Source: a virus. From it: 64,000 bases of DNA. Where the stretch lies: IMG/VR virus record IMGVR_UViG_3300049988_000024, positions 1-64,000 of that record; one strand, written 5' to 3'. Shown here piece after piece: positions 1 through 64,000 of the stretch (positions are counted from its first letter, which is position 1; each line of letters starts with the position of its first letter). The notes under the pieces are model-generated. The model ran no database searches. It was not told the origin of the DNA and saw only the letters and a list, made by a program, of their open reading frames with translations. Position numbers and translations under genes: made by a program.

Positions 1-198
1 TGCGGAACCCTCTTTCTGGCGCCATACGAACGCACCGTAGCGCGAATCGCGCAAAGGTGCCGCCTTGTACCGGACAATGGCGTAATCGCGTTCTACGGGG
101 TACGTATGGCCGTCTATGACCTCCTCTGGTGTCTCTAGGACGATGATAATCAGCTTGCCGCTGCGCGGGTTGCCTTCGGACATGGGGAGGTAGGTCAT
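1..198 (-). CDS. hypothetical protein, N-terminal 66 codons (gene runs off the left edge)
   Basis: Hand translation from ATG at 198 (MTYLPMSEGNPRSGKLIIIVLETPEEV...) stays open to position 1. ATGA start/stop overlap with the upstream gene. Confidence 0.5.
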   Translation of the reverse strand, partial: MTYLPMSEGNPRSGKLIIIVLETPEEVIDGHTYPVERDYAIVRYKAAPLRDSRYGAFVWRQKEGSA

Positions 199-353
199 TG
201 CTTTCTCTTATGGCCTGGGTTTAGTTCTTCGAACTCAGCTAGAGCTTCGAGTGAACGTCGGAATAACGTTTCCGACTCTTTAGGTTGATACCCATCCACC
301 CAATCTTCAATCACACTTTTCAAAATTTCGTAGAATTCTTCGTTAGATGGCAT
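195..353 (-). CDS. hypothetical small protein (52 aa)
   Basis: Hand-found ORF below the track cutoff: ATG at 353, TGA at 195-197 (MPSNEEFYEILKSVIEDWVDGYQPKESETLF...). Overlaps both neighbours, operon style. Confidence 0.5.
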   Translation of the reverse strand: MPSNEEFYEILKSVIEDWVDGYQPKESETLFRRSLEALAEFEELNPGHKRKQ

Positions 354-552
354 CGTGTTCTCCTCTTGGTTGATAATCTAGTTCATCAACCTTCTCCACT
401 CGAATATTGGTATGCGTTCCGCAATCTTCCGAATACCACGCTTCGTATTCCGCGCCGTCGATCGTGATCCGTTCGCCAAGGCGAATGCGGCGGTAGGACA
501 GCGGGAGAGGAATAGTGGTGTTCTCGTTATCAACGTAAAGGATTTGTCGCAT
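343..552 (-). CDS. hypothetical protein (69 aa)
   Basis: ORF track 343..570. The internal ATG at 552 is preceded by AGGAGG (MRQILYVDNENTT...). Confidence 0.6.
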   Translation of the reverse strand: MRQILYVDNENTTIPLPLSYRRIRLGERITIDGAEYEAWYSEDCGTHTNIRVEKVDELDYQPRGEHDAI

Positions 553-576
553 CTGACCTCCTATGTGCAAGCCACC

Positions 577-605
577 GTTATAAGCGATCCCGTCGTGCCT
601 GTCAA
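577..605 (-). promoter_or_regulatory. sigma70-type promoter for the leftward operon
   Basis: Minus strand TTGACA (600-605), 17 nt, TATAAC (577-582), about 25 nt upstream of the AGGAGG/ATG at 552. Confidence 0.65.
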
Positions 606-606
606 G

Positions 607-835
607 CCTATACGGCAGCTATACGGATTTCCGGTTTCCAGGCGAAAAGCGTATAGGCTAAGTGGTTGAAATTGATTGATTATTTTTCTAGATATACCAT
701 ATTCTTTCTCTTTTCTAAAAGTATATAAAAAAGAAGAGAGGAAGGTAATATGTTAATAAGAAAAGTTTCTGGTTTCACACGAAAAGTGGTATAGCGCGAA
801 AATAAGTTGTTTTGTTTCAATAAGTTAGCGTATAC
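607..835 (+). repeat. 229-bp composite element, copy 1 (six GCTATAC-type boxes plus AT-rich dyad core)
   Basis: Boxes at 607, 618, 651 (complement), 693, 789 (complement) and 829. The same offsets occur in the copies at 23869-24097 and 43592-43820 (inverted). Confidence 0.9.
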
Positions 836-847
836 GGATTAGTGGGC

Positions 848-876
848 TTGTCTTTTGTGGCGCGCTGGTGTATATG
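848..876 (+). promoter_or_regulatory. candidate sigma70-type promoter for the rightward early genes
   Basis: TTGTCT (848-853), 17 nt, TATATG (871-876), 12 nt after the repeat element and 36 nt before the ATG at 912. Confidence 0.4.
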
Positions 877-911
877 GTTTTGGGCGCGATTTGCGTGAAC
901 AGGAGAGCGGA

Positions 912-1169
912 ATGGCTTACGAATATGCAAATGAGCGGGAGTTCGTTTTTACGGAAGAAGGACAGCGGCAATTTCTGAAGATCAGGGATCGCGCCTTTTC
1001 TCTTTGCAAGACGGCAGGCGTGGCGCGCATGGAAGAGATTATCAGCGGCAGCTATGGCGATTCCTGGCAGCTACTCGCTTGCGTCGATAGGCTTGTGGAG
1101 ATTGGCGATTTGCACGAAATTCGGCAAGTTGGATATGTGGCGGGACAACACAGGATTTTTTGGCGTTAG
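912..1169 (+). CDS. hypothetical protein (85 aa)
   Basis: ORF track 855..1169. Internal ATG at 912 follows GGAGAG (MAYEYANEREF...). Confidence 0.6.
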   Translation: MAYEYANEREFVFTEEGQRQFLKIRDRAFSLCKTAGVARMEEIISGSYGDSWQLLACVDRLVEIGDLHEIRQVGYVAGQHRIFWR

Positions 1170-1254
1170 CCTCGATTTCGCTTGACTTTCCCGTCCCAAT
1201 CGGGTACATATGCGTTGCGCCAACGTGCGCCGAAACCACAAACAGGAAAACAGA

Positions 1255-2022
1255 ATGGCCAAGACCGACGTAGTTGTGAAGGACGACAAGACGAACGCTG
1301 TAGCGCTTGCGGGTGCTTTCGATGACGTGGACAATGGATTCGGGTCCATTGATTCCAGCGATTTCATTATTCCGCGACTGAGCATTCTTGGCGATCTTTC
1401 GCCGCAGATCAAGAAGAGCGATCCGAAGTACCTTCATGGCGCTGAGCCTGGAATGATTGCCGACGTTTCGCTTGGCGAGCTTTTCGAGGGTCCGGTTCAC
1501 TTCCTGCCGGTTTACCGCGAAAAGCTTCAGCTTGAGTGGGCGCCGCGCAAGAGCGGCAAGGGCATCGTTGCCCGTCACTACAATGACCGTATCGCAGAGC
1601 TTGGGCTGGAGCGAAATGAGCGAAATGAGACGTTGACGGCGGACGGAAACGAGATCATCCAGACGATTCAGCTTTACGGCCTGAACCTGTCGGCGGATGG
1701 TCGCTGGACGTTTGCCAGCTTCAAGAAGAGTGGCTTGAAGGTGATGCGCCAGTTCATCACCAAGGCATCAGCGATTCGGATGCCGAACGGCAAGCCTGCG
1801 CCGCTGATGTACAAGACCTATCTTCTGTCGTCGTTTGACGATGCGGGCAATGGTAATTCGTGGAAGAACTGGCGGATTGAAGACGGCCCGCTGACAATGG
1901 ACCTTCCGAACGCCGCTGAGGCTATCGAAAGTGCCAAGGCCCTGATGACTTCGATTCAGAGCGGCATTGCAAAGGCTGACGAACGAGAAGATGTGACGGA
2001 TGATGAGACTATTCCGTTTTGA
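1255..2022 (+). CDS. putative ssDNA-binding / replication accessory protein with SSB-like acidic C-terminal tip
   Basis: ORF track 1210..2022, start taken at MAKTD. The C-terminus ...ADEREDVTDDETIPF resembles the bacterial SSB tip (DDDIPF) and the acidic, F-ending tail of T7 gp2.5. Second gene of the replication-gene block. Confidence 0.45.
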   Translation: MAKTDVVVKDDKTNAVALAGAFDDVDNGFGSIDSSDFIIPRLSILGDLSPQIKKSDPKYLHGAEPGMIADVSLGELFEGPVHFLPVYREKLQLEWAPRKSGKGIVARHYNDRIAELGLERNERNETLTADGNEIIQTIQLYGLNLSADGRWTFASFKKSGLKVMRQFITKASAIRMPNGKPAPLMYKTYLLSSFDDAGNGNSWKNWRIEDGPLTMDLPNAAEAIESAKALMTSIQSGIAKADEREDVTDDETIPF

Positions 2023-2034
2023 GGAGCGTAACCC

Positions 2035-2271
2035 ATGAAGACCCTTCTTGCCATTTTCGGCGTGTTCTTTCTGATTGCCGCCTTGCCTCTTCTTGGCACT
2101 CTCGCGGGTGCCTTTGTGGGGTGGGTCGTCGGCCTGTTTTTCGAGGAAACCGTTATGGGGTTCTTCAGCCGTCTAGGATTTGACACCGCAGGCTATGCGA
2201 TGTGGCAGCTAGGCGCGGCTCTAGGATTTGTGTCGGCTTTCTTTCGATCCACGACAACAAAGGAAAGCTAA
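2035..2271 (+). CDS. small membrane protein
   Basis: ORF track. Two hydrophobic stretches (LLAIFGVFFLIAALPLLGTLAGAFVGWVVGLFF; AMWQLGAALGFVSAFF). Confidence 0.6.
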   Translation: MKTLLAIFGVFFLIAALPLLGTLAGAFVGWVVGLFFEETVMGFFSRLGFDTAGYAMWQLGAALGFVSAFFRSTTTKES

Positions 2272-2433
2272 ATGCATCGGTCGGAAGAAGATTTCGATTA
2301 TCTCCTTTGGTTCTGGATAAATGCTGATTTTGGCCCCTCAGACGGTGACGTTCGATATAGTATGAATCGGCGTTTTGAGAAAGAAACCGGGCGAAAAGTA
2401 CCAGAAGAGTTTCAAGAGACAGATGAAGACTGA
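2272..2433 (+). CDS. hypothetical small acidic protein (53 aa)
   Basis: Hand-found: the ATG at 2272 directly follows the upstream TAA; TGA at 2431-2433 (MHRSEEDFDYLLWFWINADFG...). Confidence 0.45.
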   Translation: MHRSEEDFDYLLWFWINADFGPSDGDVRYSMNRRFEKETGRKVPEEFQETDED

Positions 2434-2445
2434 GTAATCCCCGAC

Positions 2446-2481
2446 CCCGGCATGGCGCAAGTTGTGCCGGGTTTCTTGTTT
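2446..2481 (+). terminator. rho-independent terminator candidate
   Basis: Stem CCCGGCA (2446-2452) / TGCCGGG (2465-2471) followed by TTTCTTGTTT. Confidence 0.5.
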
Positions 2482-2495
2482 GATGGAGAAGAATA

Positions 2496-2663
2496 ATGAA
2501 GCGTTATCGAGCCTATCTAAATATTGGTTTTCCAACTGCCATTCGCGAAGAAACCTTCGAATTTGAAGACGACGCAACAAATGAATATATCGAGGAAGAA
2601 ATCAGAGATTGGATGAATAACTATCTTGATTGGGGCTTCCAAGAAATCGAGGATGAAGACTGA
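2496..2663 (+). CDS. hypothetical small acidic protein (55 aa)
   Basis: Hand-found: GGAGAAGAATA then ATG at 2496. The TGA at 2661-2663 overlaps the next ATG. Confidence 0.5.
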   Translation: MKRYRAYLNIGFPTAIREETFEFEDDATNEYIEEEIRDWMNNYLDWGFQEIEDED

Positions 2664-2899
2664 TGCCTCAAGCAACCGACGAACTACGCGCACGGATGAA
2701 CCAGTTGTTTGGCGACCCCGTTGATGACGCGGGGCCAATCAGTTTTCTGGAGAAGCGCGGCTTTGTGCTGACATCCGCTTTCGAATGGCGATTGCCGCCC
2801 GGTGTGAAGACGTGGGCCGAATTGACAACCGACGAACAGAACTGTATTTGCTTTTTGTGCGATGAATGGGATTTTGGAGGAGTGGCGCTCGATGCGTGA
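2663..2899 (+). CDS. hypothetical protein
   Basis: ORF track. TGATG coupling to the upstream ORF. Confidence 0.6.
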   Translation: MPQATDELRARMNQLFGDPVDDAGPISFLEKRGFVLTSAFEWRLPPGVKTWAELTTDEQNCICFLCDEWDFGGVALDA

Positions 2900-3140
2900 A
2901 TGGGCAAAGATTTTGCGAGTCGATGAAACACAAATTTTGTATTTCGTTGAGTATGATACGGAACACGAAAAGGATGAGATGGCGATCTTGCATCAGATGA
3001 TTCAGGATGACGATGTGAACTTTGATATGAAGCTTCGCAACGTATCGGTCGAAACAGCTTTTAAGCTCTACGATAGCATGGATGAGAACGCGGCACGGAA
3101 GTTGATTGGTATCTACGAGAACACGGTGAGGGATTACTAA
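2892..3140 (+). CDS. hypothetical protein
   Basis: ORF track 2862..3140. Internal ATG at 2892 follows GGAGGAG. Confidence 0.55.
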   Translation: MREWAKILRVDETQILYFVEYDTEHEKDEMAILHQMIQDDDVNFDMKLRNVSVETAFKLYDSMDENAARKLIGIYENTVRDY

Positions 3141-3691
3141 TGGACCTTTCAGCCTTTGACACACCCACCAGCACGACCGACCTTGAAACGGTTCGCACGT
3201 TGGCCACGGAACTTCGTGATTTGGAAACCGAGATCGCGGAACTGGAGGAAACGTTGAAGCTCTTGAAGGGCCGTGCCAACGACCTGAAGACGCAAGAGCT
3301 TCCTGAAGCATTGGGCGATTTGGGTATGGAGTCCTTCAGCCTTTCGGACGGTTTCAGCGTCAAGATCAACGAAGTGGTATCGGGCACACTGCCCAAGGAC
3401 CCTGCGGCCAAGCGTGCGGCCCTGGCGCTTCTCGCGGAATACGGTCTAGACGGCATTATCAAGAACGAAATCAGCCTTGCGTTTGGGCGAGGTGAAGACA
3501 ACATTGCTAAGAGCCTTGCGGCTGAGCTTCGCGAAAAGGGCTATGAAGCCGACGTGACGGAAGGCGTGCACCCGCAGACGCTTGCGGCAGCGGTTCGCGA
3601 GCGCCTTCGCAGTGGTGAGGAAGTCGATACGCAGGCGCTTGGCATCTACTGCGGGCGTACCGTGAAGACAAGTTTCGGGAAGGTTAGGTGA
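3140..3691 (+). CDS. hypothetical protein with N-terminal coiled coil
   Basis: ORF track. Heptad-like LRDLETEIAELEETLKLLKGRANDLK. Confidence 0.65.
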   Translation: MDLSAFDTPTSTTDLETVRTLATELRDLETEIAELEETLKLLKGRANDLKTQELPEALGDLGMESFSLSDGFSVKINEVVSGTLPKDPAAKRAALALLAEYGLDGIIKNEISLAFGRGEDNIAKSLAAELREKGYEADVTEGVHPQTLAAAVRERLRSGEEVDTQALGIYCGRTVKTSFGKVR

Positions 3692-3855
3692 TGACTTTTG
3701 CCTTCTTTTGCCTTGCGATGGCAATCGTAAATGCAATTATTTTTGCTGATGTAGTCAGAGAATCCGCACCATTTATGTACTGGGTTTGGTTTTGTCTTAG
3801 TACGATTTTCTGGTTTACATACTTTGGCTACCAAATCGAGGAATATCTAAAATGA
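3691..3855 (+). CDS. small membrane protein (54 aa)
   Basis: Hand-found, with TGATG coupling at both ends (MTFAFFCLAMAIVNAIIFADVV...WVWFCLSTIFWFTYFGY). Confidence 0.5.
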   Translation: MTFAFFCLAMAIVNAIIFADVVRESAPFMYWVWFCLSTIFWFTYFGYQIEEYLK

Positions 3856-4082
3856 TTGGCGCTGAAATTCTTGCATTGCCGATGGGTCCTAATGACGCAG
3901 ATGCAGAAAATGTTCGCGAGTATTTGAAGGCGCTCCTAACCGAGCTTTGGCGCGAGGGCGAAAGTTTCTCGGGAAAGCGTCCATTCGGAAATAGCGGATG
4001 GGAGCGAGAGCTTCTAGAGAATATTGAGGATCATACACTTGATCCAGAAAGCGCTATTTTTAGGGCTATTGAAGCGCTATGA
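3852..4082 (+). CDS. hypothetical protein
   Basis: ORF track; translationally coupled. Confidence 0.6.
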   Translation: MIGAEILALPMGPNDADAENVREYLKALLTELWREGESFSGKRPFGNSGWERELLENIEDHTLDPESAIFRAIEAL

Positions 4083-4510
4083 CCAAACACATCGTTGTTG
4101 AAATAGACGATGTAATCGCGGACACGACGTCGCGTCAATCGTTGCTGAACGAAAGCTTTGACGCTTATCATGCCGCGTGCGCGTCGGACAAGCCGCGCGT
4201 CGATACCGTCGAGGTCTTGCGGGCGCTGAGTTCGCATGGCCACGAAATTCTGGCCGTAACGGGTCGCCCAGCGCGTTTCGACAAGCCGACCCTGGAATGG
4301 CTCAACCGATACAGCGTGCCCGTTGACGAGGTTCTGATGCGCCCTGACACCGATTACCGATCGGAAGTCGATGTAAAGGCTGCGCTTCTGGAGAACTATT
4401 TTGGTTCCTTGGATGCGGCACGTGAACGGGTGTTGGTTGGCTTTGAGTCTAAAGACCGGACGATTGAAGGGCTGCGCGATCTTGGGTTTACGATTTGGGG
4501 GCTACGATGA
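4079..4510 (+). CDS. HAD-superfamily phosphatase (polynucleotide/nucleotide phosphatase-like)
   Basis: N-terminal IVVEIDDVIADT (DxD-type motif I). TLEWLNRYSVPVDEVLMRPDTDYRSEVDVKAALL resembles small phage HAD/PNK-phosphatase proteins. Confidence 0.5.
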   Translation: MTKHIVVEIDDVIADTTSRQSLLNESFDAYHAACASDKPRVDTVEVLRALSSHGHEILAVTGRPARFDKPTLEWLNRYSVPVDEVLMRPDTDYRSEVDVKAALLENYFGSLDAARERVLVGFESKDRTIEGLRDLGFTIWGLR

Positions 4511-4719
4511 CGGAACATCCTATCGAGAAGATCGGTGAAACGAAGTTCGGACATAGCGTGTATGCACAAGACAATGAAGTTGGCGGCACGACTTATTATT
4601 CAGATGAGTGCGGAGCCGTCTTTCCGATTTGGGATACGGCGATTGCATCACTAGAAACAATGCGTATTGCGCTTGAATTCGAAGAAGCATCTTACAAGCA
4701 ATTGGTGGAGGGCTTTTGA
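4507..4719 (+). CDS. hypothetical protein
   Basis: ORF track 4495..4719. The ATG at 4507 gives an ATGA overlap. Confidence 0.55.
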   Translation: MTEHPIEKIGETKFGHSVYAQDNEVGGTTYYSDECGAVFPIWDTAIASLETMRIALEFEEASYKQLVEGF

Positions 4720-4898
4720 TGACGCCATCAGAACAGAAGATCAAACTTTATGACTTGTGTAAGCGTTTCGTAGAGGAGAACAACGTTTGGGAGGCATGTT
4801 GTGTCACAGACAACGACAGGACGTATTTGAATTCGATTGATCTTGTCGTGGAGATTTGCGAGATCGTGGGATACAAGGAGATGGAAGATGACGAATAA
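4716..4898 (+). CDS. hypothetical protein
   Basis: ORF track. Confidence 0.55.
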   Translation: MMTPSEQKIKLYDLCKRFVEENNVWEACCVTDNDRTYLNSIDLVVEICEIVGYKEMEDDE

Positions 4899-5328
4899 GC
4901 AAACATCAGACGGTGGCAGCACCAGCTACTACGAACTTCCGCCCGGTGCGACAGAGCTAAACGACTTGATAGAACACAAGAATATGAGCTTTGCAGTCGG
5001 TAACATTTTCAAGGCAGCTTATCGGCTTGGACAAAAGGAAGGCGCTGAAGAGGAGTACGATTTGCGAAAGATCATTTATTTTGCGGAGCGACGGCTGAAG
5101 CAGCTAGAAAAGTGGAAAGAAGCTGATTTCGCTGGCCATCGAAGCCGGTTTCTAGCTGCTTTGAGTGACGTTCGTTTAGATAGCGTTCGTGTTAGCGGTC
5201 CCGAAGTTCGCCCGAAGGGACAGCCAGTGGACGCCATCGCTGGTGGCGAGTTTGTTGTGAAGCCACCTAACACTGTTGTTCCTGCTATGTACGGCGGTCT
5301 TAAGACGGATGGCAGCGATGCTTTTTAG
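4888..5328 (+). CDS. DUF3310-like (SaV-like) phage protein
   Basis: GGSTSYYELPPGATELNDLIEHKNMSFAVGNIFKAAYRLGQK matches the pattern I know from DUF3310 proteins. AAGGAG precedes the ATG at 4888. Confidence 0.55.
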   Translation: MTNKQTSDGGSTSYYELPPGATELNDLIEHKNMSFAVGNIFKAAYRLGQKEGAEEEYDLRKIIYFAERRLKQLEKWKEADFAGHRSRFLAALSDVRLDSVRVSGPEVRPKGQPVDAIAGGEFVVKPPNTVVPAMYGGLKTDGSDAF

Positions 5329-5653
5329 AAATTTGGATGTCACTCCGAATACGGTTCAGATAGATGAGGATGTTGTCGAGCGCCCTTCGTATGTAAGCGT
5401 AGGGCAGTGGACCGAGTTTTGGGAGAACGCGAAAGACGAGCATAGTTATGATGCGGGATATGAGGAAGGGCTAGCTGAGTCAAAGCGTGAACTTGACGAG
5501 CTAGAAAGTGAAAAAGAGGCGTTGGAAGACGAGATTGCAGACCTTCAAAAGAAAGTCAATGATCTAGAAGCTGAATTGAACGATACCTTGAACCGTTTTG
5601 ATAAGGAATATGATCGTGGCTTTCAGGATGGTCTTGGGGCGGATGATTCATGA
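5318..5653 (+). CDS. hypothetical coiled-coil protein
   Basis: ORF track 5276..5653, internal ATG at 5318. ELDELESEKEALEDEIADLQKKVNDLEAEL. Confidence 0.55.
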   Translation: MLFRNLDVTPNTVQIDEDVVERPSYVSVGQWTEFWENAKDEHSYDAGYEEGLAESKRELDELESEKEALEDEIADLQKKVNDLEAELNDTLNRFDKEYDRGFQDGLGADDS

Positions 5654-6168
5654 GAGAGGTTCGCAATCGTAGGTTAGTTGATCTTAACAGTAGAAAAAGC
5701 ATAGGTCAAAGCAAAGCTTGGGAAAAGCGTCGCCCTGCTACCATTGAAGCTTATTTAGATAGTAAATGCGAAAAGAAGGAAAACGGTTGTTGGGAAAGTA
5801 AAAATTGCAGAGAAGGAAAATACAAAGAAGGGCAATATAATGGAGAGGAATTTCTTTTACATATAAAGAGTTACGAAGTGCATAATGGTCTCGTTCCTAA
5901 AGGATTGATTGTTAGACATAAATGCGATAATACTAAGTGTATCAATCCTGAACATTTGGAAGTTGGAACAAAGAAGGATAATCGGCAGGACTTTCTTCGT
6001 AGGCATCCAAAAGCAAAAGAGCTTATTGCTGAACTTGTCGAGAAGGGAACAGAGGCTATAAAAGGTTTTTGGGATTCAATTGACGAGGGAGAGCGAAAGG
6101 ATTTTGTAAAGAGGCGCGCAGAAAAGCAGGCACAAATTCGGCGTGAAAGGCTGGCTAAATGCGAGTAA
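5650..6168 (+). CDS. HNH homing endonuclease
   Basis: LIVRHKCDNTKCINPEHLEVGTKKDNRQD (HNH/His-Cys box). AT-rich relative to its neighbours. Confidence 0.75.
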   Translation: MREVRNRRLVDLNSRKSIGQSKAWEKRRPATIEAYLDSKCEKKENGCWESKNCREGKYKEGQYNGEEFLLHIKSYEVHNGLVPKGLIVRHKCDNTKCINPEHLEVGTKKDNRQDFLRRHPKAKELIAELVEKGTEAIKGFWDSIDEGERKDFVKRRAEKQAQIRRERLAKCE

Positions 6169-6698
6169 TTGTCTTTGATACTGAGACGAGCGCGCTTTGG
6201 CAGAATACCCAACGCGCTCTTGCTAAACAACCTTGGACCGTAGAGTTATACGCCAAGCGCATTGACACTGAAACAGGTGAAGCCCTTGGCGACTACCATT
6301 CTTGGTTTAAGATCGGCGTTCCTATGGACGCCGGAGCCATGAAAGTTACAGGTTTGACGGAAGAATTTCTTCTGGACAAACCCACTTTTGTTTCTGAATC
6401 CGAGAAGATTCATGCGTTTATGCAGGATTGTGACGCTTACGCTGGCCACAATCTGCTCTTCGATTTGATGATGCTGAGCTTTGACTTCCGGCGTGCCGGG
6501 ATTGATTGGGACTATTCGGATAAGCGCTTGATTGATACGGTCTCGGAAAATGAATGGCGATTTGGCTTTCGTCCGAACTTGACATTGCTTCACGAAACGT
6601 TTTATAATGAAGGATTCGACGGAGCCCACGGCGCGAAGTCGGACGTTGAGGCGACTGAACGTTGCCTTATGTATATGGTGAAGGAAGGTTCGCTATGA
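6159..6698 (+). CDS. DEDDh 3'-5' exonuclease (DnaQ / pol III epsilon-like)
   Basis: Exo motifs VFDTETS, AGHNLLFDLMML and HGAKSDVEAT. Lies just upstream of the DnaE-type polymerase. Confidence 0.8.
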   Translation: MRVIVFDTETSALWQNTQRALAKQPWTVELYAKRIDTETGEALGDYHSWFKIGVPMDAGAMKVTGLTEEFLLDKPTFVSESEKIHAFMQDCDAYAGHNLLFDLMMLSFDFRRAGIDWDYSDKRLIDTVSENEWRFGFRPNLTLLHETFYNEGFDGAHGAKSDVEATERCLMYMVKEGSL

Positions 6699-6949
6699 GC
6701 AATATCGATTTTCACGATGGCGGCGACGACGAAGACGATTTTGACGACGGCGGCAGCGGCCTAACCGATGATCAGGTTAACGCTTTCCTTCAGGAGCTAG
6801 CACACCTGACCATGAAGCACGGCGTTGAGATCGGCGCATGGGGCGATGCGGAGCCTTTCCTAGTGAAGACTGAGGCCAAGCATGGGTATTATGCGGCTGA
6901 TGATGATCACGAAGGGTTGATGTTTATCACGGGGACAATGATCCAGTGA
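6695..6949 (+). CDS. hypothetical, strongly acidic protein (84 aa)
   Basis: ORF track 6662..6949, ATG at 6695. HDGGDDEDDFDDGGSGLTDD. Confidence 0.55.
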   Translation: MSNIDFHDGGDDEDDFDDGGSGLTDDQVNAFLQELAHLTMKHGVEIGAWGDAEPFLVKTEAKHGYYAADDDHEGLMFITGTMIQ

Positions 6950-9786
6950 TCCGCACTTCTTATTCATTTCGGCACGCCTACGGCTCCCCAAAGGACGCCG
7001 TAGCGCGGCTAAAGGAGATCGGTTGGACCGATGCCCCTCTAGCCGATACAACGGTATTTGGCTACGACGAATGGAGCAAGGCCGCGACCGACGCAGGGCT
7101 CAAGCCTATCTTCGGCGCGACGATTGCGGTTACGCCGTCGCTGAACGCCAAGAAGCCCGTTGTAGACGGCTTTACGTTTCTGGCCAATGAATCAATCCAG
7201 CCAGTTAATCTGCTGATCAGCAAGGCAACGGCACAGTTCCGGTATGTGCCGCAGCTTACGTATGCCGATATCGCGAACGTGGAAGGCGTCTACAAGATCG
7301 CGGGTTATCGTGCGCGGCTAGATGAGCTAGACCCGGCAGACGAAAATCTGTTTATTGGGCTGAGCGTTGCTACGCCGAAGGGCTTCGTTCGTGAGGCGCA
7401 GCGACGGGGCTTCCGCTTCATCGCACATCAGGAAAACCGCTACGCGGCTGAAGACCAGCGCTATGACTATGAGACGGCTTGCGGGCGCGGGGCGTCTTTG
7501 CAAACGTATCCGCAGCATATCTTGAGTGATGAGGAGTGGACGGCGGCGATTGAAGCCAAGGGTCTTGGCGATCTTACATGGGTTGCGTTGCGCAATCGCA
7601 TGGTTGTTTTTGATAACTGTAATGCCACCCTGCCAAAAGCCTCGCTAATTGATCCGAAGCCCTCACAGACGTTGCGCGAGCTGTGCGAAGAAGGCGCAAA
7701 GGAACTCGGCGTTGACCTGAGCAATCCGGTTTATGCCGAACGCCTCGACACAGAGCTAAAGGTCATCGCTGACAAGAAATTCGACAACTATTTCCACCTT
7801 CTAAGCGATCTTCTGCGTTGGGCGCGACGGGAAATGCTTGTTGGCCCTGGTCGGGGGTCTTCGGCGGGTTCTCTTGTCTGCTATCTTCTGCGCATTACCG
7901 AAGTCGATCCGATCCCGCACGGGCTTCTGTTCTGGCGCTTCATCGATCCGAACCGCCCTGACTATCCCGATATCGATACGGACTTTTCTGCAACAGAACG
8001 TGATCAGGTTATCGAGTATCTGAAGCAAAAGTACGGGGCGGATCGTGTCGCAAAGATCGGTGCCGTTTCCATGTGGCAATCCAAGAACGCGATGAACGAG
8101 ACGGCCAAAGCGATGGGCGTTTCGAAATATGAGACCACTGCCGTTATCGGATCGGTCACGAAGTATGCGGCGGGCGATTCGCGCTCCGATCATGCCTTGC
8201 AAGACGCCTTTGACCAAACGGCAAACGGCAAGGCATTCCTCCAACGACATCCTGAGATGGCGGTTGCGGGGCGGCTTGGCGGCAATCCTTCGCATTCCAC
8301 GACGCACGCGGCAGGCTTGATCCTGACGAACGAGCCGCTTTCGCTTTACGTGGCCATGGACGCGCGGACGCAAACGGCACAGATCGATGGGCCGACTGCT
8401 GAGAAGCGCGGCGCGATCAAGCTGGATGCGCTGGGCCTGACTTCGCTTTCGATATTTCAGGATGCCTTGCGCCTTGCAGGGCTTCCCGTGGATCATCTGT
8501 CGCACGTCCCGCTAGACGATCCTGCCGCTTTCGACGTTCTGAACAAGGGGCATTTCTGTTCGTTGTTTCAGTTCGATGGGAGGGCGTTGCAGAACTTGAC
8601 GCGCGAGGTTCATGTTTCGTCGCTCTACGATATTTCCACGCTTTCGGCGCTGGCACGTCCTGGTCCATTGAATAGCGGGGCGGCTTCGTCGTGGGTTAAG
8701 CGCAAGAACGGGCGCGAGGAAGTCACTTATGTTGATCCACGACTAGAGCCGTATCTGAAGCCGTACCTTGGCCTTCTGATCATGCAAGAAAGCGTGATGC
8801 TGATCGCGCGGGAATTGGCGGGACTGGATTGGAACGCCGTGGCAGCGCTGCGCAAGGCTATCGGCAAGTCCATGGGACCGGAAGCCATGCGGGCTTATGG
8901 CGATCCGTTCCGTGAGGGCTTGATCGCAAACGGGTTTGAGCCTGAGACGGCCAATCGCCTTTGGCAGGACATTCTAGGATTCGGTGGGTATGGCTTCAAT
9001 CTTTCGCATTCGATTGCCTATGCCACGGTTTCTTATTGGTCGTGTTGGCTGAAGGCGCACTATCCATTAGAATTTGCCGCAGCCGCTTTGACGCATCAGG
9101 ATGACTCAGAAAAGCAGATTGCGCTCTTGCGCGAATTGGCGCAAGAAGGCGTTTCCTACGTTCCGATTGATGCCGAGCAATCCACGGATCAATGGCGCGT
9201 CGGTTATCGCGATGGCCGAAAGGTTCTAGTTGGCCCCTTGTCGAATTGCATCGGCCTTGGTCCCAAGATGCAGCAATCCATCTTGTCGGCGCGGGCTAGG
9301 GGCGAGGCGTTGCCAGACCGAGCCGCCAAGCTACTGGCGAAAGCTGAAACCAAGATTGATTCGCTTTGGCCTATCGCTGATGCAATTCGCAACATCGATC
9401 TAGCGGCAAAGGGTATTCAGACGAAGCCGATTCCTATCGGCGAATACGCAGCGACCGACGAATGGGAAGAGGATCGCGTTGTTGTGGGCGTCGTCACGGT
9501 TTGCAAGGAACGGGACGAAAATGAGCCGCAGCGGATCGAGGATCGTCTAGCGAATGGCCGCGAAGGGCGCATGAGCGGCAAGACGGCTTATCTAGAAATG
9601 CGCGTTTCGGATGACAGCGGGACACTGCTTTGCAAGGTTGGGCGCAATGACTTCGATCCGCTCGGCAAATCGCTACTTGACAAAGTGCGTGAAGGGCATA
9701 CTATCATCGCTTGCAAGGGCACATGCCCACCTGAGATTAGCATGATGCTGGTGAAACAAGCGCGGATTCTAGGAGAATTAAAATGA
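6946..9786 (+). CDS. DNA polymerase III alpha-type (DnaE-like) replicative polymerase
   Basis: 946 aa. GPGRGSSAGSLVCYLLRITEVDPIPHGLLFWRFIDPNRPDYPDIDTDF is the DnaE palm signature. The N-terminal PHP histidines look degenerate (IRTSYSFRHAYGS). Confidence 0.9.
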   Translation: MIRTSYSFRHAYGSPKDAVARLKEIGWTDAPLADTTVFGYDEWSKAATDAGLKPIFGATIAVTPSLNAKKPVVDGFTFLANESIQPVNLLISKATAQFRYVPQLTYADIANVEGVYKIAGYRARLDELDPADENLFIGLSVATPKGFVREAQRRGFRFIAHQENRYAAEDQRYDYETACGRGASLQTYPQHILSDEEWTAAIEAKGLGDLTWVALRNRMVVFDNCNATLPKASLIDPKPSQTLRELCEEGAKELGVDLSNPVYAERLDTELKVIADKKFDNYFHLLSDLLRWARREMLVGPGRGSSAGSLVCYLLRITEVDPIPHGLLFWRFIDPNRPDYPDIDTDFSATERDQVIEYLKQKYGADRVAKIGAVSMWQSKNAMNETAKAMGVSKYETTAVIGSVTKYAAGDSRSDHALQDAFDQTANGKAFLQRHPEMAVAGRLGGNPSHSTTHAAGLILTNEPLSLYVAMDARTQTAQIDGPTAEKRGAIKLDALGLTSLSIFQDALRLAGLPVDHLSHVPLDDPAAFDVLNKGHFCSLFQFDGRALQNLTREVHVSSLYDISTLSALARPGPLNSGAASSWVKRKNGREEVTYVDPRLEPYLKPYLGLLIMQESVMLIARELAGLDWNAVAALRKAIGKSMGPEAMRAYGDPFREGLIANGFEPETANRLWQDILGFGGYGFNLSHSIAYATVSYWSCWLKAHYPLEFAAAALTHQDDSEKQIALLRELAQEGVSYVPIDAEQSTDQWRVGYRDGRKVLVGPLSNCIGLGPKMQQSILSARARGEALPDRAAKLLAKAETKIDSLWPIADAIRNIDLAAKGIQTKPIPIGEYAATDEWEEDRVVVGVVTVCKERDENEPQRIEDRLANGREGRMSGKTAYLEMRVSDDSGTLLCKVGRNDFDPLGKSLLDKVREGHTIIACKGTCPPEISMMLVKQARILGELK

Positions 9787-10166
9787 CGCATATTCAGAAC
9801 GCTCGCATCACAGATGCAACGATCCATTTTGAGCGCGGTTTTGCGCTCACGGCTTGGATTCACGTTGAAATGGAGTCGGGCAACCAAGGTTTTGGCGGCT
9901 TTGTTATGGGCGGTAACCCATTTGATGAGAACGTTGTTTGCGCCAAGCATCAGAACCAGAAGAATCTTGCGGCAGACGTTATTGGCGGGTTTATGGCGAT
10001 TGCCGATGTGGAGTCGTGGGACAAGATGAAGGGCAAGGTTATTCGTGTAGAACACGAAACAAGTGGGTGGAATGGACCTATTTTGGCTATTGGTCATGCG
10101 GTCAAGGATCGTTGGTATCGACCGAAGGAGCGTATGGCACTCCTAACAGGTCGGACAGATGACTAA
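9783..10166 (+). CDS. hypothetical protein
   Basis: ORF track. GGAGAATTAAAATG start context. Confidence 0.65.
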   Translation: MTHIQNARITDATIHFERGFALTAWIHVEMESGNQGFGGFVMGGNPFDENVVCAKHQNQKNLAADVIGGFMAIADVESWDKMKGKVIRVEHETSGWNGPILAIGHAVKDRWYRPKERMALLTGRTDD

Positions 10167-10476
10167 GCACCGCGACCCCGGCGCATGGAAACGCGAGGAT
10201 TATCGTGGGGCGCACCGAAAAGGAGAGATCACATGGGGCGGTATTCGCTTTCTCATGGTGAAGGAAAAGGTTGATTCGAAGCCTCATCCGCGTTATTATG
10301 CCCTGTTGACCACGGATTACCAGCCGGTGGCCGTGGGTTCGCAGAATAACAGCGGTCGTGGCGATCCTGGTCCGCAGACCGTGGATGACTGGCTTAAGCT
10401 GTTTGCGGAGTGCTTTCCCGATACGGCGGATGGACGCGCTTTTTTGCGCGCAAGACTAGAGGAGATTGCAGCGTGA
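10159..10476 (+). CDS. hypothetical protein
   Basis: ORF track. Confidence 0.6.
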   Translation: MTKHRDPGAWKREDYRGAHRKGEITWGGIRFLMVKEKVDSKPHPRYYALLTTDYQPVAVGSQNNSGRGDPGPQTVDDWLKLFAECFPDTADGRAFLRARLEEIAA

Positions 10477-10799
10477 AAGATTGGCATTTGGGGCAGCGTT
10501 GTGTTTGTATTCGCGACTTTAGCGGAGAAGCAAGAGCTTATCCTGCTAAAGTGAGCTGGCCCGTAAAAGATCAGATTTTAACGATTCGTGGGATTGATAA
10601 GAGAATATCTAATCGTGGTAGCGAAGTTCTTGGGCTTCTTTTTGAAGAAATCACGAATCCTATTCTTTTGTTGAGCGACGGAACAACACGCGAACCAGCT
10701 TTTGGTGATTGGGATTTCCGCCCCCTAGACGAATCGCGCCTTGACCAGTTCCGCGCGCACTTGAATCCGAAGAGCGTAGAGGAGAAGATGGATGCCTAA
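10473..10799 (+). CDS. hypothetical protein
   Basis: ORF track 10410..10799. In-frame GTG at 10473 follows GGAG and overlaps the upstream TGA. Confidence 0.55.
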   Translation: MKDWHLGQRCVCIRDFSGEARAYPAKVSWPVKDQILTIRGIDKRISNRGSEVLGLLFEEITNPILLLSDGTTREPAFGDWDFRPLDESRLDQFRAHLNPKSVEEKMDA

Positions 10800-10926
10800 G
10801 TATGTTTCACGTTTCGGTTCCGAAAGCGTTATTCTTCGATCTAAACCGGAACAGCAAGCCATTCTAAAGCTTTCAGCGCTTGAGCTAATCAAGCAAACTG
10901 CAAAGGAGATGAAAACGAATGCCTAA
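10792..10926 (+). CDS. hypothetical small protein (44 aa)
   Basis: Hand-found. ATG at 10792 after GGAGAAG; TAA at 10924-10926; overlaps both neighbours. Confidence 0.4.
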   Translation: MPKYVSRFGSESVILRSKPEQQAILKLSALELIKQTAKEMKTNA

Positions 10927-11113
10927 CGATTGGATGGAATGGGTGGCTTTGGTTGGCCGATACGACCTTCCGGTTGACGTGAAGCATAACGATCTGGTTG
11001 AATATCGTTTGCGGGACGGTTACACGCATACGATTGCTGCGGGCCAACTCGAATGGGATGCTTCCCAAGAAGATTCCGATACGGATATCGTAGCTTATCG
11101 AAAGGTGTCGTAA
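10919..11113 (+). CDS. small protein carrying the W..G..P..RDG..W..DI(I/V)AY(R/K) domain
   Basis: ORF track. Shares a C-terminal pattern with the tandem paralogues at 19616-20469. Confidence 0.6.
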   Translation: MPNDWMEWVALVGRYDLPVDVKHNDLVEYRLRDGYTHTIAAGQLEWDASQEDSDTDIVAYRKVS

Positions 11114-11778
11114 TGGCTGATATCAGCGTCGAATACATCAATCACATGGGAGACGATTTGAGCGTCGTGAATGCGGCGCGAGTTTCATTCAGCAAACAAT
11201 CTGAAGCGATTGGAATTTGGCCAAATGAGCTTGAAGAACGCGATCAAAAGCTTATCCGCTACCTAGCCAAGCACAATCACGAAATGCCGTTCGCTCATCC
11301 TCATATCACGGTTCGCGTCAAGGCCCCTGTGCCTATCGCTCGGCAAGCGTTCAAGTCGAAGATTGGCTTCGTGGAGTCAGAGGAGTCGCGGCGCTATATC
11401 AAGACGACGCCTGAGGTGTACGTGCCGGATGTGTTTCGCTCCGCGCCGGAAGGGTCGATTAAGCAGGGGAGCGGCGAGGCGCATAAAGATTCGTCTTGGT
11501 GGCGAATGAAATATGCGCAAAATACGAAAGAAGCAATTGAATTATATGAAGATATGATCCGAAATGGCATTTGTCCCGAACAAGCCCGTTTCGTTCTCCC
11601 GCAAGGTGCTATGGTGAATTGGGTTTGGACGGGTTCGCTTCTGGCATTTGCACGGTTCTACAAGCTGCGAAGCGACGCGCACGCTCAGCAAGAGGTGCAA
11701 GTGTTGGCGCGGAAGGTTGGCGAGATTTTAGGGCCGCTGTTTCCAGTGAGTTGGGAGGCTTTGACGAATGCGGTTTGA
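11113..11778 (+). CDS. thyX: ThyX-family (flavin-dependent thymidylate synthase-like) protein with non-canonical signature motif
   Basis: HMGDDLSVVNAARVSF, ETPF-like HEMPFAH, ESRRY and RSDAHAQQEV line up with ThyX. The RHR signature position reads KSK (ARQAFKSKIGF). Confidence 0.75.
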   Translation: MADISVEYINHMGDDLSVVNAARVSFSKQSEAIGIWPNELEERDQKLIRYLAKHNHEMPFAHPHITVRVKAPVPIARQAFKSKIGFVESEESRRYIKTTPEVYVPDVFRSAPEGSIKQGSGEAHKDSSWWRMKYAQNTKEAIELYEDMIRNGICPEQARFVLPQGAMVNWVWTGSLLAFARFYKLRSDAHAQQEVQVLARKVGEILGPLFPVSWEALTNAV

Positions 11779-11971
11779 AACAGGTGATTTTGTTTTCTGC
11801 CCAACGTTGGGTGCAAAAGAGGCATTCTATGGCATAGTAACATCGTTTTTAGGCGGGACAAAAAATTACGGCGAGCAATATGAAATCAAAGATGTATCAG
11901 ATGGCACGGGATGGGTACGAACGACTAAAGAAGCCTTTATTGCTTATGGGCCTTTAAGAAACAAATTGTGA
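11768..11971 (+). CDS. hypothetical protein
   Basis: ORF track. Confidence 0.55.
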   Translation: MRFETGDFVFCPTLGAKEAFYGIVTSFLGGTKNYGEQYEIKDVSDGTGWVRTTKEAFIAYGPLRNKL

Positions 11972-11993
11972 CGTAAGTTAACGGTTAAAAGGT

Positions 11994-12022
11994 TTGACTT
12001 TCGCGGTCATCTCGTGTATAAT
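11994..12022 (+). promoter_or_regulatory. consensus sigma70-type promoter upstream of the RNR gene
   Basis: TTGACT (11994-11999), 17 nt, TATAAT (12017-12022). Confidence 0.75.
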
Positions 12023-12045
12023 TCACGGTCTTTCGCTATTCGGAA

Positions 12046-14181
12046 ATGGCACCCATTCAAGCGCCCCTAGTGGGCGCTATTTTTGTCCCTGTAAGGTCAT
12101 CATACATGCTTCAGACCACCGTTGAATTCGACACCCGCGCCACCTTGGCGGAATCCAAGTTTCTGGAATCCTATAGCCGCCTCAAGCCCGACAATACCTA
12201 TGAAACGTGGGACGATTCGGTTGAGCGCGTCATGCGGATGCACCGCGAAAAGTACGCGGATCGCATGACCTACGAGCTTGATGGGTACATGCGCGAGGCC
12301 GAAGACAGTTACAAGCGCAAAGCGTTTTTGGGATCGCAGCGCGCCCTTCAGTTCGGAGGGGCGGAAATCCTGCGCAAGAACGCGCGAATGTATAATTGCA
12401 CGGCGTCCTATGCGGATCGGCCGCGCTTCTTCGCGGAAACCTTCTGGCTTCTCCTGTGCGGCTGCGGCGTCGGCTTCAGTGTGCAAACGCAGCACATCGC
12501 CAAGTTGCCGGTTGTTCAAGAACCTACGGGGCGCCCGATCGTTCATATCGTCGCAGACAGCATCGAAGGATGGGCCGATGCGGCACAAGCGCTATTCGAT
12601 AGCTACTTCCGTGGCACGCCACCCGTCAAGTTTAACTTTGATCTGGTTCGCGAAAAGGGCGCCTTCATTTCGGGCGGCTTCAAGGCCCCTGGCCCGGAGC
12701 CATTGCGCAAGGCACTCGATAAGATTCGCCCGATCCTGGATGCTGCTATCGGTCGCCAGATGGCCGATATCGAGGTTTACGATTGCGTCATGCACCTCAG
12801 TGACGCCGTTCTGTCAGGCGGTGTCCGACGCGCGGCCACGATTTGCATTTTCTCCAAGACTTCGGAGGCGATGCTGAAGGCCAAGACCGGCAACTGGTTT
12901 GTGGAGAACCCGCAGCGTGGGCGTTCCAATAACTCGGTTGCGCTTCTCCGGTCTGAAACCACATGGGAAGAGTTCTCTGCGATCATGCGGAGCGTGGAAC
13001 AGTTCGGCGAACCGGGCTTTGTGTTCTTGGATGACCTAGACCACCTGTTCAACCCATGCGTTGAAGTGGGTATGAAGGGCAAGACGGAAGACGGCGTTTC
13101 TGGTTGGCAGGGTTGCAACCTTTGCGAGATTTCCGGCGCTTATTGCACAACTGAAGAGCTTTTCTTTGAAGCCTGCCGGTCTGCCGCTATCATGGGCACA
13201 TTGCAGGCGGGTTACACGGACTTCGCTTATCTTGGCGAGGCGTCGGAACGGATTTTCCGTCGCGAAGCCCTGCTTGGCGTTTCCATTACAGGCTTCATGA
13301 ATTCGCCGGATATCTTGCTGAACGCGGACACGCTGCGGCGCGGGGCTGAGATCGTTAAGGAAACCAACCGCGAAGTCGCGGCGCTGATCGGCATCAATCC
13401 TGCGGCCCGTTGCACCGTTGTGAAGCCTTCCGGCAATGCGTCGGTTCTTCTTCAAACGGCTTCTTCGACGCAAGGCGAACACGCTAAGCGCTACCTTCGC
13501 AATGTCCAATACAACGCCCTGAACGAGGTTCCGCAGCTTATCCAGGCGACTAACCCGGCAATGGTGGAACGTTCCGTTTGGTCGCAGAATGAGACGGATG
13601 TGGTTATCTCCTATCCTATCACGCCGCCGAAGTCGTCCCGGTTCCGGCAGGATATCATGGGCGTTCGGCAGCTAGAAATCGTCCGCATGATTCAAGAGAA
13701 CTGGATCGAAGGCGGAAAGAACGCTGAGCTTTGCGTTGACGAGTCGTTGTCGCACAACGTCAGCAATACGATTACGGTCGATAATTGGGCTGATGTCGCG
13801 CGCTACGTGTACGACAACCGATTTACGTTTGCGGGTATCTCGTTTCTTGCCTATAGTGGTGACCGTGACTATGCGCAGGCACCTTTTACGGAAGTCTTGT
13901 TGGCGGATGAGATTCGCCGGAAGCATGGGCTGAACTGGCGGTTATTTGATGAGGTCTTTGAGGACGTAAATTATAACGTTGCTATTCGCCGGAAGCCTTG
14001 GCACGAGCTAAGCTTGCTCGAAAAGGATTGCTTGATCCTTGGGAAGTGGAATGCCATTCAAGAAACCTATGTGCCGATTGATTGGCGGGACCTGAAAACA
14101 AAGGACTACACGGATATTGATCAATTAGGGGCAATGGCTTGCAACGTTGATCCATTGACAGGAGTTTCAAACTGTGCTTGA
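12046..14181 (+). CDS. ribonucleotide reductase, class II-like (monomeric RTPR/NrdJ-like)
   Basis: 711 aa. GCGVGFSV, VLSGGVRRAA, RGRSNNSV, FGEPGFVF, NPCVE...CNLCEI and TVVKPSGN line up with RNR catalytic-core motifs. Start uncertain (alternative ATG at 12106). Confidence 0.75.
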   Translation: MAPIQAPLVGAIFVPVRSSYMLQTTVEFDTRATLAESKFLESYSRLKPDNTYETWDDSVERVMRMHREKYADRMTYELDGYMREAEDSYKRKAFLGSQRALQFGGAEILRKNARMYNCTASYADRPRFFAETFWLLLCGCGVGFSVQTQHIAKLPVVQEPTGRPIVHIVADSIEGWADAAQALFDSYFRGTPPVKFNFDLVREKGAFISGGFKAPGPEPLRKALDKIRPILDAAIGRQMADIEVYDCVMHLSDAVLSGGVRRAATICIFSKTSEAMLKAKTGNWFVENPQRGRSNNSVALLRSETTWEEFSAIMRSVEQFGEPGFVFLDDLDHLFNPCVEVGMKGKTEDGVSGWQGCNLCEISGAYCTTEELFFEACRSAAIMGTLQAGYTDFAYLGEASERIFRREALLGVSITGFMNSPDILLNADTLRRGAEIVKETNREVAALIGINPAARCTVVKPSGNASVLLQTASSTQGEHAKRYLRNVQYNALNEVPQLIQATNPAMVERSVWSQNETDVVISYPITPPKSSRFRQDIMGVRQLEIVRMIQENWIEGGKNAELCVDESLSHNVSNTITVDNWADVARYVYDNRFTFAGISFLAYSGDRDYAQAPFTEVLLADEIRRKHGLNWRLFDEVFEDVNYNVAIRRKPWHELSLLEKDCLILGKWNAIQETYVPIDWRDLKTKDYTDIDQLGAMACNVDPLTGVSNCA

Positions 14182-14701
14182 AGTTTGGAAACAGGTAATT
14201 GGATATGAAGATTCTTATGAGGTTTCAAGCATAGGAAGGGTGCGGTCGATTGACCGCACGGTTAGTTGCAATACAGGAACAAGAGTTGTTCCGGGAGTTT
14301 TTCTAAAGCTAAATCCTCACAATAGAACTGGACATCCGCGCGTTTCGCTTTCACGTAAAAGAAAGATGACTTCTTTCTTTGTCCACACACTCATGATGCG
14401 CGCTTTTGTTGGTGAAAGACCAAAAGGATATCATATTTGCCATAACGATGGGGATTCAAGCAACAATCGATTAGATAATTTGCGATATGATACGCCTAAA
14501 GCAAATAGCCGTGATAAAATTATTCATGGAACAATTGCAAAAATGGAAAGGAACGGTTTCGCAAAATTAAATTCGGAAGAGGTAGAAAAGATTCGAGGCT
14601 TTAGAAAAGAGGGCAGAACACTCAAATCAATCTCAATTGAATTTGATACTTGTATTAGCAACGTAGCTAAGATATGTAATCACGAAACGTGGACAGGTTA
14701 G
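14174..14701 (+). CDS. HNH homing endonuclease (NUMOD4 + HNH_3-like)
   Basis: WKQVIGYEDSYEVSSIGRVRS and ICHNDGDSSNNRLDNLRYDT. AT-rich; overlaps the RNR stop. Confidence 0.8.
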   Translation: MLEVWKQVIGYEDSYEVSSIGRVRSIDRTVSCNTGTRVVPGVFLKLNPHNRTGHPRVSLSRKRKMTSFFVHTLMMRAFVGERPKGYHICHNDGDSSNNRLDNLRYDTPKANSRDKIIHGTIAKMERNGFAKLNSEEVEKIRGFRKEGRTLKSISIEFDTCISNVAKICNHETWTG

Positions 14702-14711
14702 GAGAACCAAA

Positions 14712-15131
14712 ATGCCCGACATTCGCGAAGAGCATATGAATGACCATTTCACGAAGTTCCATCTAGGGGGACTGCCATTCGCGGCAGTTATCCATCGGTT
14801 TACGCAGGCCGATGGCCCCGGCGCTGACCCTCACGACCATCCCTGGCCGTTCACGTCTACGATTCTAAAAGGCGGTTACGTAGAACAGGTTTTCAGCGTT
14901 GACGCTCCGATGACAATGTTGGAAAAATATCGAATTGCTGGCGAGACTTTTCGAAATGAAGCCGGAACGATTCATCGAATTACTCGTCTTCTAGCGGACG
15001 AATGCTGGACTCTCATTCTACCTGAGGAATGGGAACGTAAGTCCGGTTTCTATCAATTCGACGGACACGCTGTCTTTCATCGCTTCTGGGACGAACACGA
15101 ATTTCAGCCCTACAAGGAGGACCGCAAATGA
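14712..15131 (+). CDS. hypothetical protein (His-rich DPHDHPWPF motif, possibly cupin-like)
   Basis: ORF track. The motif assignment is only a guess. Confidence 0.6.
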   Translation: MPDIREEHMNDHFTKFHLGGLPFAAVIHRFTQADGPGADPHDHPWPFTSTILKGGYVEQVFSVDAPMTMLEKYRIAGETFRNEAGTIHRITRLLADECWTLILPEEWERKSGFYQFDGHAVFHRFWDEHEFQPYKEDRK

Positions 15132-15298
15132 TGCGACTCCTTGAATTGCTTATCTTTGGCCATGTCCACAAGTGGAAGGAGGACAAACGATTTGCGCTAA
15201 CCGGCCCGAATTGGAACGGCGAACGCGCTACTATTGGTGAGAAAGTTCATTGTACGTGCGAAATCTGTGGTAAACCAAAGGCGTTTAAGCTTACATGA
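15128..15298 (+). CDS. hypothetical small protein (56 aa)
   Basis: Hand-found; overlaps both neighbours (MMRLLELLIFGHVHKWKEDKRF...CTCEICGKPKAFKLT). Confidence 0.45.
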   Translation: MMRLLELLIFGHVHKWKEDKRFALTGPNWNGERATIGEKVHCTCEICGKPKAFKLT

Positions 15299-15531
15299 CG
15301 TATCGAGTCTATGGATACACCGGCTGCATCTGGTGCGACAAGGCTAAGGAATTCCTTGGCGACGTTGGCGAGAGCTTCGTTTTCATTCCGCTGGAAACGG
15401 CTGAGGAGCGTGAGGCTTTTCTTGACGAGCGTGGGATTGAAGCGCCGAATCGGACTTGGCCAAGGGTCTACGAGGGAGAGACACTTGTCGGTGGCTACAG
15501 GGAATTGCTAGAAAAGTTCATGCCTGTGTGA
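15295..15531 (+). CDS. glutaredoxin / NrdH-like redoxin
   Basis: 78 aa. CIWC active-site motif at residues 11-14. TWPRVYEGETLVGGYREL is typical of glutaredoxins. Near the RNR gene. Confidence 0.8.
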   Translation: MTYRVYGYTGCIWCDKAKEFLGDVGESFVFIPLETAEEREAFLDERGIEAPNRTWPRVYEGETLVGGYRELLEKFMPV

Positions 15532-15613
15532 TTTAGGGCTTGACATAGCCGTCAAAATATGAAAGAACTTGAGCCGTGGGTATGTTGCCTGCGGCTTTTT
15601 CTATGAGGCTAAG

Positions 15614-15931
15614 ATGAAATATTTTGAAGGCCAGATCGTCCATGTTCGTGGCAAGATCACGAATGAAGACGCTTACGTTCAGTTTGGTAGCGGGCCGGGA
15701 TCAATGCTGATTCCAACCGAGCAATGCGAAATTGTTTGGAGCGAGAAGCCGGAATTGAAGATTGGCAATCTTGTGACTGTTAGCGGGATGGCATATCGAG
15801 ATAATGTTTATCGGATTATCGGATCGGATAGCGATATCTTTTGGCTCAAGAACATTAAAGATGGTTCACGAATTACAATGCATAAGCCCAATGTTTTCTA
15901 TTGGGGCGAAGGTACGTTGAAGTCTGCATGA
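15614..15931 (+). CDS. hypothetical protein
   Basis: ORF track 15569..15931, ATG at 15614. Confidence 0.55.
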   Translation: MKYFEGQIVHVRGKITNEDAYVQFGSGPGSMLIPTEQCEIVWSEKPELKIGNLVTVSGMAYRDNVYRIIGSDSDIFWLKNIKDGSRITMHKPNVFYWGEGTLKSA

Positions 15932-16101
15932 CAATCACCCCTGAAGAATATGAGCGATACCTCATGCCGGTTTCAAAGAAGACATGCGTTTACCACTACA
16001 TGGACTTCAATCTCAGGGGAATTCCTGAGATTCGATCTGTCACGCTTCCCATGATTACTTGCCTTGGAGAAGGCCCATTCATGATCAAGCGCAGGGATTG
16101 A
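15928..16101 (+). CDS. hypothetical protein
   Basis: ORF track 15901..16101. ATGA overlap at 15928. Confidence 0.5.
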   Translation: MTITPEEYERYLMPVSKKTCVYHYMDFNLRGIPEIRSVTLPMITCLGEGPFMIKRRD

Positions 16102-16104
16102 ACG

Positions 16105-16284
16105 ATGCCTAGTCTTTATATCAAGTGTGAAAAATGTACCGAGACTTTCACAATTTTTGAATATATTGCTGGAAGCGGCAAGCCAACAAGGAAAGCTGCC
16201 TTTGCAAATGGTTGGCAGACTATAATCATTGACGGAGAAGCGAATGATTTTTGCCCTAAGCATCGGAGTGAGGAGGAGAATTGA
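16105..16284 (+). CDS. small Cys-containing protein (59 aa, zinc-ribbon-like)
   Basis: Hand-found: MPSLYIKCEKCTETF...DFCPKH. Confidence 0.45.
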   Translation: MPSLYIKCEKCTETFTIFEYIAGSGKPTRKAAFANGWQTIIIDGEANDFCPKHRSEEEN

Positions 16285-16347
16285 CGGCGTGGACTGGTTG
16301 GTTTATGGTGCCTTTTTCGGGCTTTATCTGGTTTGGTGGGTGGTGAA

Positions 16348-16884
16348 ATGATTCTATCAGCGCAAAGCATTCGGGCGCGTTGCGAGATGGCGACGCCCAT
16401 GATTACACCATTTGTCGCGGAGAAGACGGTTTTACGTGGCAAGAGCTACGGATTGTCGGCTTGTTCGTATGATGTGAGGATTGCGCATGATTGCGAGCTA
16501 GGACCGCTTCATGGCGGTGATACGATCTATAACGATCCTATTCGTGGCATCGTCATGAATCGTTTATCGCACTACGCACTGGCCCACACAGTCGAAGATT
16601 TCCACATGCCCGATGACGTGTGTGGAACGGTTGTGGACAAGTCGTCTTATGCCCGCGTGTTCGTATCGGCGTTCAATACGTTGATCGATTCTGGCTTTGT
16701 CGGCAATTTGACGTTGGAACTGGTGAACTTGTCGAATGAGCCGGTGTTTATCGAGGCTGGTTCACCGATTTGCCAGATCATGTTTCATCAGCTTGACAAG
16801 CCTACGGAACGTCCGTATGGGCCGAAGGATAAGTATTACGGTCAGACTAAAACTGCGCATCCCGCGCGATATGAGGAGAATTAA
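16348..16884 (+). CDS. dcd: dCTP deaminase family protein
   Basis: SACSYDVRI and VVDKSSYARVFVSAFNTLIDSGFVGNLTLELVNLSNEPVFIEAGSPICQIMF match the Dcd/dUTPase-superfamily pattern. Confidence 0.8.
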   Translation: MILSAQSIRARCEMATPMITPFVAEKTVLRGKSYGLSACSYDVRIAHDCELGPLHGGDTIYNDPIRGIVMNRLSHYALAHTVEDFHMPDDVCGTVVDKSSYARVFVSAFNTLIDSGFVGNLTLELVNLSNEPVFIEAGSPICQIMFHQLDKPTERPYGPKDKYYGQTKTAHPARYEEN

Positions 16885-16885
16885 A

Positions 16886-17074
16886 ATGAAGATTTCGACG
16901 TTCGTTGCCAAGCTTGAATCGTTGAAGTTTCAGTATGGCGATCTTCCGGTTTCAACAGAAGATGGCATGGTTGTTAGCATAAAAGGAACGCCGTGCCGAG
17001 ATGGTATTTACCGTGAAGTCAATGGCATCGTTCCAGAGCCTAATGAAATCTGTATCGATTTTACTTGCGAATAA
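16886..17074 (+). CDS. hypothetical protein
   Basis: ORF track 16736..17074. ATG at 16886 after AGGAGAATTAAA. Confidence 0.55.
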   Translation: MKISTFVAKLESLKFQYGDLPVSTEDGMVVSIKGTPCRDGIYREVNGIVPEPNEICIDFTCE

Positions 17075-17085
17075 GGAGAATTAAA

Positions 17086-17496
17086 ATGAAGAAGCTTACG
17101 ATTGCCGTTGTTCTCGCCACGCTCGCTTTGAGCGCTTGTACGGACGCCGATACAGTTTCGCACAATCTGTCGAAGGCCGCTGATCAGTTCGAAGTGAATC
17201 GCCGAGTGGTGTTCTATAACGGCATTACGGATAGCTATATGCTGGAGATTCAGGGTCTTTGCTCGCTAGGTAATAACGACAAGGCACGCGAAGTTACGGT
17301 CGTCTGCAAGACCGGTCCTGGCACCTACAAGAAGCATTTTCTCGGTCTTTCCGATAACGTCACGTATTTCGCTGAACAGCTAGAGCCCGTGGACGCCAGC
17401 GCCTACCACTACCGCGTCATCTTCAAGCCGCAGACGATCCTTCCCGATATCGATTTCCGTGGGGATGCGGGCGAGTTGCTGAGCGGAGGAAAGTGA
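17086..17496 (+). CDS. lipoprotein
   Basis: MKKLTIAVVLATLALSAC: signal peptide with lipobox LSAC. AGGAGAATTAAA precedes the ATG. Confidence 0.7.
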   Translation: MKKLTIAVVLATLALSACTDADTVSHNLSKAADQFEVNRRVVFYNGITDSYMLEIQGLCSLGNNDKAREVTVVCKTGPGTYKKHFLGLSDNVTYFAEQLEPVDASAYHYRVIFKPQTILPDIDFRGDAGELLSGGK

Positions 17497-17765
17497 TGGA
17501 ACGTATCACGCATTCCGCTTGCAAGACGCCTGATGATCGATTTTGGATCAAGAAAGCGCCAGCGCGTCATCATGACGTTTTTCGTATCATGCAGGCTCAT
17601 GGCTTTACAGCATGGGGTTCGGAGGAAACAGGCTTTTGGACAAATGAACAGCGCTATGTAGACCGCGAAGAAGCGTGGCGCATTGCGGAAGCGGCAGGAC
17701 AGCTAAACGAGCGCGCGCCAACCGATGGGCGAGGCGGCACGCTTTATTCGGAGGACGTGTGGTAA
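17493..17765 (+). CDS. hypothetical protein
   Basis: ORF track. Confidence 0.6.
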   Translation: MMERITHSACKTPDDRFWIKKAPARHHDVFRIMQAHGFTAWGSEETGFWTNEQRYVDREEAWRIAEAAGQLNERAPTDGRGGTLYSEDVW

Positions 17766-17980
17766 TGATAAGCCGCTTTATTTCATGGGCCTACACATAT
17801 CATCTCTACGGCCCTAGATGCCCTGACACCGATCCCGATTGCCCGTGCTGCTTTGCGTGGCGATTGCATGACTTCTATTTCAATGGTGGGGATGATCCGC
17901 ATGAAACTGAGGGCTTCATATCGAGGATGTCTCCTGAGCAACTGAAGAAGGCGCTTGAATACGATGGTCCGTTGTCATGA
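17765..17980 (+). CDS. hypothetical Cys-rich protein
   Basis: ORF track 17675..17980, ATG at 17765. CPDTDPDCPCC. Confidence 0.5.
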   Translation: MISRFISWAYTYHLYGPRCPDTDPDCPCCFAWRLHDFYFNGGDDPHETEGFISRMSPEQLKKALEYDGPLS

Positions 17981-18126
17981 ACACGCGTAACGCGACTGTC
18001 GCGGTCATCCAGCGCGGAAGCCATACGCCAAACCAGCGATCCAATTTGATCCGCTGTGCGCATCGTACTCAGTTGCTAAGGTATCCGGTCAAGGAGAAGA
18101 AGAGTTACGGAGGCAAAGTGGCGTGA
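17977..18126 (+). CDS. possible small basic protein (49 aa)
   Basis: Hand-found gap-filling ORF with ATGA overlap. Weak coding look. Confidence 0.3.
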   Translation: MNTRNATVAVIQRGSHTPNQRSNLIRCAHRTQLLRYPVKEKKSYGGKVA

Positions 18127-18449
18127 ACATTGAACAAGCAAAAGCAGCGGCAGGACGACGAATTGCGGAAACGCGGCGACGGATCGAAACTGATTTGCCT
18201 GCATTTCTAGCTGAGATTGCGGAGCGACATAACAACGCAACTCAAGATCGATATGATTCATGGGAAGCCCGTAACGATCCGCTAACCGTTCGCGTCGCAA
18301 AGGCACTGTGTGCGGCTGGTTTTCATGATTGGCCGGTTGCGCGCGACGGGGTTTCGGCGTACAACGCCTTATCGGAGCGGCGCTATTGGATGCAGCTAGC
18401 GGAAGCCGCTATACGGGAGATAGGACATGACCAAGGATCAATTCGCTGA
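18123..18449 (+). CDS. hypothetical protein
   Basis: ORF track. GTG start after GGAGG. Confidence 0.55.
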   Translation: MNIEQAKAAAGRRIAETRRRIETDLPAFLAEIAERHNNATQDRYDSWEARNDPLTVRVAKALCAAGFHDWPVARDGVSAYNALSERRYWMQLAEAAIREIGHDQGSIR

Positions 18450-18627
18450 GATCATGCGTGGTGCTGTCGAGGAATGTTCGCGTGACGGCAACCCGTCGTA
18501 TTATGCGGTTCGGTTGATCGTGGAGAACGCGGCAACGGTGTTTCAACGGGAAGAGCGCTATTGTCTTGACGCCGATGGCGATCCGATGTTTGATCGCGCG
18601 GCGTTTATTCGCGATTGCGGGTTGTGA
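18427..18627 (+). CDS. hypothetical protein
   Basis: ORF track. Confidence 0.55.
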   Translation: MTKDQFAEIMRGAVEECSRDGNPSYYAVRLIVENAATVFQREERYCLDADGDPMFDRAAFIRDCGL

Positions 18628-19010
18628 ACCGCATTGACCGCATCATGCGCGATTTGTGCCTGATGGCTCAAGACACGCCCGCCGTAGGCCAAGCACGGCT
18701 TGCGGCGGCGATCGTGTATCGGCGTCAGGTCGTGGCGTATGGCGTCAATCAGCGCAAGTCCCATCCATTGCAAAAGCGTTTTGGAAAGAACAGCGATTCG
18801 ATTTATCCCCACGCCGAGGTTAACGCCGTTCGCAATAGCGTTAACCGGATGGGTGGGGTTGACTTCTTGCGTGAAAGCGTGTTAATCGTGGCTCGAATGC
18901 GCGTGATCGACGGCAAGTGGCGGCGTGGTCTTGCCAAACCATGTTCGGGATGCGAGCGTTGCATCGAGGCGTTTGGGATTCGTGATGTTGTTTGGACGGA
19001 GGATGAGTAG
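18615..19010 (+). CDS. deoxycytidylate (dCMP) / cytidine deaminase family protein
   Basis: Zinc motifs HAEVNA and PCSGCERC. Start uncertain (TTG 18615, GTG 18624 or ATG 18645). Confidence 0.8.
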   Translation: MRVVNRIDRIMRDLCLMAQDTPAVGQARLAAAIVYRRQVVAYGVNQRKSHPLQKRFGKNSDSIYPHAEVNAVRNSVNRMGGVDFLRESVLIVARMRVIDGKWRRGLAKPCSGCERCIEAFGIRDVVWTEDE

Positions 19011-19373
19011 ATGGCTTATTGCAGATGGAGTTCCGATAACTGGCGATCGGATGTCTACGTTTATGAATCGGATCAAGGGATTGCGATTCATGTGGCGGGG
19101 ATGCGGTACGTAGGCGAAAGGCCGGAAGGGAGTTGGATCAAGGAAAAGGATGGCAAGCTGGTTGTGGACGAAGACTTTGCGCTTCGGTCGCGGCAGTGGC
19201 TAGAAACGGCTGATATGGTTGCGATCGGTGGACCTAGTGACGGCGATACCTACGCGTGCGATCATGCTGAGGCCCTGGAAACGCTTGCGCGTTTGCGCCG
19301 GGAAGGATATCATGTGCCGCAGCATGTGATTGATGAGATTCGGGAAGAGCTAGAGGAGATGAAGGTTGACTGA
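19011..19373 (+). CDS. hypothetical protein
   Basis: ORF track. Confidence 0.65.
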   Translation: MAYCRWSSDNWRSDVYVYESDQGIAIHVAGMRYVGERPEGSWIKEKDGKLVVDEDFALRSRQWLETADMVAIGGPSDGDTYACDHAEALETLARLRREGYHVPQHVIDEIREELEEMKVD

Positions 19374-19623
19374 GAAATATACGCTCGAAAGGGTTTACAA
19401 GGTTTTTGATAATGAAAGCGGGGCGATGATTAAGATCAGTCCCGACGTAGATGGTTTAGGACTTATAGAACTTGATGGCGGCGATGATTATGGACGTTTG
19501 ACACTTCCGCCTGAGTTGGCTGGCATTGTAGGACATGCGATTCTTCATTGTTGCGATGATGTTGAATTCTTTCAAAAGCGCATTGAAGAAAAGCTTACGA
19601 ACAAGGAGAAGACCGATGTCTGA
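19366..19623 (+). CDS. hypothetical protein
   Basis: ORF track; TTG start. Confidence 0.5.
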   Translation: MTEKYTLERVYKVFDNESGAMIKISPDVDGLGLIELDGGDDYGRLTLPPELAGIVGHAILHCCDDVEFFQKRIEEKLTNKEKTDV

Positions 19624-20038
19624 GAAGACGTTTCGCGATGAGTTGGCAATGTTGTTCGATACGGAAGGATATACATTTGAATCTTTGCAGGATTTGTTTC
19701 GCTTTGCAGGACACGAATATTCGCGTGAAGCTGATGCGTTGAAGGCTGCTAGCATGGCGGCGCAAGCCAAGCTCCGATATATGTACGCGGATGCTATGTT
19801 GCGGGCGAGTGGTCGGGTAGAGAAGACGGCTCCGGCGGCTGATGCGGATGGGTGGATCGTACATGACGGCAAGGGTATGCCCTGCGATAAGGAAACCGTT
19901 GTTGATGTGAAGTTCAGAGATGACGATACATCGTATGGTTCGGATGCAATGTTTTGGGACGGACCACTGCCAAAGGATAGTTGGTGGAACCATCAAAACA
20001 GAAGTTGCGACATCATTGCTTGGAGGCACGCACGATGA
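19616..20038 (+). CDS. paralogue 1 with C-terminal DGWI.HDGKGMP domain
   Basis: ORF track 19535..20038. ATG at 19616 after AAGGAGAAG. Confidence 0.65.
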   Translation: MSEKTFRDELAMLFDTEGYTFESLQDLFRFAGHEYSREADALKAASMAAQAKLRYMYADAMLRASGRVEKTAPAADADGWIVHDGKGMPCDKETVVDVKFRDDDTSYGSDAMFWDGPLPKDSWWNHQNRSCDIIAWRHAR

Positions 20039-20469
20039 ACACGTTCAATAACGCAAAGGCCGACACCTTGCGGCGCGAGTTGGGGAAGCTTCAGTGCTGG
20101 TTGACCGGCTATCATGCGGGCGCGGGGCACCGGACAGGAGTGATTGGAGTAGGGATTCCTGGCGAAGATGCTGTGCGTCAGGCGCAATTGTTTTTGGAAG
20201 ACCTGATGCGGGAAGCTGCGGAACGGACACCGGTTACGGAACCGGAAAAGCCGCAGCCCGTGGCTGCTGCGGACGGGTGGATCACACATGACGGGAAGGG
20301 TATGCCAGTTGATGGTCTGACGGAAGTTACGATTAAGTGCCGTGATGGATATGAAGGAGCCGATTGCGACGCAAGTTTTTGGTACGGCGGTGAAGAAGAC
20401 TGGTGGACTTTTGGATCACCTAAAAACACAGGAGATGAAATCATAGCGTACAAGGTTGTAAAGTCATGA
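20035..20469 (+). CDS. paralogue 2 with C-terminal DGWI.HDGKGMP domain
   Basis: ORF track 19981..20469. ATGA overlap at 20035. Confidence 0.65.
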   Translation: MNTFNNAKADTLRRELGKLQCWLTGYHAGAGHRTGVIGVGIPGEDAVRQAQLFLEDLMREAAERTPVTEPEKPQPVAAADGWITHDGKGMPVDGLTEVTIKCRDGYEGADCDASFWYGGEEDWWTFGSPKNTGDEIIAYKVVKS

Positions 20470-20636
20470 GTCTATCCCTTACAACGATTCCCGAAGACGA
20501 GGTTGAACGTCTTTACCGTATTGAAACGTTAGCGATGGGCTATAAGCGGGTCATGGAAGACAGCGACATGCCCGACGCAGAGTGGGAGGCAAGGCAACGG
20601 GAAACGCAGCAGTTGTTGTTCGAGGCGCTAGGATGA
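20466..20636 (+). CDS. hypothetical small protein (56 aa)
   Basis: Hand-found; ATGA overlaps at both ends. Confidence 0.45.
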   Translation: MSLSLTTIPEDEVERLYRIETLAMGYKRVMEDSDMPDAEWEARQRETQQLLFEALG

Positions 20637-20722
20637 GCCCTGAAGTTTTGACAAACGGATTGATCTTCTCGGGGCTCCTGTGGCTCCTTCTGGTGGTTCT
20701 CGTGGCGTGGTGGATGGCATGA
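20633..20722 (+). CDS. possible 29-aa hydrophobic peptide
   Basis: Hand-found: MSPEVLTNGLIFSGLLWLLLVVLVAWWMA. Coupled to both neighbours. Confidence 0.3.
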   Translation: MSPEVLTNGLIFSGLLWLLLVVLVAWWMA

Positions 20723-20895
20723 TCGATTGGTTGGCTCTTGGTAAGGCTGTTGTGGCTGCAATCGCGTTGATTGCGGGCTTTATTTTCTATGTATTTGCGC
20801 TTGGGCAGTGGCCTTTGATCGTGTTGCCGCTAGTCGGGGTAGGATTAGCTGGCTCCTTCGTGTTCTTATTCTACGTAGGGTTTGCACGGCGATGA
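20719..20895 (+). CDS. small membrane protein (58 aa)
   Basis: ORF track 20680..20895, ATG at 20719. Two hydrophobic helices. Confidence 0.5.
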   Translation: MIDWLALGKAVVAAIALIAGFIFYVFALGQWPLIVLPLVGVGLAGSFVFLFYVGFARR

Positions 20896-21089
20896 AGATC
20901 ATTCTTGAATACGAGCCCGGTGAGGATCATGTCTGGGCGCTGAAGGCGGCGCTTGCAGCTTTGGAGGAGTATGGGAAGCCGAAGGACGGGACGCCGTTCA
21001 ATCTGATTCAGTTCACGATGATGGGAGGCGAGGTCAAGCTCTATGCTGTCAAGTGGAATAAGGCGAGTGTGAGTGTTTGGAGGCAGTGA
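20892..21089 (+). CDS. hypothetical protein
   Basis: ORF track 20808..21089. ATGA overlap at 20892. Confidence 0.55.
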   Translation: MKIILEYEPGEDHVWALKAALAALEEYGKPKDGTPFNLIQFTMMGGEVKLYAVKWNKASVSVWRQ

Positions 21090-21283
21090 TGGCTCACGGC
21101 AAGAATGCAGCGAAGCGAAGAGATCGTGAATATTGGTCGCCAAGGCTTGGTGGTAAGCATTTTTCTTTGCCGCATGGGAAGTTTGCTAAGTGGTTGACGC
21201 ATCGCCGCGAACGACGAAAAGGTGACAAAGAGACGCGGGAAGAAGCTGCTGAGCTGCCTTATGAGATGCCGATTGATGCGTGA
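21089..21283 (+). CDS. hypothetical basic protein
   Basis: ORF track 21077..21283, ATG at 21089. Confidence 0.5.
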   Translation: MAHGKNAAKRRDREYWSPRLGGKHFSLPHGKFAKWLTHRRERRKGDKETREEAAELPYEMPIDA

Positions 21284-21500
21284 GCTTTTCATGATTGTTC
21301 CGCCGTTGAATCCTTGGGACAAGCCGCACGCTGAAACGATCTATTTCGAGTTAGGGCTTATGACGATCGCAAAGACAGCGGGCGAGGCTTGGTATAAACA
21401 CACGCGCGGCGATATGGGGAAGGTACAGGCATGGTTTGATCGCGGTTATCGGTTGCGGCGCGTTCGGTGTGAATTGGTTGAAGAAGGAGAAATGAAATGA
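21276..21500 (+). CDS. hypothetical protein
   Basis: ORF track 21222..21500. Start at 21276 or 21291. Confidence 0.5.
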   Translation: MRELFMIVPPLNPWDKPHAETIYFELGLMTIAKTAGEAWYKHTRGDMGKVQAWFDRGYRLRRVRCELVEEGEMK

Positions 21501-21573
21501 GCTATAATACATCAGTAGTCATGATTTGCGGCATGTATCTCGCGTTCTTGTGCCTTATGGTCGTTTATGTGGG

Positions 21574-21602
21574 TTGACTTGCGCCGGGTTATGGTGTATG
21601 CG
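21574..21602 (+). promoter_or_regulatory. candidate sigma70-type promoter for the primase-helicase gene
   Basis: TTGACT (21574-21579), 17 nt, TATGCG (21597-21602). Confidence 0.45.
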
Positions 21603-21631
21603 TTGGGGTTTGGAGACGTGAAGGCATAAGA

Positions 21632-23869
21632 ATGGCGCAAATCGAATCATACGCAGATATTCCAGAGGTCAACGCATACGTCAAACGCCACGGGGCACAG
21701 TTCCGTTCGGCGTCGAAGGCGGTTGTAGAGGAGAAGGTTGGAGAGTATTTTCGCGAGGTCGCCAAGATCAAGTTCTCGCGCGATGGGACCGTCAAGGCAA
21801 CACCTGGATACGAACCGGATGAAGCGGAAGGCGAGCGGATCGCGTTCGCTATTCGCAATGGGCAGTGGCCTGTCTGGCGCATGGCAACGGAAGCGGATGA
21901 GCCGCCCGACGCCGTGAAGCGGGCACTAGCCGAGAACCCTGACGACGTGTTTGCTTATCGCGATGTGACCGGCAAGCGCATATACATGTATCAGGTTCGA
22001 TACATGACCAAGAAGGGCAAGCGGTCCTATCATGCGTGGACCATCTACGAGGACAACGTTTGGCGTCCATGGGAACCGGATACGGAGCATCTACCGCTCT
22101 ACGGCCTGGAAACGCTGAAGGACAACAGCGTTGCGATCATCCATGAAGGCGCCAAGGCCGCTCGGGCGATGCAACGCATGATCGCACAAAAGACGGCGAA
22201 AGACAAGCGCCTGTTCGAGAATCATCCATGGGCGCAAGAGCTTTCGTTCGCGGCTCATGTGGCGTTCACGGCGGGCGCATTTGCTGCCAAGGACACCGAA
22301 TGGGAGATGTTGCGCCGTAACGGGATCGAAAGCGTCATCATCATTCCCGACAATGACGAGGCGGGACGGTCCGCTGTTCGCGACATCAGCAAGGCGGTCG
22401 GGTTGCCCGCGAAGTGGGTTCAATTCGATTCGCGGTTCCCGTCGTCGTTCGATATGGCTGACCCAATGCCGGAGGCGTTGTTCGTGGAAGCGGACGGGAA
22501 GAAGCATTGGAAGGGGCCGACGTTCGGAGAACTGATTACGCCTTGCACATGGGCGACACGGTTGATTCCGAACCCCGACAAGCCGGAAAAGATGATCGCG
22601 ACGCTGAACAGGGCGTTTCAACGGGAATGGTTCTATGTCGGGCAAACAGGGTTGTTCGCTTGGCGGCACGATCCGCGCATTCGCTACAACGAAACCAGCT
22701 TTAATGCCAATATGCGGCGCTGTTCTGATGTGAAGGACACGGCGGCGCTTGTGTTACAGGGTTTGACGGATAGTATCGACAAGCTGACGTATCGCCCCGA
22801 CTTGCGGTCGCAGAATGGCGATCGGCGCGTGAACGAGGGAATCGGCGAAACGGCGCTGAACACCTATTCGCCAACCAATGTCAAGGCCATACCGGGCGAC
22901 GTGACGATGTGGCACGAGTTCCTGGCACATCTGATACCCGATGAATCCGAACGCAAGCTTGTGGAGCGGTGGATCGCAACAGTTGTTGCGCGGCCAGCAA
23001 CACGAATGCGTTATGCGATGCTTCTGACCTCAGCCATGCAAGGAACCGGCAAGACCACGCTTTGCGAAGCGGTGTTGCGTCCGCTTGTTGGCAAACAGAA
23101 CTACAATGCCGTCACCGAAGACACGATCATGAACCCGCAGTTCAACGACTGGTTTGTTGAAAAGACGCTGGTTGTCGTGAATGAGTTCTACCAGAACAAG
23201 ACTAATCGCGCAGGAAACAAACTGAAAAGCGTGATTTCCGACGATATTGCGATGGTGAACACGAAGTATTTGGTTCCCTATGCTATCCGCAATCACGCGC
23301 ATTTGATTGCTTGTTCTAACACGGCTGTCGCGGTCGGAATCGAGGACTCGGATCGTCGTTGGCTTATTCCGACGTGTACGGAAGAAGCCTGGAAGTGGTC
23401 GGATAAGTTCTATCGCTGGTTGCATAGCGGTGGCTTGGAAGCGATCAAGCATTGGGCGGATACCTACGGTGATTACGTGACCACGGGCGAGCGGGCGCCG
23501 GATACCAAGGCCAAGCGCATGATCGTGGAGGAATCGCGCACGCCTCGCTGTCAGGAGGCTTATAACCTTTGGCGGGCTTTGGAGGAGCAAGGGGCGGAAC
23601 GGTCGATATCGCAGCGCAGGCTGAACAATTGGCTGCGCGGGTTCGATGCGGGCTATGCCAAGGATAAGGACGTAGACTATCGAAAAGCGATCCTGGAAGC
23701 GGGCGGATCGATCCTGGATGAGCGCATGAGCATCGACGGACGACCTCAGTATGTGATGGTCACTTCGGCTTTGAAGGCAAAGATGCAACAGTTGGATAAT
23801 GAATTGCGGCGAAAACTTGTTCGTGAATCGCTGCTTTGTGACGAAGATATGGCCAATCCGACCATCTAG
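21632..23869 (+). CDS. primase-helicase (Toprim-type primase fused to SF3 / P4-alpha, D5-like helicase)
   Basis: 745 aa. Toprim-like IHEGAKAARA...VIIIPDNDEAGRSA; Walker A SAMQGTGKTT; Walker B LVVVNEF; SF3-like IACSN. Confidence 0.8.
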   Translation: MAQIESYADIPEVNAYVKRHGAQFRSASKAVVEEKVGEYFREVAKIKFSRDGTVKATPGYEPDEAEGERIAFAIRNGQWPVWRMATEADEPPDAVKRALAENPDDVFAYRDVTGKRIYMYQVRYMTKKGKRSYHAWTIYEDNVWRPWEPDTEHLPLYGLETLKDNSVAIIHEGAKAARAMQRMIAQKTAKDKRLFENHPWAQELSFAAHVAFTAGAFAAKDTEWEMLRRNGIESVIIIPDNDEAGRSAVRDISKAVGLPAKWVQFDSRFPSSFDMADPMPEALFVEADGKKHWKGPTFGELITPCTWATRLIPNPDKPEKMIATLNRAFQREWFYVGQTGLFAWRHDPRIRYNETSFNANMRRCSDVKDTAALVLQGLTDSIDKLTYRPDLRSQNGDRRVNEGIGETALNTYSPTNVKAIPGDVTMWHEFLAHLIPDESERKLVERWIATVVARPATRMRYAMLLTSAMQGTGKTTLCEAVLRPLVGKQNYNAVTEDTIMNPQFNDWFVEKTLVVVNEFYQNKTNRAGNKLKSVISDDIAMVNTKYLVPYAIRNHAHLIACSNTAVAVGIEDSDRRWLIPTCTEEAWKWSDKFYRWLHSGGLEAIKHWADTYGDYVTTGERAPDTKAKRMIVEESRTPRCQEAYNLWRALEEQGAERSISQRRLNNWLRGFDAGYAKDKDVDYRKAILEAGGSILDERMSIDGRPQYVMVTSALKAKMQQLDNELRRKLVRESLLCDEDMANPTI

Positions 23870-24097
23870 CTATACGAGTGCTATACGGAAAACAGGGGCT
23901 TCGGAAAATTTGGTATAGCGTAAGCCCTTGATTTTCCTATCTTTTATTTCTTACTATACCACTTTTCTTCTTCTAATAGAAAGTATATAGAAAAATAATA
24001 AGGGTAATAATATCATCAGTTAAAAAGTTTTAGGTTTCACCCGAAATTCCGTATAGCTGTTCGTGAAAGCCCTATGAATCAAGGGTTTGAGCTATAC
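23869..24097 (+). repeat. 229-bp composite element, copy 2
   Basis: Boxes at 23869, 23880, 23913 (complement), 23955, 24051 (complement) and 24091, the same offsets as copy 1. The first box overlaps the primase-helicase TAG. Confidence 0.9.
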
Positions 24098-24119
24098 ATG
24101 TCCTGAAAGGAGCTTCTTT

Positions 24120-24533
24120 TTGCCTACGGAAACGGACTATAAACGGGCTTTTAGGGCCTCTTGCGGCGGTTGGACCAGTGCTGTTGAGCCTGGAAGGGGC
24201 GGCGATAGCGGCGCGGCTGACTTGCTGGTGCTGGTTGGACAGCGCATTGTGCCCGTGGAACTGAAGATCGGCCAGCTTGGCGACGATGGCTTGTTTTGCT
24301 TCCATAAGCCGGGGATACGGCCAGCGCAGATCAGTTGGCACTTCGAATTGGCGAAGGCGGGCGGGTTCAGTCTTTTGGCCGGTGGACATTGGATGGACGG
24401 CTGGTGGCAAACCTATGTCTTTGAGGCTGCGAATTTGAGCGGTTGGCGTGATGGCCTTGTGCCGATTGCGGACACGGAACACGAATCCTTGGTCGAGTTG
24501 CTCCCTTGGTTGGTTGATGTCTGGGTCAGTTAA
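24120..24533 (+). CDS. VRR-NUC / PD-(D/E)xK nuclease-like protein
   Basis: ORF track 24087..24533. In-frame TTG at 24120 sits 7 nt after AAAGGAG. AADLLVLVGQRIVPVELK...RPAQISWHFELAKAGG fits D...ExK...Q..W. Confidence 0.55.
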   Translation: MPTETDYKRAFRASCGGWTSAVEPGRGGDSGAADLLVLVGQRIVPVELKIGQLGDDGLFCFHKPGIRPAQISWHFELAKAGGFSLLAGGHWMDGWWQTYVFEAANLSGWRDGLVPIADTEHESLVELLPWLVDVWVS

Positions 24534-24534
24534 A

Positions 24535-24563
24535 TTGACTTTTTGCGAGAAATATGTTATTTT
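24535..24563 (+). promoter_or_regulatory. candidate sigma70-type promoter for the HNH gene
   Basis: TTGACT (24535-24540), 17 nt, TATTTT (24558-24563). Confidence 0.45.
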
Positions 24564-24584
24564 CTTTGTTTAACGGAGAATAAC

Positions 24585-25085
24585 ATGAACGATTCGCATG
24601 ATGAGTTTAGACATAAGATCATTGGTCATTGGTGTACTTATTGCGGAGATAACGCCGAAGAGTTTGACCATTTCCCGCCGCGTGCCGTAACCAATTACGG
24701 TCTGCTAGTTCCTTGCTGTAGAGAGTGTAATAGTCACATATCGACTTTGTATGCGTTTTCCTTTAAAGATCGTTCGCTTTTAGCAAAAGATAAGATCAGG
24801 AAAAAATACTCGAAGCTTCTTCGAATACCTGAATGGGATGAAGAAGAGCTAAACGATATGGCTCCTCATATGCGTGATAGCGTTCTAGATGGTCAACGGA
24901 TTCAAGAAATTATAAAGCAACGATTAGCTTGGGACTCGTGGTCTTATCTAAAGGGCATTGACATTAAAAACGATATAGAACGGGTCGTTGTAGAAATAGA
25001 CCTAATTCTTGGAAATATGAAACGCGAATTTGACCGCTCAGAGCGTTTGAACAAGAAAAACGATCAGGACTTGCTCAAACCCTAG
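24585..25085 (+). CDS. HNH-type nuclease (packaging-associated position)
   Basis: CTYCG...EFDHFPP...PCCRECN Cys/His pattern. AT-rich. Lies upstream of the terminase genes. Confidence 0.6.
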   Translation: MNDSHDEFRHKIIGHWCTYCGDNAEEFDHFPPRAVTNYGLLVPCCRECNSHISTLYAFSFKDRSLLAKDKIRKKYSKLLRIPEWDEEELNDMAPHMRDSVLDGQRIQEIIKQRLAWDSWSYLKGIDIKNDIERVVVEIDLILGNMKREFDRSERLNKKNDQDLLKP

Positions 25086-25168
25086 AAATCGCGTCAGCGG
25101 GCTTGTATGGCCGAATACGGGGCTATTGGACGTGATATGGTGGGTTGGGATTGCAGTGGGCAAAGAAA

Positions 25169-25186
25169 AAGGCCCCGGAGGGCCTT
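25169..25186. terminator. bidirectional hairpin terminator between convergent genes
   Basis: AAGGCCC-CGGA-GGGCCTT, flanked by an A-run on one side and a T-run on the other. Confidence 0.65.
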
Positions 25187-25192
25187 AATTTT

Positions 25193-25396
25193 TCATGTAT
25201 CGGTCAACATGCGAGCGGCCTGATTCATCGCTTCTCTCTTAGTTTGAGCGAAATTGATAAACACGCTCGGATTCCATTTTCCCATCACGCGCCACCGAAA
25301 GCCGTCATAGAACTGCGCCTTTTCCACCGTAACCTTATGCTTGCCTTGCACGATCTCGTACTTGCCTGCGGCTATGCGATGTGACTTCAGGTTCAT
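25193..25396 (-). CDS. hypothetical protein (67 aa)
   Basis: ORF track 25193..25468. ATG at 25396 after AGGAGAG. Confidence 0.6.
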   Translation of the reverse strand: MNLKSHRIAAGKYEIVQGKHKVTVEKAQFYDGFRWRVMGKWNPSVFINFAQTKREAMNQAARMLTDT

Positions 25397-25463
25397 GACT
25401 GCGCTCTCCTGTTTTGGCCTAGCTCCTTGGGGCGTCGTGCCGGTTTCGATAAACACAGCCTGC

Positions 25464-25493
25464 GACATATCGCCTTAGCCGTCAAGCGGTCAA
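25464..25493 (-). promoter_or_regulatory. candidate promoter for the 25396 gene
   Basis: Minus strand TTGACC (25488-25493), 18 nt, TATGTC (25464-25469). Confidence 0.35.
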
Positions 25494-25521
25494 ATCACGT
25501 TTTTGTAAATTATTTTTGGGC

Positions 25522-25550
25522 TTGACAAACGTAATGAAATAGCTTATAAT
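25522..25550 (+). promoter_or_regulatory. perfect consensus sigma70 promoter with upstream A/T tract
   Basis: TTGACA (25522-25527), 17 nt, TATAAT (25545-25550). TTTTGTAAATTATTTTT at 25501-25517 resembles an UP element. Confidence 0.8.
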
Positions 25551-25556
25551 CATGAG

Positions 25557-26102
25557 CATAACTCGCCAAAGCCTCTCCCAACGCATTGTCGGTTCTACTT
25601 GCATTGCCCTGGTCGAGTCTTAAAGGCCAAAGCGCGAGTCTCCTGCCTCCGCATGAAGCGTATAGAGGCGGGCGCGACTAGACGGGCTGCTTCTCTCCCG
25701 GTTCGTCTAGTCCTCAGTTTGAATTGGGTGCGATGCTGGAAAACGCCTAGCCATTTGGTTTTAGTGAGGTGCTTCGGCTGCTGTTCCCAATAATGCCAAT
25801 CGTGCCAGAACCCCGTGGCAAGGGCACGACAACCGCTTGAGTCTTGCGTAATGCTGACGAGGTTGAAAGGGGTGTTACAACTGGCGAAAGCCATGCGCCG
25901 CGAATGGCGCACTTATTCGATGTCTACAGGGGTCATCGACCCTTAGGCAGAGACGTTCTGAGCGTCTAGCCTTAGCCGCTTTGTGAAGGCGGCTAGAAAT
26001 TGCTTAGTGGCCAATGCTTAGCTTCGGTTGTGGCAGACACTAGGCTTGAGGCGGGATCACATCGGCTGCAAGCTGCGATCTTGACAGGACGCCCGCCTTT
26101 TT
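25557..26102 (+). ncRNA. candidate large structured non-coding RNA (about 550 nt)
   Basis: No credible ORF on either strand. Many hairpins: 25676-25684/25704-25712 (9 bp), 25800-25806/25823-25829, GAAA tetraloop 25882-25893, 25894-25911, 25973-25979/25989-25995. The terminal stem 26050-26055/26092-26097 is followed by TTTTT. Confidence 0.45.
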
Positions 26103-26108
26103 GAATTT

Positions 26109-26184
26109 CTGGGTGTAGCTCAGTTGGTAGAGTCCCGCGTTTGGAGCGCGGTTGTCGTTGGTTCGAGTCCAGCCACCTAGACCA
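26109..26184 (+). tRNA. tRNA-Pro (anticodon TGG) with encoded CCA
   Basis: Hand-folded cloverleaf: acceptor CTGGGTG/CACCTAG, D arm GCTC..GAGT, anticodon arm CCGCG-TTTGGAG-CGCGG, T arm GTTGG-TTCGAGT-CCAGC, then A-CCA. Confidence 0.85.
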
Positions 26185-26290
26185 TTTTGAGTGGGAGTGA
26201 TGAGGAACGCTAACCCAGAAGCGTCTAAGTCTAGGGGTAGAAGCTATGTTTGGGTTGAATAGCACAATGCAACCGCCCCGCTCAATTCAA

Positions 26291-26401
26291 ATCAGGACGT
26301 ACACGGCCCGGTAACGGTGTCCGTCTTCGCGGGAGACTCCGATCAGACCCGCTTGCATATAGAGCCCGCTGACTTTCGGATAGAGCGGGTTCCGTCCTGA
26401 T
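26291..26401 (+). other. structured leader element upstream of terS
   Basis: 9-bp closing helix ATCAGGACG (26291-26299) / CGTCCTGAT (26393-26401). Two alternative left arms (ACCCGCT 26347-26353, GCCCGCT 26364-26370) compete for AGCGGGT (26384-26390). Confidence 0.4.
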
Positions 26402-26472
26402 ATCATCGTTCAACTATAATGAACAATCGAGTTAATTGTCAATTATTTTACGATATAAGCCAAGGAGGCCAA

Positions 26473-26895
26473 ATGTCTGAGGATAACCCGGTTGGGCGTC
26501 CTTCGCTCTTTAGGGAAGAATACGGCGATGTCATTATTGAATGGATGGACAAGGGTTTTAGTCTTACGGCGGCTGCATCACGTCTAGATGTTAGCCGCCA
26601 AACTGTTTACAATTGGGTAGACGAACACCCCGAATTCGCAGCCAAGGTGAAGATAGCTCAATCAAAGCGCCAGTTCTTCCTTGAGAATCGCCTACTGAAG
26701 GCGACTGAAGGCCCGGTCGTCACCTCTTCCATCTTCGCCCTCAAGAACGCCGCCCCCGCCGATTGGCTAGAGAAGACCCATACAGAGGTCACGGGCAAGG
26801 ACGGCGGGCCGATAGAGTCTAAGCAGTCGCTTGACATCACGGGCCTATCCGATGCGGTACTAGAAGAACTGCTTTCGAAGTTGGGGCAAAAGTAA
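26473..26895 (+). CDS. terS: terminase small subunit
   Basis: ORF track 26419..26895. ATG at 26473 after AGGAGG. GRPSLFREEYGDVIIEWMDKGFSLTAAASRLDVSRQTVYNWVDEHPEF is a typical TerS HTH N-terminus. Confidence 0.8.
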   Translation: MSEDNPVGRPSLFREEYGDVIIEWMDKGFSLTAAASRLDVSRQTVYNWVDEHPEFAAKVKIAQSKRQFFLENRLLKATEGPVVTSSIFALKNAAPADWLEKTHTEVTGKDGGPIESKQSLDITGLSDAVLEELLSKLGQK

Positions 26896-26913
26896 AGGGC
26901 CGTAAAGGCCCTT
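26895..26913. terminator. bidirectional hairpin between terS and the antisense cassette
   Basis: AAGGGCC-GTAAA-GGCCCTT. Confidence 0.55.
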
Positions 26914-27115
26914 AATTACTTCCTAGAAGTCTCAAGCTTTCTGGGATTTCAAGATCAAAAACAGGGTCAAGCTCTACCCCTCCTCCCTCAAAAGACCAAG
27001 CGTCCCACCCTCGTGTCTTAATTCCTAGCATAGCTAGTTTCGAAAATTGATAGAAATCTTCTCTTTCGAATGAAGATCGTGGATCAATTAGACATGTTGC
27101 TTTGTAGTATGCCAT
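26912..27115 (-). CDS. hypothetical protein (cassette A, gene A1)
   Basis: ORF track. AT-rich; GGAGAG RBS; own promoter. Confidence 0.6.
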   Translation of the reverse strand: MAYYKATCLIDPRSSFEREDFYQFSKLAMLGIKTRGWDAWSFEGGGVELDPVFDLEIPESLRLLGSN

Positions 27116-27141
27116 CTCATCTCTCCGTTCTCAACACCCAC

Positions 27142-27170
27142 AACATAGCCCGTGGTTTGGGGCTTGTCAA
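27142..27170 (-). promoter_or_regulatory. promoter of A1
   Basis: Minus strand TTGACA (27165-27170), 17 nt, TATGTT (27142-27147). The A2 TGA stop (27167-27169) lies inside the -35. Confidence 0.55.
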
Positions 27171-27370
27171 CTAGAAATATTGTCTTCTTTGGTTGGGCTT
27201 ACAGTTCCAACGATACGTTTCTGTGTATAGTATTCATTTGGAACACAATCGTACTTACCGCGCTTGAATTCAATGATCTTGTAAGGCTCTTTCATTGTAT
27301 CGGCCCAAGCTTGCGCTTTTGCGAATGCCCACGCTTCCGAGCATGGTTTGAGAGAAAGAAAATAGCTCAT
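27167..27370 (-). CDS. hypothetical protein (A2)
   Basis: ORF track. Confidence 0.6.
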   Translation of the reverse strand: MSYFLSLKPCSEAWAFAKAQAWADTMKEPYKIIEFKRGKYDCVPNEYYTQKRIVGTVSPTKEDNISS

Positions 27371-27523
27371 TTAAGCCACCTTCTTAAGAAGAAAAATTTC
27401 AATCGAAGCATCAGCCGTGTAAATTTCGGCAAGCTGCGCAATGATATCCTGACGATCAATTGCGTATGTTTCCATAAACTTGGAAACGCCGTCGATGTAT
27501 GCCATGAAAGCGAACTTGGACAT
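27371..27523 (-). CDS. hypothetical small protein (A3, 50 aa)
   Basis: ORF track 27371..27697. Internal ATG at 27523 after CGGAG (MSKFAFMAYIDG...). Confidence 0.5.
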   Translation of the reverse strand: MSKFAFMAYIDGVSKFMETYAIDRQDIIAQLAEIYTADASIEIFLLKKVA

Positions 27524-27547
27524 CTGCTTGCTCCGTTTCGATGATTG

Positions 27548-27576
27548 ATATTCGCACACGGCCGAAACCCTGTCAA
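27548..27576 (-). promoter_or_regulatory. promoter of A3-A2
   Basis: Minus strand TTGACA (27571-27576), 17 nt, GAATAT (27548-27553). The A4 TGA stop (27573-27575) lies inside the -35. Confidence 0.5.
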
Positions 27577-27842
27577 CAAGAATCCGCAATCTCTCGCGAT
27601 TTAATTTCGGCATATTCTTCAACGGCCAGAACGTACAATCCCCAATCCGTCCGCTTTCGCCCTGGCCAAACCGATGCCTTCTCAAATCCCATACCACGCT
27701 CTAGAGCATATTCCTGAGCCTTCTCGATGAAGGCAAAGAAGTCCCAAGTCGGTGGCAAAGGATCGCCTTCCACCAGCCCTTTTGACCGGAGGAAGGCGCG
27801 ATAAAAATCGGTGTAAACCGAAAGCTCTTCGACTCTCTTCAT
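27573..27842 (-). CDS. hypothetical protein (A4)
   Basis: ORF track 27573..27854. ATGA overlap at 27842. Confidence 0.6.
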   Translation of the reverse strand: MKRVEELSVYTDFYRAFLRSKGLVEGDPLPPTWDFFAFIEKAQEYALERGMGFEKASVWPGRKRTDWGLYVLAVEEYAEIKSREIADSC

Positions 27843-28033
27843 GCAACCATCCACATCGAACCGTTCTTGGTGATCAGGCCCTTCTCAGAAGCCATACGGA
27901 AAGCAGCCGAGTAAGCAGCGCGGGTGTGCGAGACGTTGAAGTAGGAAGCGACGAACCAAGACTGACCGGCGTTGATGGCGTCCACGATCTCGTTAAAGCA
28001 GACTTCGACAGAGGGGTTGAGGTTGCGGGCCAT
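27839..28033 (-). CDS. hypothetical protein (A5)
   Basis: ORF track; AGGAA RBS. Confidence 0.6.
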   Translation of the reverse strand: MARNLNPSVEVCFNEIVDAINAGQSWFVASYFNVSHTRAAYSAAFRMASEKGLITKNGSMWMVA

Positions 28034-28070
28034 TTGCTTCGTTCCTGTGTTTGTCCGTTTCGATGATCAA

Positions 28071-28099
28071 GTTATAGCCCTACCCCAAATCCCTGTCAA
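28071..28099 (-). promoter_or_regulatory. promoter of A5-A4
   Basis: Minus strand TTGACA (28094-28099), 17 nt, TATAAC (28071-28076). Confidence 0.6.
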
Positions 28100-28145
28100 C
28101 CACTTTCTCGCATCCAACGCAAAATAATCAGAAGGACCAGACCCC

Positions 28146-28220
28146 ATGTCCATCGAACGAATCCTAGGCATCTGCATTCTCGTAATCTTGGTCGTATGGC
28201 TGGCGACAAGGGTTCTGTAG
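28146..28220 (+). CDS. possible 24-aa hydrophobic peptide on the opposite strand
   Basis: Hand-found: MSIERILGICILVILVVWLATRVL, between the A5 promoter and the A6 terminator. No clear RBS. Confidence 0.25.
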   Translation: MSIERILGICILVILVVWLATRVL

Positions 28221-28229
28221 GCAAAGGAA

Positions 28230-28248
28230 AAGGGGCTTAGCGCCCCTT
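28230..28248 (-). terminator. rho-independent terminator of the A9-A6 unit
   Basis: Minus strand AAGGGGC-GCTAA-GCCCCTT followed by TTTCCTTTG. Confidence 0.6.
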
Positions 28249-28629
28249 AACCATTTTATACGTAACGCCTTGGCTTTCAAATAGGCGGGTTGCCCAATCG
28301 CCGTCTAGCGGGTTGAAGCCTGTCATCGAGCCTTCTGCGATGAGGCCGCGTACAAGCTTTAGGCCGCTAACAAGGGCGTCCCGCTCAGCGGTCAGGGATT
28401 CGATTTCAAGCGCATCTCGCTCTGAATCAGAACAGAGCTTTTCCCAACCCTGCATGGTCGCATCCATGTTGGCGAACTCTTCGTTAAGCCGACGCTTCAA
28501 CTCGTCGCGTTCAGCCGTCAGGGATTCGATTTCCTCAGCCGCTTCCTTAATGACGCCCCGCAAATTGCCAGGATGAGCGTTTTCGTACAGCGTCCATTCG
28601 CGAAGTTTATCGGCGAAAGTCTTTTCCAT
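28237..28629 (-). CDS. coiled-coil protein with internal EIESLTAERD(E/A)L repeat (A6)
   Basis: ORF track 28237..28668. ATG at 28629 after GGGAGAAAAG. Confidence 0.6.
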   Translation of the reverse strand: MEKTFADKLREWTLYENAHPGNLRGVIKEAAEEIESLTAERDELKRRLNEEFANMDATMQGWEKLCSDSERDALEIESLTAERDALVSGLKLVRGLIAEGSMTGFNPLDGDWATRLFESQGVTYKMVKGR

Positions 28630-28802
28630 CACTTTTCTCCCGTCTTCGGCACCGCCACCATCTCGCAAGCATACACGTTATGCTGACGGGCGCAATCGCG
28701 GAGCTTGCGTTCATACTTGTTAGGTGATCCAAAAATCAAGATCGCAAGCCCAAACCCAATTATCAGGGAGCCGACCCCGACAAGTGCTAGAGACTTCATC
28801 AT
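28629..28802 (-). CDS. small membrane protein (A7, 57 aa)
   Basis: Hand-found. GGAGGAAGGACG then ATGATG at 28802 (MMKSLALVGVGSLIIGFGLAILIFG...). Confidence 0.5.
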   Translation of the reverse strand: MMKSLALVGVGSLIIGFGLAILIFGSPNKYERKLRDCARQHNVYACEMVAVPKTGEK

Positions 28803-28927
28803 CGTCCTTCCTCCACAACATACCCACGCGCCACCAAGAACGCACGGGCTTCGTCTAGCATGTGGGTGGGCAAGCTGTAAACGCCTTGGAACTTGCGGCC
28901 GGGTTGGGTGAAGCGGATGGTGATCAT
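28799..28927 (-). CDS. hypothetical small protein (A8)
   Basis: ORF track 28799..28987. The longer form overlaps A9, so the ATG at 28927 is preferred (MITIRFTQPGRKF...). Start uncertain. Confidence 0.4.
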   Translation of the reverse strand: MITIRFTQPGRKFQGVYSLPTHMLDEARAFLVARGYVVEEGR

Positions 28928-28946
28928 TTGTAAAATACCTTGTTGA

Positions 28947-29156
28947 TTAGATTTCGAGTTCGCGCAGGAAAACGCGATCGTTTGCAATTTTTCGAATTTC
29001 AGCAGCTAGCTCAAAGTCGCGCTCAGCCAACATCTCGGAAACAGTGTTTGCATTATCACCAAAAGGTGCAACATGCTTGGAGTTGGATGCGGTGTTTGCG
29101 CCCTCAATTATAAGAGCGGCACGATTCAAGATTTGGTTCATTTGTAAGCGGTTCAT
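28947..29156 (-). CDS. hypothetical protein (A9)
   Basis: ORF track; AGGAGA RBS. Confidence 0.6.
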   Translation of the reverse strand: MNRLQMNQILNRAALIIEGANTASNSKHVAPFGDNANTVSEMLAERDFELAAEIRKIANDRVFLRELEI

Positions 29157-29182
29157 CGTCTTTCTCCTACGGTTCCCCGTTA

Positions 29183-29211
29183 CGTGTAGCTGAGGATGGG
29201 TTGGGTGTCAA
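29183..29211 (-). promoter_or_regulatory. promoter of A9-A6
   Basis: Minus strand TTGACA (29206-29211), 17 nt, TACACG (29183-29188). The A10 TGA stop (29208-29210) lies inside the -35. Confidence 0.45.
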
Positions 29212-29450
29212 GTACCGTAAAAATCAGAATTTTCGCGAATTGAATATGTTGCTGGATTTCCGTTGCCATCTATAAAAGAAATCTCAATCTTTTCGGATGT
29301 CACGCGCTTGACGGTCAAGTCCTTAATGCGGGTATTGATGCACTTTGAAACAACAAAACCGCTCGCTGTCTCCAGATCATTTGCGGTTATAGCCCAAGCT
29401 GTTGTGAAAGGCAACTTAGATGGCACAGCTTCAATGATAAAGGTCTTCAT
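29208..29450 (-). CDS. hypothetical protein (A10)
   Basis: ORF track 29208..29477. ATG at 29450 after AGGAG. Confidence 0.6.
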   Translation of the reverse strand: MKTFIIEAVPSKLPFTTAWAITANDLETASGFVVSKCINTRIKDLTVKRVTSEKIEISFIDGNGNPATYSIRENSDFYGT

Positions 29451-29476
29451 CTCTCTTCTCCTTTGTCCACAATCCA

Positions 29477-29505
29477 TGTGTAGCGGGTTTGGGGTGGGTG
29501 GTCAA
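29477..29505 (-). promoter_or_regulatory. promoter of A10
   Basis: Minus strand TTGACC (29500-29505), 17 nt, TACACA (29477-29482). The A11 TGA stop (29502-29504) lies inside the -35. Confidence 0.45.
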
Positions 29506-29771
29506 TCGCTTTTCTTCGGCAATCTAGCTTCTGGCCAGCCGAGTTTAGCGCACCAAACGGTTCGCGCTTCTAGATAGCGCCAAGGAAATTCATCACCGCA
29601 ATTTCTAACATAGTCGTCTTCCCAACGCAGCGCAGTTATCTCCCAAGCCTTTGCGCGATATTCTCCTTTGCCTAGCAGCATATCGCAAGCTCTTTCGTGG
29701 GCCTCCGCTCGGAAGCGGAGGAGGGTTTCGTATTTGTGTCGGGCGTAGATTTCATCCATTCCTTCGATCAT
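29502..29771 (-). CDS. hypothetical protein (A11)
   Basis: ORF track. Confidence 0.6.
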   Translation of the reverse strand: MIEGMDEIYARHKYETLLRFRAEAHERACDMLLGKGEYRAKAWEITALRWEDDYVRNCGDEFPWRYLEARTVWCAKLGWPEARLPKKSD

Positions 29772-29914
29772 GCCACGATCTCGCGAGTCTCGATTTCGAT
29801 AAGCTGGCAGGAGTAGAAACCGCCAAATTCGCGCATCCGAAAACCATGAGCGCGGGGAACGATGCGGATTTCAACGGCGCTGTTGTGGTTGTCCTGAGTG
29901 TGCATTTCGATCAT
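29768..29914 (-). CDS. hypothetical small protein (A12, 48 aa)
   Basis: Hand-found. ACGGAGCAAACAA then ATG at 29914. ATGA overlap with A11. Confidence 0.45.
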   Translation of the reverse strand: MIEMHTQDNHNSAVEIRIVPRAHGFRMREFGGFYSCQLIEIETREIVA

Positions 29915-29950
29915 TTGTTTGCTCCGTTGTGTTCGCCTTTTGTGATTACG

Positions 29951-29979
29951 AATATGCCTGACCCGATAACGAGTGTCAA
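29951..29979 (-). promoter_or_regulatory. promoter of A12-A11, back-to-back with the terL start
   Basis: Minus strand TTGACA (29974-29979), 17 nt, CATATT (29951-29956). Confidence 0.5.
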
Positions 29980-29987
29980 CACATAAA

Positions 29988-31457
29988 ATGCCTAAACCCG
30001 CATCTATTCCGCTTAGTCGCCTACCGAGCGTCGATCAGATCGAAACCGAGCTTAGCCGTCGCCATTGTCAGCGCTCGTTCCGCGAGTTCGCTAAGCAGGC
30101 TTGGCATGTCATCGAACCGTCCACCTCGCTCAAATGGAATTGGGCGATGGACGCTATCTGCGATCACCTCCAAGCCGTCCACGAAGGTCACATCAAGCGC
30201 CTCCTGATGAACGTGCCTCCTGGTACGTCTAAATCGACGCTGACGGGCGTTCTCTATCCGGCTTGGGTGTGGACGCAAGACCCTTCGAAACGCTTCCTAG
30301 GGACGGCCCATAAGGCTGAGCTTGCGCACCGAGACAATCTGAAGTGCCGTCGTATCATTCAGTCCGAATGGTATCAGAAGCGTTGGAAGATCGAACTGAC
30401 GGGCGATGCTAACCGCACAACCAAATTCGAGAACACAAAGACCGGCTTTCGCGAATCGATGGCCTTTACTGGCATGACGGGTTCCCGTGGCGACTGCGTG
30501 ATTCTTGACGATCCGATTAGCGCGGGCAATTCAAATAGCGAAGCCGAGCTTTACAAGGCCGAAATCGAGTTCACGGAAACGCTGCCAACGCGCGTCAACA
30601 ATGACGAATCGGCCATTATCGTCGTGATGCAGCGGCTTAACGAACGTGATACGTCTGGTCTCATCCTGAGCCGCGATCTTGGATACGAACACTTGATGTT
30701 GCCTATGCGCTTTGAGCCTGAGCGCAAGTGTTATACTTCGATTGGCTTTGGAGACCCGCGCACCGAAGAAGGCGAATTGCTCTTTCCTGAGCGCTTCCCT
30801 GAATCACAGGTCGCAAGCCTAGAGAAGACGATGGGATCGTTCGGCGCGGCTGGCCAGTTGCAGCAACGGCCTATTCCGCGTGGTGGTGGACTCTTTCAGC
30901 GATCTTGGTTCAATCCGATCCGAGAAGTGCCGCAGGGCACACGCTTCTTCCGAGGATGGGACTTAGCCGCTTCCACTAGTGCTACTTCGGCCTATACCGC
31001 AGGCGTCAAGCTTGGCCTTACGCCAGAAGGCCGGATCGTTATTGCCCATGCTATCCGTGACCGCATGACGGCTGGCAAGGTCATTGCAACTATTCGCGCA
31101 ACGGCTATGGCCGATACTGAGAAAACAAAGCTATCGATCCCGCAAGACCCTGGCCAAGCGGGCAAGGCTCAAAAGGAAGGATTCGCGCAACAGCTTCGTG
31201 AGTTCAATGTGCATTTCTCGCCTGAGTCTGGCGACAAGGTGACGCGCGCCGAACCTTTCGCGGCACAAGCCGAAGCCGGTCTTGTGGATATCGTCGTTGG
31301 CGAGTGGACAGACGCCTATCTAGACGAGATTTCAACGTTCCCGAATGGATCGTATCTCGATCAGGTAGACGCGACTTCGCGCGCCTACCATTTGTTGTTG
31401 CGGGAAACAGCAAAACCAAAAGCGACTATCGGCTGGGGTCCGAAGTTGGTTAGTTAA
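29988..31457 (+). CDS. terL: terminase large subunit
   Basis: ORF track 29973..31457 (ATG at 29988 preferred over GTG at 29973). Walker A-like NVPPGTSKST; VILDDP Walker B; C-terminal nuclease-like half. Length and N-terminus are typical of TerL. Confidence 0.85.
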   Translation: MPKPASIPLSRLPSVDQIETELSRRHCQRSFREFAKQAWHVIEPSTSLKWNWAMDAICDHLQAVHEGHIKRLLMNVPPGTSKSTLTGVLYPAWVWTQDPSKRFLGTAHKAELAHRDNLKCRRIIQSEWYQKRWKIELTGDANRTTKFENTKTGFRESMAFTGMTGSRGDCVILDDPISAGNSNSEAELYKAEIEFTETLPTRVNNDESAIIVVMQRLNERDTSGLILSRDLGYEHLMLPMRFEPERKCYTSIGFGDPRTEEGELLFPERFPESQVASLEKTMGSFGAAGQLQQRPIPRGGGLFQRSWFNPIREVPQGTRFFRGWDLAASTSATSAYTAGVKLGLTPEGRIVIAHAIRDRMTAGKVIATIRATAMADTEKTKLSIPQDPGQAGKAQKEGFAQQLREFNVHFSPESGDKVTRAEPFAAQAEAGLVDIVVGEWTDAYLDEISTFPNGSYLDQVDATSRAYHLLLRETAKPKATIGWGPKLVS

Positions 31458-31648
31458 CGCCCACCCTCCACGGCCTGCCGCGCCTGCTCTTCTAGCATTG
31501 CCGTCTGCCACCCGTCAAGCCACCATCGGCCCTCGTTGGATGGATGCTCGTAAGGACATTCTGTCCAATCCTTGCCATCGCGAAAGGCGTCTTCGCCCGC
31601 GTTCTCTAGGGCAAGGCGGGTAAGGTTTGGTTTAGTGTTCATGATCAA
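31454..31648 (-). CDS. Rmf / CrpP-family small protein (B1)
   Basis: DGKDWTECPYEHPSNEGRWWLDGWQTAM parallels E. coli Rmf ...SKEMCPYQTLNQRSQWLGGWREAM. Confidence 0.6.
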   Translation of the reverse strand: MIMNTKPNLTRLALENAGEDAFRDGKDWTECPYEHPSNEGRWWLDGWQTAMLEEQARQAVEGGR

Positions 31649-31886
31649 TCTCCGGCTGAATCATTCTTGGGTAGGCACTTCGCACGTCACAGTTAGGTCG
31701 CGGAATTACAATCAAAACGTAGTCTGAGCCCCGCGACGAAATCCCCGGCATCGAGCCATTTTCGCGAATGATTTCGTCGCGGTTAATTTCATGCCAACCA
31801 TCATGCGTTGGACGCGGAAACCGGCCTTCGCCTTCGTATTTCCATTTACCACCGGGCTTGAAATAATAGAAATCGCAGTCGTTCAT
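31632..31886 (-). CDS. hypothetical protein (B2)
   Basis: ORF track. Confidence 0.6.
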   Translation of the reverse strand: MNDCDFYYFKPGGKWKYEGEGRFPRPTHDGWHEINRDEIIRENGSMPGISSRGSDYVLIVIPRPNCDVRSAYPRMIQPEIDHEH

Positions 31887-31887
31887 C

Positions 31888-32163
31888 CTATTCTCCTTCC
31901 CCTACCGGCCTCGTATAGCGCTCTAGGCACTTGCGAGCAAGCGGCTGTACATATGGCACACCATTCTCAGCAACAAGATACCCGATACCCCGGCGCGGCC
32001 AAGCGAGCTTCGCGTATCCGACAATCTCGATCTTAGCTCCTTCCGCGAGAATGTCAAGCTGGTTCTTATCGCGGCAAAAGTCTTCGAAGATCGGTATCTC
32101 CACCACAAAACGGTCGCCTCGCTTGAACCGCAGTTCGGCATCGTACTCAGCGTCGGTTTTCAT
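31888..32163 (-). CDS. hypothetical protein (B3)
   Basis: ORF track 31888..32238. ATGA overlap at 32163. Confidence 0.55.
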   Translation of the reverse strand: MKTDAEYDAELRFKRGDRFVVEIPIFEDFCRDKNQLDILAEGAKIEIVGYAKLAWPRRGIGYLVAENGVPYVQPLARKCLERYTRPVGEGE

Positions 32164-32354
32164 CGATCCGTAACCACTTGTTGTAGGTTGCGTCCTGCGG
32201 TCGTGATGTCTTCTAGCGTTGCATCGCGCCACAAACAAATGGCGCGAAAGTTGATATCGTCTCCGATATACTCCTCGACTTGAAGCACGATTGCGGGCGG
32301 CTTATCGGGCTCCAGAACGACATTCCTGAAACGGCTTCGTCCGGTTAGGCTCAT
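32160..32354 (-). CDS. hypothetical protein (B4)
   Basis: ORF track 32160..32450. ATGA overlap at 32354. Confidence 0.55.
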   Translation of the reverse strand: MSLTGRSRFRNVVLEPDKPPAIVLQVEEYIGDDINFRAICLWRDATLEDITTAGRNLQQVVTDR

Positions 32355-32584
32355 AGGTCTTTCGCCTTTTCTATGCTCAGCACGCGCCACGACCACTTGT
32401 TGGGGATCGAACCCGCAGCGTTCATGGCCACTTCTGCGGCATGGTTCCAATCGCGCGCCGATACCAGCAACTCAACGTCGCGCGTTTCATAATCCAGTTC
32501 ATGTGTTCTGAGATACGGATGACGACCGTTCAAGTGAACCTTGACATGGAACGGGAATTCGGGTTTGCGGCAAAAGCAGAACAT
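32351..32584 (-). CDS. hypothetical protein (B5)
   Basis: ORF track 32351..32587. ATG at 32584 after GGAGG. Confidence 0.55.
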   Translation of the reverse strand: MFCFCRKPEFPFHVKVHLNGRHPYLRTHELDYETRDVELLVSARDWNHAAEVAMNAAGSIPNKWSWRVLSIEKAKDL

Positions 32585-32592
32585 CAAACCTC

Positions 32593-32796
32593 CTATGCGA
32601 CGTTATACGCCGCAATGGCGTCCCGAAGATCGTAACCGGAATGCACCTTCTGTCCATCGGCCCACACAACAAAATACATGACCTTTTGCATCATGTCGAT
32701 TTCAGCCGTGATGCACTTATCAGTTGTCGCATCGATATGCCGTGCCACCTGAACGTCAAGTGGTTTGATCATACTAGTGTTAAGAATTGCAGCCAT
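32593..32796 (-). CDS. hypothetical protein (B6)
   Basis: ORF track 32593..32817. ATG at 32796 after AGGAG. Confidence 0.55.
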   Translation of the reverse strand: MAAILNTSMIKPLDVQVARHIDATTDKCITAEIDMMQKVMYFVVWADGQKVHSGYDLRDAIAAYNVA

Positions 32797-32797
32797 T

Positions 32798-33016
32798 TCA
32801 GTTCTCCTTTGTTGCATTAGCGCGCTTTAGAAGCTCAGCCTTCAATTCACGCACCTCTTCCATCTTCCAGCGATGCAAATCCCATTCCTCTTCAGCTAAC
32901 TTGGTTTGCTTCCGCGCTTCGTTTTCGGCATTGCTAGCGCGCGACATGGCGTCCCACGCTTCACGTTCTAGCTCAAGCATTTCGCCATAGATGGCTTCTG
33001 TGGTTTTCCAATCCAT
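32798..33016 (-). CDS. hypothetical coiled-coil protein (B7)
   Basis: ORF track 32798..33052. ATG at 33016 after GGAG. Confidence 0.55.
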   Translation of the reverse strand: MDWKTTEAIYGEMLELEREAWDAMSRASNAENEARKQTKLAEEEWDLHRWKMEEVRELKAELLKRANATKEN

Positions 33017-33017
33017 C

Positions 33018-33245
33018 TTAGTTACTCCTCTGCATCTGAATACCGCGCGCAATCATCTCACGCATCACGACGGTTTGAACCAAAAGCTTTGACACCAAAT
33101 CCTGCTTCATGTCAAGCCGATTCATGAGATCAACGATTGCCGCATCGTCGCCTTCAAAGCGACGCGCCATCGGATTTGCGAGATTATCACAAGCCTTCAC
33201 AACATCGATAAGTTGGTCGTCAGTCATCGCGTAAACGATAAGCAT
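33018..33245 (-). CDS. hypothetical protein (B8)
   Basis: ORF track; GGAG RBS. Confidence 0.6.
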   Translation of the reverse strand: MLIVYAMTDDQLIDVVKACDNLANPMARRFEGDDAAIVDLMNRLDMKQDLVSKLLVQTVVMREMIARGIQMQRSN

Positions 33246-33272
33246 CTCGGTTCTCCGTTAAATCCGATCCAC

Positions 33273-33301
33273 CATCTATCCCATCCCACAACCCCTGTCA
33301 A
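33273..33301 (-). promoter_or_regulatory. candidate promoter of cassette B
   Basis: Minus strand TTGACA (33296-33301), 17 nt, TAGATG (33273-33278). Weak -10. Confidence 0.4.
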
Positions 33302-33330
33302 GCGCGAAATTGCCTAGCAAGAATAAAAGC

Positions 33331-33359
33331 TTGACTTTCGAATAACAATCATGTATAAT
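33331..33359 (+). promoter_or_regulatory. consensus sigma70-type promoter for the portal gene
   Basis: TTGACT (33331-33336), 17 nt, TATAAT (33354-33359). Confidence 0.75.
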
Positions 33360-33384
33360 TCGCGCTTTACCGAGGAAATACGAT

Positions 33385-34728
33385 ATGGCGCTAGGCCCGC
33401 TCAGGAACTTCCTTGGCTTTTCTGGTGCCATTGACAAGAAACCAGTTGCTCCCCTCCGCGAAATGGGCGTTTCCAACGTCCAGGTTTTCGGGGGTTTTCT
33501 TGCGACCGCCGAACGTGCGCGCCAGTTGCAGGGGCAGGAAAAGTTTCGCACCTATAACGACATCGTTTCAAATTGCTCGATTGTTGCAGCATCGATTCGT
33601 TTTTATTCCAACGTCCTGACCAACAGCGAATGGAAGGTCAACGCGCCCGACGATTCGGCGGCAGCGCAGCAATATGCTGACTTCGTTGAAGACGTGATGT
33701 ACGGCATGGAATCCTCGTGGGATCGCATCATCCGACGCGCCGCAGGATTCAAGTTCTCCGGTTGCTCCGTCAACGAATGGACGGCACGCCGTACCGAGAA
33801 CGGCCAGATCGTTTATCGCAATATCGAAGCCCGCGCCCCTGGCACCATCACGCAATGGGACCTGGATGAACAAGGCAATGTGCAAGGCTTCGTTCAGCGC
33901 GATCCTAACACGCAAGAGGAAGTCTACCTTCCTCGCGCCAAGACCATCTATCTTGTTGACGATATGCTGAGCGACCAGCCTGACGGCTTGGGCTTGCTTC
34001 GTCATTGCGCCGAACCAGCGGAACGGCTGAAGGCATATCAAATTCTTGAACAGCGCGGATATGAGCGCGACTTGCGCGGTATCCCAATTGGCCACGCACC
34101 TTATGCTGAACTTGCGGATTGGGCGGGCGACGATCCTGAACGACTGGCAAGAGCGCAACAACACACATCCGCTATTGAAAACTTTGTTTCCATGCAAGTC
34201 AAGGGCGAATCCACGGGTGTCGTTCTGGATTCGCGAACCTACACATCGCAAAGCGATACGGGTAACAGCGTTACCGGCCAGCGTCAATGGGATTTGAGCC
34301 TTCTTCAGGGCGGCGCAAATGGCTTGAGCGATATGGCCGCTGCGGTCACGCGCCTGAATACGGAGATGGCGCGTGTTCTTGGTTGCGAGATGCTTCTTCT
34401 TGGCGAAACCGCGTCGTCACAAGCCTTGTCAAAGGACAAGTCAGGCAACCTTTTTTTGAGCGTCAATTCCACGCTGAAAGACCTTACCTCACAATTCGAC
34501 AAGGACTTCATTGATCCGCTATGGGAAATGAACGGATTTCCCGATGAATACAAGCCTTACTTTTCGACAGAAGACGTTGCGAAGCGTACCGCTGAAGATA
34601 TCGCGGAAACCTTGGCAAATCTTGCGCGTGCTGCGCTTCAGCCTGACGACGAAGCCACGGATTACGTGCGTGGCATGTTGGGCGTTCCGAATCAACCCGA
34701 ATCTACTTTAGCTGTAACCGAAGTCTAA
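33385..34728 (+). CDS. portal protein (Mu gp29 / DUF935-like by general resemblance)
   Basis: 447 aa, first structural gene after terL, with a MuF-like gene downstream. The family call is from memory of similar N-termini and is not verified. Confidence 0.7.
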   Translation: MALGPLRNFLGFSGAIDKKPVAPLREMGVSNVQVFGGFLATAERARQLQGQEKFRTYNDIVSNCSIVAASIRFYSNVLTNSEWKVNAPDDSAAAQQYADFVEDVMYGMESSWDRIIRRAAGFKFSGCSVNEWTARRTENGQIVYRNIEARAPGTITQWDLDEQGNVQGFVQRDPNTQEEVYLPRAKTIYLVDDMLSDQPDGLGLLRHCAEPAERLKAYQILEQRGYERDLRGIPIGHAPYAELADWAGDDPERLARAQQHTSAIENFVSMQVKGESTGVVLDSRTYTSQSDTGNSVTGQRQWDLSLLQGGANGLSDMAAAVTRLNTEMARVLGCEMLLLGETASSQALSKDKSGNLFLSVNSTLKDLTSQFDKDFIDPLWEMNGFPDEYKPYFSTEDVAKRTAEDIAETLANLARAALQPDDEATDYVRGMLGVPNQPESTLAVTEV

Positions 34729-34737
34729 GGAATACCG

Positions 34738-36849
34738 ATGGCCAGCACGGATCGTTTCAACCGTATCGCGACCAACAATTCGCGTTATAGCTATGCTACG
34801 GCATACAACGCGAATACCAAGACGATCAGTGGCCGTGCGCCTCGCGGATCACAGGTTCCGGTTTACGTGGATAACACGTTGAATGGAACGGCCACGGCCG
34901 ATGATAGCGGTTTGTGGGCGCTTGTCCTGAGTGGTACGATCGCCCCCGGACAGACGGTCAAGACCGGCAATGCGGTTGGCAACGGCGTCAATCAGCGCAT
35001 CTTTACGATTCCGAATCCTGTTACCTTGACGGCTCTTTCCCTGGCGCCCAAGCCGCCTCATGCGCGCGTCCAGACGCCAGTTATTGGCCAGTTGTTTGAA
35101 GCGTTTATCCAGGGCGGAAGCGGCGGTACATTCAGTGTTTCGGGTGCCGGTGCGCCCGGTCTTACGGTTTCCGGTAATCTGATCTACGGTTATCCGGTGG
35201 CTGCGGGCGCGTGGAACATTGCAGAAACGCTTGACACGGCTACCAATTCGCCAAGAACGACGAATGCCGTTGCCACGACGACGAATGGTAGTGTTGTTGC
35301 GCCTGTCGCAAAACACGCCTTCGGTAATCGAATGGTCTTGCAAACGCAAGCTTTTGTTTCGATCACCAATCAAACCAACGGTGCCTATCACATGGTTGAC
35401 GTATCCCCTTCGTGGGATACGATGTCGCCTCAGTTGTCTTTTGCCGGATTCATTGCCAATGAGATTCCACTTGGCAATGATTACAACGTCGAAGGTGTTT
35501 GGATCGAAGTTGTTGGCACAAAGTATGATCTGAAGGTCAATGGTTCTACGTCGTTTGTTGTTCCAAACGGCGGCTTTGTTGTTACCGACGAAGACGATTC
35601 GATCAAGATTCCAGCTAATACCGTTATTCGTATTGGTTGGGCCAACAATGCTGCTATCGGGCTTTCCCGTCCTTCTGGCGGGGCTGTTGTGCTGCCTACT
35701 GCAACTTATGGCACTGCGGATGGTCGCGGTGATATGCTGATTGCAAGTGGTTCTTCGCTCCTCGCAACCGCAAAAGCTAATACAACGGGTAATCAGGTCG
35801 GTGTTCCTGGTGCAGCCCTTTATTACGGTGCCCCGATTGCAGCTTGCGCCAAGCCGGATGGTGCTGCGGCAATCGCTGCCGCCAAGTCTGTTCTGGTCGT
35901 TGGCGACTCGATTGGTTGGGGCGCAAACGACAATGCTTTCTTCTATGGTATGACTGCGGCAGAGGGCGGCGCGCAGGGATACGTTTCGCGCGGTCTTGGT
36001 GACACGACCAACGGTCGAATTCCTCGCATCAATCTTTGCGTTCCGGGTACGCGATATCCCGATCTCGGTGTTGGAAATCCGGCTGAGTCTGGTAGTGGTG
36101 GAACCACGGTCAAGGGCTTCGGGGTTCGTGCCGCTATTCTTGCTGCCATGGGCAATCCGTTCTCGACCATCATTTGCGAGATGGGCATCAACACGGTCTC
36201 TAACGAGACGGGCACGGCTCAGCAGATTGCGGATAACACCCGTGCCAAGGCGCTGGCTGCTTGGACGTATCTAAAGACGCTCGGCAACAAGAAGCTCATC
36301 CAGACCACGATGACGCCGCAGACTCAATCGGTCACTGACGGAGGGGCAACTAACTACTTCAAGTGGTCTAGTGCTGACGAAACAAAGCAGACGCGCGGCG
36401 CCGATGGCGCACACGTCGCGCTTGATGCGTATATCGTATCGAAGCCCGCTCCGCTGGATGCAGTGATCGACGTGCGTCCTTATCTGGAAAGCTCTAGTGG
36501 TTCCCGCAAGTGGAGCCGTCCTGCGAATCAGCAAGGTACGTTGACGGCTGCTGTTTCTGCGAACGCCACGACCTTCCAGATGACGGGGTGGTTGCCATCG
36601 CTTGGCGATGCCATCATTATGACACCGGGTGATACGACTGATACGACTGATAGTCCGGTTATCGTGGCGGTTTCCGGTAACGCCAGCGCTTCCACGATCA
36701 CGGTTCGTAACTCGTCGCAAATCACCAAGGCTCACGCCTCGGGTGATGCTGTGATTGGTATCTTCACGAACGATGGAACGCATACCACGACGCAGGGCGC
36801 GCGTGCGGCAAAGCAAGCAATCATCGCATCGAAATCTCTTATTGTCTAG
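34738..36849 (+). CDS. virion-associated SGNH/GDSL esterase with N-terminal Ig-like domain
   Basis: 703 aa. Ig-like ISGRAPRGSQVPVYVDNTLNGTATADDSGLWALVL; block I VLVVGDSIGWGAND; block V NDGTHTT. Confidence 0.6.
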   Translation: MASTDRFNRIATNNSRYSYATAYNANTKTISGRAPRGSQVPVYVDNTLNGTATADDSGLWALVLSGTIAPGQTVKTGNAVGNGVNQRIFTIPNPVTLTALSLAPKPPHARVQTPVIGQLFEAFIQGGSGGTFSVSGAGAPGLTVSGNLIYGYPVAAGAWNIAETLDTATNSPRTTNAVATTTNGSVVAPVAKHAFGNRMVLQTQAFVSITNQTNGAYHMVDVSPSWDTMSPQLSFAGFIANEIPLGNDYNVEGVWIEVVGTKYDLKVNGSTSFVVPNGGFVVTDEDDSIKIPANTVIRIGWANNAAIGLSRPSGGAVVLPTATYGTADGRGDMLIASGSSLLATAKANTTGNQVGVPGAALYYGAPIAACAKPDGAAAIAAAKSVLVVGDSIGWGANDNAFFYGMTAAEGGAQGYVSRGLGDTTNGRIPRINLCVPGTRYPDLGVGNPAESGSGGTTVKGFGVRAAILAAMGNPFSTIICEMGINTVSNETGTAQQIADNTRAKALAAWTYLKTLGNKKLIQTTMTPQTQSVTDGGATNYFKWSSADETKQTRGADGAHVALDAYIVSKPAPLDAVIDVRPYLESSSGSRKWSRPANQQGTLTAAVSANATTFQMTGWLPSLGDAIIMTPGDTTDTTDSPVIVAVSGNASASTITVRNSSQITKAHASGDAVIGIFTNDGTHTTTQGARAAKQAIIASKSLIV

Positions 36850-36866
36850 CTTAAAGGACAGCGCAA

Positions 36867-37220
36867 ATGCCCTCCTGGGAACGACTTCGTTACGATCGCG
36901 ATCTTAACTCTAATTTAGGTAATACGGGCGACTCGACCGCGCCGTTCCCGACGATTCCGACCGATGCCAACCTTGAAATGACCGATCAAACGGTTGGTAC
37001 GTCTTGGGCACCTCTTCTCGCAGCCAACGACTCGCGACAAGGCTTTCTTGTTCAGAACACGTCGCAGAATGAACTTTCGGTTCGCGTTGTGGGTTCCAAC
37101 GTGAGCGGCAACCGATTGCCGGGTTATGGCGATTCGTTTTCGCCTGACTTCAAGCCGGTGGGCGCCTACGAAATAAAGGCATCTGCCGCATCGTCCTCGT
37201 TTGTTTTAACGGTGTGGTGA
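36867..37220 (+). CDS. hypothetical structural-module protein
   Basis: ORF track. Confidence 0.6.
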   Translation: MPSWERLRYDRDLNSNLGNTGDSTAPFPTIPTDANLEMTDQTVGTSWAPLLAANDSRQGFLVQNTSQNELSVRVVGSNVSGNRLPGYGDSFSPDFKPVGAYEIKASAASSSFVLTVW

Positions 37221-37951
37221 TGCTGAGCATTCGCGCAAACCTAGACGCCCTTAAAAAGCAATTCGACCAGCTAACGCAAACTGTTAGCGGAATCAAGGTT
37301 CCCGACGTTTCCGGTCTTGCTACAAAGCAGGATGTGACAAACGTTGCGAACGCTATTCCGGTCATCCCGCCCGCGCAGGACTTGTCTAGCTACGCAACCA
37401 AGACCGCACTAACCGTCGTTGAAAACAAGATTCCTGTTGTTCCTGACATCTCCGGTCTTGCATCCAAGACAGCGCTCAGCACGGTCGAAAGCAAGATTCC
37501 TGCGGCCTCGACAGTTGCCCCTCCAAATACCGATCTTGTTCAGCAAGTTGGAACTTCCGCGAAGTTCGCGCGCGAAGACCATACGCACAAAGCCCGTATC
37601 AAACGCGCCATGGTAACGATTGGTGCGGACGGCACCGCCAAGTGGGACTTTGCGGAAGCCTTCACAATGGTTCCGATCGTTACCCATATGGTTCAAGAAA
37701 CGTCGGGACAGAATCGTGTAAACGTCATTATTACAGCCGTTTCAACCACATCTGTTACAGTATATGCCGACCGAATGCGCAATCTTCCGGTCATGCAACA
37801 GTTGAATAGCGGTCTGCTGGGAACGCTTTCTGCGGTTGTTGGTGGCGTCAATGGTCTAGTAACAGCACTTAGCGGCTACAATCTTCTTGGTGGTCCTGGT
37901 TCAGCAAATGGCGTCAAAGTACACCTTTACGCAGCCGAGCCTATTGCATAA
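37220..37951 (+). CDS. fibre-like protein
   Basis: ORF track 37214..37951 (ATG at 37220). Repeats of the type VPDVSGLATKQD / VPDISGLASKTAL. The SAKFAREDHTHK motif is seen in tail-fibre proteins. Confidence 0.55.
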   Translation: MLSIRANLDALKKQFDQLTQTVSGIKVPDVSGLATKQDVTNVANAIPVIPPAQDLSSYATKTALTVVENKIPVVPDISGLASKTALSTVESKIPAASTVAPPNTDLVQQVGTSAKFAREDHTHKARIKRAMVTIGADGTAKWDFAEAFTMVPIVTHMVQETSGQNRVNVIITAVSTTSVTVYADRMRNLPVMQQLNSGLLGTLSAVVGGVNGLVTALSGYNLLGGPGSANGVKVHLYAAEPIA

Positions 37952-37962
37952 TAAAATAACGC

Positions 37963-37991
37963 TTGACAATTAATTGCTTTTGTTGTATAAT
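37963..37991 (+). promoter_or_regulatory. perfect consensus sigma70 promoter inside the structural region
   Basis: TTGACA (37963-37968), 17 nt, TATAAT (37986-37991). Confidence 0.75.
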
Positions 37992-38014
37992 TCGCATTGT
38001 GCTTGAGGTATTGC

Positions 38015-38530
38015 ATGTCAACCGTCGAAATCGGCACCAATACATATTTTACGTATGCGACTCGCGACGAAGCCGACGCATACCTCTTGCCCACCTCCTA
38101 CAACGCAACGTGGAGCGCCCTTCAGCCCGACGAAAAGAGTGGCTATCTGGTTGAGTCCGCGCGTATCATAGACCGGCAAAAGTGGAAGGCCGACTACGAT
38201 ACGCAAGAGAAGCGTGAAGTTGTGGAAGGAATCGTGAATGGTTCAATTCTTATCGCCGCTATGCTGGCTTCTGGAGAAGCAGACTTTGTGGCGAACGCAA
38301 CTACAGCTTCCTCGACCAAACGACTGAAGGCTGGTTCCGCTGAAGTCGAATATTTCCGAGACTTTTCCCAAAGCTCGCAGAACCGTTTCCCGGTCTCGCT
38401 TATGGAATTGTTCGGCGTATATCTAGGCACCAACGGAAGCGCATCAGCCCCCGTTGGTGGTTCTTTCGTATCAGGGGTTAGCGGTTGTTCTCTGGCGTCT
38501 CAGCCATGGGGCTATTCGTTAGGAATTTGA
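38015..38530 (+). CDS. head-tail connector (gp6-like) protein
   Basis: ORF track 37997..38530. ATG at 38015 after GAGG. YFTYATRDEADAYLL...W..L....K..YLVESARIID resembles gp6-type connectors. Confidence 0.5.
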   Translation: MSTVEIGTNTYFTYATRDEADAYLLPTSYNATWSALQPDEKSGYLVESARIIDRQKWKADYDTQEKREVVEGIVNGSILIAAMLASGEADFVANATTASSTKRLKAGSAEVEYFRDFSQSSQNRFPVSLMELFGVYLGTNGSASAPVGGSFVSGVSGCSLASQPWGYSLGI

Positions 38531-38678
38531 TCAACCTGCTAATCTGTTCGTTGATCAAAACTACTTCTTCTTCATTAACAGCAGTAGTTATTCGAAAGAT
38601 CATATCCCCATCTGATTCAATTTCGAGTTCAAACCGATCCCCATCCTCATTCGTAAAATACTGGCCTGATACCGGCAT
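38478..38678 (-). CDS. AT-rich antisense small acidic protein (moron candidate)
   Basis: ORF track. GGGAGAAG RBS before the ATG at 38678. Candidate promoter TTGACG (38739-38744), 17 nt, TATGTC (38716-38721). Overlaps the connector gene 3' end by 53 nt. Confidence 0.45.
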   Translation of the reverse strand: MPVSGQYFTNEDGDRFELEIESDGDMIFRITTAVNEEEVVLINEQISRLIKFLTNSPMAETPENNR

Positions 38679-39708
38679 GATTCACTTCTCCCTTATCGCA
38701 AAAGCGCGAGAAGATGACATAGCACGAATTCAAGCTTTCGTCAAGAGCGTCGAAAACACCTTTCTGAAAGCCTTCCTTCGCTATCTGACCAATGCCGCTT
38801 CGGATGAAATGGTGGCTGAGGTCGCCAAGCTGATCGAAGCGAATCGTCAAGGCGACATCTCGGTTTACCTAGACCAATTCGCCAAGAGCTTTGAAGGCAC
38901 GATCTTTGACGCGGTAATCGCCGCAGCCCGATTTGAAGACGACATGAGTGGGCCGGAAATCCTGCGCGTTGCGCGTAAGACATTTCCTGATGGCGGGCCA
39001 GTTGTCGGCATCAGCTTCAATCCTGGCAATCCTCGCGCCGCTGAACTTGTGCAACAGCAAGCCGCACGCCTTGTTCGCGAGATCGGCGAATCCACGCGCG
39101 CTGTTGTGACGGATGCCTTGATCGAAGGGCAAAACAACGGATACGGAGCGCGCAAGACCGCGCAAACAATCAAGGACAATATCGGCCTAACCGAGCGCCA
39201 GCTTGCAGCGGTCAAGAATTACCGCAAGCTTCTCGAAGAAGGTTCATCAGAGGCTTTGAATCGCGAGCTACGTGACAAGCGATCCGATCGCACCGTCGCC
39301 AACGCCAAAGACAAGCCGCTTACCTCTGCGCAAATCGATAAGATGGTGGTGCGGTACAAGGAAAAGTATATCCAATACCGCGCTCAGGTGATCGCACGAA
39401 CGGAAGCCGCCGAAGCCGTATCAAATGGCCGCACGGAAGCGCTTCGCCAGCAACTGGAAGCGACAGGACTTGGCGATAATGCAGTTGAGCGCACGTGGGC
39501 CGCAACAAAGGACAAACGCACCCGCACATCGCATAAACACGGCGGGCTAGACGGCCAGAAGGTTCGTGGCGTCGATACGCCTTTTACGTCGCCATTGACG
39601 GGCGCAAAGTTAAAGGCCCCTGGCGATCGTTCGCTAGGAGCCCCCGCTTCGGAAGTTGTTCAATGTCGGTGTACAGTTACGCACCGCATTTTACTTGAAG
39701 ATCAATAA
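38677..39708 (+). CDS. MuF / SPP1 gp7-like minor head (head morphogenesis) protein
   Basis: ORF track 38485..39708. The first 64 codons look like an antisense shadow, so the start is taken at MIHFSL (38677), though uncertain. The C-terminal half (RTEAAEAVSNGR...TRTSHKHGGLDGQ...QCRC) is MuF-like. Confidence 0.65.
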   Translation: MIHFSLIAKAREDDIARIQAFVKSVENTFLKAFLRYLTNAASDEMVAEVAKLIEANRQGDISVYLDQFAKSFEGTIFDAVIAAARFEDDMSGPEILRVARKTFPDGGPVVGISFNPGNPRAAELVQQQAARLVREIGESTRAVVTDALIEGQNNGYGARKTAQTIKDNIGLTERQLAAVKNYRKLLEEGSSEALNRELRDKRSDRTVANAKDKPLTSAQIDKMVVRYKEKYIQYRAQVIARTEAAEAVSNGRTEALRQQLEATGLGDNAVERTWAATKDKRTRTSHKHGGLDGQKVRGVDTPFTSPLTGAKLKAPGDRSLGAPASEVVQCRCTVTHRILLEDQ

Positions 39709-40085
39709 TCTTCTTCATCAAGAGAATCACCAGTTTCGATTCGCAAGATTTTGTTTCCGCCGTCAAGAGAAATAACACCTTCGATGTCTATCGATATGTT
39801 GGGCGGAAATTCAAATTCATGAAGAACAAGACAAAAATCTGGCTCGTCGCCTTCTAAATATTCAACGAAGCCGATAAGGCCACTATCTACGGGATAATTA
39901 TTTCCTTCATTATCTGGATATTCGCCGTCTCCATAAAGAGTAGAAGCCCCGCCAACGTAACGACCATTAAAACTCAACACATTGGGCGGACTGAAATACC
40001 CAGAAGATTCTAGAAGTTTCATCCAGTTATCCCCTTCTTTGAAGGCATGATGATAGCATGGATCGCCAACCAAAAACTTTCGCAT
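39702..40085 (-). CDS. AT-rich antisense gene, DUF4241-like / immunity-protein-like (tentative)
   Basis: ORF track; AGGAGA RBS. STLYGDGEYPDNEGNNYPVDSGLIGF recalls the GDG.YP..VDSG pattern of DUF4241-type proteins (from memory). Confidence 0.6.
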   Translation of the reverse strand: MRKFLVGDPCYHHAFKEGDNWMKLLESSGYFSPPNVLSFNGRYVGGASTLYGDGEYPDNEGNNYPVDSGLIGFVEYLEGDEPDFCLVLHEFEFPPNISIDIEGVISLDGGNKILRIETGDSLDEEDY

Positions 40086-40111
40086 TTCAATCTCCTATCG
40101 GCCCATCGCCA

Positions 40112-40321
40112 ATGACCAACATACAACGTTTCGCCAAGAATGCAACCCCCGCTGAGACTTTTCGCGAACACAGCCCTGCGGAACACCGCTTTCTCACAGC
40201 TACCATTGTTCGCCTGACCGAAACCAACGACGCAACTGCCGAGTACCTTTTGCAGGAAATTATCAACAAATTGTATCGGTCGGCTGACGAACGCCTGCGG
40301 GAAATGGGAATTCGTACATGA
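40112..40321 (+). CDS. hypothetical protein
   Basis: ORF track 40058..40321. The start is moved to 40112 to clear the divergent gene. Confidence 0.45.
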   Translation: MTNIQRFAKNATPAETFREHSPAEHRFLTATIVRLTETNDATAEYLLQEIINKLYRSADERLREMGIRT

Positions 40322-40713
40322 GTGAAGACGTTTCGACGGTTGGCGATATTCTAAGCACCGATGCCGAACACCGTGTTGTTTATGGCTGGGCTTCCGTGAT
40401 TTCGGAAGACGGTAAACCGGTGGAAGACCTTCAAGGCGATATCATCAAGTCTTCTGAACTTGTTTATGCCACCACAGAATTCATGAAGTCGGCGCGCGAC
40501 GCAAAGCACATGCACGCTGGAGCGCCCGTTGGACAGGTCGTTCATTCGTTCCCTTTTACCGCTGATATCGCTAAGTCTCTAGGACTAGAATCTAATCGAG
40601 AGGGTTGGATTGTAGGCGTCTACGTTGCTGATGATACGGTTTGGAAGTCCGTAAAAGACGGTACGTTGTCCGCTTTCAGCATCGGTGGAAATGCTCAAAG
40701 GGTTAATATCTGA
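40318..40713 (+). CDS. XkdF-like putative prohead protease
   Basis: HRVVYGWASVISEDGKPVEDLQGDII...HMHAG...GWIVGVYVADDTVWKSVKDGTLSAFSIGG resembles XkdF-family proteins. Lies upstream of the scaffold gene. Confidence 0.55.
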   Translation: MSEDVSTVGDILSTDAEHRVVYGWASVISEDGKPVEDLQGDIIKSSELVYATTEFMKSARDAKHMHAGAPVGQVVHSFPFTADIAKSLGLESNREGWIVGVYVADDTVWKSVKDGTLSAFSIGGNAQRVNI

Positions 40714-41582
40714 TGCCAACTTTTCTTGAAAAACTTTCCCTAAACGAATTGTCGCTTGTTGACAAGGGGGCGAATCAACACGCTTCCGTAACGATCTTCA
40801 AGCGCGATGCCTCTTCGGGGGCAGACAAAGGCGGATCGTCCGCCGATTCCACAGCCGAAACAAAGGATGATCCCAACATGGCTGCTACTGAGGCACAGGT
40901 TGCTGACCTGAACAAGAGCGTGGAAGCGCTCACGAAGTCCCTAGACGATACCAAGGCTGAGCTTGCAAAGGCTGAAGCCATCTCCAAGATGAGCGATGCC
41001 GCGAAGACCTATATGAAGTCGCTTGACGACGACGCCAAGGCCAAGTTCATGTCGCTTTCCACGGCTGAGCAGGACGCCAAGGCCGCGAAGGTTGCCAAGG
41101 CTGACGAGACGCTTGAGCTTCACGGCCAGCGCATCCAGAAGTCCGCTGTTGGTGACGGCGTGTTTGCCGTTATGAAGGCGCAGGCTGCGGAAATTCAGAA
41201 GGCCAACGAGCGTATTGAGAAGGCTGAGAACGAGGCTAAGCTTCAGGTTCTTGCCAAGCGAGCTGATGACGAGTTTGCTTCGCTTCCTGGCGATCGCCTC
41301 GCGAAGGCTCGCATTCTGAAGAGCTTCGAGACGCTTTCCGATGAGGACCGCGCCGCTGCGGAGGCCATGCTGAAGGCGGGTTCGTCCTCGCTTGCGAAGG
41401 CGTTTTCGACGGTCGGCAAGAACGGCTCGCCCGCGCAGGCCGAGGGTTCTGCCGAGTCGCAGCTTCAGAAGAAGGCCGAAGAGATCGCGAAGCGCGACAA
41501 CGTTTCCGTCGCCAAGGCTTATGAGACGGCTATTACCGAGAACCCGGACCTTTACGAGTCCATTGAAACCCCTAAGGCGTAA
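40713..41582 (+). CDS. scaffolding protein
   Basis: 289 aa, Ala/Lys/Glu-rich and predicted helical. Positioned between the protease-like and capsid genes. Confidence 0.65.
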   Translation: MPTFLEKLSLNELSLVDKGANQHASVTIFKRDASSGADKGGSSADSTAETKDDPNMAATEAQVADLNKSVEALTKSLDDTKAELAKAEAISKMSDAAKTYMKSLDDDAKAKFMSLSTAEQDAKAAKVAKADETLELHGQRIQKSAVGDGVFAVMKAQAAEIQKANERIEKAENEAKLQVLAKRADDEFASLPGDRLAKARILKSFETLSDEDRAAAEAMLKAGSSSLAKAFSTVGKNGSPAQAEGSAESQLQKKAEEIAKRDNVSVAKAYETAITENPDLYESIETPKA

Positions 41583-41594
41583 AGGAGCCGAGGA

Positions 41595-41951
41595 ATGGCA
41601 ACTTATGACAATCGACAGCTAGTTTCCATGGTCGCCGAGGCGGACATGCGGAACGATTTTTTCAAATTCGTCAAGCACGGTGCGACCGCCGAGGGTATGC
41701 TTCGTGCGGATGGTACGGGTCAGGTTATCGGCGTACTGAGCGCCAAGCCTAACACCGGACAGCCGGGTGCGGTCGGCATTGGTGGCAAGCTTCGCGTTCG
41801 CGCGGGTGGCACCGTTGCTATCGGCGCTCAGGTCACGACCGACGCCAACGGACTTGCGGTCGCTGGTTCTACCAACGTTCTTGGCACCGCTGCAACCGCT
41901 GGCGTAAATGGCCAGCTTATGGAAATCTTCTTCGCGAAGACCGGCTCTTAA
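41595..41951 (+). CDS. head decoration protein (DUF2190-like)
   Basis: 118 aa, Gly/Ala/Val-rich beta pattern (GAVGIGGKLRVRAGGTVAIGAQVTTDANG). Directly precedes the capsid gene. Confidence 0.55.
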   Translation: MATYDNRQLVSMVAEADMRNDFFKFVKHGATAEGMLRADGTGQVIGVLSAKPNTGQPGAVGIGGKLRVRAGGTVAIGAQVTTDANGLAVAGSTNVLGTAATAGVNGQLMEIFFAKTGS

Positions 41952-41974
41952 TCGCCCTAAAAGGATAAACAACG

Positions 41975-42961
41975 ATGCCTATTACTCAGGGCGATGTCTA
42001 CGTTAGCGCCCCTCTAACCAATATCTCGGTTGGCTACGCACAGGATGCCAACAACTTTATTGCGGATCGCGTTTTCCCGCGCGTGCCGGTTGCCGTTCAG
42101 GGTGGCCAGTATTGGGTGTGGAACCGTGAGGACTGGAACCGCAACAACATGAAGAAGCGCGCCGATGGGACCGAATCCCAGGGCGTTGACCTGAATGTGT
42201 CGCGCAAGAACTACTTCGCGTCGGTTTGGGCTCTCCATGTTGATATCGGCGATCAGACTCGCGCCAATGCTTCCAGCGCTTTTGCGCTTGACGCCGACAC
42301 CACGCGCTTCCTGACCACGCAGTACCTTATCAACAAGGAAGCCAACTTTACGAACACCTATTTCAAGACGGGTGTTTGGGGTACGGACTATACGGGCGTT
42401 GCGTCGGGTGCCACGGGCAACCAGCGTATCCAGTGGAGCGATTACACCGCTTCCGATCCGATTGCCGACATTCAGAAGGCGATTATCCGTCAGCTTCTCC
42501 TGACCGGCCAGCGTCCCAACAAGCTGGTTGTCGGTATCGATACGGATTACGTTCTGAAGAACCATCCCGATATCGTGGATCGCGTCAAGTACGGCGGCAC
42601 GAACGCGGCTCCGTCTCAGGTCAACAACGCGGCTCTTGCTACGGTGTTTGGCGTTGACGAGTACCTTGTTTCGGCAGCAACGCAGAACACGGCTGAGGAC
42701 GGCGCACCGGAGAACAACCAGTTCTTCACCGGTAAGAACGCCCTTCTGGTGTATGCGCCGAACGCTCCGGGCCTCATGACTCCTTCCGCCGGTTACACGT
42801 TTGTTTGGTCTTCGTATATCGGTGCTGCCAACGGTGGCGCGCGTATCTCGAAGATGCGTATCGACGTTCGCCGCGCGGATCGCATTGAGGCCGAGGCTGC
42901 GTATTCGCAGGAAGTGGTTGCAGCCGACATGGGTGCCTATTTCTCGAATATCGTCGCCTAA
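41975..42961 (+). CDS. major capsid protein
   Basis: 328 aa, positioned after scaffold and decoration genes. The N-terminus LTNISVGYAQDANNFIADRVFPRVPV is typical of a phage major capsid family. Confidence 0.8.
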   Translation: MPITQGDVYVSAPLTNISVGYAQDANNFIADRVFPRVPVAVQGGQYWVWNREDWNRNNMKKRADGTESQGVDLNVSRKNYFASVWALHVDIGDQTRANASSAFALDADTTRFLTTQYLINKEANFTNTYFKTGVWGTDYTGVASGATGNQRIQWSDYTASDPIADIQKAIIRQLLLTGQRPNKLVVGIDTDYVLKNHPDIVDRVKYGGTNAAPSQVNNAALATVFGVDEYLVSAATQNTAEDGAPENNQFFTGKNALLVYAPNAPGLMTPSAGYTFVWSSYIGAANGGARISKMRIDVRRADRIEAEAAYSQEVVAADMGAYFSNIVA

Positions 42962-42988
42962 AATTAACGCCCAAGAAGGAATCAGTCA

Positions 42989-43582
42989 ATGCCTCAGTCG
43001 AAATATTTCTTGGGCGAATGGAAGGACGTTGCAGATGGGGAGTTCGTGGTTGCGCGAGCTTTCCCGGTTGCAGGCGAAGTGCAGGCTCCCGGAACTCCGT
43101 TCGAAAAGGACGGCATTGACGGGCGCCGGTTGAAGCAGCTTTACGAAGCAAGATACATCACGCCTCGCGATAGCGATTTGCCGGGGCTTGGAGGCACCGT
43201 AGAACGCGAATTGAAGGGCGATGCTACCGACCTAGCGGCCAGCCCTTCCGAAGGCGCCCTAGAGGCTTTTACGGGCGATTCCACTGAAGAGGTTGCGGAA
43301 CGCTACGAAGACGAGCCTACGGACGCGGAAGAGCCGGTTGTGAATAGCGCTACCGAGCCTGAACTTCGCGAAGGCGATGAAGCCGCGCCAGTTAGCGATA
43401 TCAAGGAAGACACCGAGACGGAAAAACAGCCCAAGCGCACCGGAACGGTTGTCGAAGGCAAGGCCGGTTGGTTCCACGTCGAGGACGGCGAAGGCAATAA
43501 GGTCGGCAAGTCCACCCGTGACGAGGAAGAGGCAAAGGAGAACCTTGAACTCTACCTTTTGGGTGAGAATTTCGAGGAATAA
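42989..43582 (+). CDS. hypothetical acidic protein
   Basis: ORF track. Long Asp/Glu-rich, probably disordered middle section. Confidence 0.6.
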   Translation: MPQSKYFLGEWKDVADGEFVVARAFPVAGEVQAPGTPFEKDGIDGRRLKQLYEARYITPRDSDLPGLGGTVERELKGDATDLAASPSEGALEAFTGDSTEEVAERYEDEPTDAEEPVVNSATEPELREGDEAAPVSDIKEDTETEKQPKRTGTVVEGKAGWFHVEDGEGNKVGKSTRDEEEAKENLELYLLGENFEE

Positions 43583-43591
43583 TCCAGACTT

Positions 43592-43820
43592 GTATAGCTT
43601 AAACTATTGATTTTGTTGGTTCTTTTTCGGAGCTATACGGGTTTTTGAGTGAAAGTGAAAAGTTTTTAAACTGATATTACTACTACCCTTTCTCTTTTTT
43701 ATATACTTTATAAAAGAGAGAAGAATATGGTATAGCTAAAAAAATAAGATAACAAAAACAACAGCTTAAGCTATACGCAATTTGAAATCAGACCCCAAAT
43801 CCGTATAGCCTTCGTATAGC
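43592..43820 (-). repeat. 229-bp composite element, copy 3 (inverted)
   Basis: The reverse complement aligns with copies 1 and 2. Boxes at the same offsets counted from 43820 (43820, 43809, 43776, 43734, 43638, 43598). Confidence 0.9.
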
Positions 43821-43832
43821 GGGAACCCCGAA

Positions 43833-44213
43833 ATGCCCAGCTTCCTTGAAGGTCCTCTTCGTAACGCCGTGGCCGTTGGCTTTCGCGGCAAGCTGAAAAA
43901 GGGTATGTTGCGCCGGGATGTGTTCGCTGCTGGCGTAGATGAATACGGCGATCCGCTTCCATCGTCAACCGTTTCTTATCCGTTCGAAGGCTTCGTAGAT
44001 ACGTATTCTGCTTTCGTTCGCGCTCAGGCGGGCATCCCTGATACAGATGCCAAGATTTGTATTCTAGGCGCAAATTTGCCTAAAGGCGTTGTTCCGCGTC
44101 AAGGCGATCGGATCACGCTTGGCGGGCAACGCTTCCAAGCGGTTCGATTGACCAATGTTGATCCCGCTGGCGCCCTCTACGAAGTTCAGTCTACGGAGCT
44201 TCCGGATGGCTGA
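43833..44213 (+). CDS. head-tail joining / head closure protein
   Basis: ORF track. Size and position before the gp10-like gene. Family not verified. Confidence 0.5.
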   Translation: MPSFLEGPLRNAVAVGFRGKLKKGMLRRDVFAAGVDEYGDPLPSSTVSYPFEGFVDTYSAFVRAQAGIPDTDAKICILGANLPKGVVPRQGDRITLGGQRFQAVRLTNVDPAGALYEVQSTELPDG

Positions 44214-44607
44214 ATCCAAGCTCTCAGGCGGATGGGACGGTATACCCGACAAGTTGCGTCAGGCAGCGGCACGCGGTGTGTTGGCCGGAACGGAAGCGGT
44301 TCGAACAGAAGCCGTATCCTTGATCCTGAATACAGCCAAGACGGGACGTGTCTATGGAAAGCATCAGGCTTCGGCTCCTGGCGAACCTTTTGCGTCTGAT
44401 ACTGGAACGGCGGTCAATCAAATCAGGACCTCCTATGAACCGGACGGTTTGACGGGTTACGTGAACAGTTCCGTTGAGTATGGTGCAGCTCTTGAGTTTG
44501 GCACCGAAAATATGGCGCCACGTCCTTACCTCCGTCCCGCGCTTCAAAACAAGACCAAGGAAGTAAGCGACGGCATTTACAACGAAATCGTGAAGGCCCT
44601 CAAGTGA
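44206..44607 (+). CDS. HK97 gp10-like neck / tail-completion protein
   Basis: ORF track 44155..44607, ATG at 44206. VEYGAALEFGTENMAPRPYLRPAL is the gp10-family hallmark. Confidence 0.65.
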   Translation: MAESKLSGGWDGIPDKLRQAAARGVLAGTEAVRTEAVSLILNTAKTGRVYGKHQASAPGEPFASDTGTAVNQIRTSYEPDGLTGYVNSSVEYGAALEFGTENMAPRPYLRPALQNKTKEVSDGIYNEIVKALK

Positions 44608-45068
44608 TCGATCTTTCCGTTTCCGTTCGATCTTTGATCCTTGCAACGCCCGCTATCGCTAACCTTTTGCCCACTTACCAAAATTCTAAAGCCGTTTTCA
44701 CCCGCCGCCCCGCTCCTGCTGATGCAACCGGCCTCATGGTCTTTGTTTCGCCTATGATTGGCGGCGGCGTCGATAGCGATTTCCTTCGGTCGCAAAAGCG
44801 CGAAGTCACTTACGATATCTCGGTTTATGGTCCGAACGATACTGCCACAAACTATCGCAAAGCGCAAGACGTTGGCTTTGCTCTAGCGCAAACCTTTCAT
44901 CGCCTGGACCCGCGCAAGCTTGATATGCCGGAAGGCTGGCATCTTGTCCGCGCCAAATGTTTTGGGCCAATGCCCGCCCCGACTGATGATCAAAAGATCG
45001 TAGGCCGCATGGTTAGCGTCCAGTTCTTGATTGCTCAGAACACGGCATCCGCCGTTACAACGCCCTGA
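44604..45068 (+). CDS. tail terminator / tail completion protein (DUF3168-like)
   Basis: ORF track. Positioned before the major tail gene. Confidence 0.5.
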   Translation: MIDLSVSVRSLILATPAIANLLPTYQNSKAVFTRRPAPADATGLMVFVSPMIGGGVDSDFLRSQKREVTYDISVYGPNDTATNYRKAQDVGFALAQTFHRLDPRKLDMPEGWHLVRAKCFGPMPAPTDDQKIVGRMVSVQFLIAQNTASAVTTP

Positions 45069-45109
45069 AGGGCTTCTTCCCACAACGCCATATTGAAGGA
45101 TGATCCCTA

Positions 45110-45601
45110 ATGGCTCTGAATGTTTACACCGCTGCTGGCACTGATGTTGCGATTGGCACCACCAAGGATGTTGATCTGACTGGTAATGACGCTGCGATCG
45201 TCACGTCTTTTGCTGCGGATACTTATACCGAAGTTTCGCTTGTCGAGGACGTTGGCGAGTTTGGCGACGAGGCTACCGCTGTTACGTTTACGGCGCTGAA
45301 GGATTCGCGCGTTCGCAAGGCCAAGGGTTCGCGCGACGCGGGTACGATTGCTCTGGTTTGCGCTCGCGCGCCTAACGACGCAGGTCAGGACATCATGCGT
45401 CAGGCAGAGAAGTCGCCGCTTGACTACAACCTTCGCATTACGCTGAACGACCAGTTGACGGATGCGGGTGATCCTACGGTTTATTACATGCGCGTCAAGG
45501 TTATGTCGCAGCGTACCGCCGTTGGTTCGGTTGACAACGTGATCCGTACTACGTTTAATCTTGGCATCAACTCTGCAATCTACGAAGTTGAAGCCGATTA
45601 A
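45110..45601 (+). CDS. major tail protein
   Basis: 163 aa, positioned upstream of the chaperone pair and tape measure gene. Confidence 0.7.
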   Translation: MALNVYTAAGTDVAIGTTKDVDLTGNDAAIVTSFAADTYTEVSLVEDVGEFGDEATAVTFTALKDSRVRKAKGSRDAGTIALVCARAPNDAGQDIMRQAEKSPLDYNLRITLNDQLTDAGDPTVYYMRVKVMSQRTAVGSVDNVIRTTFNLGINSAIYEVEAD

Positions 45602-45604
45602 CAC

Positions 45605-45633
45605 TTGACTTTGCCGCGTAGTTATGCTATAAG
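45605..45633 (+). promoter_or_regulatory. sigma70-type promoter candidate after the major tail gene
   Basis: TTGACT (45605-45610), 17 nt, TATAAG (45628-45633). Confidence 0.5.
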
Positions 45634-45729
45634 GCAAAGTCCACTATCCCGCGATATGCGGGCTAGGAAAGCTGGCGGCGTCGGGGCGCTGGCTTTCCGC
45701 TTCCCGACACTCCGGCGAAAGGTTTTGAA

Positions 45730-46098
45730 ATGGCTACCGCTTACACGGATGGCGTGATCGATATTGTTCTTGACGGCAAAGACTATACGCTTGTTTCGTC
45801 TGCCAAGGCAATGCGCGATATCAACGCCGCTTTCGGGGGAATGCAGAACGCCTTTGCGGCTGTTCAGAGTTTGAACACGGATAGTCTGGAAGCTATTCTT
45901 CGCGCTGGTTTGACGCGCAAGGATGCAATAGATTTGCAGGAGAAGATTTATCTAACCGGTGTTCAGGAACTTGTTCTTCCGGCTATGCAGTTTGTTATGA
46001 TGGTCAACAACGGCGGCAAGCACCCGGATAACGTTGCGGAGGACAAGGAAGCGGAGACGCGCCCTCCGCAACGAAAGCCAAAGGCAAGCGAAACCTAA
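45730..46098 (+). CDS. tail assembly chaperone (gpG-like)
   Basis: 122 aa, positioned between the major tail and tape measure genes. Confidence 0.65.
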   Translation: MATAYTDGVIDIVLDGKDYTLVSSAKAMRDINAAFGGMQNAFAAVQSLNTDSLEAILRAGLTRKDAIDLQEKIYLTGVQELVLPAMQFVMMVNNGGKHPDNVAEDKEAETRPPQRKPKASET

Positions 46099-46184
46099 CC
46101 GTAGAAGAATGGCTGGTTGAGTGGCTGAAAGACAAGATAGCCGCTCTACCGCATTGGCGCTTCAAGGATATCGAATCGCTTCCG

Positions 46185-46382
46185 ATGCCGATAGTCGAGA
46201 TGGCCGCTGAAGCTGCTAACGAACGGCGTGACGAAGAGAATCGCTTTCAGGCCGCCTTGCATGGAATGAAGCTACCCGAAAAGCGCGTTCCGCTTTCTGC
46301 GAATAGCATTAAAGCAACACTCGCGAATATGCCGAAAGGTATCAAGACCGTAAAGAGGTCAGACGTAGCTAAAGCCTCTTGA
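46185..46382 (+). CDS. tail assembly chaperone extension (gpT-like), possibly made by -1 frameshift
   Basis: This frame is already open from 46092 or earlier, upstream of the gpG-like stop, and is -1 relative to that gene. No canonical slippery heptamer was seen. Confidence 0.45.
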   Translation: MPIVEMAAEAANERRDEENRFQAALHGMKLPEKRVPLSANSIKATLANMPKGIKTVKRSDVAKAS

Positions 46383-46440
46383 CATTTCAGGAAAGGGCGA
46401 CAATCTGCCTCTCATCGCAAACGATCCATAGGAGATCACG

Positions 46441-46737
46441 ATGAAGACCGCAGTTGCCGCCCTTTTTCTTTGCCTTGCCGCCAGTGCGGCACAGGCTCAA
46501 GATGCGCAGATTTGCCGTTCTATTCATGACGCTTCTGAGCGCATGATCGAAGCAACAGAAGCGCAGATCGAAGCCCTTTCACAACTTGATTTTGAAGACA
46601 CGGCGGTTGTTCTTCGCGTAGAAGATCGCAACATCGCTTATGCCATGGTTCGCGCTCGCAACGAGACGCTTGAAGCCTTGACGCAACTACGTCTTACTCA
46701 GAAGCAATTCCTTGGAGCACTTGAACGTTGCTCCTAA
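46441..46737 (+). CDS. secreted small protein (moron candidate)
   Basis: Signal peptide MKTAVAALFLCLAASAAQA-QD; GGAG RBS. Inserted between the chaperone and tape measure genes. Confidence 0.65.
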   Translation: MKTAVAALFLCLAASAAQAQDAQICRSIHDASERMIEATEAQIEALSQLDFEDTAVVLRVEDRNIAYAMVRARNETLEALTQLRLTQKQFLGALERCS

Positions 46738-46752
46738 TCGTATGGAGCAATT

Positions 46753-49700
46753 ATGGCTGAAACAACGGGTGCAACGGGCGATCTTCGGCTAACGATTACG
46801 GCTGATGTCGGTCAAGCCAATAAAGCGCTTGATCAGCTTGAAAAGGATGCGAAGTCTGCGGGCAACGCGGCATCCGTCAGTCTTGGAAAGATTGAATCGC
46901 TCTTAGAGCAAATCAATGCAGCCGCACAGTCTGCAGCCGGGTCTTTGGGTAAACCTTTCTCGCAGGCTAATCCAGAGATCGATAAGTATCGCAGTAATAT
47001 TCTAAAGCTGGAAAAGCAGGTTTCTTCGCTTCAGACGCAACTTGACAAGCTTGCAAAGACGCCTGCGCCTAAACCTCCTGAAGGTCCCGATGTCAACGCG
47101 CTACGGGCAAAGTGGGACCCTCTTTTTGCAATTTCTCAGAAGTACAAGGAAAATATTGCTGAAATTGCTGCGGCAGAGAAGGCGGGCGCCCTAACAACTG
47201 CGACAGCAAATAATGCCAGAGAAGCTGCGGCTAATATCGCGAATACCCAAATGCTTGCCACTAACAAGCTTAATGCAAGTATGGGCACGCTCAATAGCAC
47301 AACCAAGCTGACCTCCAACCAGCTTCTAAACCTTTCTCGGCAGGGCAATGACGCCCTGACAATGCTGGCCTCCGGGTCTAGCATTTTTCAAGTTGCCGCA
47401 ACCCAAGCAGGACAAGTTTTCGGTGCGCTTGAAGAGGGGCCGCAAGGGCTTAAAGGCTCTATGGAAGCCGTTAAGCAATACGCGCTTTCCGCTATCTCCG
47501 CAATCGGACCTCTTAATCTAGCGTTTGGCGCTGCCGCTCTTGCGGCTGGCGGACTTTTAATTGCGCTGAAGCGTGATGTTGAACCTACGGAAGACATCAT
47601 AAAGCGTCAGGCCGCTAGTGTCAAGCGGCTTACCGAAGAATATAATCTTGTTGCGCCTGCGGCGGAAGCCGCTGGGCGGCGTTCGCGTGCCGCTATGAAT
47701 TTCGAGGTTGGCGAGCAAACAAAGAAGGATTTGCTGAATCTTCAGCGAATGGCCTTCGATATGCAATCGCTTCCTGGCGTTAATACGCTTTTCAATCAAC
47801 GTAATCGCACCTATGATATGGGTGCGCCAATTCGTAAGGCTTTGGAAGACCTTCGCGCGTCTGCCAAGGCTGGTGTTCCTGATTTTGTTGCGTATCGTGA
47901 TGCTCTAACGCGCGTAGCAGAAAGCAATGCCCCGGAAAATATTCGCGAGCTTGCGAAGCAGCTTTTGACATCTTCCGAGGAAGCGGAAAAGGCGCGTCGC
48001 TCTTATCTTGGTGTGGCTGATGCGCAAAACGAAATCAAGACCCGTTCTAACGAAGCACGCCAGAAGCTTGCGGAGTTGCAGCGCGAATTCAGTGCTTTTA
48101 ATCCTGATTCGCGCTCTGATGCGCAAAAAATTCGTGATAATTATGTGAAGCAGATAGCGGAAATCAATAAGATCGTCACGGACAATCCTCGTGTGATCAA
48201 CGGACTTATTGATTCTGCGACGCAGCAAGCTACCGCAGCGTTGGATAAACTTGCGGAAGGAGCAAAGCAGAAGCAAATTGAAACTGCGCAAGCGCTTGCA
48301 AATGTTGGATTGAAGCCTCTTGAAAAGTCTATTCAGGAAACAACTCAACGTTATAACGCCGAAATCGAGGAATACAAGAAAACAAAAGGAGATTTGGCTG
48401 GCGTTCAGGCCCTTGAAGCTGCTAAGCTTAACGATATTGCACGTCTTCGTAAGGAAGCTGGAATTGCGGCAGAAGAAGAAGCTGTAAAAATTCGTAAGGC
48501 TGGCGACGATCGTATTGCGTCACTGAATCAGACTGTTGCGCAAATGCAGGTGCAAGTTGAAACTTTCGGGATGACCGAAGGTGCGGCTGCGGCTTATGAG
48601 TTTCGTTTGCGTGCTCTCGCGGAAGCACAGCGCGCGGTTGGCGAGAATAGCGTTATCCCGGAAGCGGAGCGCGCTGCAATCGAAGCTGCCGCGCAGCAAG
48701 TTGGTCAATATACCGATCAACTGAAGGCTATGAACGAGGAAAAGCAGAAATCGCAGCGGTTGGCGGACTTCGAAGCCGATCTAGCTTTTGGCTCGCAGAT
48801 TCGTGGCCTTTCCCGCGAAGATCAAGCTATTGCGGAAAAGCTTCGTTCCGTTGGCGTTGATTACCTCAGCGTTCAAGGTCAGCAATACGCAGCCCAAATG
48901 AAATTCAACGATGCGTTCAAGGAAACCAAGGACGCAGCGATTGATTTTCAGGACGTTGGCGAATCTATTTTTGACACTCTGAACGAAAGCCTCAGCAAGG
49001 GTGAAGGTTTGCTGAAAAGCTTTGCCAATATGTTTTCGAAGCTTGCAAACCAGCTTGCTTCGCAGGCATTCGGTAAGCTTTTTGGTGGGTTGTTTAATCC
49101 CGGCCAACCTACCGGCATTGGTTCCGGTGGCGGCCTAGCTGGGGCTATTGGTTCGGCTCTAAGCGGTGGCGGTTCTGCGGCTACGCCTTCCGCGAACCCA
49201 TACCTTAAGTCGCAGCAACAGTTCAGTTCGGCGGTTCCTGAGTTCAGCGACGCAACGGGCGATCTTGCGGCGGCGGCTAAGGCTATCAGGAAGATTGAAA
49301 GTGGCTCGTTTGAAGGTAACTATAACGCAAAAGGCGTGATCACCAAGAACGGCGACCGTGCTTACGGCGCGTATCAGATGATGGGGAATAACATCCCATC
49401 TTGGTCTAAGACAGCGCTTGGCCGTGCCATTTCAATTAATGAATTTCTTGGAAATAAGCCGGTTCAAGACGCAATTTATAACAAAATCTTTGGAGGATAC
49501 GCCAAAAAATACGGTTGGGAAGGTGCTTCTCGTGCTTGGTTTGGTGGCGAAGGAGGAATGAAAAACTGGAATGCCAAGGACGCCGTTGGCACATCGGTTG
49601 GCTCCTATGGTTCGCAGTTCGGCAAATACTTTGCTATGAACGGCGGCGGCTCTGGTTATCGCAATACTGGTTCTATTGATGAGCGCGGCGCGACCAAGGA

Positions 49701-52104
49701 AGCTATCTCTTCTGGCTTTATTGACGCGCAAAAGAAGATCGCAAATGGTCAGGCCGGTATTGCGAACGTACCGATCCCGACCGCGCGCCCTGGCGGCATC
49801 CCGATCCCAACGCCCCGTCCTGCAAACGGAAATGTGCCTACGCCTACCCCACGGCCTGCTAATGGCGGCGGCGGTCTGTTCTCTGGTATGAATGGAATGA
49901 CCGGCGCTGGCTCTATTCTCGGAGTTCAGTATCCGGCCTTCAGTGCAATTGGCGGCATCGGTGCGGGCCTTGGCGGCTTTAGTTCCGGTTATTCGTCAGG
50001 TTCGCCGATTTCTGGCGCGCTTACGGGCGGTCTTTCCGGCTTCATGCAGGGCGGTCCTATTGGTGGCATCATCGGTCTTGGCGCCGGTATTCTTGGCGGC
50101 ATCTTCGGCGGTCGTGCGCAGCGCAAGCAAAAGCACATGGAAGCCGCTGCGGCTTGGGAACAGATGCGTCCTCAGTACGAGGCATTTGACCAGTCGCTAA
50201 GCGGCAAGGGTCGCGGCAATCTTCGCGAGTCCATCGGTTCCATGTGGTCTCAGCTTGAGAGCTTCATGGAAACGGGCGGCAAAGCCTGGAAGTACGGCAA
50301 GGGCAACTCCTCCGCGCAGTTCGCCGCGACCGGTACGAAGATGTTTGCCAAGTGGCAACAGGAAATCAATGAGTTCCAAGAAGGCTTCCAGTACATGCTG
50401 GAAGACCTGTCTGGCGGTCAAGGCTTGGAAGGCGCTTTCGCAAAGGGTCGTTCTCAGGTCAAAGCACTTGACGAACAAGTCAAGGGCTTCATTGATGACG
50501 TAGAAATCGCTTTTGGTTCCAATGACATCGGAATCCCGACTTCTGCGGCCTACGATCAGATGTCGCAGGATACGGAAAAACAACGGCTGGAAAACGTCGC
50601 TAAGGCTAAAAAAGCCGCTGGCGATTACGCCTTGACGATGCTTTATACGGCCGAGAAGACTTCCGATATGCAGAATACCCTTGATTCGTTCAAGGGAACG
50701 GCTGCTGGGCTTTTACCAGTTCTGACGAAGCTTGGTTGGAGCGCAGAACAAGCGGCGAAGGATATTGATGAGCGTCTAAATCAGGCTATCGATAATCTGC
50801 GCAAGACGTTCGTGGAAGGCTTTGAATCACAGATCAATGATTTAAAGGGCGTTGGCTACTTCAACGACATTCAAGAGCTTTTAAAATCTCGCGATACCGG
50901 CATTAGCGATGCAAAGCTTTTGGGCGTTGATCCTGAACTTGTTACGCGCTGGTTCAATCTCGCAGCACAAAACGTGGTCGATTCGGCAGAATTGACCGGA
51001 GACGCCTTTGACGAATTGATTAAGCGTTTTCCTGAGCTTAACGGTGTTGTGAAGCAATTCGCTGACACCACAAAGGAAACCGCGCAGCAAATCAAGGAAG
51101 CTGCGTTTCAGTCGGCGCAATCTTCGTTTGATCAAGCCACTTCTCAGCTTCAAACATTCTATGATCGGATCAAGAGTTTTGCAGATAATCTAACAAACTT
51201 CTTGGACTCAATCAAGCTTGACGAAAGCTCGCCACTTTCGAACAAGGAAAAGCTCGATGAAGCTCAAAAGCAATACGCTGATACGCTCGCGAAGGCGAAT
51301 GCTGGCGATGCGGACGCCCAAGGAAATCTAACCAATGCCGCAAAGGAATATCTGGATCAAGCGCGTGAATATTACGCTTCCTCGGATCAATATGGTGAAA
51401 TATTCAAGAACGTAGAATCGCAACTAAAAGACGCAAATACAAAAGCGACCACGCAGCTTGACACAATGCGATCTCAGGCTAAGTGGCTTGAAGACATCAA
51501 CACAAACACCATGACGATGGCTAAAGCGCTTTCTGATTATTTGGAAGCGCAAAAGATGCTGAACTCGAATCGTTCTTGGGGCGTGGAAGAAAATCGTAAC
51601 AAGTCGATTGTTTCCGCGCTTTCTGCCAGCGGTATCAACTACACAGGAAACTTCGGTGGAGGCGAATTCCAAAATTGGACTAACTCGCAGTTGCCTTCTG
51701 TGCAAGCTATTATTATGGATATTGTGCGAAAGTACGATAAAATCTATGGTGTCAATCAGCCAGCCGCTACCGCTGGGCCTGTAAAAGGTTATGCAACGGG
51801 CGGACTTGTGATGAATGGTGTTTGGAATCGCGATAGTGTTACCGCAAAGCTTGCAGGCGGCGAGCATATCACGCGCGCCCCTTCCGTCAACAATGGTACA
51901 CGGTCCATGCTGGATTACATTAATCGAACAGGAATGCTTCCTGGCTCTAATGATAATTCTCGAATGGATGGGGTTGAGCGTCGCTTGGATCGCGTTATTC
52001 AAACCTTGGCGTTTGGTTTTAACACCAACGTTCAAACAATCGAAGAAGGCAATATGATTGCTGAGCGTCAATCCGACGCAATGAAGCTGATGGGTTCCCG
52101 ATGA
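46753..52104 (+). CDS. tail tape measure protein with embedded lytic transglycosylase-like segment
   Basis: 1783 aa, long helical regions and Gly-rich tracts. IRKIESGSFEGNYNAKG...AYGAYQMMG (about 49270-49400) is SLT-like. Confidence 0.9.
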   Translation: MAETTGATGDLRLTITADVGQANKALDQLEKDAKSAGNAASVSLGKIESLLEQINAAAQSAAGSLGKPFSQANPEIDKYRSNILKLEKQVSSLQTQLDKLAKTPAPKPPEGPDVNALRAKWDPLFAISQKYKENIAEIAAAEKAGALTTATANNAREAAANIANTQMLATNKLNASMGTLNSTTKLTSNQLLNLSRQGNDALTMLASGSSIFQVAATQAGQVFGALEEGPQGLKGSMEAVKQYALSAISAIGPLNLAFGAAALAAGGLLIALKRDVEPTEDIIKRQAASVKRLTEEYNLVAPAAEAAGRRSRAAMNFEVGEQTKKDLLNLQRMAFDMQSLPGVNTLFNQRNRTYDMGAPIRKALEDLRASAKAGVPDFVAYRDALTRVAESNAPENIRELAKQLLTSSEEAEKARRSYLGVADAQNEIKTRSNEARQKLAELQREFSAFNPDSRSDAQKIRDNYVKQIAEINKIVTDNPRVINGLIDSATQQATAALDKLAEGAKQKQIETAQALANVGLKPLEKSIQETTQRYNAEIEEYKKTKGDLAGVQALEAAKLNDIARLRKEAGIAAEEEAVKIRKAGDDRIASLNQTVAQMQVQVETFGMTEGAAAAYEFRLRALAEAQRAVGENSVIPEAERAAIEAAAQQVGQYTDQLKAMNEEKQKSQRLADFEADLAFGSQIRGLSREDQAIAEKLRSVGVDYLSVQGQQYAAQMKFNDAFKETKDAAIDFQDVGESIFDTLNESLSKGEGLLKSFANMFSKLANQLASQAFGKLFGGLFNPGQPTGIGSGGGLAGAIGSALSGGGSAATPSANPYLKSQQQFSSAVPEFSDATGDLAAAAKAIRKIESGSFEGNYNAKGVITKNGDRAYGAYQMMGNNIPSWSKTALGRAISINEFLGNKPVQDAIYNKIFGGYAKKYGWEGASRAWFGGEGGMKNWNAKDAVGTSVGSYGSQFGKYFAMNGGGSGYRNTGSIDERGATKEAISSGFIDAQKKIANGQAGIANVPIPTARPGGIPIPTPRPANGNVPTPTPRPANGGGGLFSGMNGMTGAGSILGVQYPAFSAIGGIGAGLGGFSSGYSSGSPISGALTGGLSGFMQGGPIGGIIGLGAGILGGIFGGRAQRKQKHMEAAAAWEQMRPQYEAFDQSLSGKGRGNLRESIGSMWSQLESFMETGGKAWKYGKGNSSAQFAATGTKMFAKWQQEINEFQEGFQYMLEDLSGGQGLEGAFAKGRSQVKALDEQVKGFIDDVEIAFGSNDIGIPTSAAYDQMSQDTEKQRLENVAKAKKAAGDYALTMLYTAEKTSDMQNTLDSFKGTAAGLLPVLTKLGWSAEQAAKDIDERLNQAIDNLRKTFVEGFESQINDLKGVGYFNDIQELLKSRDTGISDAKLLGVDPELVTRWFNLAAQNVVDSAELTGDAFDELIKRFPELNGVVKQFADTTKETAQQIKEAAFQSAQSSFDQATSQLQTFYDRIKSFADNLTNFLDSIKLDESSPLSNKEKLDEAQKQYADTLAKANAGDADAQGNLTNAAKEYLDQAREYYASSDQYGEIFKNVESQLKDANTKATTQLDTMRSQAKWLEDINTNTMTMAKALSDYLEAQKMLNSNRSWGVEENRNKSIVSALSASGINYTGNFGGGEFQNWTNSQLPSVQAIIMDIVRKYDKIYGVNQPAATAGPVKGYATGGLVMNGVWNRDSVTAKLAGGEHITRAPSVNNGTRSMLDYINRTGMLPGSNDNSRMDGVERRLDRVIQTLAFGFNTNVQTIEEGNMIAERQSDAMKLMGSR

Positions 52105-53648
52105 TTTATCTTCTTGAGTTTGACGTTTACGACCTTGCGCAAAACAAGGTCGTAACGCAGCGGTTTTCTACGCATGGTTACGCGACAAAGCCAACGGATA
52201 CGCCTTCAAATACGTTTTACTCCGAACGTATTCAACAAGCAGGCAACTACGAACGAAGTGTTTTCGCGAATGGTACAACTTCAGGCGAGCCCGATGCGAC
52301 TTTTGGTTTCATTGAACTAGCGAATGCGGATGGTGGACTAGACTATCTTACCAACGTTGCGGTTGATGGTCGTCAACTTCGAATCATAGCCCTGTCAGAT
52401 AGGATGGCTAGTTGGTCATCTCGCATGACATTGTTTGTTGGGACGATGGAGCAAATCGAGCATTCATGGACAACCGTAACCATTCGGTTGCGCGACCGTT
52501 TGTTTGAACTCAAGAAAAACATTCAAACAAATTTGTATCTGGGAACAACAACGGCTGGTGGGCAAAACACAGCCGAAGGAACGCCAGATGACCTAAAAGA
52601 CAAGCCAAAGCCAATTCTATTTGGCGCTGCATTCAACTTTCTTCCGGTTTTGGCGAATCGCTTTGATCGAATCTATCAGGTTTCAGATGGTGCTTTCAAT
52701 TCTGGCATTGTAGTCAGAGATGCTGGCGTACCCTTGACTTTTGCTGCTGATTATGCTACAATAACAGCCTTAAGAACTGCAACAATTCCATCCGGTGGTT
52801 TTGCAACTGCCCGCGCTTTGGGATTGTTTCGCATTCAATCAAATCCTTTGGGCGATATCACGGTTGATGCTTCTGAGGGCGCCGATGGTTCGCGTTCTGC
52901 GGCTAGAACCGTAGCGAGAATTTTGCAGCGTTTCGGTTTCACTTCCGCTCAATATTCGCAGACCGATATTGAAGCGCTTCATGCGCTGAATCCAGCAGAA
53001 GTCGGAATTTGGACGGGTGCTGAAACTCAGGAAACCTTTAGTATCATTGCGCGCCTACTGGACAGCATTGGCGCAACCGTTGTTCCTGATCGATTAGGCG
53101 TTCTTCGCTTCTTTCGAATTGACGCACCCTCAGGCACGCCCGTTGCTGTTTTCGATCGAACCAGAATTCTTGATAATGGTCAAGGTTTAGAGCGCATATC
53201 AACAAATGATGAAGGGCGTGGCGTTCCTGCGAAAAAGGTTTCGGTCACTTACGCCTTTAATTATACGCTTCAAAGCGGCACGGCTTTAGCTGGTGCAGCG
53301 ACCGAAGCGTTCAAAGCTTTTGCGAAGGAAAGCGTTCGAACGTCGAAAGCGGAGGATACCTCTGTAGCAGCTATTTTTTTGGTTGCTACTGAACTTGAAT
53401 TCGACACGCTTTTAACGCAAACTGCTGATGCGCAAAATGAGGCTAATCGCAGGCTTGGAATCTTTAAGATCAAGCGCGATCGTTATCGCGTAAAGCTCAA
53501 AACTGATTACACGACTAACATCGATCTAGGCAAAGTGATTTCTCTGCAAGTTCCCCGTTTCGGTCTTGATGCCGGAAAACCGTTCTTGGTTATAGGCATG
53601 AATGAAAATTATCGAGATAACACTACAACGCTCGATTTGTTTGGATAA
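52101..53648 (+). CDS. distal tail / minor tail protein
   Basis: 515 aa; directly follows the tape measure gene. Confidence 0.6.
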   Translation: MIYLLEFDVYDLAQNKVVTQRFSTHGYATKPTDTPSNTFYSERIQQAGNYERSVFANGTTSGEPDATFGFIELANADGGLDYLTNVAVDGRQLRIIALSDRMASWSSRMTLFVGTMEQIEHSWTTVTIRLRDRLFELKKNIQTNLYLGTTTAGGQNTAEGTPDDLKDKPKPILFGAAFNFLPVLANRFDRIYQVSDGAFNSGIVVRDAGVPLTFAADYATITALRTATIPSGGFATARALGLFRIQSNPLGDITVDASEGADGSRSAARTVARILQRFGFTSAQYSQTDIEALHALNPAEVGIWTGAETQETFSIIARLLDSIGATVVPDRLGVLRFFRIDAPSGTPVAVFDRTRILDNGQGLERISTNDEGRGVPAKKVSVTYAFNYTLQSGTALAGAATEAFKAFAKESVRTSKAEDTSVAAIFLVATELEFDTLLTQTADAQNEANRRLGIFKIKRDRYRVKLKTDYTTNIDLGKVISLQVPRFGLDAGKPFLVIGMNENYRDNTTTLDLFG

Positions 53649-53651
53649 GCC

Positions 53652-54536
53652 ATGCCCAACACGAATATTATGCTTGGCTTTCCTAATCGAACCGATGAGT
53701 CTACGCTAAGCAGTGGTTCTTGGTCTTCGACCCTACCTCTCACAAATCTACAAACGCGAGAAATCGCGGAGGTAGCTCGCACAACAAATACCGATGAAAG
53801 TTCAACAAGATTCATTATCGATCTAGGCCAGCCAAGAAATATTGATATTCTTGCGCTTGTAAATCATAATGCTTCGTTTGATGCCAAGATTACGATTGAT
53901 TCTTCTACGGTTTCTAATTTTGCCTCCATTCAAGATACCTATACTGCTGATGTTTGGGCTGGCGTATCCGACGCAGATTGGGTAATCGATGAACTGGAAT
54001 GGGAGAACGATAACTTCTGGATCGGTTCTTATACCGCCGAGGATATTGCCGGTTTTACCGCTGTTTCGACACATAATCTCCAATCGTTTCGCTCAGCCCG
54101 TTATTTCCGAGTTCAAATCAAAGACGTTTTGAATGAAGACGGTTATTTTGAAATCGGTCGCTTGTTTATTGGCCCAGCGGTTCAACCAACCGTCAACTAT
54201 TCTTATGGCGCTGGACTTGCCTATGAAACCAACACGGCAATCGAAACCGCTCTAAACGGCGCTGAGTATTTCGACGTTCGCGAACCTTTTCGTGTGTTTC
54301 GTTTTTCGCTGGAAATGATGCCAAGCAATGAAGCATATGGCAAGTTCTTGGAGATCGTTCGCCGCGCCGGAGTGCATGGCGAAATCTTTGTTATTCCCGA
54401 TCCAGATGATTTGTTTCAAGGCTTGCGCCGAAACTTCATGGGGCGTAATCGTCAGTTGAACCCATTAGAACAAACTCTTTACGCCGATAATGAAGTCAAA
54501 AACACAATGGCTTTTGAAATCAAGGAACTTCGCTGA
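53652..54536 (+). CDS. minor tail / baseplate-like protein
   Basis: ORF track; position. Confidence 0.55.
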   Translation: MPNTNIMLGFPNRTDESTLSSGSWSSTLPLTNLQTREIAEVARTTNTDESSTRFIIDLGQPRNIDILALVNHNASFDAKITIDSSTVSNFASIQDTYTADVWAGVSDADWVIDELEWENDNFWIGSYTAEDIAGFTAVSTHNLQSFRSARYFRVQIKDVLNEDGYFEIGRLFIGPAVQPTVNYSYGAGLAYETNTAIETALNGAEYFDVREPFRVFRFSLEMMPSNEAYGKFLEIVRRAGVHGEIFVIPDPDDLFQGLRRNFMGRNRQLNPLEQTLYADNEVKNTMAFEIKELR

Positions 54537-55645
54537 TGGCGACAAAACCACAATCTTCTTTTGATCGTATTCGCGATTCCAACGGAAACGCCTACGATCC
54601 CAACAACAACCCTGGTGGTTTGGCGCAAGGGGGTCATCGTCAAAACTTTGTTCCTGATTTGAATGCCGTAGCAGATGTAGCCGAATACGCCGCAAGCGTC
54701 GCAACCGAGGCTGCTACTGCTGCCACTTCCGCAACAAACTCCGCTTCTGCGGCTGCTGGCTCTGCCACCAATGCTGCTAGCAGCGCAACTGATGCTAGCA
54801 ATAGCGCCGCTCGTTTTCAAGGAACCTCCACAACTAGCAACACTCCAAGTCTAGCCAGTAAGTCTTTTACAACGCAGCCTAACAAGGCTTTTACGGTTGG
54901 AACTTTTCTGCTAGCTCAATCAAGAGCCACAAGCGCGCTTTGGATGTTTGGAAAGGTTGTTTCCTATAATTCAAGTACAGGCGCGCTGGTTCTTGCTGTT
55001 GAGGCGATTGGAACAACGATTGCGGCTGCAACCGATTGGGATATTCTTGTTACCGGCGCTCGGGGCGTTGTTGGTCCTGATAGTTGGTCGACACCCGTTG
55101 CTTGGGCTGCTTCCATTGATTATAGTGCATCACCGCCGCGCTCAACGGTTGTTTATGATGGCGAAACCTATGTAGCTACCACGTCTCATACTTCTGGATC
55201 GACGTTCGATTCAACGAAGTGGATCAAAATTGCACAAAAAGGTTCTCAACTTTCCAAAGCCACGGGCGCGATTCTTCGTGCGCTTACGGATGACGCAAGC
55301 TATCTTACCGCAAAATCTCATGCGGATGCTATGGCTTATGACGTAAGAACAAACGTAAGCGTTAGCACGACTCCAAATCTTTCCTCGGCGTTTAATTTTT
55401 CGTTTACTATAACTGGAAATCTATCGATTAACGCCGGAACAAATTCAAAAGAAGGTTCATCTGGATTATTTGCTCTTAAACAAGATGCAACTGGCGGGCG
55501 AACGGTGTCTTGGAATACCTTCTGGGACTTTGGTGCTGATGGTCCGCCAACCATTCGCACTACTGCTGGTGCTACTGATTATGTATTCTATGTGATCAAG
55601 CCGGGAGCCACAGGAGCTATTTGCACATACAAGGCAGGCGCGTAA
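54536..55645 (+). CDS. tail fibre-like protein
   Basis: Ala/Ser/Thr-rich repeat AASVATEAATAATSATNSASAAAGSATNAASSATDASNSAARF is typical of fibre shafts. Confidence 0.6.
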   Translation: MATKPQSSFDRIRDSNGNAYDPNNNPGGLAQGGHRQNFVPDLNAVADVAEYAASVATEAATAATSATNSASAAAGSATNAASSATDASNSAARFQGTSTTSNTPSLASKSFTTQPNKAFTVGTFLLAQSRATSALWMFGKVVSYNSSTGALVLAVEAIGTTIAAATDWDILVTGARGVVGPDSWSTPVAWAASIDYSASPPRSTVVYDGETYVATTSHTSGSTFDSTKWIKIAQKGSQLSKATGAILRALTDDASYLTAKSHADAMAYDVRTNVSVSTTPNLSSAFNFSFTITGNLSINAGTNSKEGSSGLFALKQDATGGRTVSWNTFWDFGADGPPTIRTTAGATDYVFYVIKPGATGAICTYKAGA

Positions 55646-56586
55646 TGCTTCCTCAGATTAATCCTATGATGCTTGGTGGGGCACTCGCTGTAGATCAAGT
55701 ATTCAAGAACCAGAACCTTTCAACCCCTGCGACGTTTACACTTCCATTTGCACCAAGTTTGATTATCGATAAAAGCATCAGCTACAGCGACTCGGCTCGT
55801 TGGAGAACAAGTGAAAGCCTTAATGTCTTAGTTAGCAGTGCAACTACTGGTGCCGTATCAGCTTATCCGGGTAATACAGTCAATGGGTCAAATAGAACTT
55901 TCGATACGTATACTGCTGGAACCCAAGGAACCACTTCAGTATGGTCTTTTGCCAAGGCTGGAAATTTCTACGACTCGTTTACCTATATTGGTGATGGGTC
56001 TAACATCAAAACTCTCAGCCATAATCTAAGAGGTTATCCCGGTCTTATTATCGTTAAACGTTTAGATAGCACCTCAAATTGGACTGTTTGGCAACAAAGC
56101 TTATCTACAAATTCGTATCTATCTTTAAATACAACAGATATCATTTCGACTAATGCTTCTAATGCCATCAACTCTGTAACAAACACTCAATTCACTATTG
56201 GTAGCTTATTCAATATTTCTGGTGCCAGTTATATTGTGATGCTGTTTGGACATCAGACTTCTTCTGGTGGTTTCATTCGAACAGGGACGTATGTTGGAAC
56301 CGGTACATCAGGCAACACGGTTGAACTCGGTTGGGAACCTCAATGGATCGTCATTAAAAGCATTTCAAGCACCGGTTTAAACTGGACTGTTTTTGATAAT
56401 ATGAGAATTGGTAATTCCACTCTACCATCTAGAAACAGCGCTATTACTCTTAACACCGCAAATACCCAAGCAACAAATATTGGAACCATCGCATTTACTT
56501 CCACGGGTTTTAGCCCACAGGCTGGTTCCATCAATCTTAATAATGGTACATATATTTACCTAGTCATTCGAAAGGGTATCTCCTAA
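55645..56586 (+). CDS. receptor-binding / tail fibre distal protein (tentative)
   Basis: ORF track 55621..56586, ATG at 55645. AT-richer, Ser/Thr/Asn-rich. Confidence 0.5.
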   Translation: MLPQINPMMLGGALAVDQVFKNQNLSTPATFTLPFAPSLIIDKSISYSDSARWRTSESLNVLVSSATTGAVSAYPGNTVNGSNRTFDTYTAGTQGTTSVWSFAKAGNFYDSFTYIGDGSNIKTLSHNLRGYPGLIIVKRLDSTSNWTVWQQSLSTNSYLSLNTTDIISTNASNAINSVTNTQFTIGSLFNISGASYIVMLFGHQTSSGGFIRTGTYVGTGTSGNTVELGWEPQWIVIKSISSTGLNWTVFDNMRIGNSTLPSRNSAITLNTANTQATNIGTIAFTSTGFSPQAGSINLNNGTYIYLVIRKGIS

Positions 56587-57092
56587 TGGCTTATGCTCAA
56601 AAACTTAACGGCTCTTGGGTAGAGTTACTAGCTGGAGTACCTGTTCAATATCGTATTGATAAAGATGAATTTCTTGTTTCCTATGATAGCATCCTTATTT
56701 GGAGTGATTCGGAACGTGAATTTGCGGGAATCTACCCGATAAAAGAAGGTGAGCAACCAGCCCAAGGCTATTTTGTTGCGTCGCGTAAGCTAGTTGACAA
56801 AGACCTTCGCCCCGTATGGAAAAACACGTTCGCTAAAACTGCAGAGCCGGAAGTCCCTGAAGAGGTGACTATGCGGCAAGCAAAGATCGTTCTTTCGCGT
56901 GCTGGTCGTTTCGCGCAAGCTAATGCCGCGCTTGAATCAATGTCAGGACAGCAAGGCGAAGAAGCCCGAATCGAATGGCAGTATGCCACTGTCCTTCGTC
57001 GCGATCATCCACTTGTTATAGGGATTGGCCAAGCGCTTGGTATGGATGATACAACGATTGACACGTTGTTTCGAGAAGCCGCCAAAGTGTAG
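56586..57092 (+). CDS. hypothetical tail-module protein (possible fibre assembly factor)
   Basis: ORF track; position only. Confidence 0.45.
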   Translation: MAYAQKLNGSWVELLAGVPVQYRIDKDEFLVSYDSILIWSDSEREFAGIYPIKEGEQPAQGYFVASRKLVDKDLRPVWKNTFAKTAEPEVPEEVTMRQAKIVLSRAGRFAQANAALESMSGQQGEEARIEWQYATVLRRDHPLVIGIGQALGMDDTTIDTLFREAAKV

Positions 57093-57121
57093 TTGCCTAA
57101 ATAAGATACAAGGAAACCCCG

Positions 57122-57928
57122 ATGAAACTAACCTCCGCCCATCTTAACACTATCGCCGGTGGCACAAAAACAGCCGCCCGTCAAGCTAATATCGATGCCA
57201 TTCTTCTTGGCCTTGACGCCTATGGCGAACAGGTCGGATTAAACACGGCACCGCGACTCGCTCAGTACATCGCACAGCTTGCACACGAATCGGGACGGTT
57301 CCGTTACGATCGCGAGGTTTGGGGACCAACCGCCGCTCAGAAGCGATACGAAGGCCGCGCCGATCTTGGAAACACCCAACCAGGAGATGGCTCCAAGTTT
57401 CGCGGCTACACCCCTATTCAAATCACGGGCCGCGCAAATGCAACGGCTTTTCGTGATTGGTGCCGCGCCAAGGGTTTGAATCCGCCCGACTTCGCGCAAT
57501 TTCCCGAACTGATGAATACCGATCCTTGGGAAGGTCTTGGACCTATCTGGTTTTGGACGACGCGCGATTTGAACCGTTATGCCGACGAAGGCAATACGGA
57601 AATGATTTCGCGACGCATCAACGGCGGGACAAACGGTCTTTCGGATCGACTAGAACTTTTTGTTCGCGCTGGTCTTGTTCTTCTGGATTACAAGCTGGAA
57701 GCATCGGTTGTCAAGCGTTTCCAATCGGAACACGGTTTGACGCCGGATGACGTTGCGGGGCCAGCCACACGTCTAGCCATTCATAAGGCTCTTCAGAAGC
57801 TCGATACGGAACCATCAGCGCCAGCGGCAGAAGCGCCAACGGATACGCCTGTAGCAGAAGCGCCGCTTACGCTTGCTGATTATCTTCGCATCATCGAAGC
57901 GGCAACCGCCGCCATTCGCCAACTCTAA
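57122..57928 (+). CDS. endolysin: GH19 chitinase-like muramidase with C-terminal peptidoglycan-binding domain
   Basis: LAQYIAQLAHESGRFRYDREVW...GRADLGNTQPGDGSKFRGYTPIQITGRAN is GH19-like. VVKRFQSEHGLTPDDVAGPATRLAI is PG_binding_1-like. Confidence 0.8.
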   Translation: MKLTSAHLNTIAGGTKTAARQANIDAILLGLDAYGEQVGLNTAPRLAQYIAQLAHESGRFRYDREVWGPTAAQKRYEGRADLGNTQPGDGSKFRGYTPIQITGRANATAFRDWCRAKGLNPPDFAQFPELMNTDPWEGLGPIWFWTTRDLNRYADEGNTEMISRRINGGTNGLSDRLELFVRAGLVLLDYKLEASVVKRFQSEHGLTPDDVAGPATRLAIHKALQKLDTEPSAPAAEAPTDTPVAEAPLTLADYLRIIEAATAAIRQL

Positions 57929-57940
57929 AGGATTGCCCCG

Positions 57941-58369
57941 ATGGAAACCTTGATTGCCGCACTAACCCCTATATACACGGTTGCGGTTAGCATCCTTGTT
58001 CCGCTAGCCGTTGCGTATCTTCTGAAGCTTGTGAAAGATCGTACCGGCATCGCTTTGGAACAATCGGATCGCGATGCCTTGCAAACTGCGATTAAGAATG
58101 CGGCCCTTGTTGCGGTTGACAAGAGCGGTGGCGCCAAGATGGCAACCGTTGTCACGGATACGGCTATTGACGCGGGCGTTCGATACGTCAAGGAAGCGGT
58201 TCCTGACGCCGTGGAGCGCTTCCGCAAGCAAGGCTTGGACGATCATGCAATTGCGGCCAAGATCGCACCACAGGCTCAGATTTTGATTGATAGCGTTCCG
58301 ACCGTTATTGCCGATACGACTAAGGCTGTTGCCACTGACGCCTTTGTACGCTCTGCCCTTGGTCGCTAA
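57941..58369 (+). CDS. membrane-anchored lysis-cassette protein (holin or accessory candidate)
   Basis: N-terminal TM segment LTPIYTVAVSILVPLAVAYLL. Follows the endolysin gene. Confidence 0.45.
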   Translation: METLIAALTPIYTVAVSILVPLAVAYLLKLVKDRTGIALEQSDRDALQTAIKNAALVAVDKSGGAKMATVVTDTAIDAGVRYVKEAVPDAVERFRKQGLDDHAIAAKIAPQAQILIDSVPTVIADTTKAVATDAFVRSALGR

Positions 58370-58371
58370 CC

Positions 58372-58749
58372 GTGGACTTCTCACCCGTTGTTCAATACCT
58401 AATCGAACAAGGCGGCTTTGCGATAGCTTGCCTTGCCTTGGTTTGGTATGCGAACAAGCTCGATAAACGCAATCTTGATCTCAGCAACACGGTCAACACT
58501 CTTCAAAAAGAAGCGTCGGCTCACGTTGAGAGACTATATCAATCACGGCTGGAAGCCGAAGGCCGCATCAATACAACGCTGAACGAAGCTTCGCAAACTA
58601 TGGAGGCGGTCGTTGATGTCGCCAAGGAACTGAAGCAAGCTGTTCAAACCAACAGCGAACAAATCAAGTCTCTTCAGACAATTTCACAAACGAACCAGGA
58701 AATCGGCCGCGACCTAAAAGCCGCTCTGCAAGTACGGAGGGACGCATGA
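58372..58749 (+). CDS. i-spanin-like protein (N-terminal TM plus coiled coil)
   Basis: GTG start. GGFAIACLALVWYA followed by a long helical region. Confidence 0.45.
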   Translation: MDFSPVVQYLIEQGGFAIACLALVWYANKLDKRNLDLSNTVNTLQKEASAHVERLYQSRLEAEGRINTTLNEASQTMEAVVDVAKELKQAVQTNSEQIKSLQTISQTNQEIGRDLKAALQVRRDA

Positions 58750-58943
58750 GTTGGTTTCGCCGTGCTTTTGGCCATATTGATCCTCCACAAACATTGAATA
58801 TTAATGAAGACTTATTGCGTCGCTCTTCTGAACTAGAAGATGCTCAGAAAATACAAACCGCTCTTGTGCGTTTGCAAGGCAGGGAACTAAGACAAGAGAT
58901 GATCAACACCGCTCTTGATATTCGACAAAGGCGAGAGCGATGA
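58746..58943 (+). CDS. hypothetical protein
   Basis: ORF track. No lipobox, so not an obvious o-spanin. Confidence 0.5.
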   Translation: MSWFRRAFGHIDPPQTLNINEDLLRRSSELEDAQKIQTALVRLQGRELRQEMINTALDIRQRRER

Positions 58944-59710
58944 TAGCGCGTATAAAAAACTTCTTTCAAGCCGCGAATGAGTTGCTTTTTTCGCGCATTG
59001 GCATGACGTTTACGGTTTTCACGCTTGTTTACGTCTTTGCAATCTCACTCTTTCCGATGCTGTTTCTGGTGGAGGTAGCGAACGCTCTTGTTTTTGCGTT
59101 TGCAATTATTCTAGCAGTCATGTATATTCCCGACGCAATCTATGTTGCGCGAAACGATAAAGGTGAAGGCGGCCAATATTTTCTTGTAGGCTTCTCACTT
59201 GTCATTGTATGGCTTCTGGAATCGCGCGCTTTTTCGTCGGTTTGGCGATGGATGGGCAATCCCGATACATGGTTGAATCATCCATTTAACACGTTCTTTC
59301 TTTTCCTCCTCGCTTGGGGTTTGTTTACCCTAGCCGCTGCCCCTGGAATGCGGGGCGGTGAAGTCCCTATCAAGAATTGGCGCGTTATCGGTCTTGCTAT
59401 TGCAGTTGCGATCTTCGTGTTCGGCGTAACCATCGGTCTTGTGTTCTCTGGCAAGATCAAGGAAGTTGCGGTTCCTACAACTGTTGCTGAGCTTCGCACG
59501 CAATGCGCAGCCAATCAACCCATCAAAGGAAATGTTCGTGGCTCGCGACTCATCTACCATGTCCCCGGTGGACTCTCTTATGACTCTACCATTCCTGAGC
59601 GTTGTTTTGCGACCGAATCCGAAGCCGAAGCGCAGGGTTTTCGTCGGGCGGGCGACTCGCCAGAAGGACGAAGATCGGAAAAACAAAGCTTGACTTTCGC
59701 GCGTAAATAG
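58940..59710 (+). CDS. polytopic membrane protein with C-terminal sunset-like domain
   Basis: About five hydrophobic segments, then PIKGNVRGSRLIYHVPGGLSYDSTIPERCFATESEAEAQGFRRAG. Confidence 0.6.
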   Translation: MIARIKNFFQAANELLFSRIGMTFTVFTLVYVFAISLFPMLFLVEVANALVFAFAIILAVMYIPDAIYVARNDKGEGGQYFLVGFSLVIVWLLESRAFSSVWRWMGNPDTWLNHPFNTFFLFLLAWGLFTLAAAPGMRGGEVPIKNWRVIGLAIAVAIFVFGVTIGLVFSGKIKEVAVPTTVAELRTQCAANQPIKGNVRGSRLIYHVPGGLSYDSTIPERCFATESEAEAQGFRRAGDSPEGRRSEKQSLTFARK

Positions 59711-59721
59711 TATACGAACAA

Positions 59722-59749
59722 AGGCCGCTCAGAGCGGCCTTTTTCTTTT
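59722..59749 (+). terminator. rho-independent terminator of the late operon
   Basis: AGGCCGCT-CAG-AGCGGCCT followed by TTTTTCTTTT. Confidence 0.75.
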
Positions 59750-59765
59750 CAAGTGAGTCCCTGAC

Positions 59766-60893
59766 ATGGTAGCATTGACCGATGAACTGGCGCAAGAGGC
59801 TGTTGCGCTTTTGGCTCAGGAAGGAACGGTTACAGCGGTCGCGCGTCGGCTTGGCCTTTCACGTTCAACCGTTCAAAACCGTTTGAATCGTGCCAGTGAA
59901 CGCGGTTTGGATGGTCGTTTGCCTGCTTCATTGCCACAAGGTCAAGTCGTCAAGGGTGAGTCGGTTTTGTATGACGAAGCCGGTAACATTAAAATGCGAT
60001 GGGTTAAGACGAAAGCCGATCAGCCGACACCGGAACACATCGCTGAAATTCTAAAAGAAAGCTTCGAAAATTACCAAGCTCCTTACCTGAATGCAAAGCC
60101 GCAAGGCTATTCTGACACGGACCTTTTGACGGTTATTCCAGTTGCAGACGCACACGTTGGATTATTTAGCTGGGCTGAGGAAACTGGCAACGATTGGGAT
60201 ATCTCAATTGCCCGACGTGTTATCGCACAAACCACGAAGCGCTTGATCGAATCGACGCCAAATGCGGGTCATTGCGTTATTCTTGGCGGAGGTGATGCCA
60301 CACATACCAACAACTTCGAAAACCATACCGCGAAGTCCAAGAACGCGCTGGATGTTGATTCACGGTTTTCCAAGGTTCTTCGCTCGGCTTGTGAACTGTT
60401 TGTTCAAATTACTGACTTGGCTCTTCAGAAGTTTCCGCGTGTCACTGTTCGTATCTTGCCTGGAAATCACGACGAGACGGCTTGCTTTGCGATTGCCTAT
60501 TTCTTGTCGGCTTGGTATCGCAATGAGCCGCGCGTTGAAGTCGATACATCGCCTTCACTTTTCTGGTGGTATCGTTTCGACAACGTGCTTCTGGGCGGCG
60601 TTCATGGGCATACGGCCAAAATGAAGGATATGCCGCAGATTATGGCGGTTCGGCGTGCTGAGGATTGGGGACGGACCCAGCATAGATACATCCACACGTT
60701 CCATATTCACCACATAGAACGGTTTGTAAATGAAGCTGGTGGCGTTATCTGCGAAAGCCATCAGTCGCCTTCGTCGCAAGACGCTTGGCATTTCAACGAA
60801 GGATTCTTGTCAGGGCGGTCCATGCAATCCGTGACTTATCACAGAAAGCACGGTGAAGTTACACGAAATAGGATTGCAATCTACGATGAATGA
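59766..60893 (+). CDS. HTH domain fused to a calcineurin-like metallophosphoesterase
   Basis: N-terminal VTAVARRLGLSRSTVQNRLNRA. Phosphoesterase motifs VADAHVG, GGGDATH, PGNHDE, GGVHGH and FHIHH. Confidence 0.7.
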   Translation: MVALTDELAQEAVALLAQEGTVTAVARRLGLSRSTVQNRLNRASERGLDGRLPASLPQGQVVKGESVLYDEAGNIKMRWVKTKADQPTPEHIAEILKESFENYQAPYLNAKPQGYSDTDLLTVIPVADAHVGLFSWAEETGNDWDISIARRVIAQTTKRLIESTPNAGHCVILGGGDATHTNNFENHTAKSKNALDVDSRFSKVLRSACELFVQITDLALQKFPRVTVRILPGNHDETACFAIAYFLSAWYRNEPRVEVDTSPSLFWWYRFDNVLLGGVHGHTAKMKDMPQIMAVRRAEDWGRTQHRYIHTFHIHHIERFVNEAGGVICESHQSPSSQDAWHFNEGFLSGRSMQSVTYHRKHGEVTRNRIAIYDE

Positions 60894-60917
60894 AAAAGGG
60901 GCCAATTGGCCCCTTTT
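60894..60917. terminator. bidirectional terminator between convergent units
   Basis: AAAAGGGGCC-AATT-GGCCCCTTTT. Confidence 0.75.
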
Positions 60918-61195
60918 TACTTTTCGTATTTGAAAGTCTCGCTTGATTTCCAACTTTCGCTTATTTCCTTCTCGGAAAAGGACCCTGGACCTCTCCTTAA
61001 TGAGAAACCATCCAGAAAACCTTCGCGATAAGCTTCTTCGTTGGAAATCTCCTCTTCGTATCCAAGAATTTTCATCGCCCGTTCAATTCCAATAGGCCCT
61101 TCGCACATATAGCAAAAGCAAGGCGTTCCTTTTGAATTCGAAATATCGCAAGGACACATTTCGGAAAGTATTTCTGCCTCTTGTATATTAACCAT
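60917..61195 (-). CDS. Cys-rich small protein (92 aa)
   Basis: ORF track 60917..61327. ATG at 61195 after GAGGGGGAGAAGGGGA. CPCD...CFCYMCEG. Confidence 0.55.
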   Translation of the reverse strand: MVNIQEAEILSEMCPCDISNSKGTPCFCYMCEGPIGIERAMKILGYEEEISNEEAYREGFLDGFSLRRGPGSFSEKEISESWKSSETFKYEK

Positions 61196-61559
61196 TCCCC
61201 TTCTCCCCCTCGGCGGTTGTGGTGCTTCGGAGGGCGGCGCGGGACGCTGCTGGCATGGCGTCGGCACCGAGCAACCATGCTGCAGCGATCTGTCCTGTAA
61301 GCCCGCCCTGGTTCTCGGCCCGAGCATACAGCCGATCCCGCTCGTCCTCGCGGATGCGCTCCTCCTCCGCTGCCCTATCCCGATCGGCCTCGTGTGGGGC
61401 GGGTCGGGAGGCGAGGCGCGTGTTTGCCCAGCGGATCGCAGCGCGGGCCGTCCGCATCTCTTGCGCAGTCATCTCACCCATGTGCAACCGAAGCTGCTGG
61501 GCTGGCATGTCGGGGTCGAGAGGCTCATCACGGGCCGGGATGTCGTCGCGCGCGGTCAT
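61188..61559 (-). CDS. hypothetical protein (GC-rich island)
   Basis: ORF track. Arg/Ala/Glu-rich. Confidence 0.55.
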   Translation of the reverse strand: MTARDDIPARDEPLDPDMPAQQLRLHMGEMTAQEMRTARAAIRWANTRLASRPAPHEADRDRAAEEERIREDERDRLYARAENQGGLTGQIAAAWLLGADAMPAASRAALRSTTTAEGEKGNG

Positions 61560-61804
61560 GGCTGGCTCCGAGCGGCGAGAATGGCTTGTCGGCCTGCTTC
61601 GGTGATCTGCCAGGCGCCTTGATACTCAACGAACCCCGCTCGCCGTAGATTGGCGAGAAGACGAGACGCTTCCTCCCGCGTCCAATTGTGCCGCCGAGCG
61701 AGATGCAGCGCCGAGCATCGCATGACGCTCATGTCCGCCATGATGCCGTTGTAGGGAGGACCCCAAGGGCCGCGCACGGTCTCGCGAGAAAGGTGGTCAC
61801 CCAT
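61556..61804 (-). CDS. winged-helix DNA-binding protein candidate (GC-rich island)
   Basis: ORF track 61556..61960. ATG at 61804 overlaps the upstream stop. NWTREEASRLLANLRRAGFVEYQGAWQITEAG is wHTH-like. Confidence 0.5.
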   Translation of the reverse strand: MGDHLSRETVRGPWGPPYNGIMADMSVMRCSALHLARRHNWTREEASRLLANLRRAGFVEYQGAWQITEAGRQAILAARSQP

Positions 61805-62630
61805 TGGCCCCACCCTCCGCATCGCTGGCCGGGAGTGCCGGAGCCTTGTGTTGGGTGAGGGAGGCAGGCAGGCGAGCGGCATAGTTCTGCCAGGCGCGAC
61901 CCGCATAATGTCGATCCGTTCCCGACGTGCTATTGCGTCCAGCCATGAACGCGCCTTCAAGTCGAGCCAGTTGCCCTTTCCTTTGTGCCTCTACCGTCTC
62001 CTCTAGGAGAGCGGATCTGGCCCGCTCGTCCTTATAGGCTTTCGACAGGACTTCCTTCTCGACGCCGAGTGCGGCGAAGGCTGCGATGGCATCGACCAGT
62101 TTCTCCTTCGTCTCCTCGTGTGCGGCGCGCTCTGCATCAAGGGCGGCTTCGGCAATGCGCGCTTTGCTTGCCATCATGGAAGGCGTCATGCCTTCCTCTT
62201 TGATGAAGCCGCGAAGGCAAAGGGCGTCGGCTCGATCGTGCTCGCCCGCCACCGCCTCCTGATCCTTTCCACCTGATGGAACGAGACAGGAGCGGATGAA
62301 CGGCAGCAGTGCTTCGGCAAGGGCGCCGGCCCCGAGGTCATGCCGTCCATCAACGCGGCGGATTTCCTGCGCAAGGGCGTCAACGTCCAGCCCCATCACC
62401 CCGGCATCAGATGGGACCGGAAAGGCGAGGGCGGGGGATGCGGCGAGGGCGGAGCGAACGTCAGCCACAACGGGCATGAAGAGCTTCTTCCACCAGCCGC
62501 GCCAGTCGTTGTGCAAACCCCACCGCTCGTGAAGGTCTTCTGGGTCACCAGCGATAGGCTGCTTCGCCAAAACGGCGTCCAGCCTCGCCAAGACAGTCTC
62601 GGTGGGCACGGGGATCGTGGGGGAGGTCAT
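61797..62630 (-). CDS. hypothetical protein, 277 aa (GC-rich island)
   Basis: ORF track. Confidence 0.6.
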   Translation of the reverse strand: MTSPTIPVPTETVLARLDAVLAKQPIAGDPEDLHERWGLHNDWRGWWKKLFMPVVADVRSALAASPALAFPVPSDAGVMGLDVDALAQEIRRVDGRHDLGAGALAEALLPFIRSCLVPSGGKDQEAVAGEHDRADALCLRGFIKEEGMTPSMMASKARIAEAALDAERAAHEETKEKLVDAIAAFAALGVEKEVLSKAYKDERARSALLEETVEAQRKGQLARLEGAFMAGRNSTSGTDRHYAGRAWQNYAARLPASLTQHKAPALPASDAEGGANG

Positions 62631-62905
62631 TCGTCATCTCCTTGGGTTTCCATCAGCGTCTTGTACCACGATCGTTTGGCGTCCGCAAGGTTCTCCGCCT
62701 TGCCGGCTGGCGAAGCGGCAAAAGCCGCATCGATGCGCTGGCGTTCGATCAATGGTGACATTTCTCCATCAAACGCATCCTTCAACGTATTGAAAAACAG
62801 GTAATAAGCAAATTCCTCGTTTGCCCTTGAAACACCGTTCTCAGCCAAAATCTTGCTCAACTGACTAGCAGCATGGGAAATAATCTTACTAGCATCATCC
62901 ATCAT
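62627..62905 (-). CDS. hypothetical protein
   Basis: ORF track. Confidence 0.6.
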   Translation of the reverse strand: MMDDASKIISHAASQLSKILAENGVSRANEEFAYYLFFNTLKDAFDGEMSPLIERQRIDAAFAASPAGKAENLADAKRSWYKTLMETQGDDE

Positions 62906-63078
62906 GGCCGCATCGCCACTTCCTTAGCTCGCGCCACGAGATTCAGAACGTCTTCGTCCATATAAACCTCATCTTCGATGGACTCGATCCATTCCACAAG
63001 CTCGCAAACCATTTGCTCGGATTCTTCACAACGATACATCCAGTAAGAATCGTCGCGCTTCAGGTCGTCATCGTACAT
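62902..63078 (-). CDS. hypothetical small acidic protein (58 aa)
   Basis: Hand-found (MYDDDLKRDDSYWMYRCEESEQMVCELVEWIES...). Overlaps both neighbours. Confidence 0.5.
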   Translation of the reverse strand: MYDDDLKRDDSYWMYRCEESEQMVCELVEWIESIEDEVYMDEDVLNLVARAKEVAMRP

Positions 63079-63440
63079 TAGTAAGTTCCCTTCAGCGCGC
63101 CAATCCGGTCATAAAAGCAGTCGCGAACACGGCGCGTATCCAATGCTACGCCTTCAACGATATTAGTGTTCAGGCAATCCGTCAACGGTTCAATGATATC
63201 CTGGCCCGCATTTATCATGGTTTGAGCGGTTTCGAAAAATTCAACGGTAGCGACTTGCTGTTCCCGAACGCACGCCTCATAAGGCGCGGTCAATTCGCCA
63301 TTGTTTTCAAGATAACAGAATTGCACCGCAAGACGCGCGATTGTTGCAACCGGGTCGGCGTTCATTTCCGGTTGCGTAGGTGATCCGATTGCAGGGTTAG
63401 CCGCAATCAGTGACAGAGCAATAAAGGCCGACGCGATCAT
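63078..63440 (-). CDS. secreted protein (120 aa)
   Basis: ORF track 63078..63494, ATG at 63440. Signal-like MIASAFIALSLIAANPAIG. Four Cys residues. Confidence 0.55.
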   Translation of the reverse strand: MIASAFIALSLIAANPAIGSPTQPEMNADPVATIARLAVQFCYLENNGELTAPYEACVREQQVATVEFFETAQTMINAGQDIIEPLTDCLNTNIVEGVALDTRRVRDCFYDRIGALKGTY

Positions 63441-63664
63441 GTGTCTAGCTCCCTGACTTCTTCCGCCAGATACGGCCACGTTTCGCCCGCGCACGGGTCG
63501 GCATCGAACTCGATGTCATAAACGATTTCGCCGTGGTCGTTCGGGAAACTGGCGCGAACCGTTCCCTCCTCAGCGGCTAGCGGAAACCAATCGAACTGAG
63601 GCATTTTGTCGGCATCCAGAAAATCGTGGATGACATAGACGCGCGTTCCGTTGGGGTAGGTCAT
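63437..63664 (-). CDS. hypothetical protein
   Basis: ORF track. Confidence 0.6.
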   Translation of the reverse strand: MTYPNGTRVYVIHDFLDADKMPQFDWFPLAAEEGTVRASFPNDHGEIVYDIEFDADPCAGETWPYLAEEVRELDT

Positions 63665-64000
63665 TGGGCGTTCTCCTGTTCTTCGTTGTAGGCAAATTCG
63701 CCATAATGCAAAATAGCAGATTTTCGATAAGCGTCAACCGCATCTTCAATCTTATCAAACGAACCTATGTGCAATCGTTTACCCTCTACTCCAATCTGAG
63801 CGACCCATTTTTGTGCTGCCTTATGCCATCGAACGCCCTTATATCCGCACTTATTATCCTTATGCCTTCTGCCATTCCTTCCGTTTTGTTGTCTAGTTGC
63901 CTCTCTTAAATTTTCGAATCTATTGTCAGTTCTGTTACCATTTTTATGATCAATTAGCTCTTTTGGCCAATTAGAGGTCATATAAAACCAAGCCAAACGA
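63661..64000 (-). CDS. HNH (HNH_3) + AP2-domain homing endonuclease, C-terminal part (gene runs off the right edge)
   Basis: LIDHKNGNRTDNRFENLREAT (HNH) followed by GYKGVRWHKAAQKWVAQIGVEGKRLHIGSFDKIEDAVDAYRKSA (AP2). The frame is open to position 64000. Confidence 0.75.
   Translation of the reverse strand, partial: RLAWFYMTSNWPKELIDHKNGNRTDNRFENLREATRQQNGRNGRRHKDNKCGYKGVRWHKAAQKWVAQIGVEGKRLHIGSFDKIEDAVDAYRKSAILHYGEFAYNEEQENAQ

Follow-up and report, generated by a model that had tools for sequence, protein, structure and literature searches.

What an intergenic element does for a phage that carries it three times, each copy studded with short boxes around an AT-rich core, is the question raised by this locus. 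The window, that is, the whole stretch of 64,000 nucleotides analysed here, belongs to the circular, 66.4-kb genome of an uncultured siphophage of lytic type; it leaves 2.4 kb of the circle outside, and no fourth copy is present there.

Three copies and their surroundings

The copies and their boxes (B1 to B6 and a central one) are the following, all coordinates being those of the plus strand.

597-850, plus strand: copy 1 (nhmmer, E 7e-59; ungapped alignment); B1 607-613, B2 618-630, B3 644-657 (reverse), B4 691-704, central box 715-727 (reverse), B5 782-795 (reverse), B6 829-841
23859-24112, plus strand: copy 2 (nhmmer, box scan, ungapped alignment); B1 23869-23875, B2 23880-23893, B3 23906-23919 (reverse), B4 23953-23966, central box 23979-23989 (reverse), B5 24044-24057 (reverse), B6 24091-24097
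43578-43830, minus strand (inverted): copy 3 (nhmmer, box scan); B1 43814-43820, B2 43803-43809, B3 43770-43776, B4 43730-43736, central box 43700-43706, B5 43632-43638, B6 43592-43598

The coordinates and box offsets given in a preliminary description were confirmed, as was the distance of exactly 229 bp between the outermost boxes in all three copies, within an element of about 245 bp each; the individual copies are recovered by nhmmer with E-values of ~1e-59 to 1e-63. The ungapped three-way alignment holds over all 229 bp with the box offsets conserved, 109 of its columns being identical in all three copies. Pairwise, the copies share 133-146 of 229 positions (58-64%) with no gap, compared with 63 +/- 6 in shuffles, and the 32 of 54 identities earlier counted between copies 1 and 2 over the first 54 positions were found again. 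That the paralogs have diverged by roughly 40% with no indels and with unchanged box offsets speaks for a selected spacing.

The boxes follow a 14-bp consensus, approximately GCTATAC-N3-WTTT, so that the core GCTATAC proposed earlier stands but the box itself is longer. Seven of them occur per copy, at the same offsets in the three paralogs and in the order forward, forward, reverse, forward, reverse, reverse, forward around a core of about 25% GC. All six boxes of the preliminary description had been correctly placed but the central reverse-oriented one had been overlooked; it is counted here because the central AAAGTATATA is itself such a box. Box 6 of copy 1 reads CGTATAC and not CTATAC. 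The genome's 12 best matches to the 14-bp box all fall inside the three copies, and 16 of the 24 CTATAC hexamers of the 64-kb window lie within the ~700 bp of the copies, against 8.9 expected in the window as a whole; the only other exact GCTATACGG is, as had been noticed, the one at 18408. The near-whole-turn helical phasing previously perceived proved to be weak, the offsets corresponding to 1.05, 4.19, 8.19, 17.33 and 21.14 turns. In the L037 lineage, the intervals between boxes 3 and 4 and between boxes 5 and 6 are each longer by 11-12 bp, about one helical turn.

The surroundings of copies 1 and 2 include the following features.

577-605, minus strand: leftward sigma-70-type promoter, TTGACA-17-TATAAC, abutting copy 1
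849-877, plus strand: rightward promoter-like site, TTGTCT-17-TATATG, abutting copy 1 (read by eye, the scanner being silent)
21632-23869, plus strand: primase-helicase gene, 745 aa (PHROG and Pfam matches), with a Toprim-like region, an SF3 helicase (DUF5906) and a C-terminal domain of ~120 aa
24120-24533, plus strand: gene directly downstream of copy 2, 137 aa (gene call), with a D...ELK motif

All three copies lie at module boundaries, namely between the divergent early promoters, where the 23-kb replication operon ends and at the junction of the head with the connector/tail genes. Copy 1 occupies the whole gap between divergent sigma-70-like promoters, which, in agreement with the preliminary description, are real consensus-like sites with -17- spacers on both sides; the leftward one has the GCTTGAC-type -35 element of many of the genome's other promoters. 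Copy 2 begins on the TAG triplet that ends the primase-helicase gene, and its far end is separated by 9 nt from the ribosome-binding site of the following gene; copy 3 fills the gap from an acidic 197-aa gene, which follows the major capsid gene, to the head-closure gene. On the 66.4-kb circle, copies 2 and 3 lie 23,262 and 23,420 bp from copy 1 and in mirror orientation about it, an observation which was made post hoc (p ~0.01) and is suggestive.

A compensated palindrome and its distribution among relatives

Two structural features were located within copy 1.

651-835, plus strand: long imperfect palindrome of copy 1, comprising boxes 3-6 (repeat search and folds)
706-740, plus strand: central hairpin of copy 1, with a pyrimidine-rich arm, CTAAAAGTATATA and a purine-rich arm; helix 4 of the consensus structure

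The palindrome, of about 190 nt, has its equivalents at 23913-24097 in copy 2 and 43592-43776 in copy 3. Box 3 with TAAGnnnTTG pairs with CAAnnnTTA and box 6, and boxes 4 and 5 pair with each other; in copy 1 the repeat search gave inverted-repeat arms of 47 nt that are 77% complementary. Whether the elements are folded as RNA or as DNA, the z-scores lie between -3.0 and -5.1. In the consensus structure, 89.6% of the cells are paired, compared with 80.1% in shuffled alignments and at most 57% when the structure is slid, and 13 pairs have changed on both sides, against 6.7 in shuffles. The palindrome of boxes 3-6 is thus kept up by compensatory changes. These include UA<->CG exchanges in the central hairpin, whose equivalents lie near 23968-24002 (copy 2) and 43687-43721 (copy 3) and whose motif, polyPy-CTAAAAGT-polyPu, is kept in three relatives (L124, L128 and L130). 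This hairpin coincides with the AT-rich core and is a candidate unwinding region. As regards the boxes, relatives do not keep to one sequence: in the L009/L037 genome TATACGGATTT occurs together with ATACACTTTT, and in L130 the 5-nt variable part is not the same between box pairs. Such heterogeneity fits a base-pairing constraint as well as, or better than, the reading of one iteron by one protein.

The search of related genomes proposed earlier yielded orthologous copies at the same sites. Copy 2 has orthologs at the same place in three relatives (L009, L010 and L124), where its adjacency to the primase gene is kept at 80%, 76% and 53% protein identity; the order primase, element and 137-aa gene is conserved in them, with homologous N-termini after the element. 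Copy 3 has orthologs in the same orientation in six (L036, L037, L038, L039, L112 and L116), and in four further relatives a related element is situated where copy 1 lies here, between the divergent early promoters, the genes flanking copy 1 not being conserved in the 66-kb relative. Beside a 39%-identical primase homologue located in an integrase-AlpA island, a 115-nt AT-rich palindrome (z -4.9) follows directly after the gene, flanked by two GGCCAAA on one side and two TTTGGCC on the other. Outside this group, the GenBank phages gave no match to the element (blastn) or to the first 20 kb of the window (megablast), nor did plasmids match the element. The box-pair pattern in IMG/VR returned coding-sequence or tandem-repeat coincidences only, the core pattern mostly AT-rich chance matches, and the strict box2-box3 pattern, searched in metagenomes and genomes, only the same small clade and chance matches in Neomarinimicrobiota MAGs.

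Such a distribution has to be weighed against the possibility that the element is a selfish or passively kept palindromic repeat, MITE- or REPIN-like, of foreign AT-rich origin, which spread to three intergenic sites in the ancestor of the clade and has persisted by hairpin-templated repair and gene conversion with no role for the phage. The copies have a GC content of 0.25-0.33 (minimum of copy 1, 0.27) against 0.51 for the genome, of which they are the only strongly AT-rich islands, and each fills its intergenic gap exactly. More distant relatives (RHEph19, L041-L097) do not carry the element at the capsid locus, and it is also absent after two homologous primases (38-41% identity), where there is no intergenic gap downstream. 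Identity is slightly higher between paralogs of a single genome (0.57-0.63) than between orthologs (0.54-0.55). In addition, L037 and L039 have one hairpin loop in opposite orientations, which is evidence of intrastrand pairing events at the DNA level, and HNH homing endonucleases are numerous in the genome. Repeats of the REP/BIME, REPIN and Correia/ERIC types are also multi-copy, intergenic, palindromic, AT-rich with respect to the genome and variable in orientation, with an IHF-consensus-like sequence between inverted units. Nevertheless, the ends of the phage element are direct box repeats instead of inverted termini and no target-site duplications are visible, which also speaks against the transposase-end-like site formerly suggested. 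No cognate transposase, RAYT-type or integrase gene was seen in the Pfam-annotated calls, which cover ~54 of the 66.4 kb and include ~33.9-40.5 and 53.0-54.9 kb in part. There are just three copies and their positions are conserved among relatives; in fact, there is no presence/absence polymorphism at the copy-2 and copy-3 sites, every relative covering them carrying the element. The indel-free spacing with fixed box offsets at ~40% paralog divergence and the persistence of the primase adjacency down to 53% protein identity also speak against a selfish repeat, which we consider unlikely.

Transcription signals and strand-specific folding

A further hairpin was read directly in copy 2.

23895-23935, plus strand: terminator-like hairpin in copy 2, GGGGCTT...AAGCCC followed by TTGATTTT

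This hairpin starts between boxes 2 and 3 and encloses box 3, and was not called by the simple scanner because its loop exceeds 8 nt. Two of the relatives (L009 and L010) carry an identical GGGCTTAC/GTAAGCCC hairpin with TTGATTTT, and L124 an analogous one formed by CCCTGAAACCCC/GGGGTTTCAGGG with TTGAAATT. Both the ~190-nt palindrome, which is the dominant structural feature of the element, and the terminator-like hairpin of copy 2 had been overlooked in the preliminary description.

An element acting on transcription could work as an attenuator or terminator in both directions, as a hairpin that stabilises mRNA or is of the RNase III type, or as an array of operators for a phage regulator, dividing the genome into expression units. 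Its situation at module boundaries, the terminator-like hairpin with T-run in copy 2 and its orthologs, and the long hairpin that can form from either strand are consistent with this explanation, as is the resemblance to an extended -10 of the reverse complement of box 4 (TGGTATAAT, TGGTATAGT or TGGTATGAT in several copies), although this sequence is poor in copies 1 and 3 (TATATC, TATAGC). The promoter scan in both directions, on the other hand, gave no sigma-70 site at a shared position within the three copies, the genuine promoters of the phage lying elsewhere with a near-consensus TTGACA-17-TATAAT, and no scanner-detectable terminator is common to them. The orientation with respect to transcription is inconsistent as well: copy 2 is sense, copy 3 antisense, and copy 1 lies outside both units. 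Moreover, the terminator of copy 2 stands upstream of the large palindrome, so that read-through RNA would seldom hold the latter, and the operator array that had been proposed cannot account for copies 2 and 3, since promoters adjoin copy 1 only. An action on transcription is regarded as improbable.

Several other candidate signals were considered and set aside. Copy 1 contains a 14-codon ORF after a ribosome-binding site, similar to one in copy 1 of L128, but copies 2 and 3 have no ATG, so a conserved peptide was rejected. GTTTCAC, taken as a possible parS half-site, is non-palindromic and missing from relatives. The CTGCCGTATAGGC of copy 1, which we take to resemble a type I-F CRISPR repeat, occurs in that copy alone and without a stem, and is treated as a coincidence. 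GC skew was of no use as an origin marker since it merely tracks gene orientation, and inspection by eye for DnaA, LexA and sigma-54/sigma-28 motifs gave nothing consistent.

The structure might otherwise act in single-stranded form, either as a strand-specific signal (ssi/primosome-assembly-like) recruiting the primase-helicase on the lagging-strand template or as a transcribed structured RNA. The forward consensus fold has 29 pairs, with 36 G.U against 7 A.C cells, and the reverse strand gives only the 10-pair central hairpin, a comparison in which the G.U count leans forward because the consensus structure was itself derived from the forward strand. Were forks to start near copy 1, the +,+,- orientation would make the forward strand the lagging-strand template at both copies 2 and 3, which lie at almost the same distance from it; this argument from geometry is, as said, post hoc. 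Single-sequence folding energies, by contrast, have no consistent strand bias, and the two strands of copy 3 fold about equally with DNA parameters. An RNA gene is further disfavoured by the lack of a conserved promoter and of any Rfam match: a tRNA-Pro was the only match in the whole window, none being at or near the gathering score for the element, and the best E-values for copies 1 and 3 (0.2-0.7) were to unrelated eukaryotic families. On balance, a single-stranded signal appears quite improbable.

Were the element a site for packaging (pac) or partition, its ligand would be the small terminase or some other HTH protein. Hexamer boxes around an AT-rich centre with an IHF consensus match (WATCAANNNNTTR in copies 2 and 3) are reminiscent of the layout of the phage P1 pac site, and a Mu-like portal together with an Sf6-like small terminase suggests headful packaging, but three pac sites per genome are not expected, no copy lies in or beside the small-terminase gene (~26473-26895), the IHF-like sequence is merely the complementary arm of TAAGnnnTTGAT, and no partition genes were seen in the gene annotations, which also weighs against the centromere-like site suggested before, so that this explanation is very improbable.

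The primase-helicase and an origin-like reading

The candidate for the protein acting on the element is the primase-helicase whose stop codon opens copy 2. In Pfam, it matches Toprim_2 at a level (E 3.5e-4) that falls short of the Pfam cut-off, followed by DUF5906 and the C-terminal domain, and a sequence search of the PDB gave the NrS-1 helicase only. When the model of the helicase and C-terminal domain was compared by Foldseek, the matches were NrS-1 (8e-15), SaPI5 Pri-Rep (9e-8) and PriRep1 with dsDNA (1e-7), over 300-380 columns. The C-terminal domain by itself is modelled with a pLDDT of 90 and has weak matches (E of at least 0.15), almost all of them to winged-helix domains, P4 alpha (1KA8) not being among the top 50; judging from its predicted fold, this divergent domain looks like a winged helix. 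Its residues 651-745 are 44-56% identical to those of the L009 ortholog, compared with 72-100% over the remaining protein, and no other part of the protein has diverged as far between genomes with different boxes. The D...ELK motif of the 137-aa product encoded just after copy 2 suggests a PD-(D/E)xK nuclease; as no Pfam or PHROG match was obtained, it is from the motif that this putative activity is deduced.

Three known systems in which an initiator of this kind is associated with an origin allow a comparison. The Rep proteins of SaPIs are SF3 helicases, some of them fused to a primase, whose C-terminal winged-helix binds 6-12 short iterons just downstream of rep, the origin having an AT-rich centre and oppositely directed iterons on its two sides (PMC9371898). 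The phage element corresponds to this layout, with boxes in that range of number, an AT-rich centre and at least two opposed boxes per side. The initiator would likewise be an SF3 helicase with a C-terminal domain, the model matching SaPI5 Pri-Rep and dsDNA-bound PriRep1 at E ~1e-7, and copy 2, unlike copies 1 and 3, lies immediately downstream of its ORF. On the contrary, the repeat sequences of SaPIs are not similar to the phage boxes, which have T-tracts, and the phage element is longer (~245 bp), contains the ~190-nt palindrome with its compensatory evolution and exists in triplicate, two copies being distant from the initiator gene.

In pRN1, the origin consists of a terminator hairpin and then a ~100-nt stem-loop, 3' of a gene for a primase/SF3/winged-helix protein, with conserved structure and non-conserved sequence; the same type was proposed by the pRN1 authors for phage BIP-1, the stem-loop being the proposed place of assembly of the replication protein (PMC4234260). 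Stop codon, small terminator hairpin and large stem-loop follow each other in this order in copy 2, in its orthologs and in the L131 island, and at copy 2 the pairing is kept while the sequence is not. The differences are that pRN1 has a prim/pol domain instead of a Toprim primase, and a single copy with no iterons instead of three copies with seven boxes each.

With respect to P4, the same iteron-like box was found here at three loci, in a genome encoding a primase, SF3 helicase and C-terminal domain. P4 itself has two separate clusters of one octamer iteron, ori and crr, both required in cis, so that the dispersal of one initiator-binding module in several copies would have a precedent. Nevertheless, the P4 iteron, TGTTCACC, is unrelated to GCTATAC-N3-WTTT, and the two P4 clusters are 4.5 kb apart whereas the three copies here are ~20 kb apart. 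The domain order of P4 alpha, namely a DnaG/Toprim-type primase, an SF3 helicase and a C-terminal winged helix (PMC2777425), is also that of the phage protein, in which the winged helix is putative.

Because the layout matches these published origins beside primase/SF3-helicase/winged-helix initiators (SaPI, pRN1/BIP-1 and P4), we tentatively favour, at somewhat less than an even chance, the element as a DNA-level assembly site for the phage's primase/SF3-helicase, that is, an origin module in three copies. The general reading of the preliminary description, a multi-site nucleoprotein assembly region, fits the data; among its specific options, the iteron origin has gained indirect support, since copy 2 abuts the primase/SF3-helicase stop codon, the model matches SaPI5 Pri-Rep, the box matches are confined to the copies and the spacing is indel-free, the remaining options having found no specific support. 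By analogy with the systems above, the winged-helix-like C-terminal domain of the 745-aa protein would read the 14-bp boxes, arranged in both orientations and at fixed spacing around the ~25% GC core; hexamers would then form on both sides of the core, the AT-rich palindrome would melt or be extruded as a stem-loop, and the helicase would load itself, the Toprim domain priming synthesis. Copy 2, directly 3' of the gene and behind the terminator-like hairpin, would be the canonical initiator-adjacent origin, while copies 1 and 3 may be extra origins or cis-acting enhancers like the crr of P4. Against the origin-like reading count the position of the initiator gene, which adjoins copy 2 only, and the number of copies, since three origins are unusual in a 66-kb phage, together with the heterogeneity of the boxes in relatives, the non-significant winged-helix matches and the two homologous primases that no intergenic gap follows.

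There is, in addition, a slight chance that the three copies constitute a deliberate replication architecture, in which copy 1 would fire bidirectionally and copies 2 and 3, polar and strand-specific, would be met simultaneously by both forks. Copies 2 and 3 might then serve as secondary origins, as sites on the lagging-strand template for priming or for reloading the helicase, or as fork barriers, in the last case bounding the 19.7-kb packaging/head region. If true, the replichores would be organised symmetrically around several sites, in a manner not described for a phage.

Were the element, on the other hand, a selfish palindrome, it would represent a clean case of a non-coding repeat family evolving in concert within a phage genome. 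To our knowledge, replication origins are unknown for nearly all uncultured phages and can seldom be predicted from sequence. If the origin-like reading is true, an AT-rich palindrome studded with boxes and placed immediately 3' of the gene for a primase/SF3-helicase would be a signature, which could serve to locate origins in the large, mostly metagenomic group of replicons with DUF5906 primase-helicases, comprising phages, satellites and islands. Furthermore, one element would join the iteron-type origin of SaPIs and the stem-loop-type origin of pRN1, and the arrangement of its three copies, in mirror geometry and with spacing free of indels, would be new.

The repeated element and its boxes

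The intergenic stretches that the preliminary description rightly took for one element in three copies (607-835, 23869-24097 and, inverted, 43592-43820) could be aligned without a gap anywhere in 229 bp, with 133, 146 and 145 pairwise identities of 229 (63 +/- 6 in shuffled sequence) and 109 columns the same in all three; the 32 of 54 identities reported between the first positions of copies 1 and 2 proved exact. A profile made from five copies (the three of the window and two orthologs) found all three window copies again, with E-values of about 1e-59 to 1e-63 and slightly extended limits:

597-850, copy 1
23859-24112, copy 2
43578-43830, copy 3 (inverted)

The genome has no strongly AT-rich islands other than the copies (GC minimum 0.25-0.27 against a genome mean of 0.51), and CTATAC hexamers are concentrated in the copies, since their ~700 bp hold 16 of the 24 in the window, with 8.9 expected window-wide. 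The 64,000 bp belong to a circular contig of ~66.4 kb, and the remaining 2.4 kb of the circle contain no fourth copy. Neither an ORF common to all copies, nor an Rfam family match, nor a conserved sigma-70 promoter in either direction was found within the element, which is genuine, non-coding, structurally constrained and previously undescribed.

As for the boxes, seven per copy were found instead of the six first described, since the central AAAGTATATA counts as one too, in reverse orientation; their offsets are indeed identical in all three copies, with the orientation > > < > < < >. The heptamer is too short, the fuller box being about GCTATAC-N3-WTTT. In a position-weight scan of the 64 kb, the 12 top-scoring sites all lay within the copies (14-18 bits), the best site elsewhere reaching 13.7 bits. 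Zero indels among paralogs of ~40% divergence argue for a spacing-constrained nucleoprotein complex. The box 1/box 2 junction of copy 1 also carries CTGCCGTATAGGC (607-630, minus strand reading CCGTATAGCTGCCGTATAGGCTT), absent from the other copies. This sequence is identical to 13 nt in the hairpin of the type I-F CRISPR repeat, probably by coincidence.

Pairing and evolution of the element

Boxes 3 to 6 are part of a long imperfect palindrome, where box 3 and TAAGnnnTTG pair with CAAnnnTTA and box 6, box 4 pairs with box 5, and the centre forms an inner hairpin in which CTAAAAGT separates a pyrimidine-rich from a purine-rich arm. Folding z-scores were -3.0 to -5.1, whether RNA or DNA parameters were used. 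This pairing is kept by compensatory change across nine copies from several genomes: 89.6% of cells were paired (80.1% in shuffles) and 13 pairs had changed on both sides (6.7 in shuffles), values reached in 0 of 500 shuffles, and sliding the partners by 1-3 columns left at most 57% of cells paired. On the reverse strand the central hairpin alone was recovered, and many forward-strand pairs are G.U; strand specificity of the fold is only suggested, because single-sequence folding energies showed no consistent strand bias.

No element-like sequence was found in GenBank phages or the plasmid collection, and orthologous copies are carried by a small clade of metagenomic relatives, designated by locus:

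L009, L010 (80% and 76% protein identity) and L124 (53%), element after the primase gene
L036-L039, L112 and L116, element after the capsid-adjacent gene, always inverted
L128, L129, L130 and L126, element in the divergent early-promoter gap

At the capsid locus of more distant relatives the element is absent, and two primase homologues of 38-41% identity lack the gap downstream of the gene. Orthologous elements are 54-71% identical, against 80-96% for the flanking proteins, and paralogs within a genome are slightly more similar than orthologs. The boxes drift among genomes (AAAAGTGTAT in the L037 type, GAATAC in L124, CCACTTTTT in L130); the arrangement of the boxes and the central motif are retained, and the L037 lineage has gained 11-12 bp in both arms. 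AT-richness, restriction to one clade and concerted evolution of the copies would also be expected of a selfish palindromic repeat, but the element lacks ends of the transposon type, relatives show no polymorphism for it and its spacing is indel-free, which makes this reading unlikely.

Between boxes 5 and 6 of two copy-3 orthologs, a small GAAACCC/GGGTTTC hairpin has an exactly inverted loop:

L037:11540-11585, loop CCCCTACGCAGCAAGGG
same region of L039, loop CCCTTGCTGCGTAGGGG

These copies are otherwise 96% identical, and the flip-flop inversion shows that intrastrand pairing occurs at the DNA level.

Sites of the copies in the genome

The virus is siphophage-like, with genes for a DnaE-type polymerase, RNR, ThyX, a SNF2 helicase, large terminase, Mu-like portal, capsid and a tape measure of 1783 aa; the genes with Pfam annotation include no integrase. 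Copy 1 lies, as proposed, between divergent promoters, the flanking sites being near-consensus sigma-70 promoters of a family of the form (G)CTTGAC(A/T)-17-TATAAT-like, in which a TG frequently precedes the -10 element. Since such promoters precede early, tRNA and structural genes, the whole genome seems to be driven by host RNA polymerase.

1181, 6578, 25521, 26080, 33330, 37962, 45604, 52733, 59689, plus strand, near-consensus sigma-70 promoters
606, 32058, 33302, 47625, minus strand, near-consensus sigma-70 promoters
26109-26184, tRNA-Pro (TGG) gene with a TTGACA promoter of its own (26080), lying between the modules for replication and packaging
24543-25085, 5650-6168, 14174-14701 and L121:6350-6856, HNH endonuclease genes

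At least four HNH genes (HNH_3, NUMOD4, AP2 fusions) are dispersed in the replication module, including one 0.4 kb downstream of copy 2. The relative L130 has its DnaE gene split by an inserted DUF790 ORF, and its RNR carries a LAGLIDADG signal. The large terminase gene (29973-31457) stands alone on the plus strand between minus-strand clusters of small genes of unknown function (26912-29771 and 31454-33245), an odd layout shared with Rhizobium phage RHEph19. A 62-nt direct repeat in coding sequence (19820-19881 and 20245-20306, two units 425 bp apart and 81% identical) points to two small paralogous genes in tandem. Within copy 1, a 14-codon ORF (MLIRKVSGFTRKVV) follows GAGAGGAAGG (735-797), and the copy-1 ortholog of a 69-kb relative (L128:9470-9530) has a similar ORF, MKRKVFSFGVNLV, behind AAGGAGG; both stop at the GTATAG of box 5, and copies 2 and 3 have none.

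Copy 2 starts at the stop codon of the 745-aa Toprim/SF3 (DUF5906) primase-helicase gene and ends 9 nt upstream of the next gene's RBS; a hairpin resembling a terminator lies between its boxes 2 and 3. Copy 3 occupies, antisense, the gap between the capsid-following and head-closure genes. Such module boundaries, and the terminator of copy 2, would suit a transcription attenuator, RNA hairpin or operator array; nevertheless, the orientation of the copies is inconsistent and a conserved promoter was not found, so that this explanation is just as unlikely as a selfish repeat.

The copy centres (~724, 23986 and 43704 on the 66.4-kb circle) place copies 2 and 3, mirror-oriented, almost equidistant from copy 1 (23,262 and 23,420 bp); were forks to start near copy 1, the lagging-strand template would in both cases be the element's forward strand. 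The geometry has a chance probability of roughly 0.01 but was noticed post hoc. The point opposite copy 1 (~33.9 kb) falls ~0.6 kb away from the gap between divergent promoters (~33.3 kb) that precedes the portal gene. A strand-specific single-strand signal or RNA would fit this geometry and the G.U asymmetry, but given folding energies without strand bias, no promoter found and a post hoc argument, it is rather improbable. A packaging or partition site is highly improbable.

A proposed origin-type assembly site

In systems with the architecture of this primase-helicase, the origin lies directly 3' of the gene (PMC9371898, PMC4234260), and the order of domains is shared by P4 alpha (PMC2777425). 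In SaPI origins, 6-12 short iterons flank an AT-rich centre, pointing in opposite directions on its two sides, and are bound by the Rep C-terminal winged helix (PMC9371898). The pRN1 origin has a terminator hairpin and then a ~100-nt stem-loop, conserved in pairing but not in sequence, a model which its authors carried over to phage BIP-1 (PMC4234260). Copy 2 unites the iterons of the former with the terminator hairpin and stem-loop of the latter, which leads us to read the element, tentatively, as an origin-type site where the primase-helicase would assemble, copies 1 and 3 being possible extra origins or crr-like enhancers. The protein would bind the element, with melting and initiation to follow.

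The model of its helicase and C-terminal region (pLDDT 87) matched the NrS-1 helicase region at 8e-15, and SaPI5 Pri-Rep and dsDNA-bound PriRep1 at about 1e-7, over 300-380 columns. The C-terminal 121 residues gave a confident model (pLDDT 90; helix-strand-helix-helix-wing), with PDB matches all weak (E >= 0.15) and nearly all to winged-helix domains; this domain is 44-56% identical between the window and L009, against 72-100% for the remainder of the protein. In the P4/PICI-like island L131 (integrase, AlpA, primase-helicase, restriction enzyme), an AT-rich palindrome of 115 nt, with two GGCCAAA on one side and two TTTGGCC on the other, directly follows a gene for a 39%-identical primase-helicase and is likely an origin and a useful comparator:

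L131:4728-4862, palindrome region right after the primase-helicase gene

Of the readings considered, the most probable makes the element a triplicated iteron and stem-loop form of the known origins next to primase/SF3-helicase genes, its novelty over these being the triplication and the combination of iterons with a stem-loop, and its interest would rise if the three-copy mirror architecture were functional.

Follow-up and report, generated by a model that had tools for sequence, protein, structure and literature searches.

A primase-helicase gene whose stop codon overlaps a repeated box: three paralogous elements as candidate cis-acting replication sites of a 66-kb phage

The closest described counterparts of the locus presented here are the replicons of the SaPI/PICI satellites, in which the origin lies immediately 3' of rep, two opposed iteron sets surround an AT-rich region, the iterons are read by the C-terminal winged-helix domain of Rep, and a pri-rep-ori segment drives plasmid replication (PMC6092414, PMC9371898). 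Phage SPP1 has two similarly built origins, oriL and oriR (repeats plus an AT-rich unwinding element), which are served by one initiator and lie one in the replication gene region and the other in the late region (PMC6316719). In P4, the alpha protein unites a Toprim primase, an SF3 helicase and a C-terminal DNA-binding domain in about 750 aa. P4 also carries 8-bp repeats in either orientation at two separate loci; its record shows crr immediately behind the alpha gene and places ori within a divergent control region. Inverted boxes for an initiator helicase around an AT-rich centre are also found in the origins of HSV (oriS, in two copies, and oriL), SV40 and the papillomaviruses; HSV thus has three origin copies per genome, between divergent promoters, and SF3 helicases assemble as double hexamers. 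To our knowledge, the origins of tailed phages with fused primase-helicases are almost entirely unmapped.

The locus described here belongs to a phage genome of 66.4 kb, of which a stretch of 64,000 nucleotides (the window) was analysed. Its primase-helicase gene (21632-23869, plus strand, 745 aa) encodes a Toprim-like N-terminal half, an SF3/NrS-1-type core (DUF5906) and a C-terminal domain of about 110 aa. Directly 3' of the gene lies a plus-strand element (copy 2, 23869-24104), the first box of which, GCTATACGA, begins on the final G of the stop codon TAG (23867-23869), just as a first-pass annotation of this DNA had described. The end given there, 24097, is right for the last GCTATAC, but the extended box reaches to about 24104. 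The boxes of copy 2 are A1 (23869-23877), A2 (23880-23893), B (23905-23919, minus strand), C (23953-23967), D (24043-24057, minus strand) and E (24091-24104); boxes after the first were also placed at 23880 (+), 23913 (-), 24051 (-) and 24091 (+). The core is made up of a pyrimidine run (about 23960-23975), the centre AAAGTATATAGAAAAA (23980-23995) and a purine-rich run that continues until about 24010. The next gene has its ribosome binding site GAAAGGAG at 24106-24113 and a TTG start at 24120, in agreement with an independent gene call (24120-24533).

Three such paralogous elements of about 235 bp are present, and a profile search of the whole 66.4 kb returns exactly these three. Aligned end to end, with copy 3 reverse-complemented, they have a mean column identity of 77%. 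Copy 1 (607-842, plus strand) lies between divergent early operons and contains A1 at 607-615, A2 at 618-631, B at 644-657 (minus strand), C at 691-705, the centre at 716-733, D at 781-795 (minus strand) and E at 828-842. Copy 3 (43584-43820, minus strand) is inverted and has the head genes on one side (stop at 43582) and the head-closure and tail genes on the other (ATG at 43833); in window coordinates it reads E 43584-43598, D 43632-43646, centre 43694-43709, C 43722-43736, B 43770-43784, A2 43796-43809 and A1 43812-43820. Each element holds 5-6 copies of a box of about 13 bp (TATAC-N3-TTTTC-like) in alternating orientation on both flanks of the core, A1, A2, B and C to the left and D and E to the right, so that A2/D, B/E and C/D form inverted pairs. 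The heptamer GCTATAC occurs 15 times in the window against 2.9 expected, a count that none of 100 shuffles reaches, and 13 of the 15 are within the elements. The longer word GCTATACGG, with at most one mismatch, is found 23 times (8.4 expected), and all nine occurrences of the extended box NNTATAC-N3-4-TTYY fall inside the elements. An oligonucleotide sequence of the box type is GCTATACGGATTTC. Inspection by eye revealed no conserved DnaA or CtrA boxes.

It is instructive to compare these features to SaPIbov1, SaPI1, SaPI5 PriRep5 and EcCICFT073. Firstly, a primase and an SF3-type self-loading helicase are fused or adjacent in both cases. Secondly, the origin-type site is situated at the stop of the initiator gene, which the first box here even overlaps, and at least two opposed iterons stand on each side of an AT-rich centre. 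The differences are equally clear. The window belongs to a 66.4-kb phage that has polymerase, terminase, capsid and tail genes of its own and in which no integrase was seen; although it would function in the manner of a pri-rep-ori replicon, it does not belong to the PICIs, which are small integrated satellites. The element is present at three dispersed sites rather than a single one, its boxes are longer (about 13 bp) and alternate in orientation within one side of the core, and the core itself is a switch from a pyrimidine run to a purine run. Considering layout and likeness together, we think that the elements are cis-acting replication sites, each consisting of iterons and an unwinding core, which are recognised by the phage's own self-loading primase-helicase; we put the probability of this reading at roughly 60%. 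The phage would then probably have three origin-type sites instead of one. From its position and architecture we conclude that copy 2 is probably the cognate, ancestral origin of the helicase, while copies 1 and 3 would be its dispersed paralogues and serve as further origins or, in the manner of P4 crr or SPP1 oriR, as auxiliary sites.

The unwinding part of this reading draws on the cores. Their G+C content is 24-27% as compared to about 51% in the window, and no other duplex stretches of the 64 kb are as unstable, whether 60 bp or 100 bp are considered, the three values being about -62 kcal/mol and the mean -86.7 (sd 5.8); copy 2 contains the least stable 60-bp stretch of all. The change from pyrimidine run to purine run takes place around AGTATATA, and the cores are three of the four top switch points of this kind, with a score of 40/50 tied with position 61389. 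A hairpin between the central pyrimidine and purine runs is weak and inconsistent (z from +0.7 to -2.2). In mechanistic terms, the fast-evolving, winged-helix-like C-terminal domain of the helicase may read the boxes, helicase hexamers would form on each flank of the core and open it, priming by the Toprim domain would take place on the pyrimidine-rich template strands and give diverging purine-rich primers, and the phage DNA polymerase would extend these. Having kept the full architecture, copies 1 and 3 most likely also load the helicase, which would result in three evenly spaced origins.

Box spacing is almost fixed. In the 11 copies available, A2-B is 31-32, B-C 39-41, C-centre 29-30, centre-D 68-69 and D-E 41-42, and the only departures are of +10, +12 and +11 bp. 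Fixed spacing together with length changes of about one helical turn points to a protein-binding array at the DNA level. A diverged 66-kb relative (helicase identity 80%, capsid identity 92%) keeps all three copies at matching positions and in matching orientations, even though the unconstrained bases are down to 53-56% identity. Orthologues of copy 2 follow the helicase stop in L001, L002, L194 and L208, the copy 1 orthologue of the 66-kb relative is at L200:19164-19422, and those of copy 3, likewise inverted, are in L127, L128, L129 and L130. No near DNA match was found among GenBank phages, and at the protein level the best matches to cultured or annotated phages reach less than 30% with the helicase and about 46% with the capsid. 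A relative was not found among genome contigs either, and there is thus no direct clue to the host. When viral contigs were scanned with TATACCA-N19-22-AGTATATA, all 119 matches were due to chance and nhmmer found none of them homologous.

The same comparison bears on whether the elements could be a selfish or neutral, MITE-like repeat, or a pac-like packaging array, with no role in replication. They are indeed short, AT-rich, non-coding and multi-copy, they occur in both orientations, and in Rhizobium phage RHEph19, the nearest relative in culture, the copy 3 junction is closed and leaves no gap; moreover, in P1-type pac sites sets of hexamers flank a centre. However, the flanks lack target-site duplications, the outermost boxes A and E are direct and not inverted repeats, internal boxes and spacing are constrained, and the three sites are syntenic, with stable positions and orientations between genomes that are saturated in unconstrained bases. 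The terminal inverted repeats, target duplication and variable insertion sites of a MITE are all missing. As to packaging, TerS is 2.4 kb from the nearest copy and we know of no precedent for three pac sites in one genome. We consider this explanation hardly credible.

The protein that would recognise the elements can be described in some detail. The helicase core matches DUF5906 with 8.5e-19, the Toprim_2 match is weak (3.5e-4, below the curated cut-off), and E172 and D240xD242 are invariant in 28 homologues. A PDB search with the primase-helicase matched only the NrS-1 helicase. The C-terminal domain diverges fast, its identity to three homologues being 56, 42 and 32% as compared to 79, 53 and 41% over the full length, and it is predicted to adopt a winged-helix-like fold. 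In the AF2 model (pLDDT 88) the order is helix-helix-strand-helix-helix-wing; the top matches of a fold search against the PDB are all winged-helix proteins, none of them significant (E >= 0.2), and a search against BFVD returns the C-termini of other phage primase-helicases, also weakly (E >= 0.005). Neither the P4 origin-binding domain nor the SaPI Reps were retrieved by sequence search (PDB) or fold search. Between P4 alpha and the window helicase BLASTP gives E 0.06 and hhalign E 3.9e-4 with a probability of 36%, and it is the helicase core alone that aligns. Homology to alpha across primase, helicase and origin-binding domains was rejected on account of this weak, core-only alignment.

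This limits how far the elements can be likened to P4. The first-pass annotation had proposed a cis replication region bound by the primase-helicase, as a multi-locus analogue of P4 ori and crr. The iterons found 3' of the genes of the homologues (see below) and the placement of the P4 loci, with crr corresponding to copy 2 and ori to copy 1, are in line with the proposal as far as position and architecture go, and so are repeats in both orientations at separated loci; the helicase itself is only remotely related to alpha. Besides, P4 ori and crr differ structurally whereas the three loci here are full-length paralogues, and the loci are 20-23 kb apart as opposed to 4.5 kb in P4.

Other phages, and also three satellite-like islands that bear an integrase and share the SaPI/PICI layout, encode distant homologues of the helicase. 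The genes of most of these homologues are directly followed by unrelated, lineage-specific inverted iterons around an AT-rich core made of a pyrimidine run and a purine run. In L197 (32% helicase identity) there are 10 exact AGTGGCCA boxes against 0.56 expected, and all 10 are within about 310 bp 3' of the helicase stop, around a pyrimidine/purine centre. After the helicase gene, L214 has GATCGGGGATCGGG, a purine tract and CCCGATCCCCGATC, and L215 has GTTTCGGTTTCGG, TATATAG with a CT tract and CCGAAACCGAAAC. These three are small integrase-bearing islands with capsid and portal genes or TerS. An element directly 3' of the initiator ORF is seen, besides the window phage, in L001, L002, L194, L208, L197, L214 and L215, and quasi-palindromic elements are located there in L208, L211 and L212. 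The exceptions are L209 (41% identity), where no gap follows the helicase gene, and L210, where the element is weak. No extra copies were found in the approximately 20 kb covered for L197, L211 and L212, so the triplication is so far specific to the clade of the window phage. It should be added that positional conservation alone is still compatible with a regulatory role, since the site after the helicase gene is also the end of the early/replication module.

A question raised by the triplication is whether all copies fire. It is possible, though in our view unlikely, that only one of them does, most probably copy 2 or, by analogy to P4, copy 1, and that the others are non-firing cis-acting sites for the helicase or initiator. 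Such sites might be required enhancers or looping partners like crr, or they might resemble oriR, at which tight binding of the initiator is proposed to stall forks and to shift theta to concatemer-producing replication. P4 crr, a required cis region distinct from ori and located 3' of alpha, is a precedent for the former. For the latter, SPP1 oriR lies among late genes, binds gp38 and was proposed to stall forks; it is found in a long intergenic gap amid the virion-assembly genes, much as copy 3 stands between head and tail genes (PMC6316719). The SPP1 system otherwise differs in that gp38, the initiator, is a protein distinct from the DnaB-type helicase gp40 and the helicase loader, and in that it has direct repeats and two copies instead of three (PMC6316719). 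Three active origins are not apparent in the cumulative GC skew, which follows gene orientation in this genome and is uninformative as an origin marker. On the other hand, in two diverged genomes none of the three copies has lost its unwinding core, its pyrimidine/purine centre or its spacing, and this complete architecture counts against mere binding sites, which would not need such features. The even spacing also fits multiple firing origins better: on the circle the elements divide the window genome into arcs of 35/30/35% and the relative into 31/32/37%, with P of about 0.01 under random placement.

A different role, in transcription, has to be weighed against the surroundings of the elements. 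The boxes could be control arrays on which a phage DNA-binding protein, bound to phased boxes, silences early promoters, and they might also insulate, terminate or start transcription at module junctions; the site after the helicase gene would then reflect the early/late boundary and not replication. Copy 1 lies between divergent putative early promoters. A leftward early promoter, deduced from its motifs (577-605, minus strand), abuts box A1, with a -35 TTGACA (605-600), a 17-nt spacer and a -10 TATAAC (582-577), and behind it are a ribosome binding site (563-558) and an ATG (552); the consensus scanner misses it because the last -10 base is a C. A putative rightward early promoter (848-876, plus strand; TTGTCT, 17-nt spacer, TATATG) is located just outside box E, ahead of the first rightward gene (ATG at 912), and is not reported by the scanner either; L200 has CTTGCG-N18-TAGATA at the matching position. 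Box A adjoins the -35-like CTTGACA in both genomes. GC-rich hairpins fill the arm next to the upstream gene in some copies, the AT-rich centre has -10-like hexamers (TATACT on one strand, TATAAA on the other), and the phage encodes HTH proteins, e.g. at 59766-60893.

However, consensus scans of the three copies gave no consistent sigma70-type -35/-10 pair (16-18-bp spacing) at aligned positions, pairing of a conserved TTGA with box C is ruled out by an 11-12-bp insertion between the two, and hairpin positions are not conserved. A hidden promoter or terminator was rejected on these grounds. Canonical TTGACA-N17-TATAAT promoters are present elsewhere in the genome and carry no boxes, copy 3 is inverted with respect to its flanking genes in spite of the asymmetry of the element, and the satellite-like islands share the post-helicase layout, which matches the PICI region that is experimentally an origin. 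We therefore regard a purely transcriptional function as improbable. The absence of a recognisable sigma70-like promoter between the last box of copy 2 and the next gene, noted at the outset, was borne out, and no terminator was found there; the suggestion that the element carries unrecognised transcription signals for that gene received no support. Copies 2 and 3 are embedded in long runs of genes on one strand, which finish at a palindrome resembling a terminator near 25.17-25.19 kb, and copy 3 is inverted, so read-through transcription is the simpler account, although an internal promoter may exist. Against the origin reading it can also be said that a transcription factor would fit the CTTGACA next to box A of copy 1 as well, and that copies 2 and 3, being inside long operons, would be transcribed through. 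Copy 1 may of course do both, i.e. couple helicase binding to its two flanking early promoters.

The elements could, finally, act as single-stranded nucleic acid, in which a stem of 21-23 bp between the B and E arms closes an AT-rich loop of about 150 nt, be it as an RNase III-type processing stalk, a small RNA or a folded ssDNA signal. The two arms do covary: 89.9% of their cells are in standard pairs (77.7% in shuffles, 31-45% when slid), 11 pairs are changed on both sides (6.0 in shuffles, 2-4 when slid), and the covariation score of 0.366, as compared to 0.171, was reached by none of 500 shuffles. Wobble pairs favour the top strand of the element. For the majority of copies the duplex is also stronger on that strand, with -23 to -33 kcal/mol for the copies of the window when RNA parameters are applied. 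Even so, RNAalifold gives only -5.4 kcal/mol over 290 columns, and an Rfam search returns tRNA only and no match to the element; an RNA gene was rejected for these two reasons, the covariation notwithstanding. Predicted transcription does not fit either, as copy 1 is between outward-facing promoters and transcription would follow the top strand in copy 2 and the bottom strand in copy 3. Indels of one helical turn are a property of duplex DNA, and two opposed arms bound by one protein would covary too. We thus find this explanation very improbable, with the exception that folded ssDNA is compatible with an origin and is no rival to it. HSV oriS can fold into an intrastrand hairpin between its boxes, which would be a parallel to the covarying arms; the HSV, SV40 and papillomavirus systems are eukaryotic, their proteins are unrelated and UL9 is an SF2 helicase.

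If the elements are replication sites, they provide a simple rule for one large helicase family: directly behind the gene, one should seek a pyrimidine/purine core flanked by inverted iterons. They would also connect the origins of phages with P4 and with the SaPI/PICI pri-rep-ori replicons, which have been defined by experiment, and show such a module in triplicate, at even distances, within a genome of 66 kb. Should all three copies fire, the phage would be a compact bacterial-virus model of multi-origin replication, suited to the study of dispersed origins that co-evolve with their initiator; should only one fire, the crr/oriR idea of auxiliary initiator sites would be extended. One may speculate further that three concertedly evolving, evenly spaced helicase-loading elements all fire in a true three-replicon genome, that the core switch and a strand-specific B/E hairpin constitute a new melting and priming mechanism of Toprim-SF3 primase-helicases, and that this mechanism is common to phages and alphaproteobacterial satellites, with copy 1 as an early-transcription switch. 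Taken as a whole, this combination is rather doubtful.

Two minor points may be added. The IHF pattern WATCAANNNNTTR occurs 7 times against 2.6 expected, 3 of the 7 being in elements, with one-mismatch versions in other arms; in copy 2, matches to the IHF consensus are at 23921-23933 (minus strand) and 24077-24089 (plus strand). We treat this as a lead only. The plus-strand gene directly downstream of copy 2 (24120-24533, 137 aa) is kept in relatives, where it likewise follows the helicase gene and the element. It matched no family, and a D...ExK-like motif suggests that its product is a candidate nuclease.

Copy 2 of the element begins on the stop codon of the 745-aa Toprim/SF3 primase-helicase, just as the first-pass annotation had it: the G of the TAG (ORF 21632-23869, plus strand) is the first base of GCTATACGA. 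Further boxes of this copy lie at 23880 (+), 23913 (-), 24051 (-) and 24091 (+), and the next gene, also correctly placed at first sight, has its RBS at 24106-24113 and a TTG start at 24120 that agrees with an independent gene call. The window has 15 occurrences of GCTATAC versus 2.9 expected, 13 of them falling within three stretches of about 235 bp, and all nine occurrences of the extended box NNTATAC-N3-4-TTYY lie inside the three elements. These (607-842, 23869-24104 and, reverse-complemented, 43584-43820) can be aligned over their whole length at 77% column identity; a profile search found exactly three copies. Two lone boxes, GCTATACGG at 18408-18416 (+) and GCTATACGA at 31911-31919 (-), are in gene-dense regions called coding, have no partner boxes, and are probably chance matches.

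An alignment of eleven copies from the window phage and its close relatives reveals a box of about 13 bp (TATAC-N3-TTTTC-like) that alternates in orientation in the order A (+), B (-), C (+), centre, D (-), E (+). Box A (GCTATACGGATTT) hardly varies and is doubled in the window lineage with an 11-bp spacing. The centre, AAAGTATATAAAAA, is the boundary between a pyrimidine run and a purine run; of the four pyrimidine-to-purine switch points that score highest in the 64 kb, three are element centres, and the three least stable duplex stretches are, by a clear margin, the three element cores. The spacing is fixed (A2-B 31-32, B-C 39-41, C-centre 29-30, centre-D 68-69, D-E 41-42), and the only departures (+10, +12 and +11 bp) each amount to about one helical turn, which favours a protein-DNA complex phased along duplex DNA over a coding, RNA or promoter-spacing constraint.

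The B and E arms form a long-range inverted repeat of 21-23 bp (644-670 with 816-842, 23905-23934 with 24076-24104, and 43584-43612 with 43760-43784). Compensatory changes between them across the copies are well above both controls (covariation 0.366 versus 0.171 shuffled and 0.04-0.08 slid), and the wobble pairs are biased toward the element's own top strand. This covariation could come from two co-evolving sites of one protein, or from an intrastrand hairpin formed after core melting. It is unlikely that the arms act in an RNA, because predicted transcription differs by copy (none at copy 1, top strand at copy 2, bottom strand at copy 3) and the consensus fold energy of the elements is negligible. 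The IHF consensus WATCAANNNNTTR is matched in both arms alike, exactly or with one mismatch.

As far as sequence comparison goes, the decisive evidence linking the element to the helicase is provided by iteron elements 3' of its homologues. Homologues of 30-53% identity were placed on their contigs. In L197, where the helicase is 32% identical, there are 10 exact AGTGGCCA boxes in both orientations versus 0.56 expected, all of them within about 310 bp directly 3' of the helicase stop and around a pyrimidine/purine centre. The helicase stop is followed by GATCGGGGATCGGG, a purine tract and CCCGATCCCCGATC in L214, and by GTTTCGGTTTCGG, TATATAG plus a CT tract and CCGAAACCGAAAC in L215. L208, L211 and L212 have a quasi-palindromic element directly 3' of the helicase gene, and the strongest pyrimidine-to-purine switch of the locus is the post-helicase site in L197, L208 and L212. 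The post-helicase element is only weak in L210, and L209 has no such gap after the gene. L197, L214 and L215 are small islands carrying an integrase, which resemble satellites of the PICI type, perhaps from Alphaproteobacteria; named homologues are from Neoroseomonas and Sphingomicrobium. The L197 island (6077-16620) contains HNH, capsid, portal, helicase, iterons and integrase, the L215 island (7854-15072) int, AlpA-like HTH, ProQ, helicase, iterons and TerS, and the L214 island (158-8447) a helicase family member and an integrase, on a bacterial contig like the other two.

The layout seen 3' of the window helicase and its homologues is the one experimentally defined in SaPI/PICI elements, in which the origin, an AT-rich region between two iteron sets of opposite orientation, lies immediately 3' of rep, the iterons are read by a C-terminal winged-helix domain, and pri-rep-ori suffices for plasmid replication (PMC6092414; PMC9371898). 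The archaeal plasmid pRN1 is alike in also requiring a sequence located downstream from the gene for its primase-helicase (PMC4234260). The analogy with P4, proposed in the first-pass annotation, is apt in layout because the annotated P4 record has crr immediately 3' of alpha, matching copy 2, and ori in a divergent control region (ORF88/sid), matching copy 1; crr and ori each carry 8-bp repeats in both orientations. For the protein family the analogy is weak, as P4 alpha aligns marginally with the window helicase and over the helicase core only. Copy 3, between head and tail genes, recalls SPP1 oriR (PMC6316719).

Hallmarks of a Toprim domain are present in the helicase, together with an SF3 core of the NrS-1 type. 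Divergence is faster over its last ~136 residues (56/42/32% identity versus 79/53/41% over the full length), whose confident model (pLDDT 88) has a winged-helix-like order of elements. The fold matches, none significant, were all winged-helix proteins or C-termini of other phage primase-helicases, so that the model is only suggestive of a winged-helix-like domain.

We consider it somewhat probable (about 60%) that the element is a replication site. Within this reading we think it likelier that all three copies load the helicase than that one copy is the origin and the other two are auxiliary sites. The C-terminal domain would read the boxes, hexamers loaded at both flanks would melt the core, and the Toprim domain would prime on the pyrimidine-rich template strands, giving purine-rich primers that diverge from the centre and would be extended by the phage polymerase. 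A regulatory role of the site 3' of the helicase gene is possible, because the early module also ends at this position, and the contact of box A with the -35 at copy 1 would equally suit a transcription factor. Divergent early operons flank copy 1, which has -35/-10-like hexamers directly outside both ends; copies 2 and 3 lie within long same-strand gene arrays, and no sigma70-type promoter was found at either. If the element is a replication site, helicase bound beside the -35 of copy 1 may also modulate early transcription.

A diverged 66-kb relative (helicase 80%, capsid 92% identity) keeps all three copies with positions and relative orientations unchanged. Between the two genomes, element identity is only 53-56% (55-69% within one genome); the shared features are therefore under constraint. 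In both genomes the arcs between copies span 30-37% of the circle (P ~0.01 under random placement), which fits multiple firing origins, and could also reflect module boundaries only. GC skew was uninformative on origins. Rhizobium phage RHEph19 (L207), which by its capsid is the nearest cultured relative, has no gap at the head/tail junction, where copy 3 sits in the window; the triplication thus appears specific to the window phage's clade. Across 41 kb of the RHEph19 record (~49.6 kb), duplex stability departs most strongly from the mean at 3405-3464 (-62 versus a mean of -90.6 kcal/mol). This stretch, in a 400-bp gap preceding the small terminase gene, is a candidate for an origin or control region of RHEph19.

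The window covers 64 kb of a contig of 66,430 bp that was assembled as a circle and has genes for DNA polymerase, ribonucleotide reductase, primase-helicase, terminase, portal and capsid, and for a tape measure protein of 1783 aa; no RNA polymerase or integrase gene was seen on it, and no close cultured relative was found. GC skew is strongly positive (0.1-0.3) in the early/replication half (1-26000) and near zero in the late half (34000-64000) despite rightward transcription in both, reflecting either different histories or different mutational regimes. Canonical TTGACA-N17-TATAAT promoters are found at 25523-25551 and 33332-33360 and, leftward, near 29.97 and 33.30 kb. The first, a perfect match, is aimed into a 1.08-kb stretch without genes (25396-26473) that lies past a terminator-like palindrome (about 25165-25195) and contains a tRNA-Pro(TGG) at 26109-26184. 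Identity over the block 25794-25877 is 94-95% in relatives with ~80% identical proteins; this block gave no Rfam match or fold signal. Leftward clusters of very small genes (26912-29914 and 31454-33245) lie on either side of the large terminase gene, with divergent sigma70-like promoters at the far end of each, and RHEph19 has the same two-cluster layout. The product of the final gene of the long rightward array (59766-60893) is 375 aa long and has a resolvase/Fis-type HTH at its N-terminus and, by eye, metallophosphatase-like motifs (GDxxH, GNHDE); its identity is 85% in the 66-kb relative and 32-46% in more distant phages without the element. There are two homing-endonuclease-like genes, a NUMOD4-HNH gene (14174-14701) directly after the ribonucleotide reductase gene, and an HNH-AP2 gene (63661-64000) within the leftward early operon that continues past the window end.
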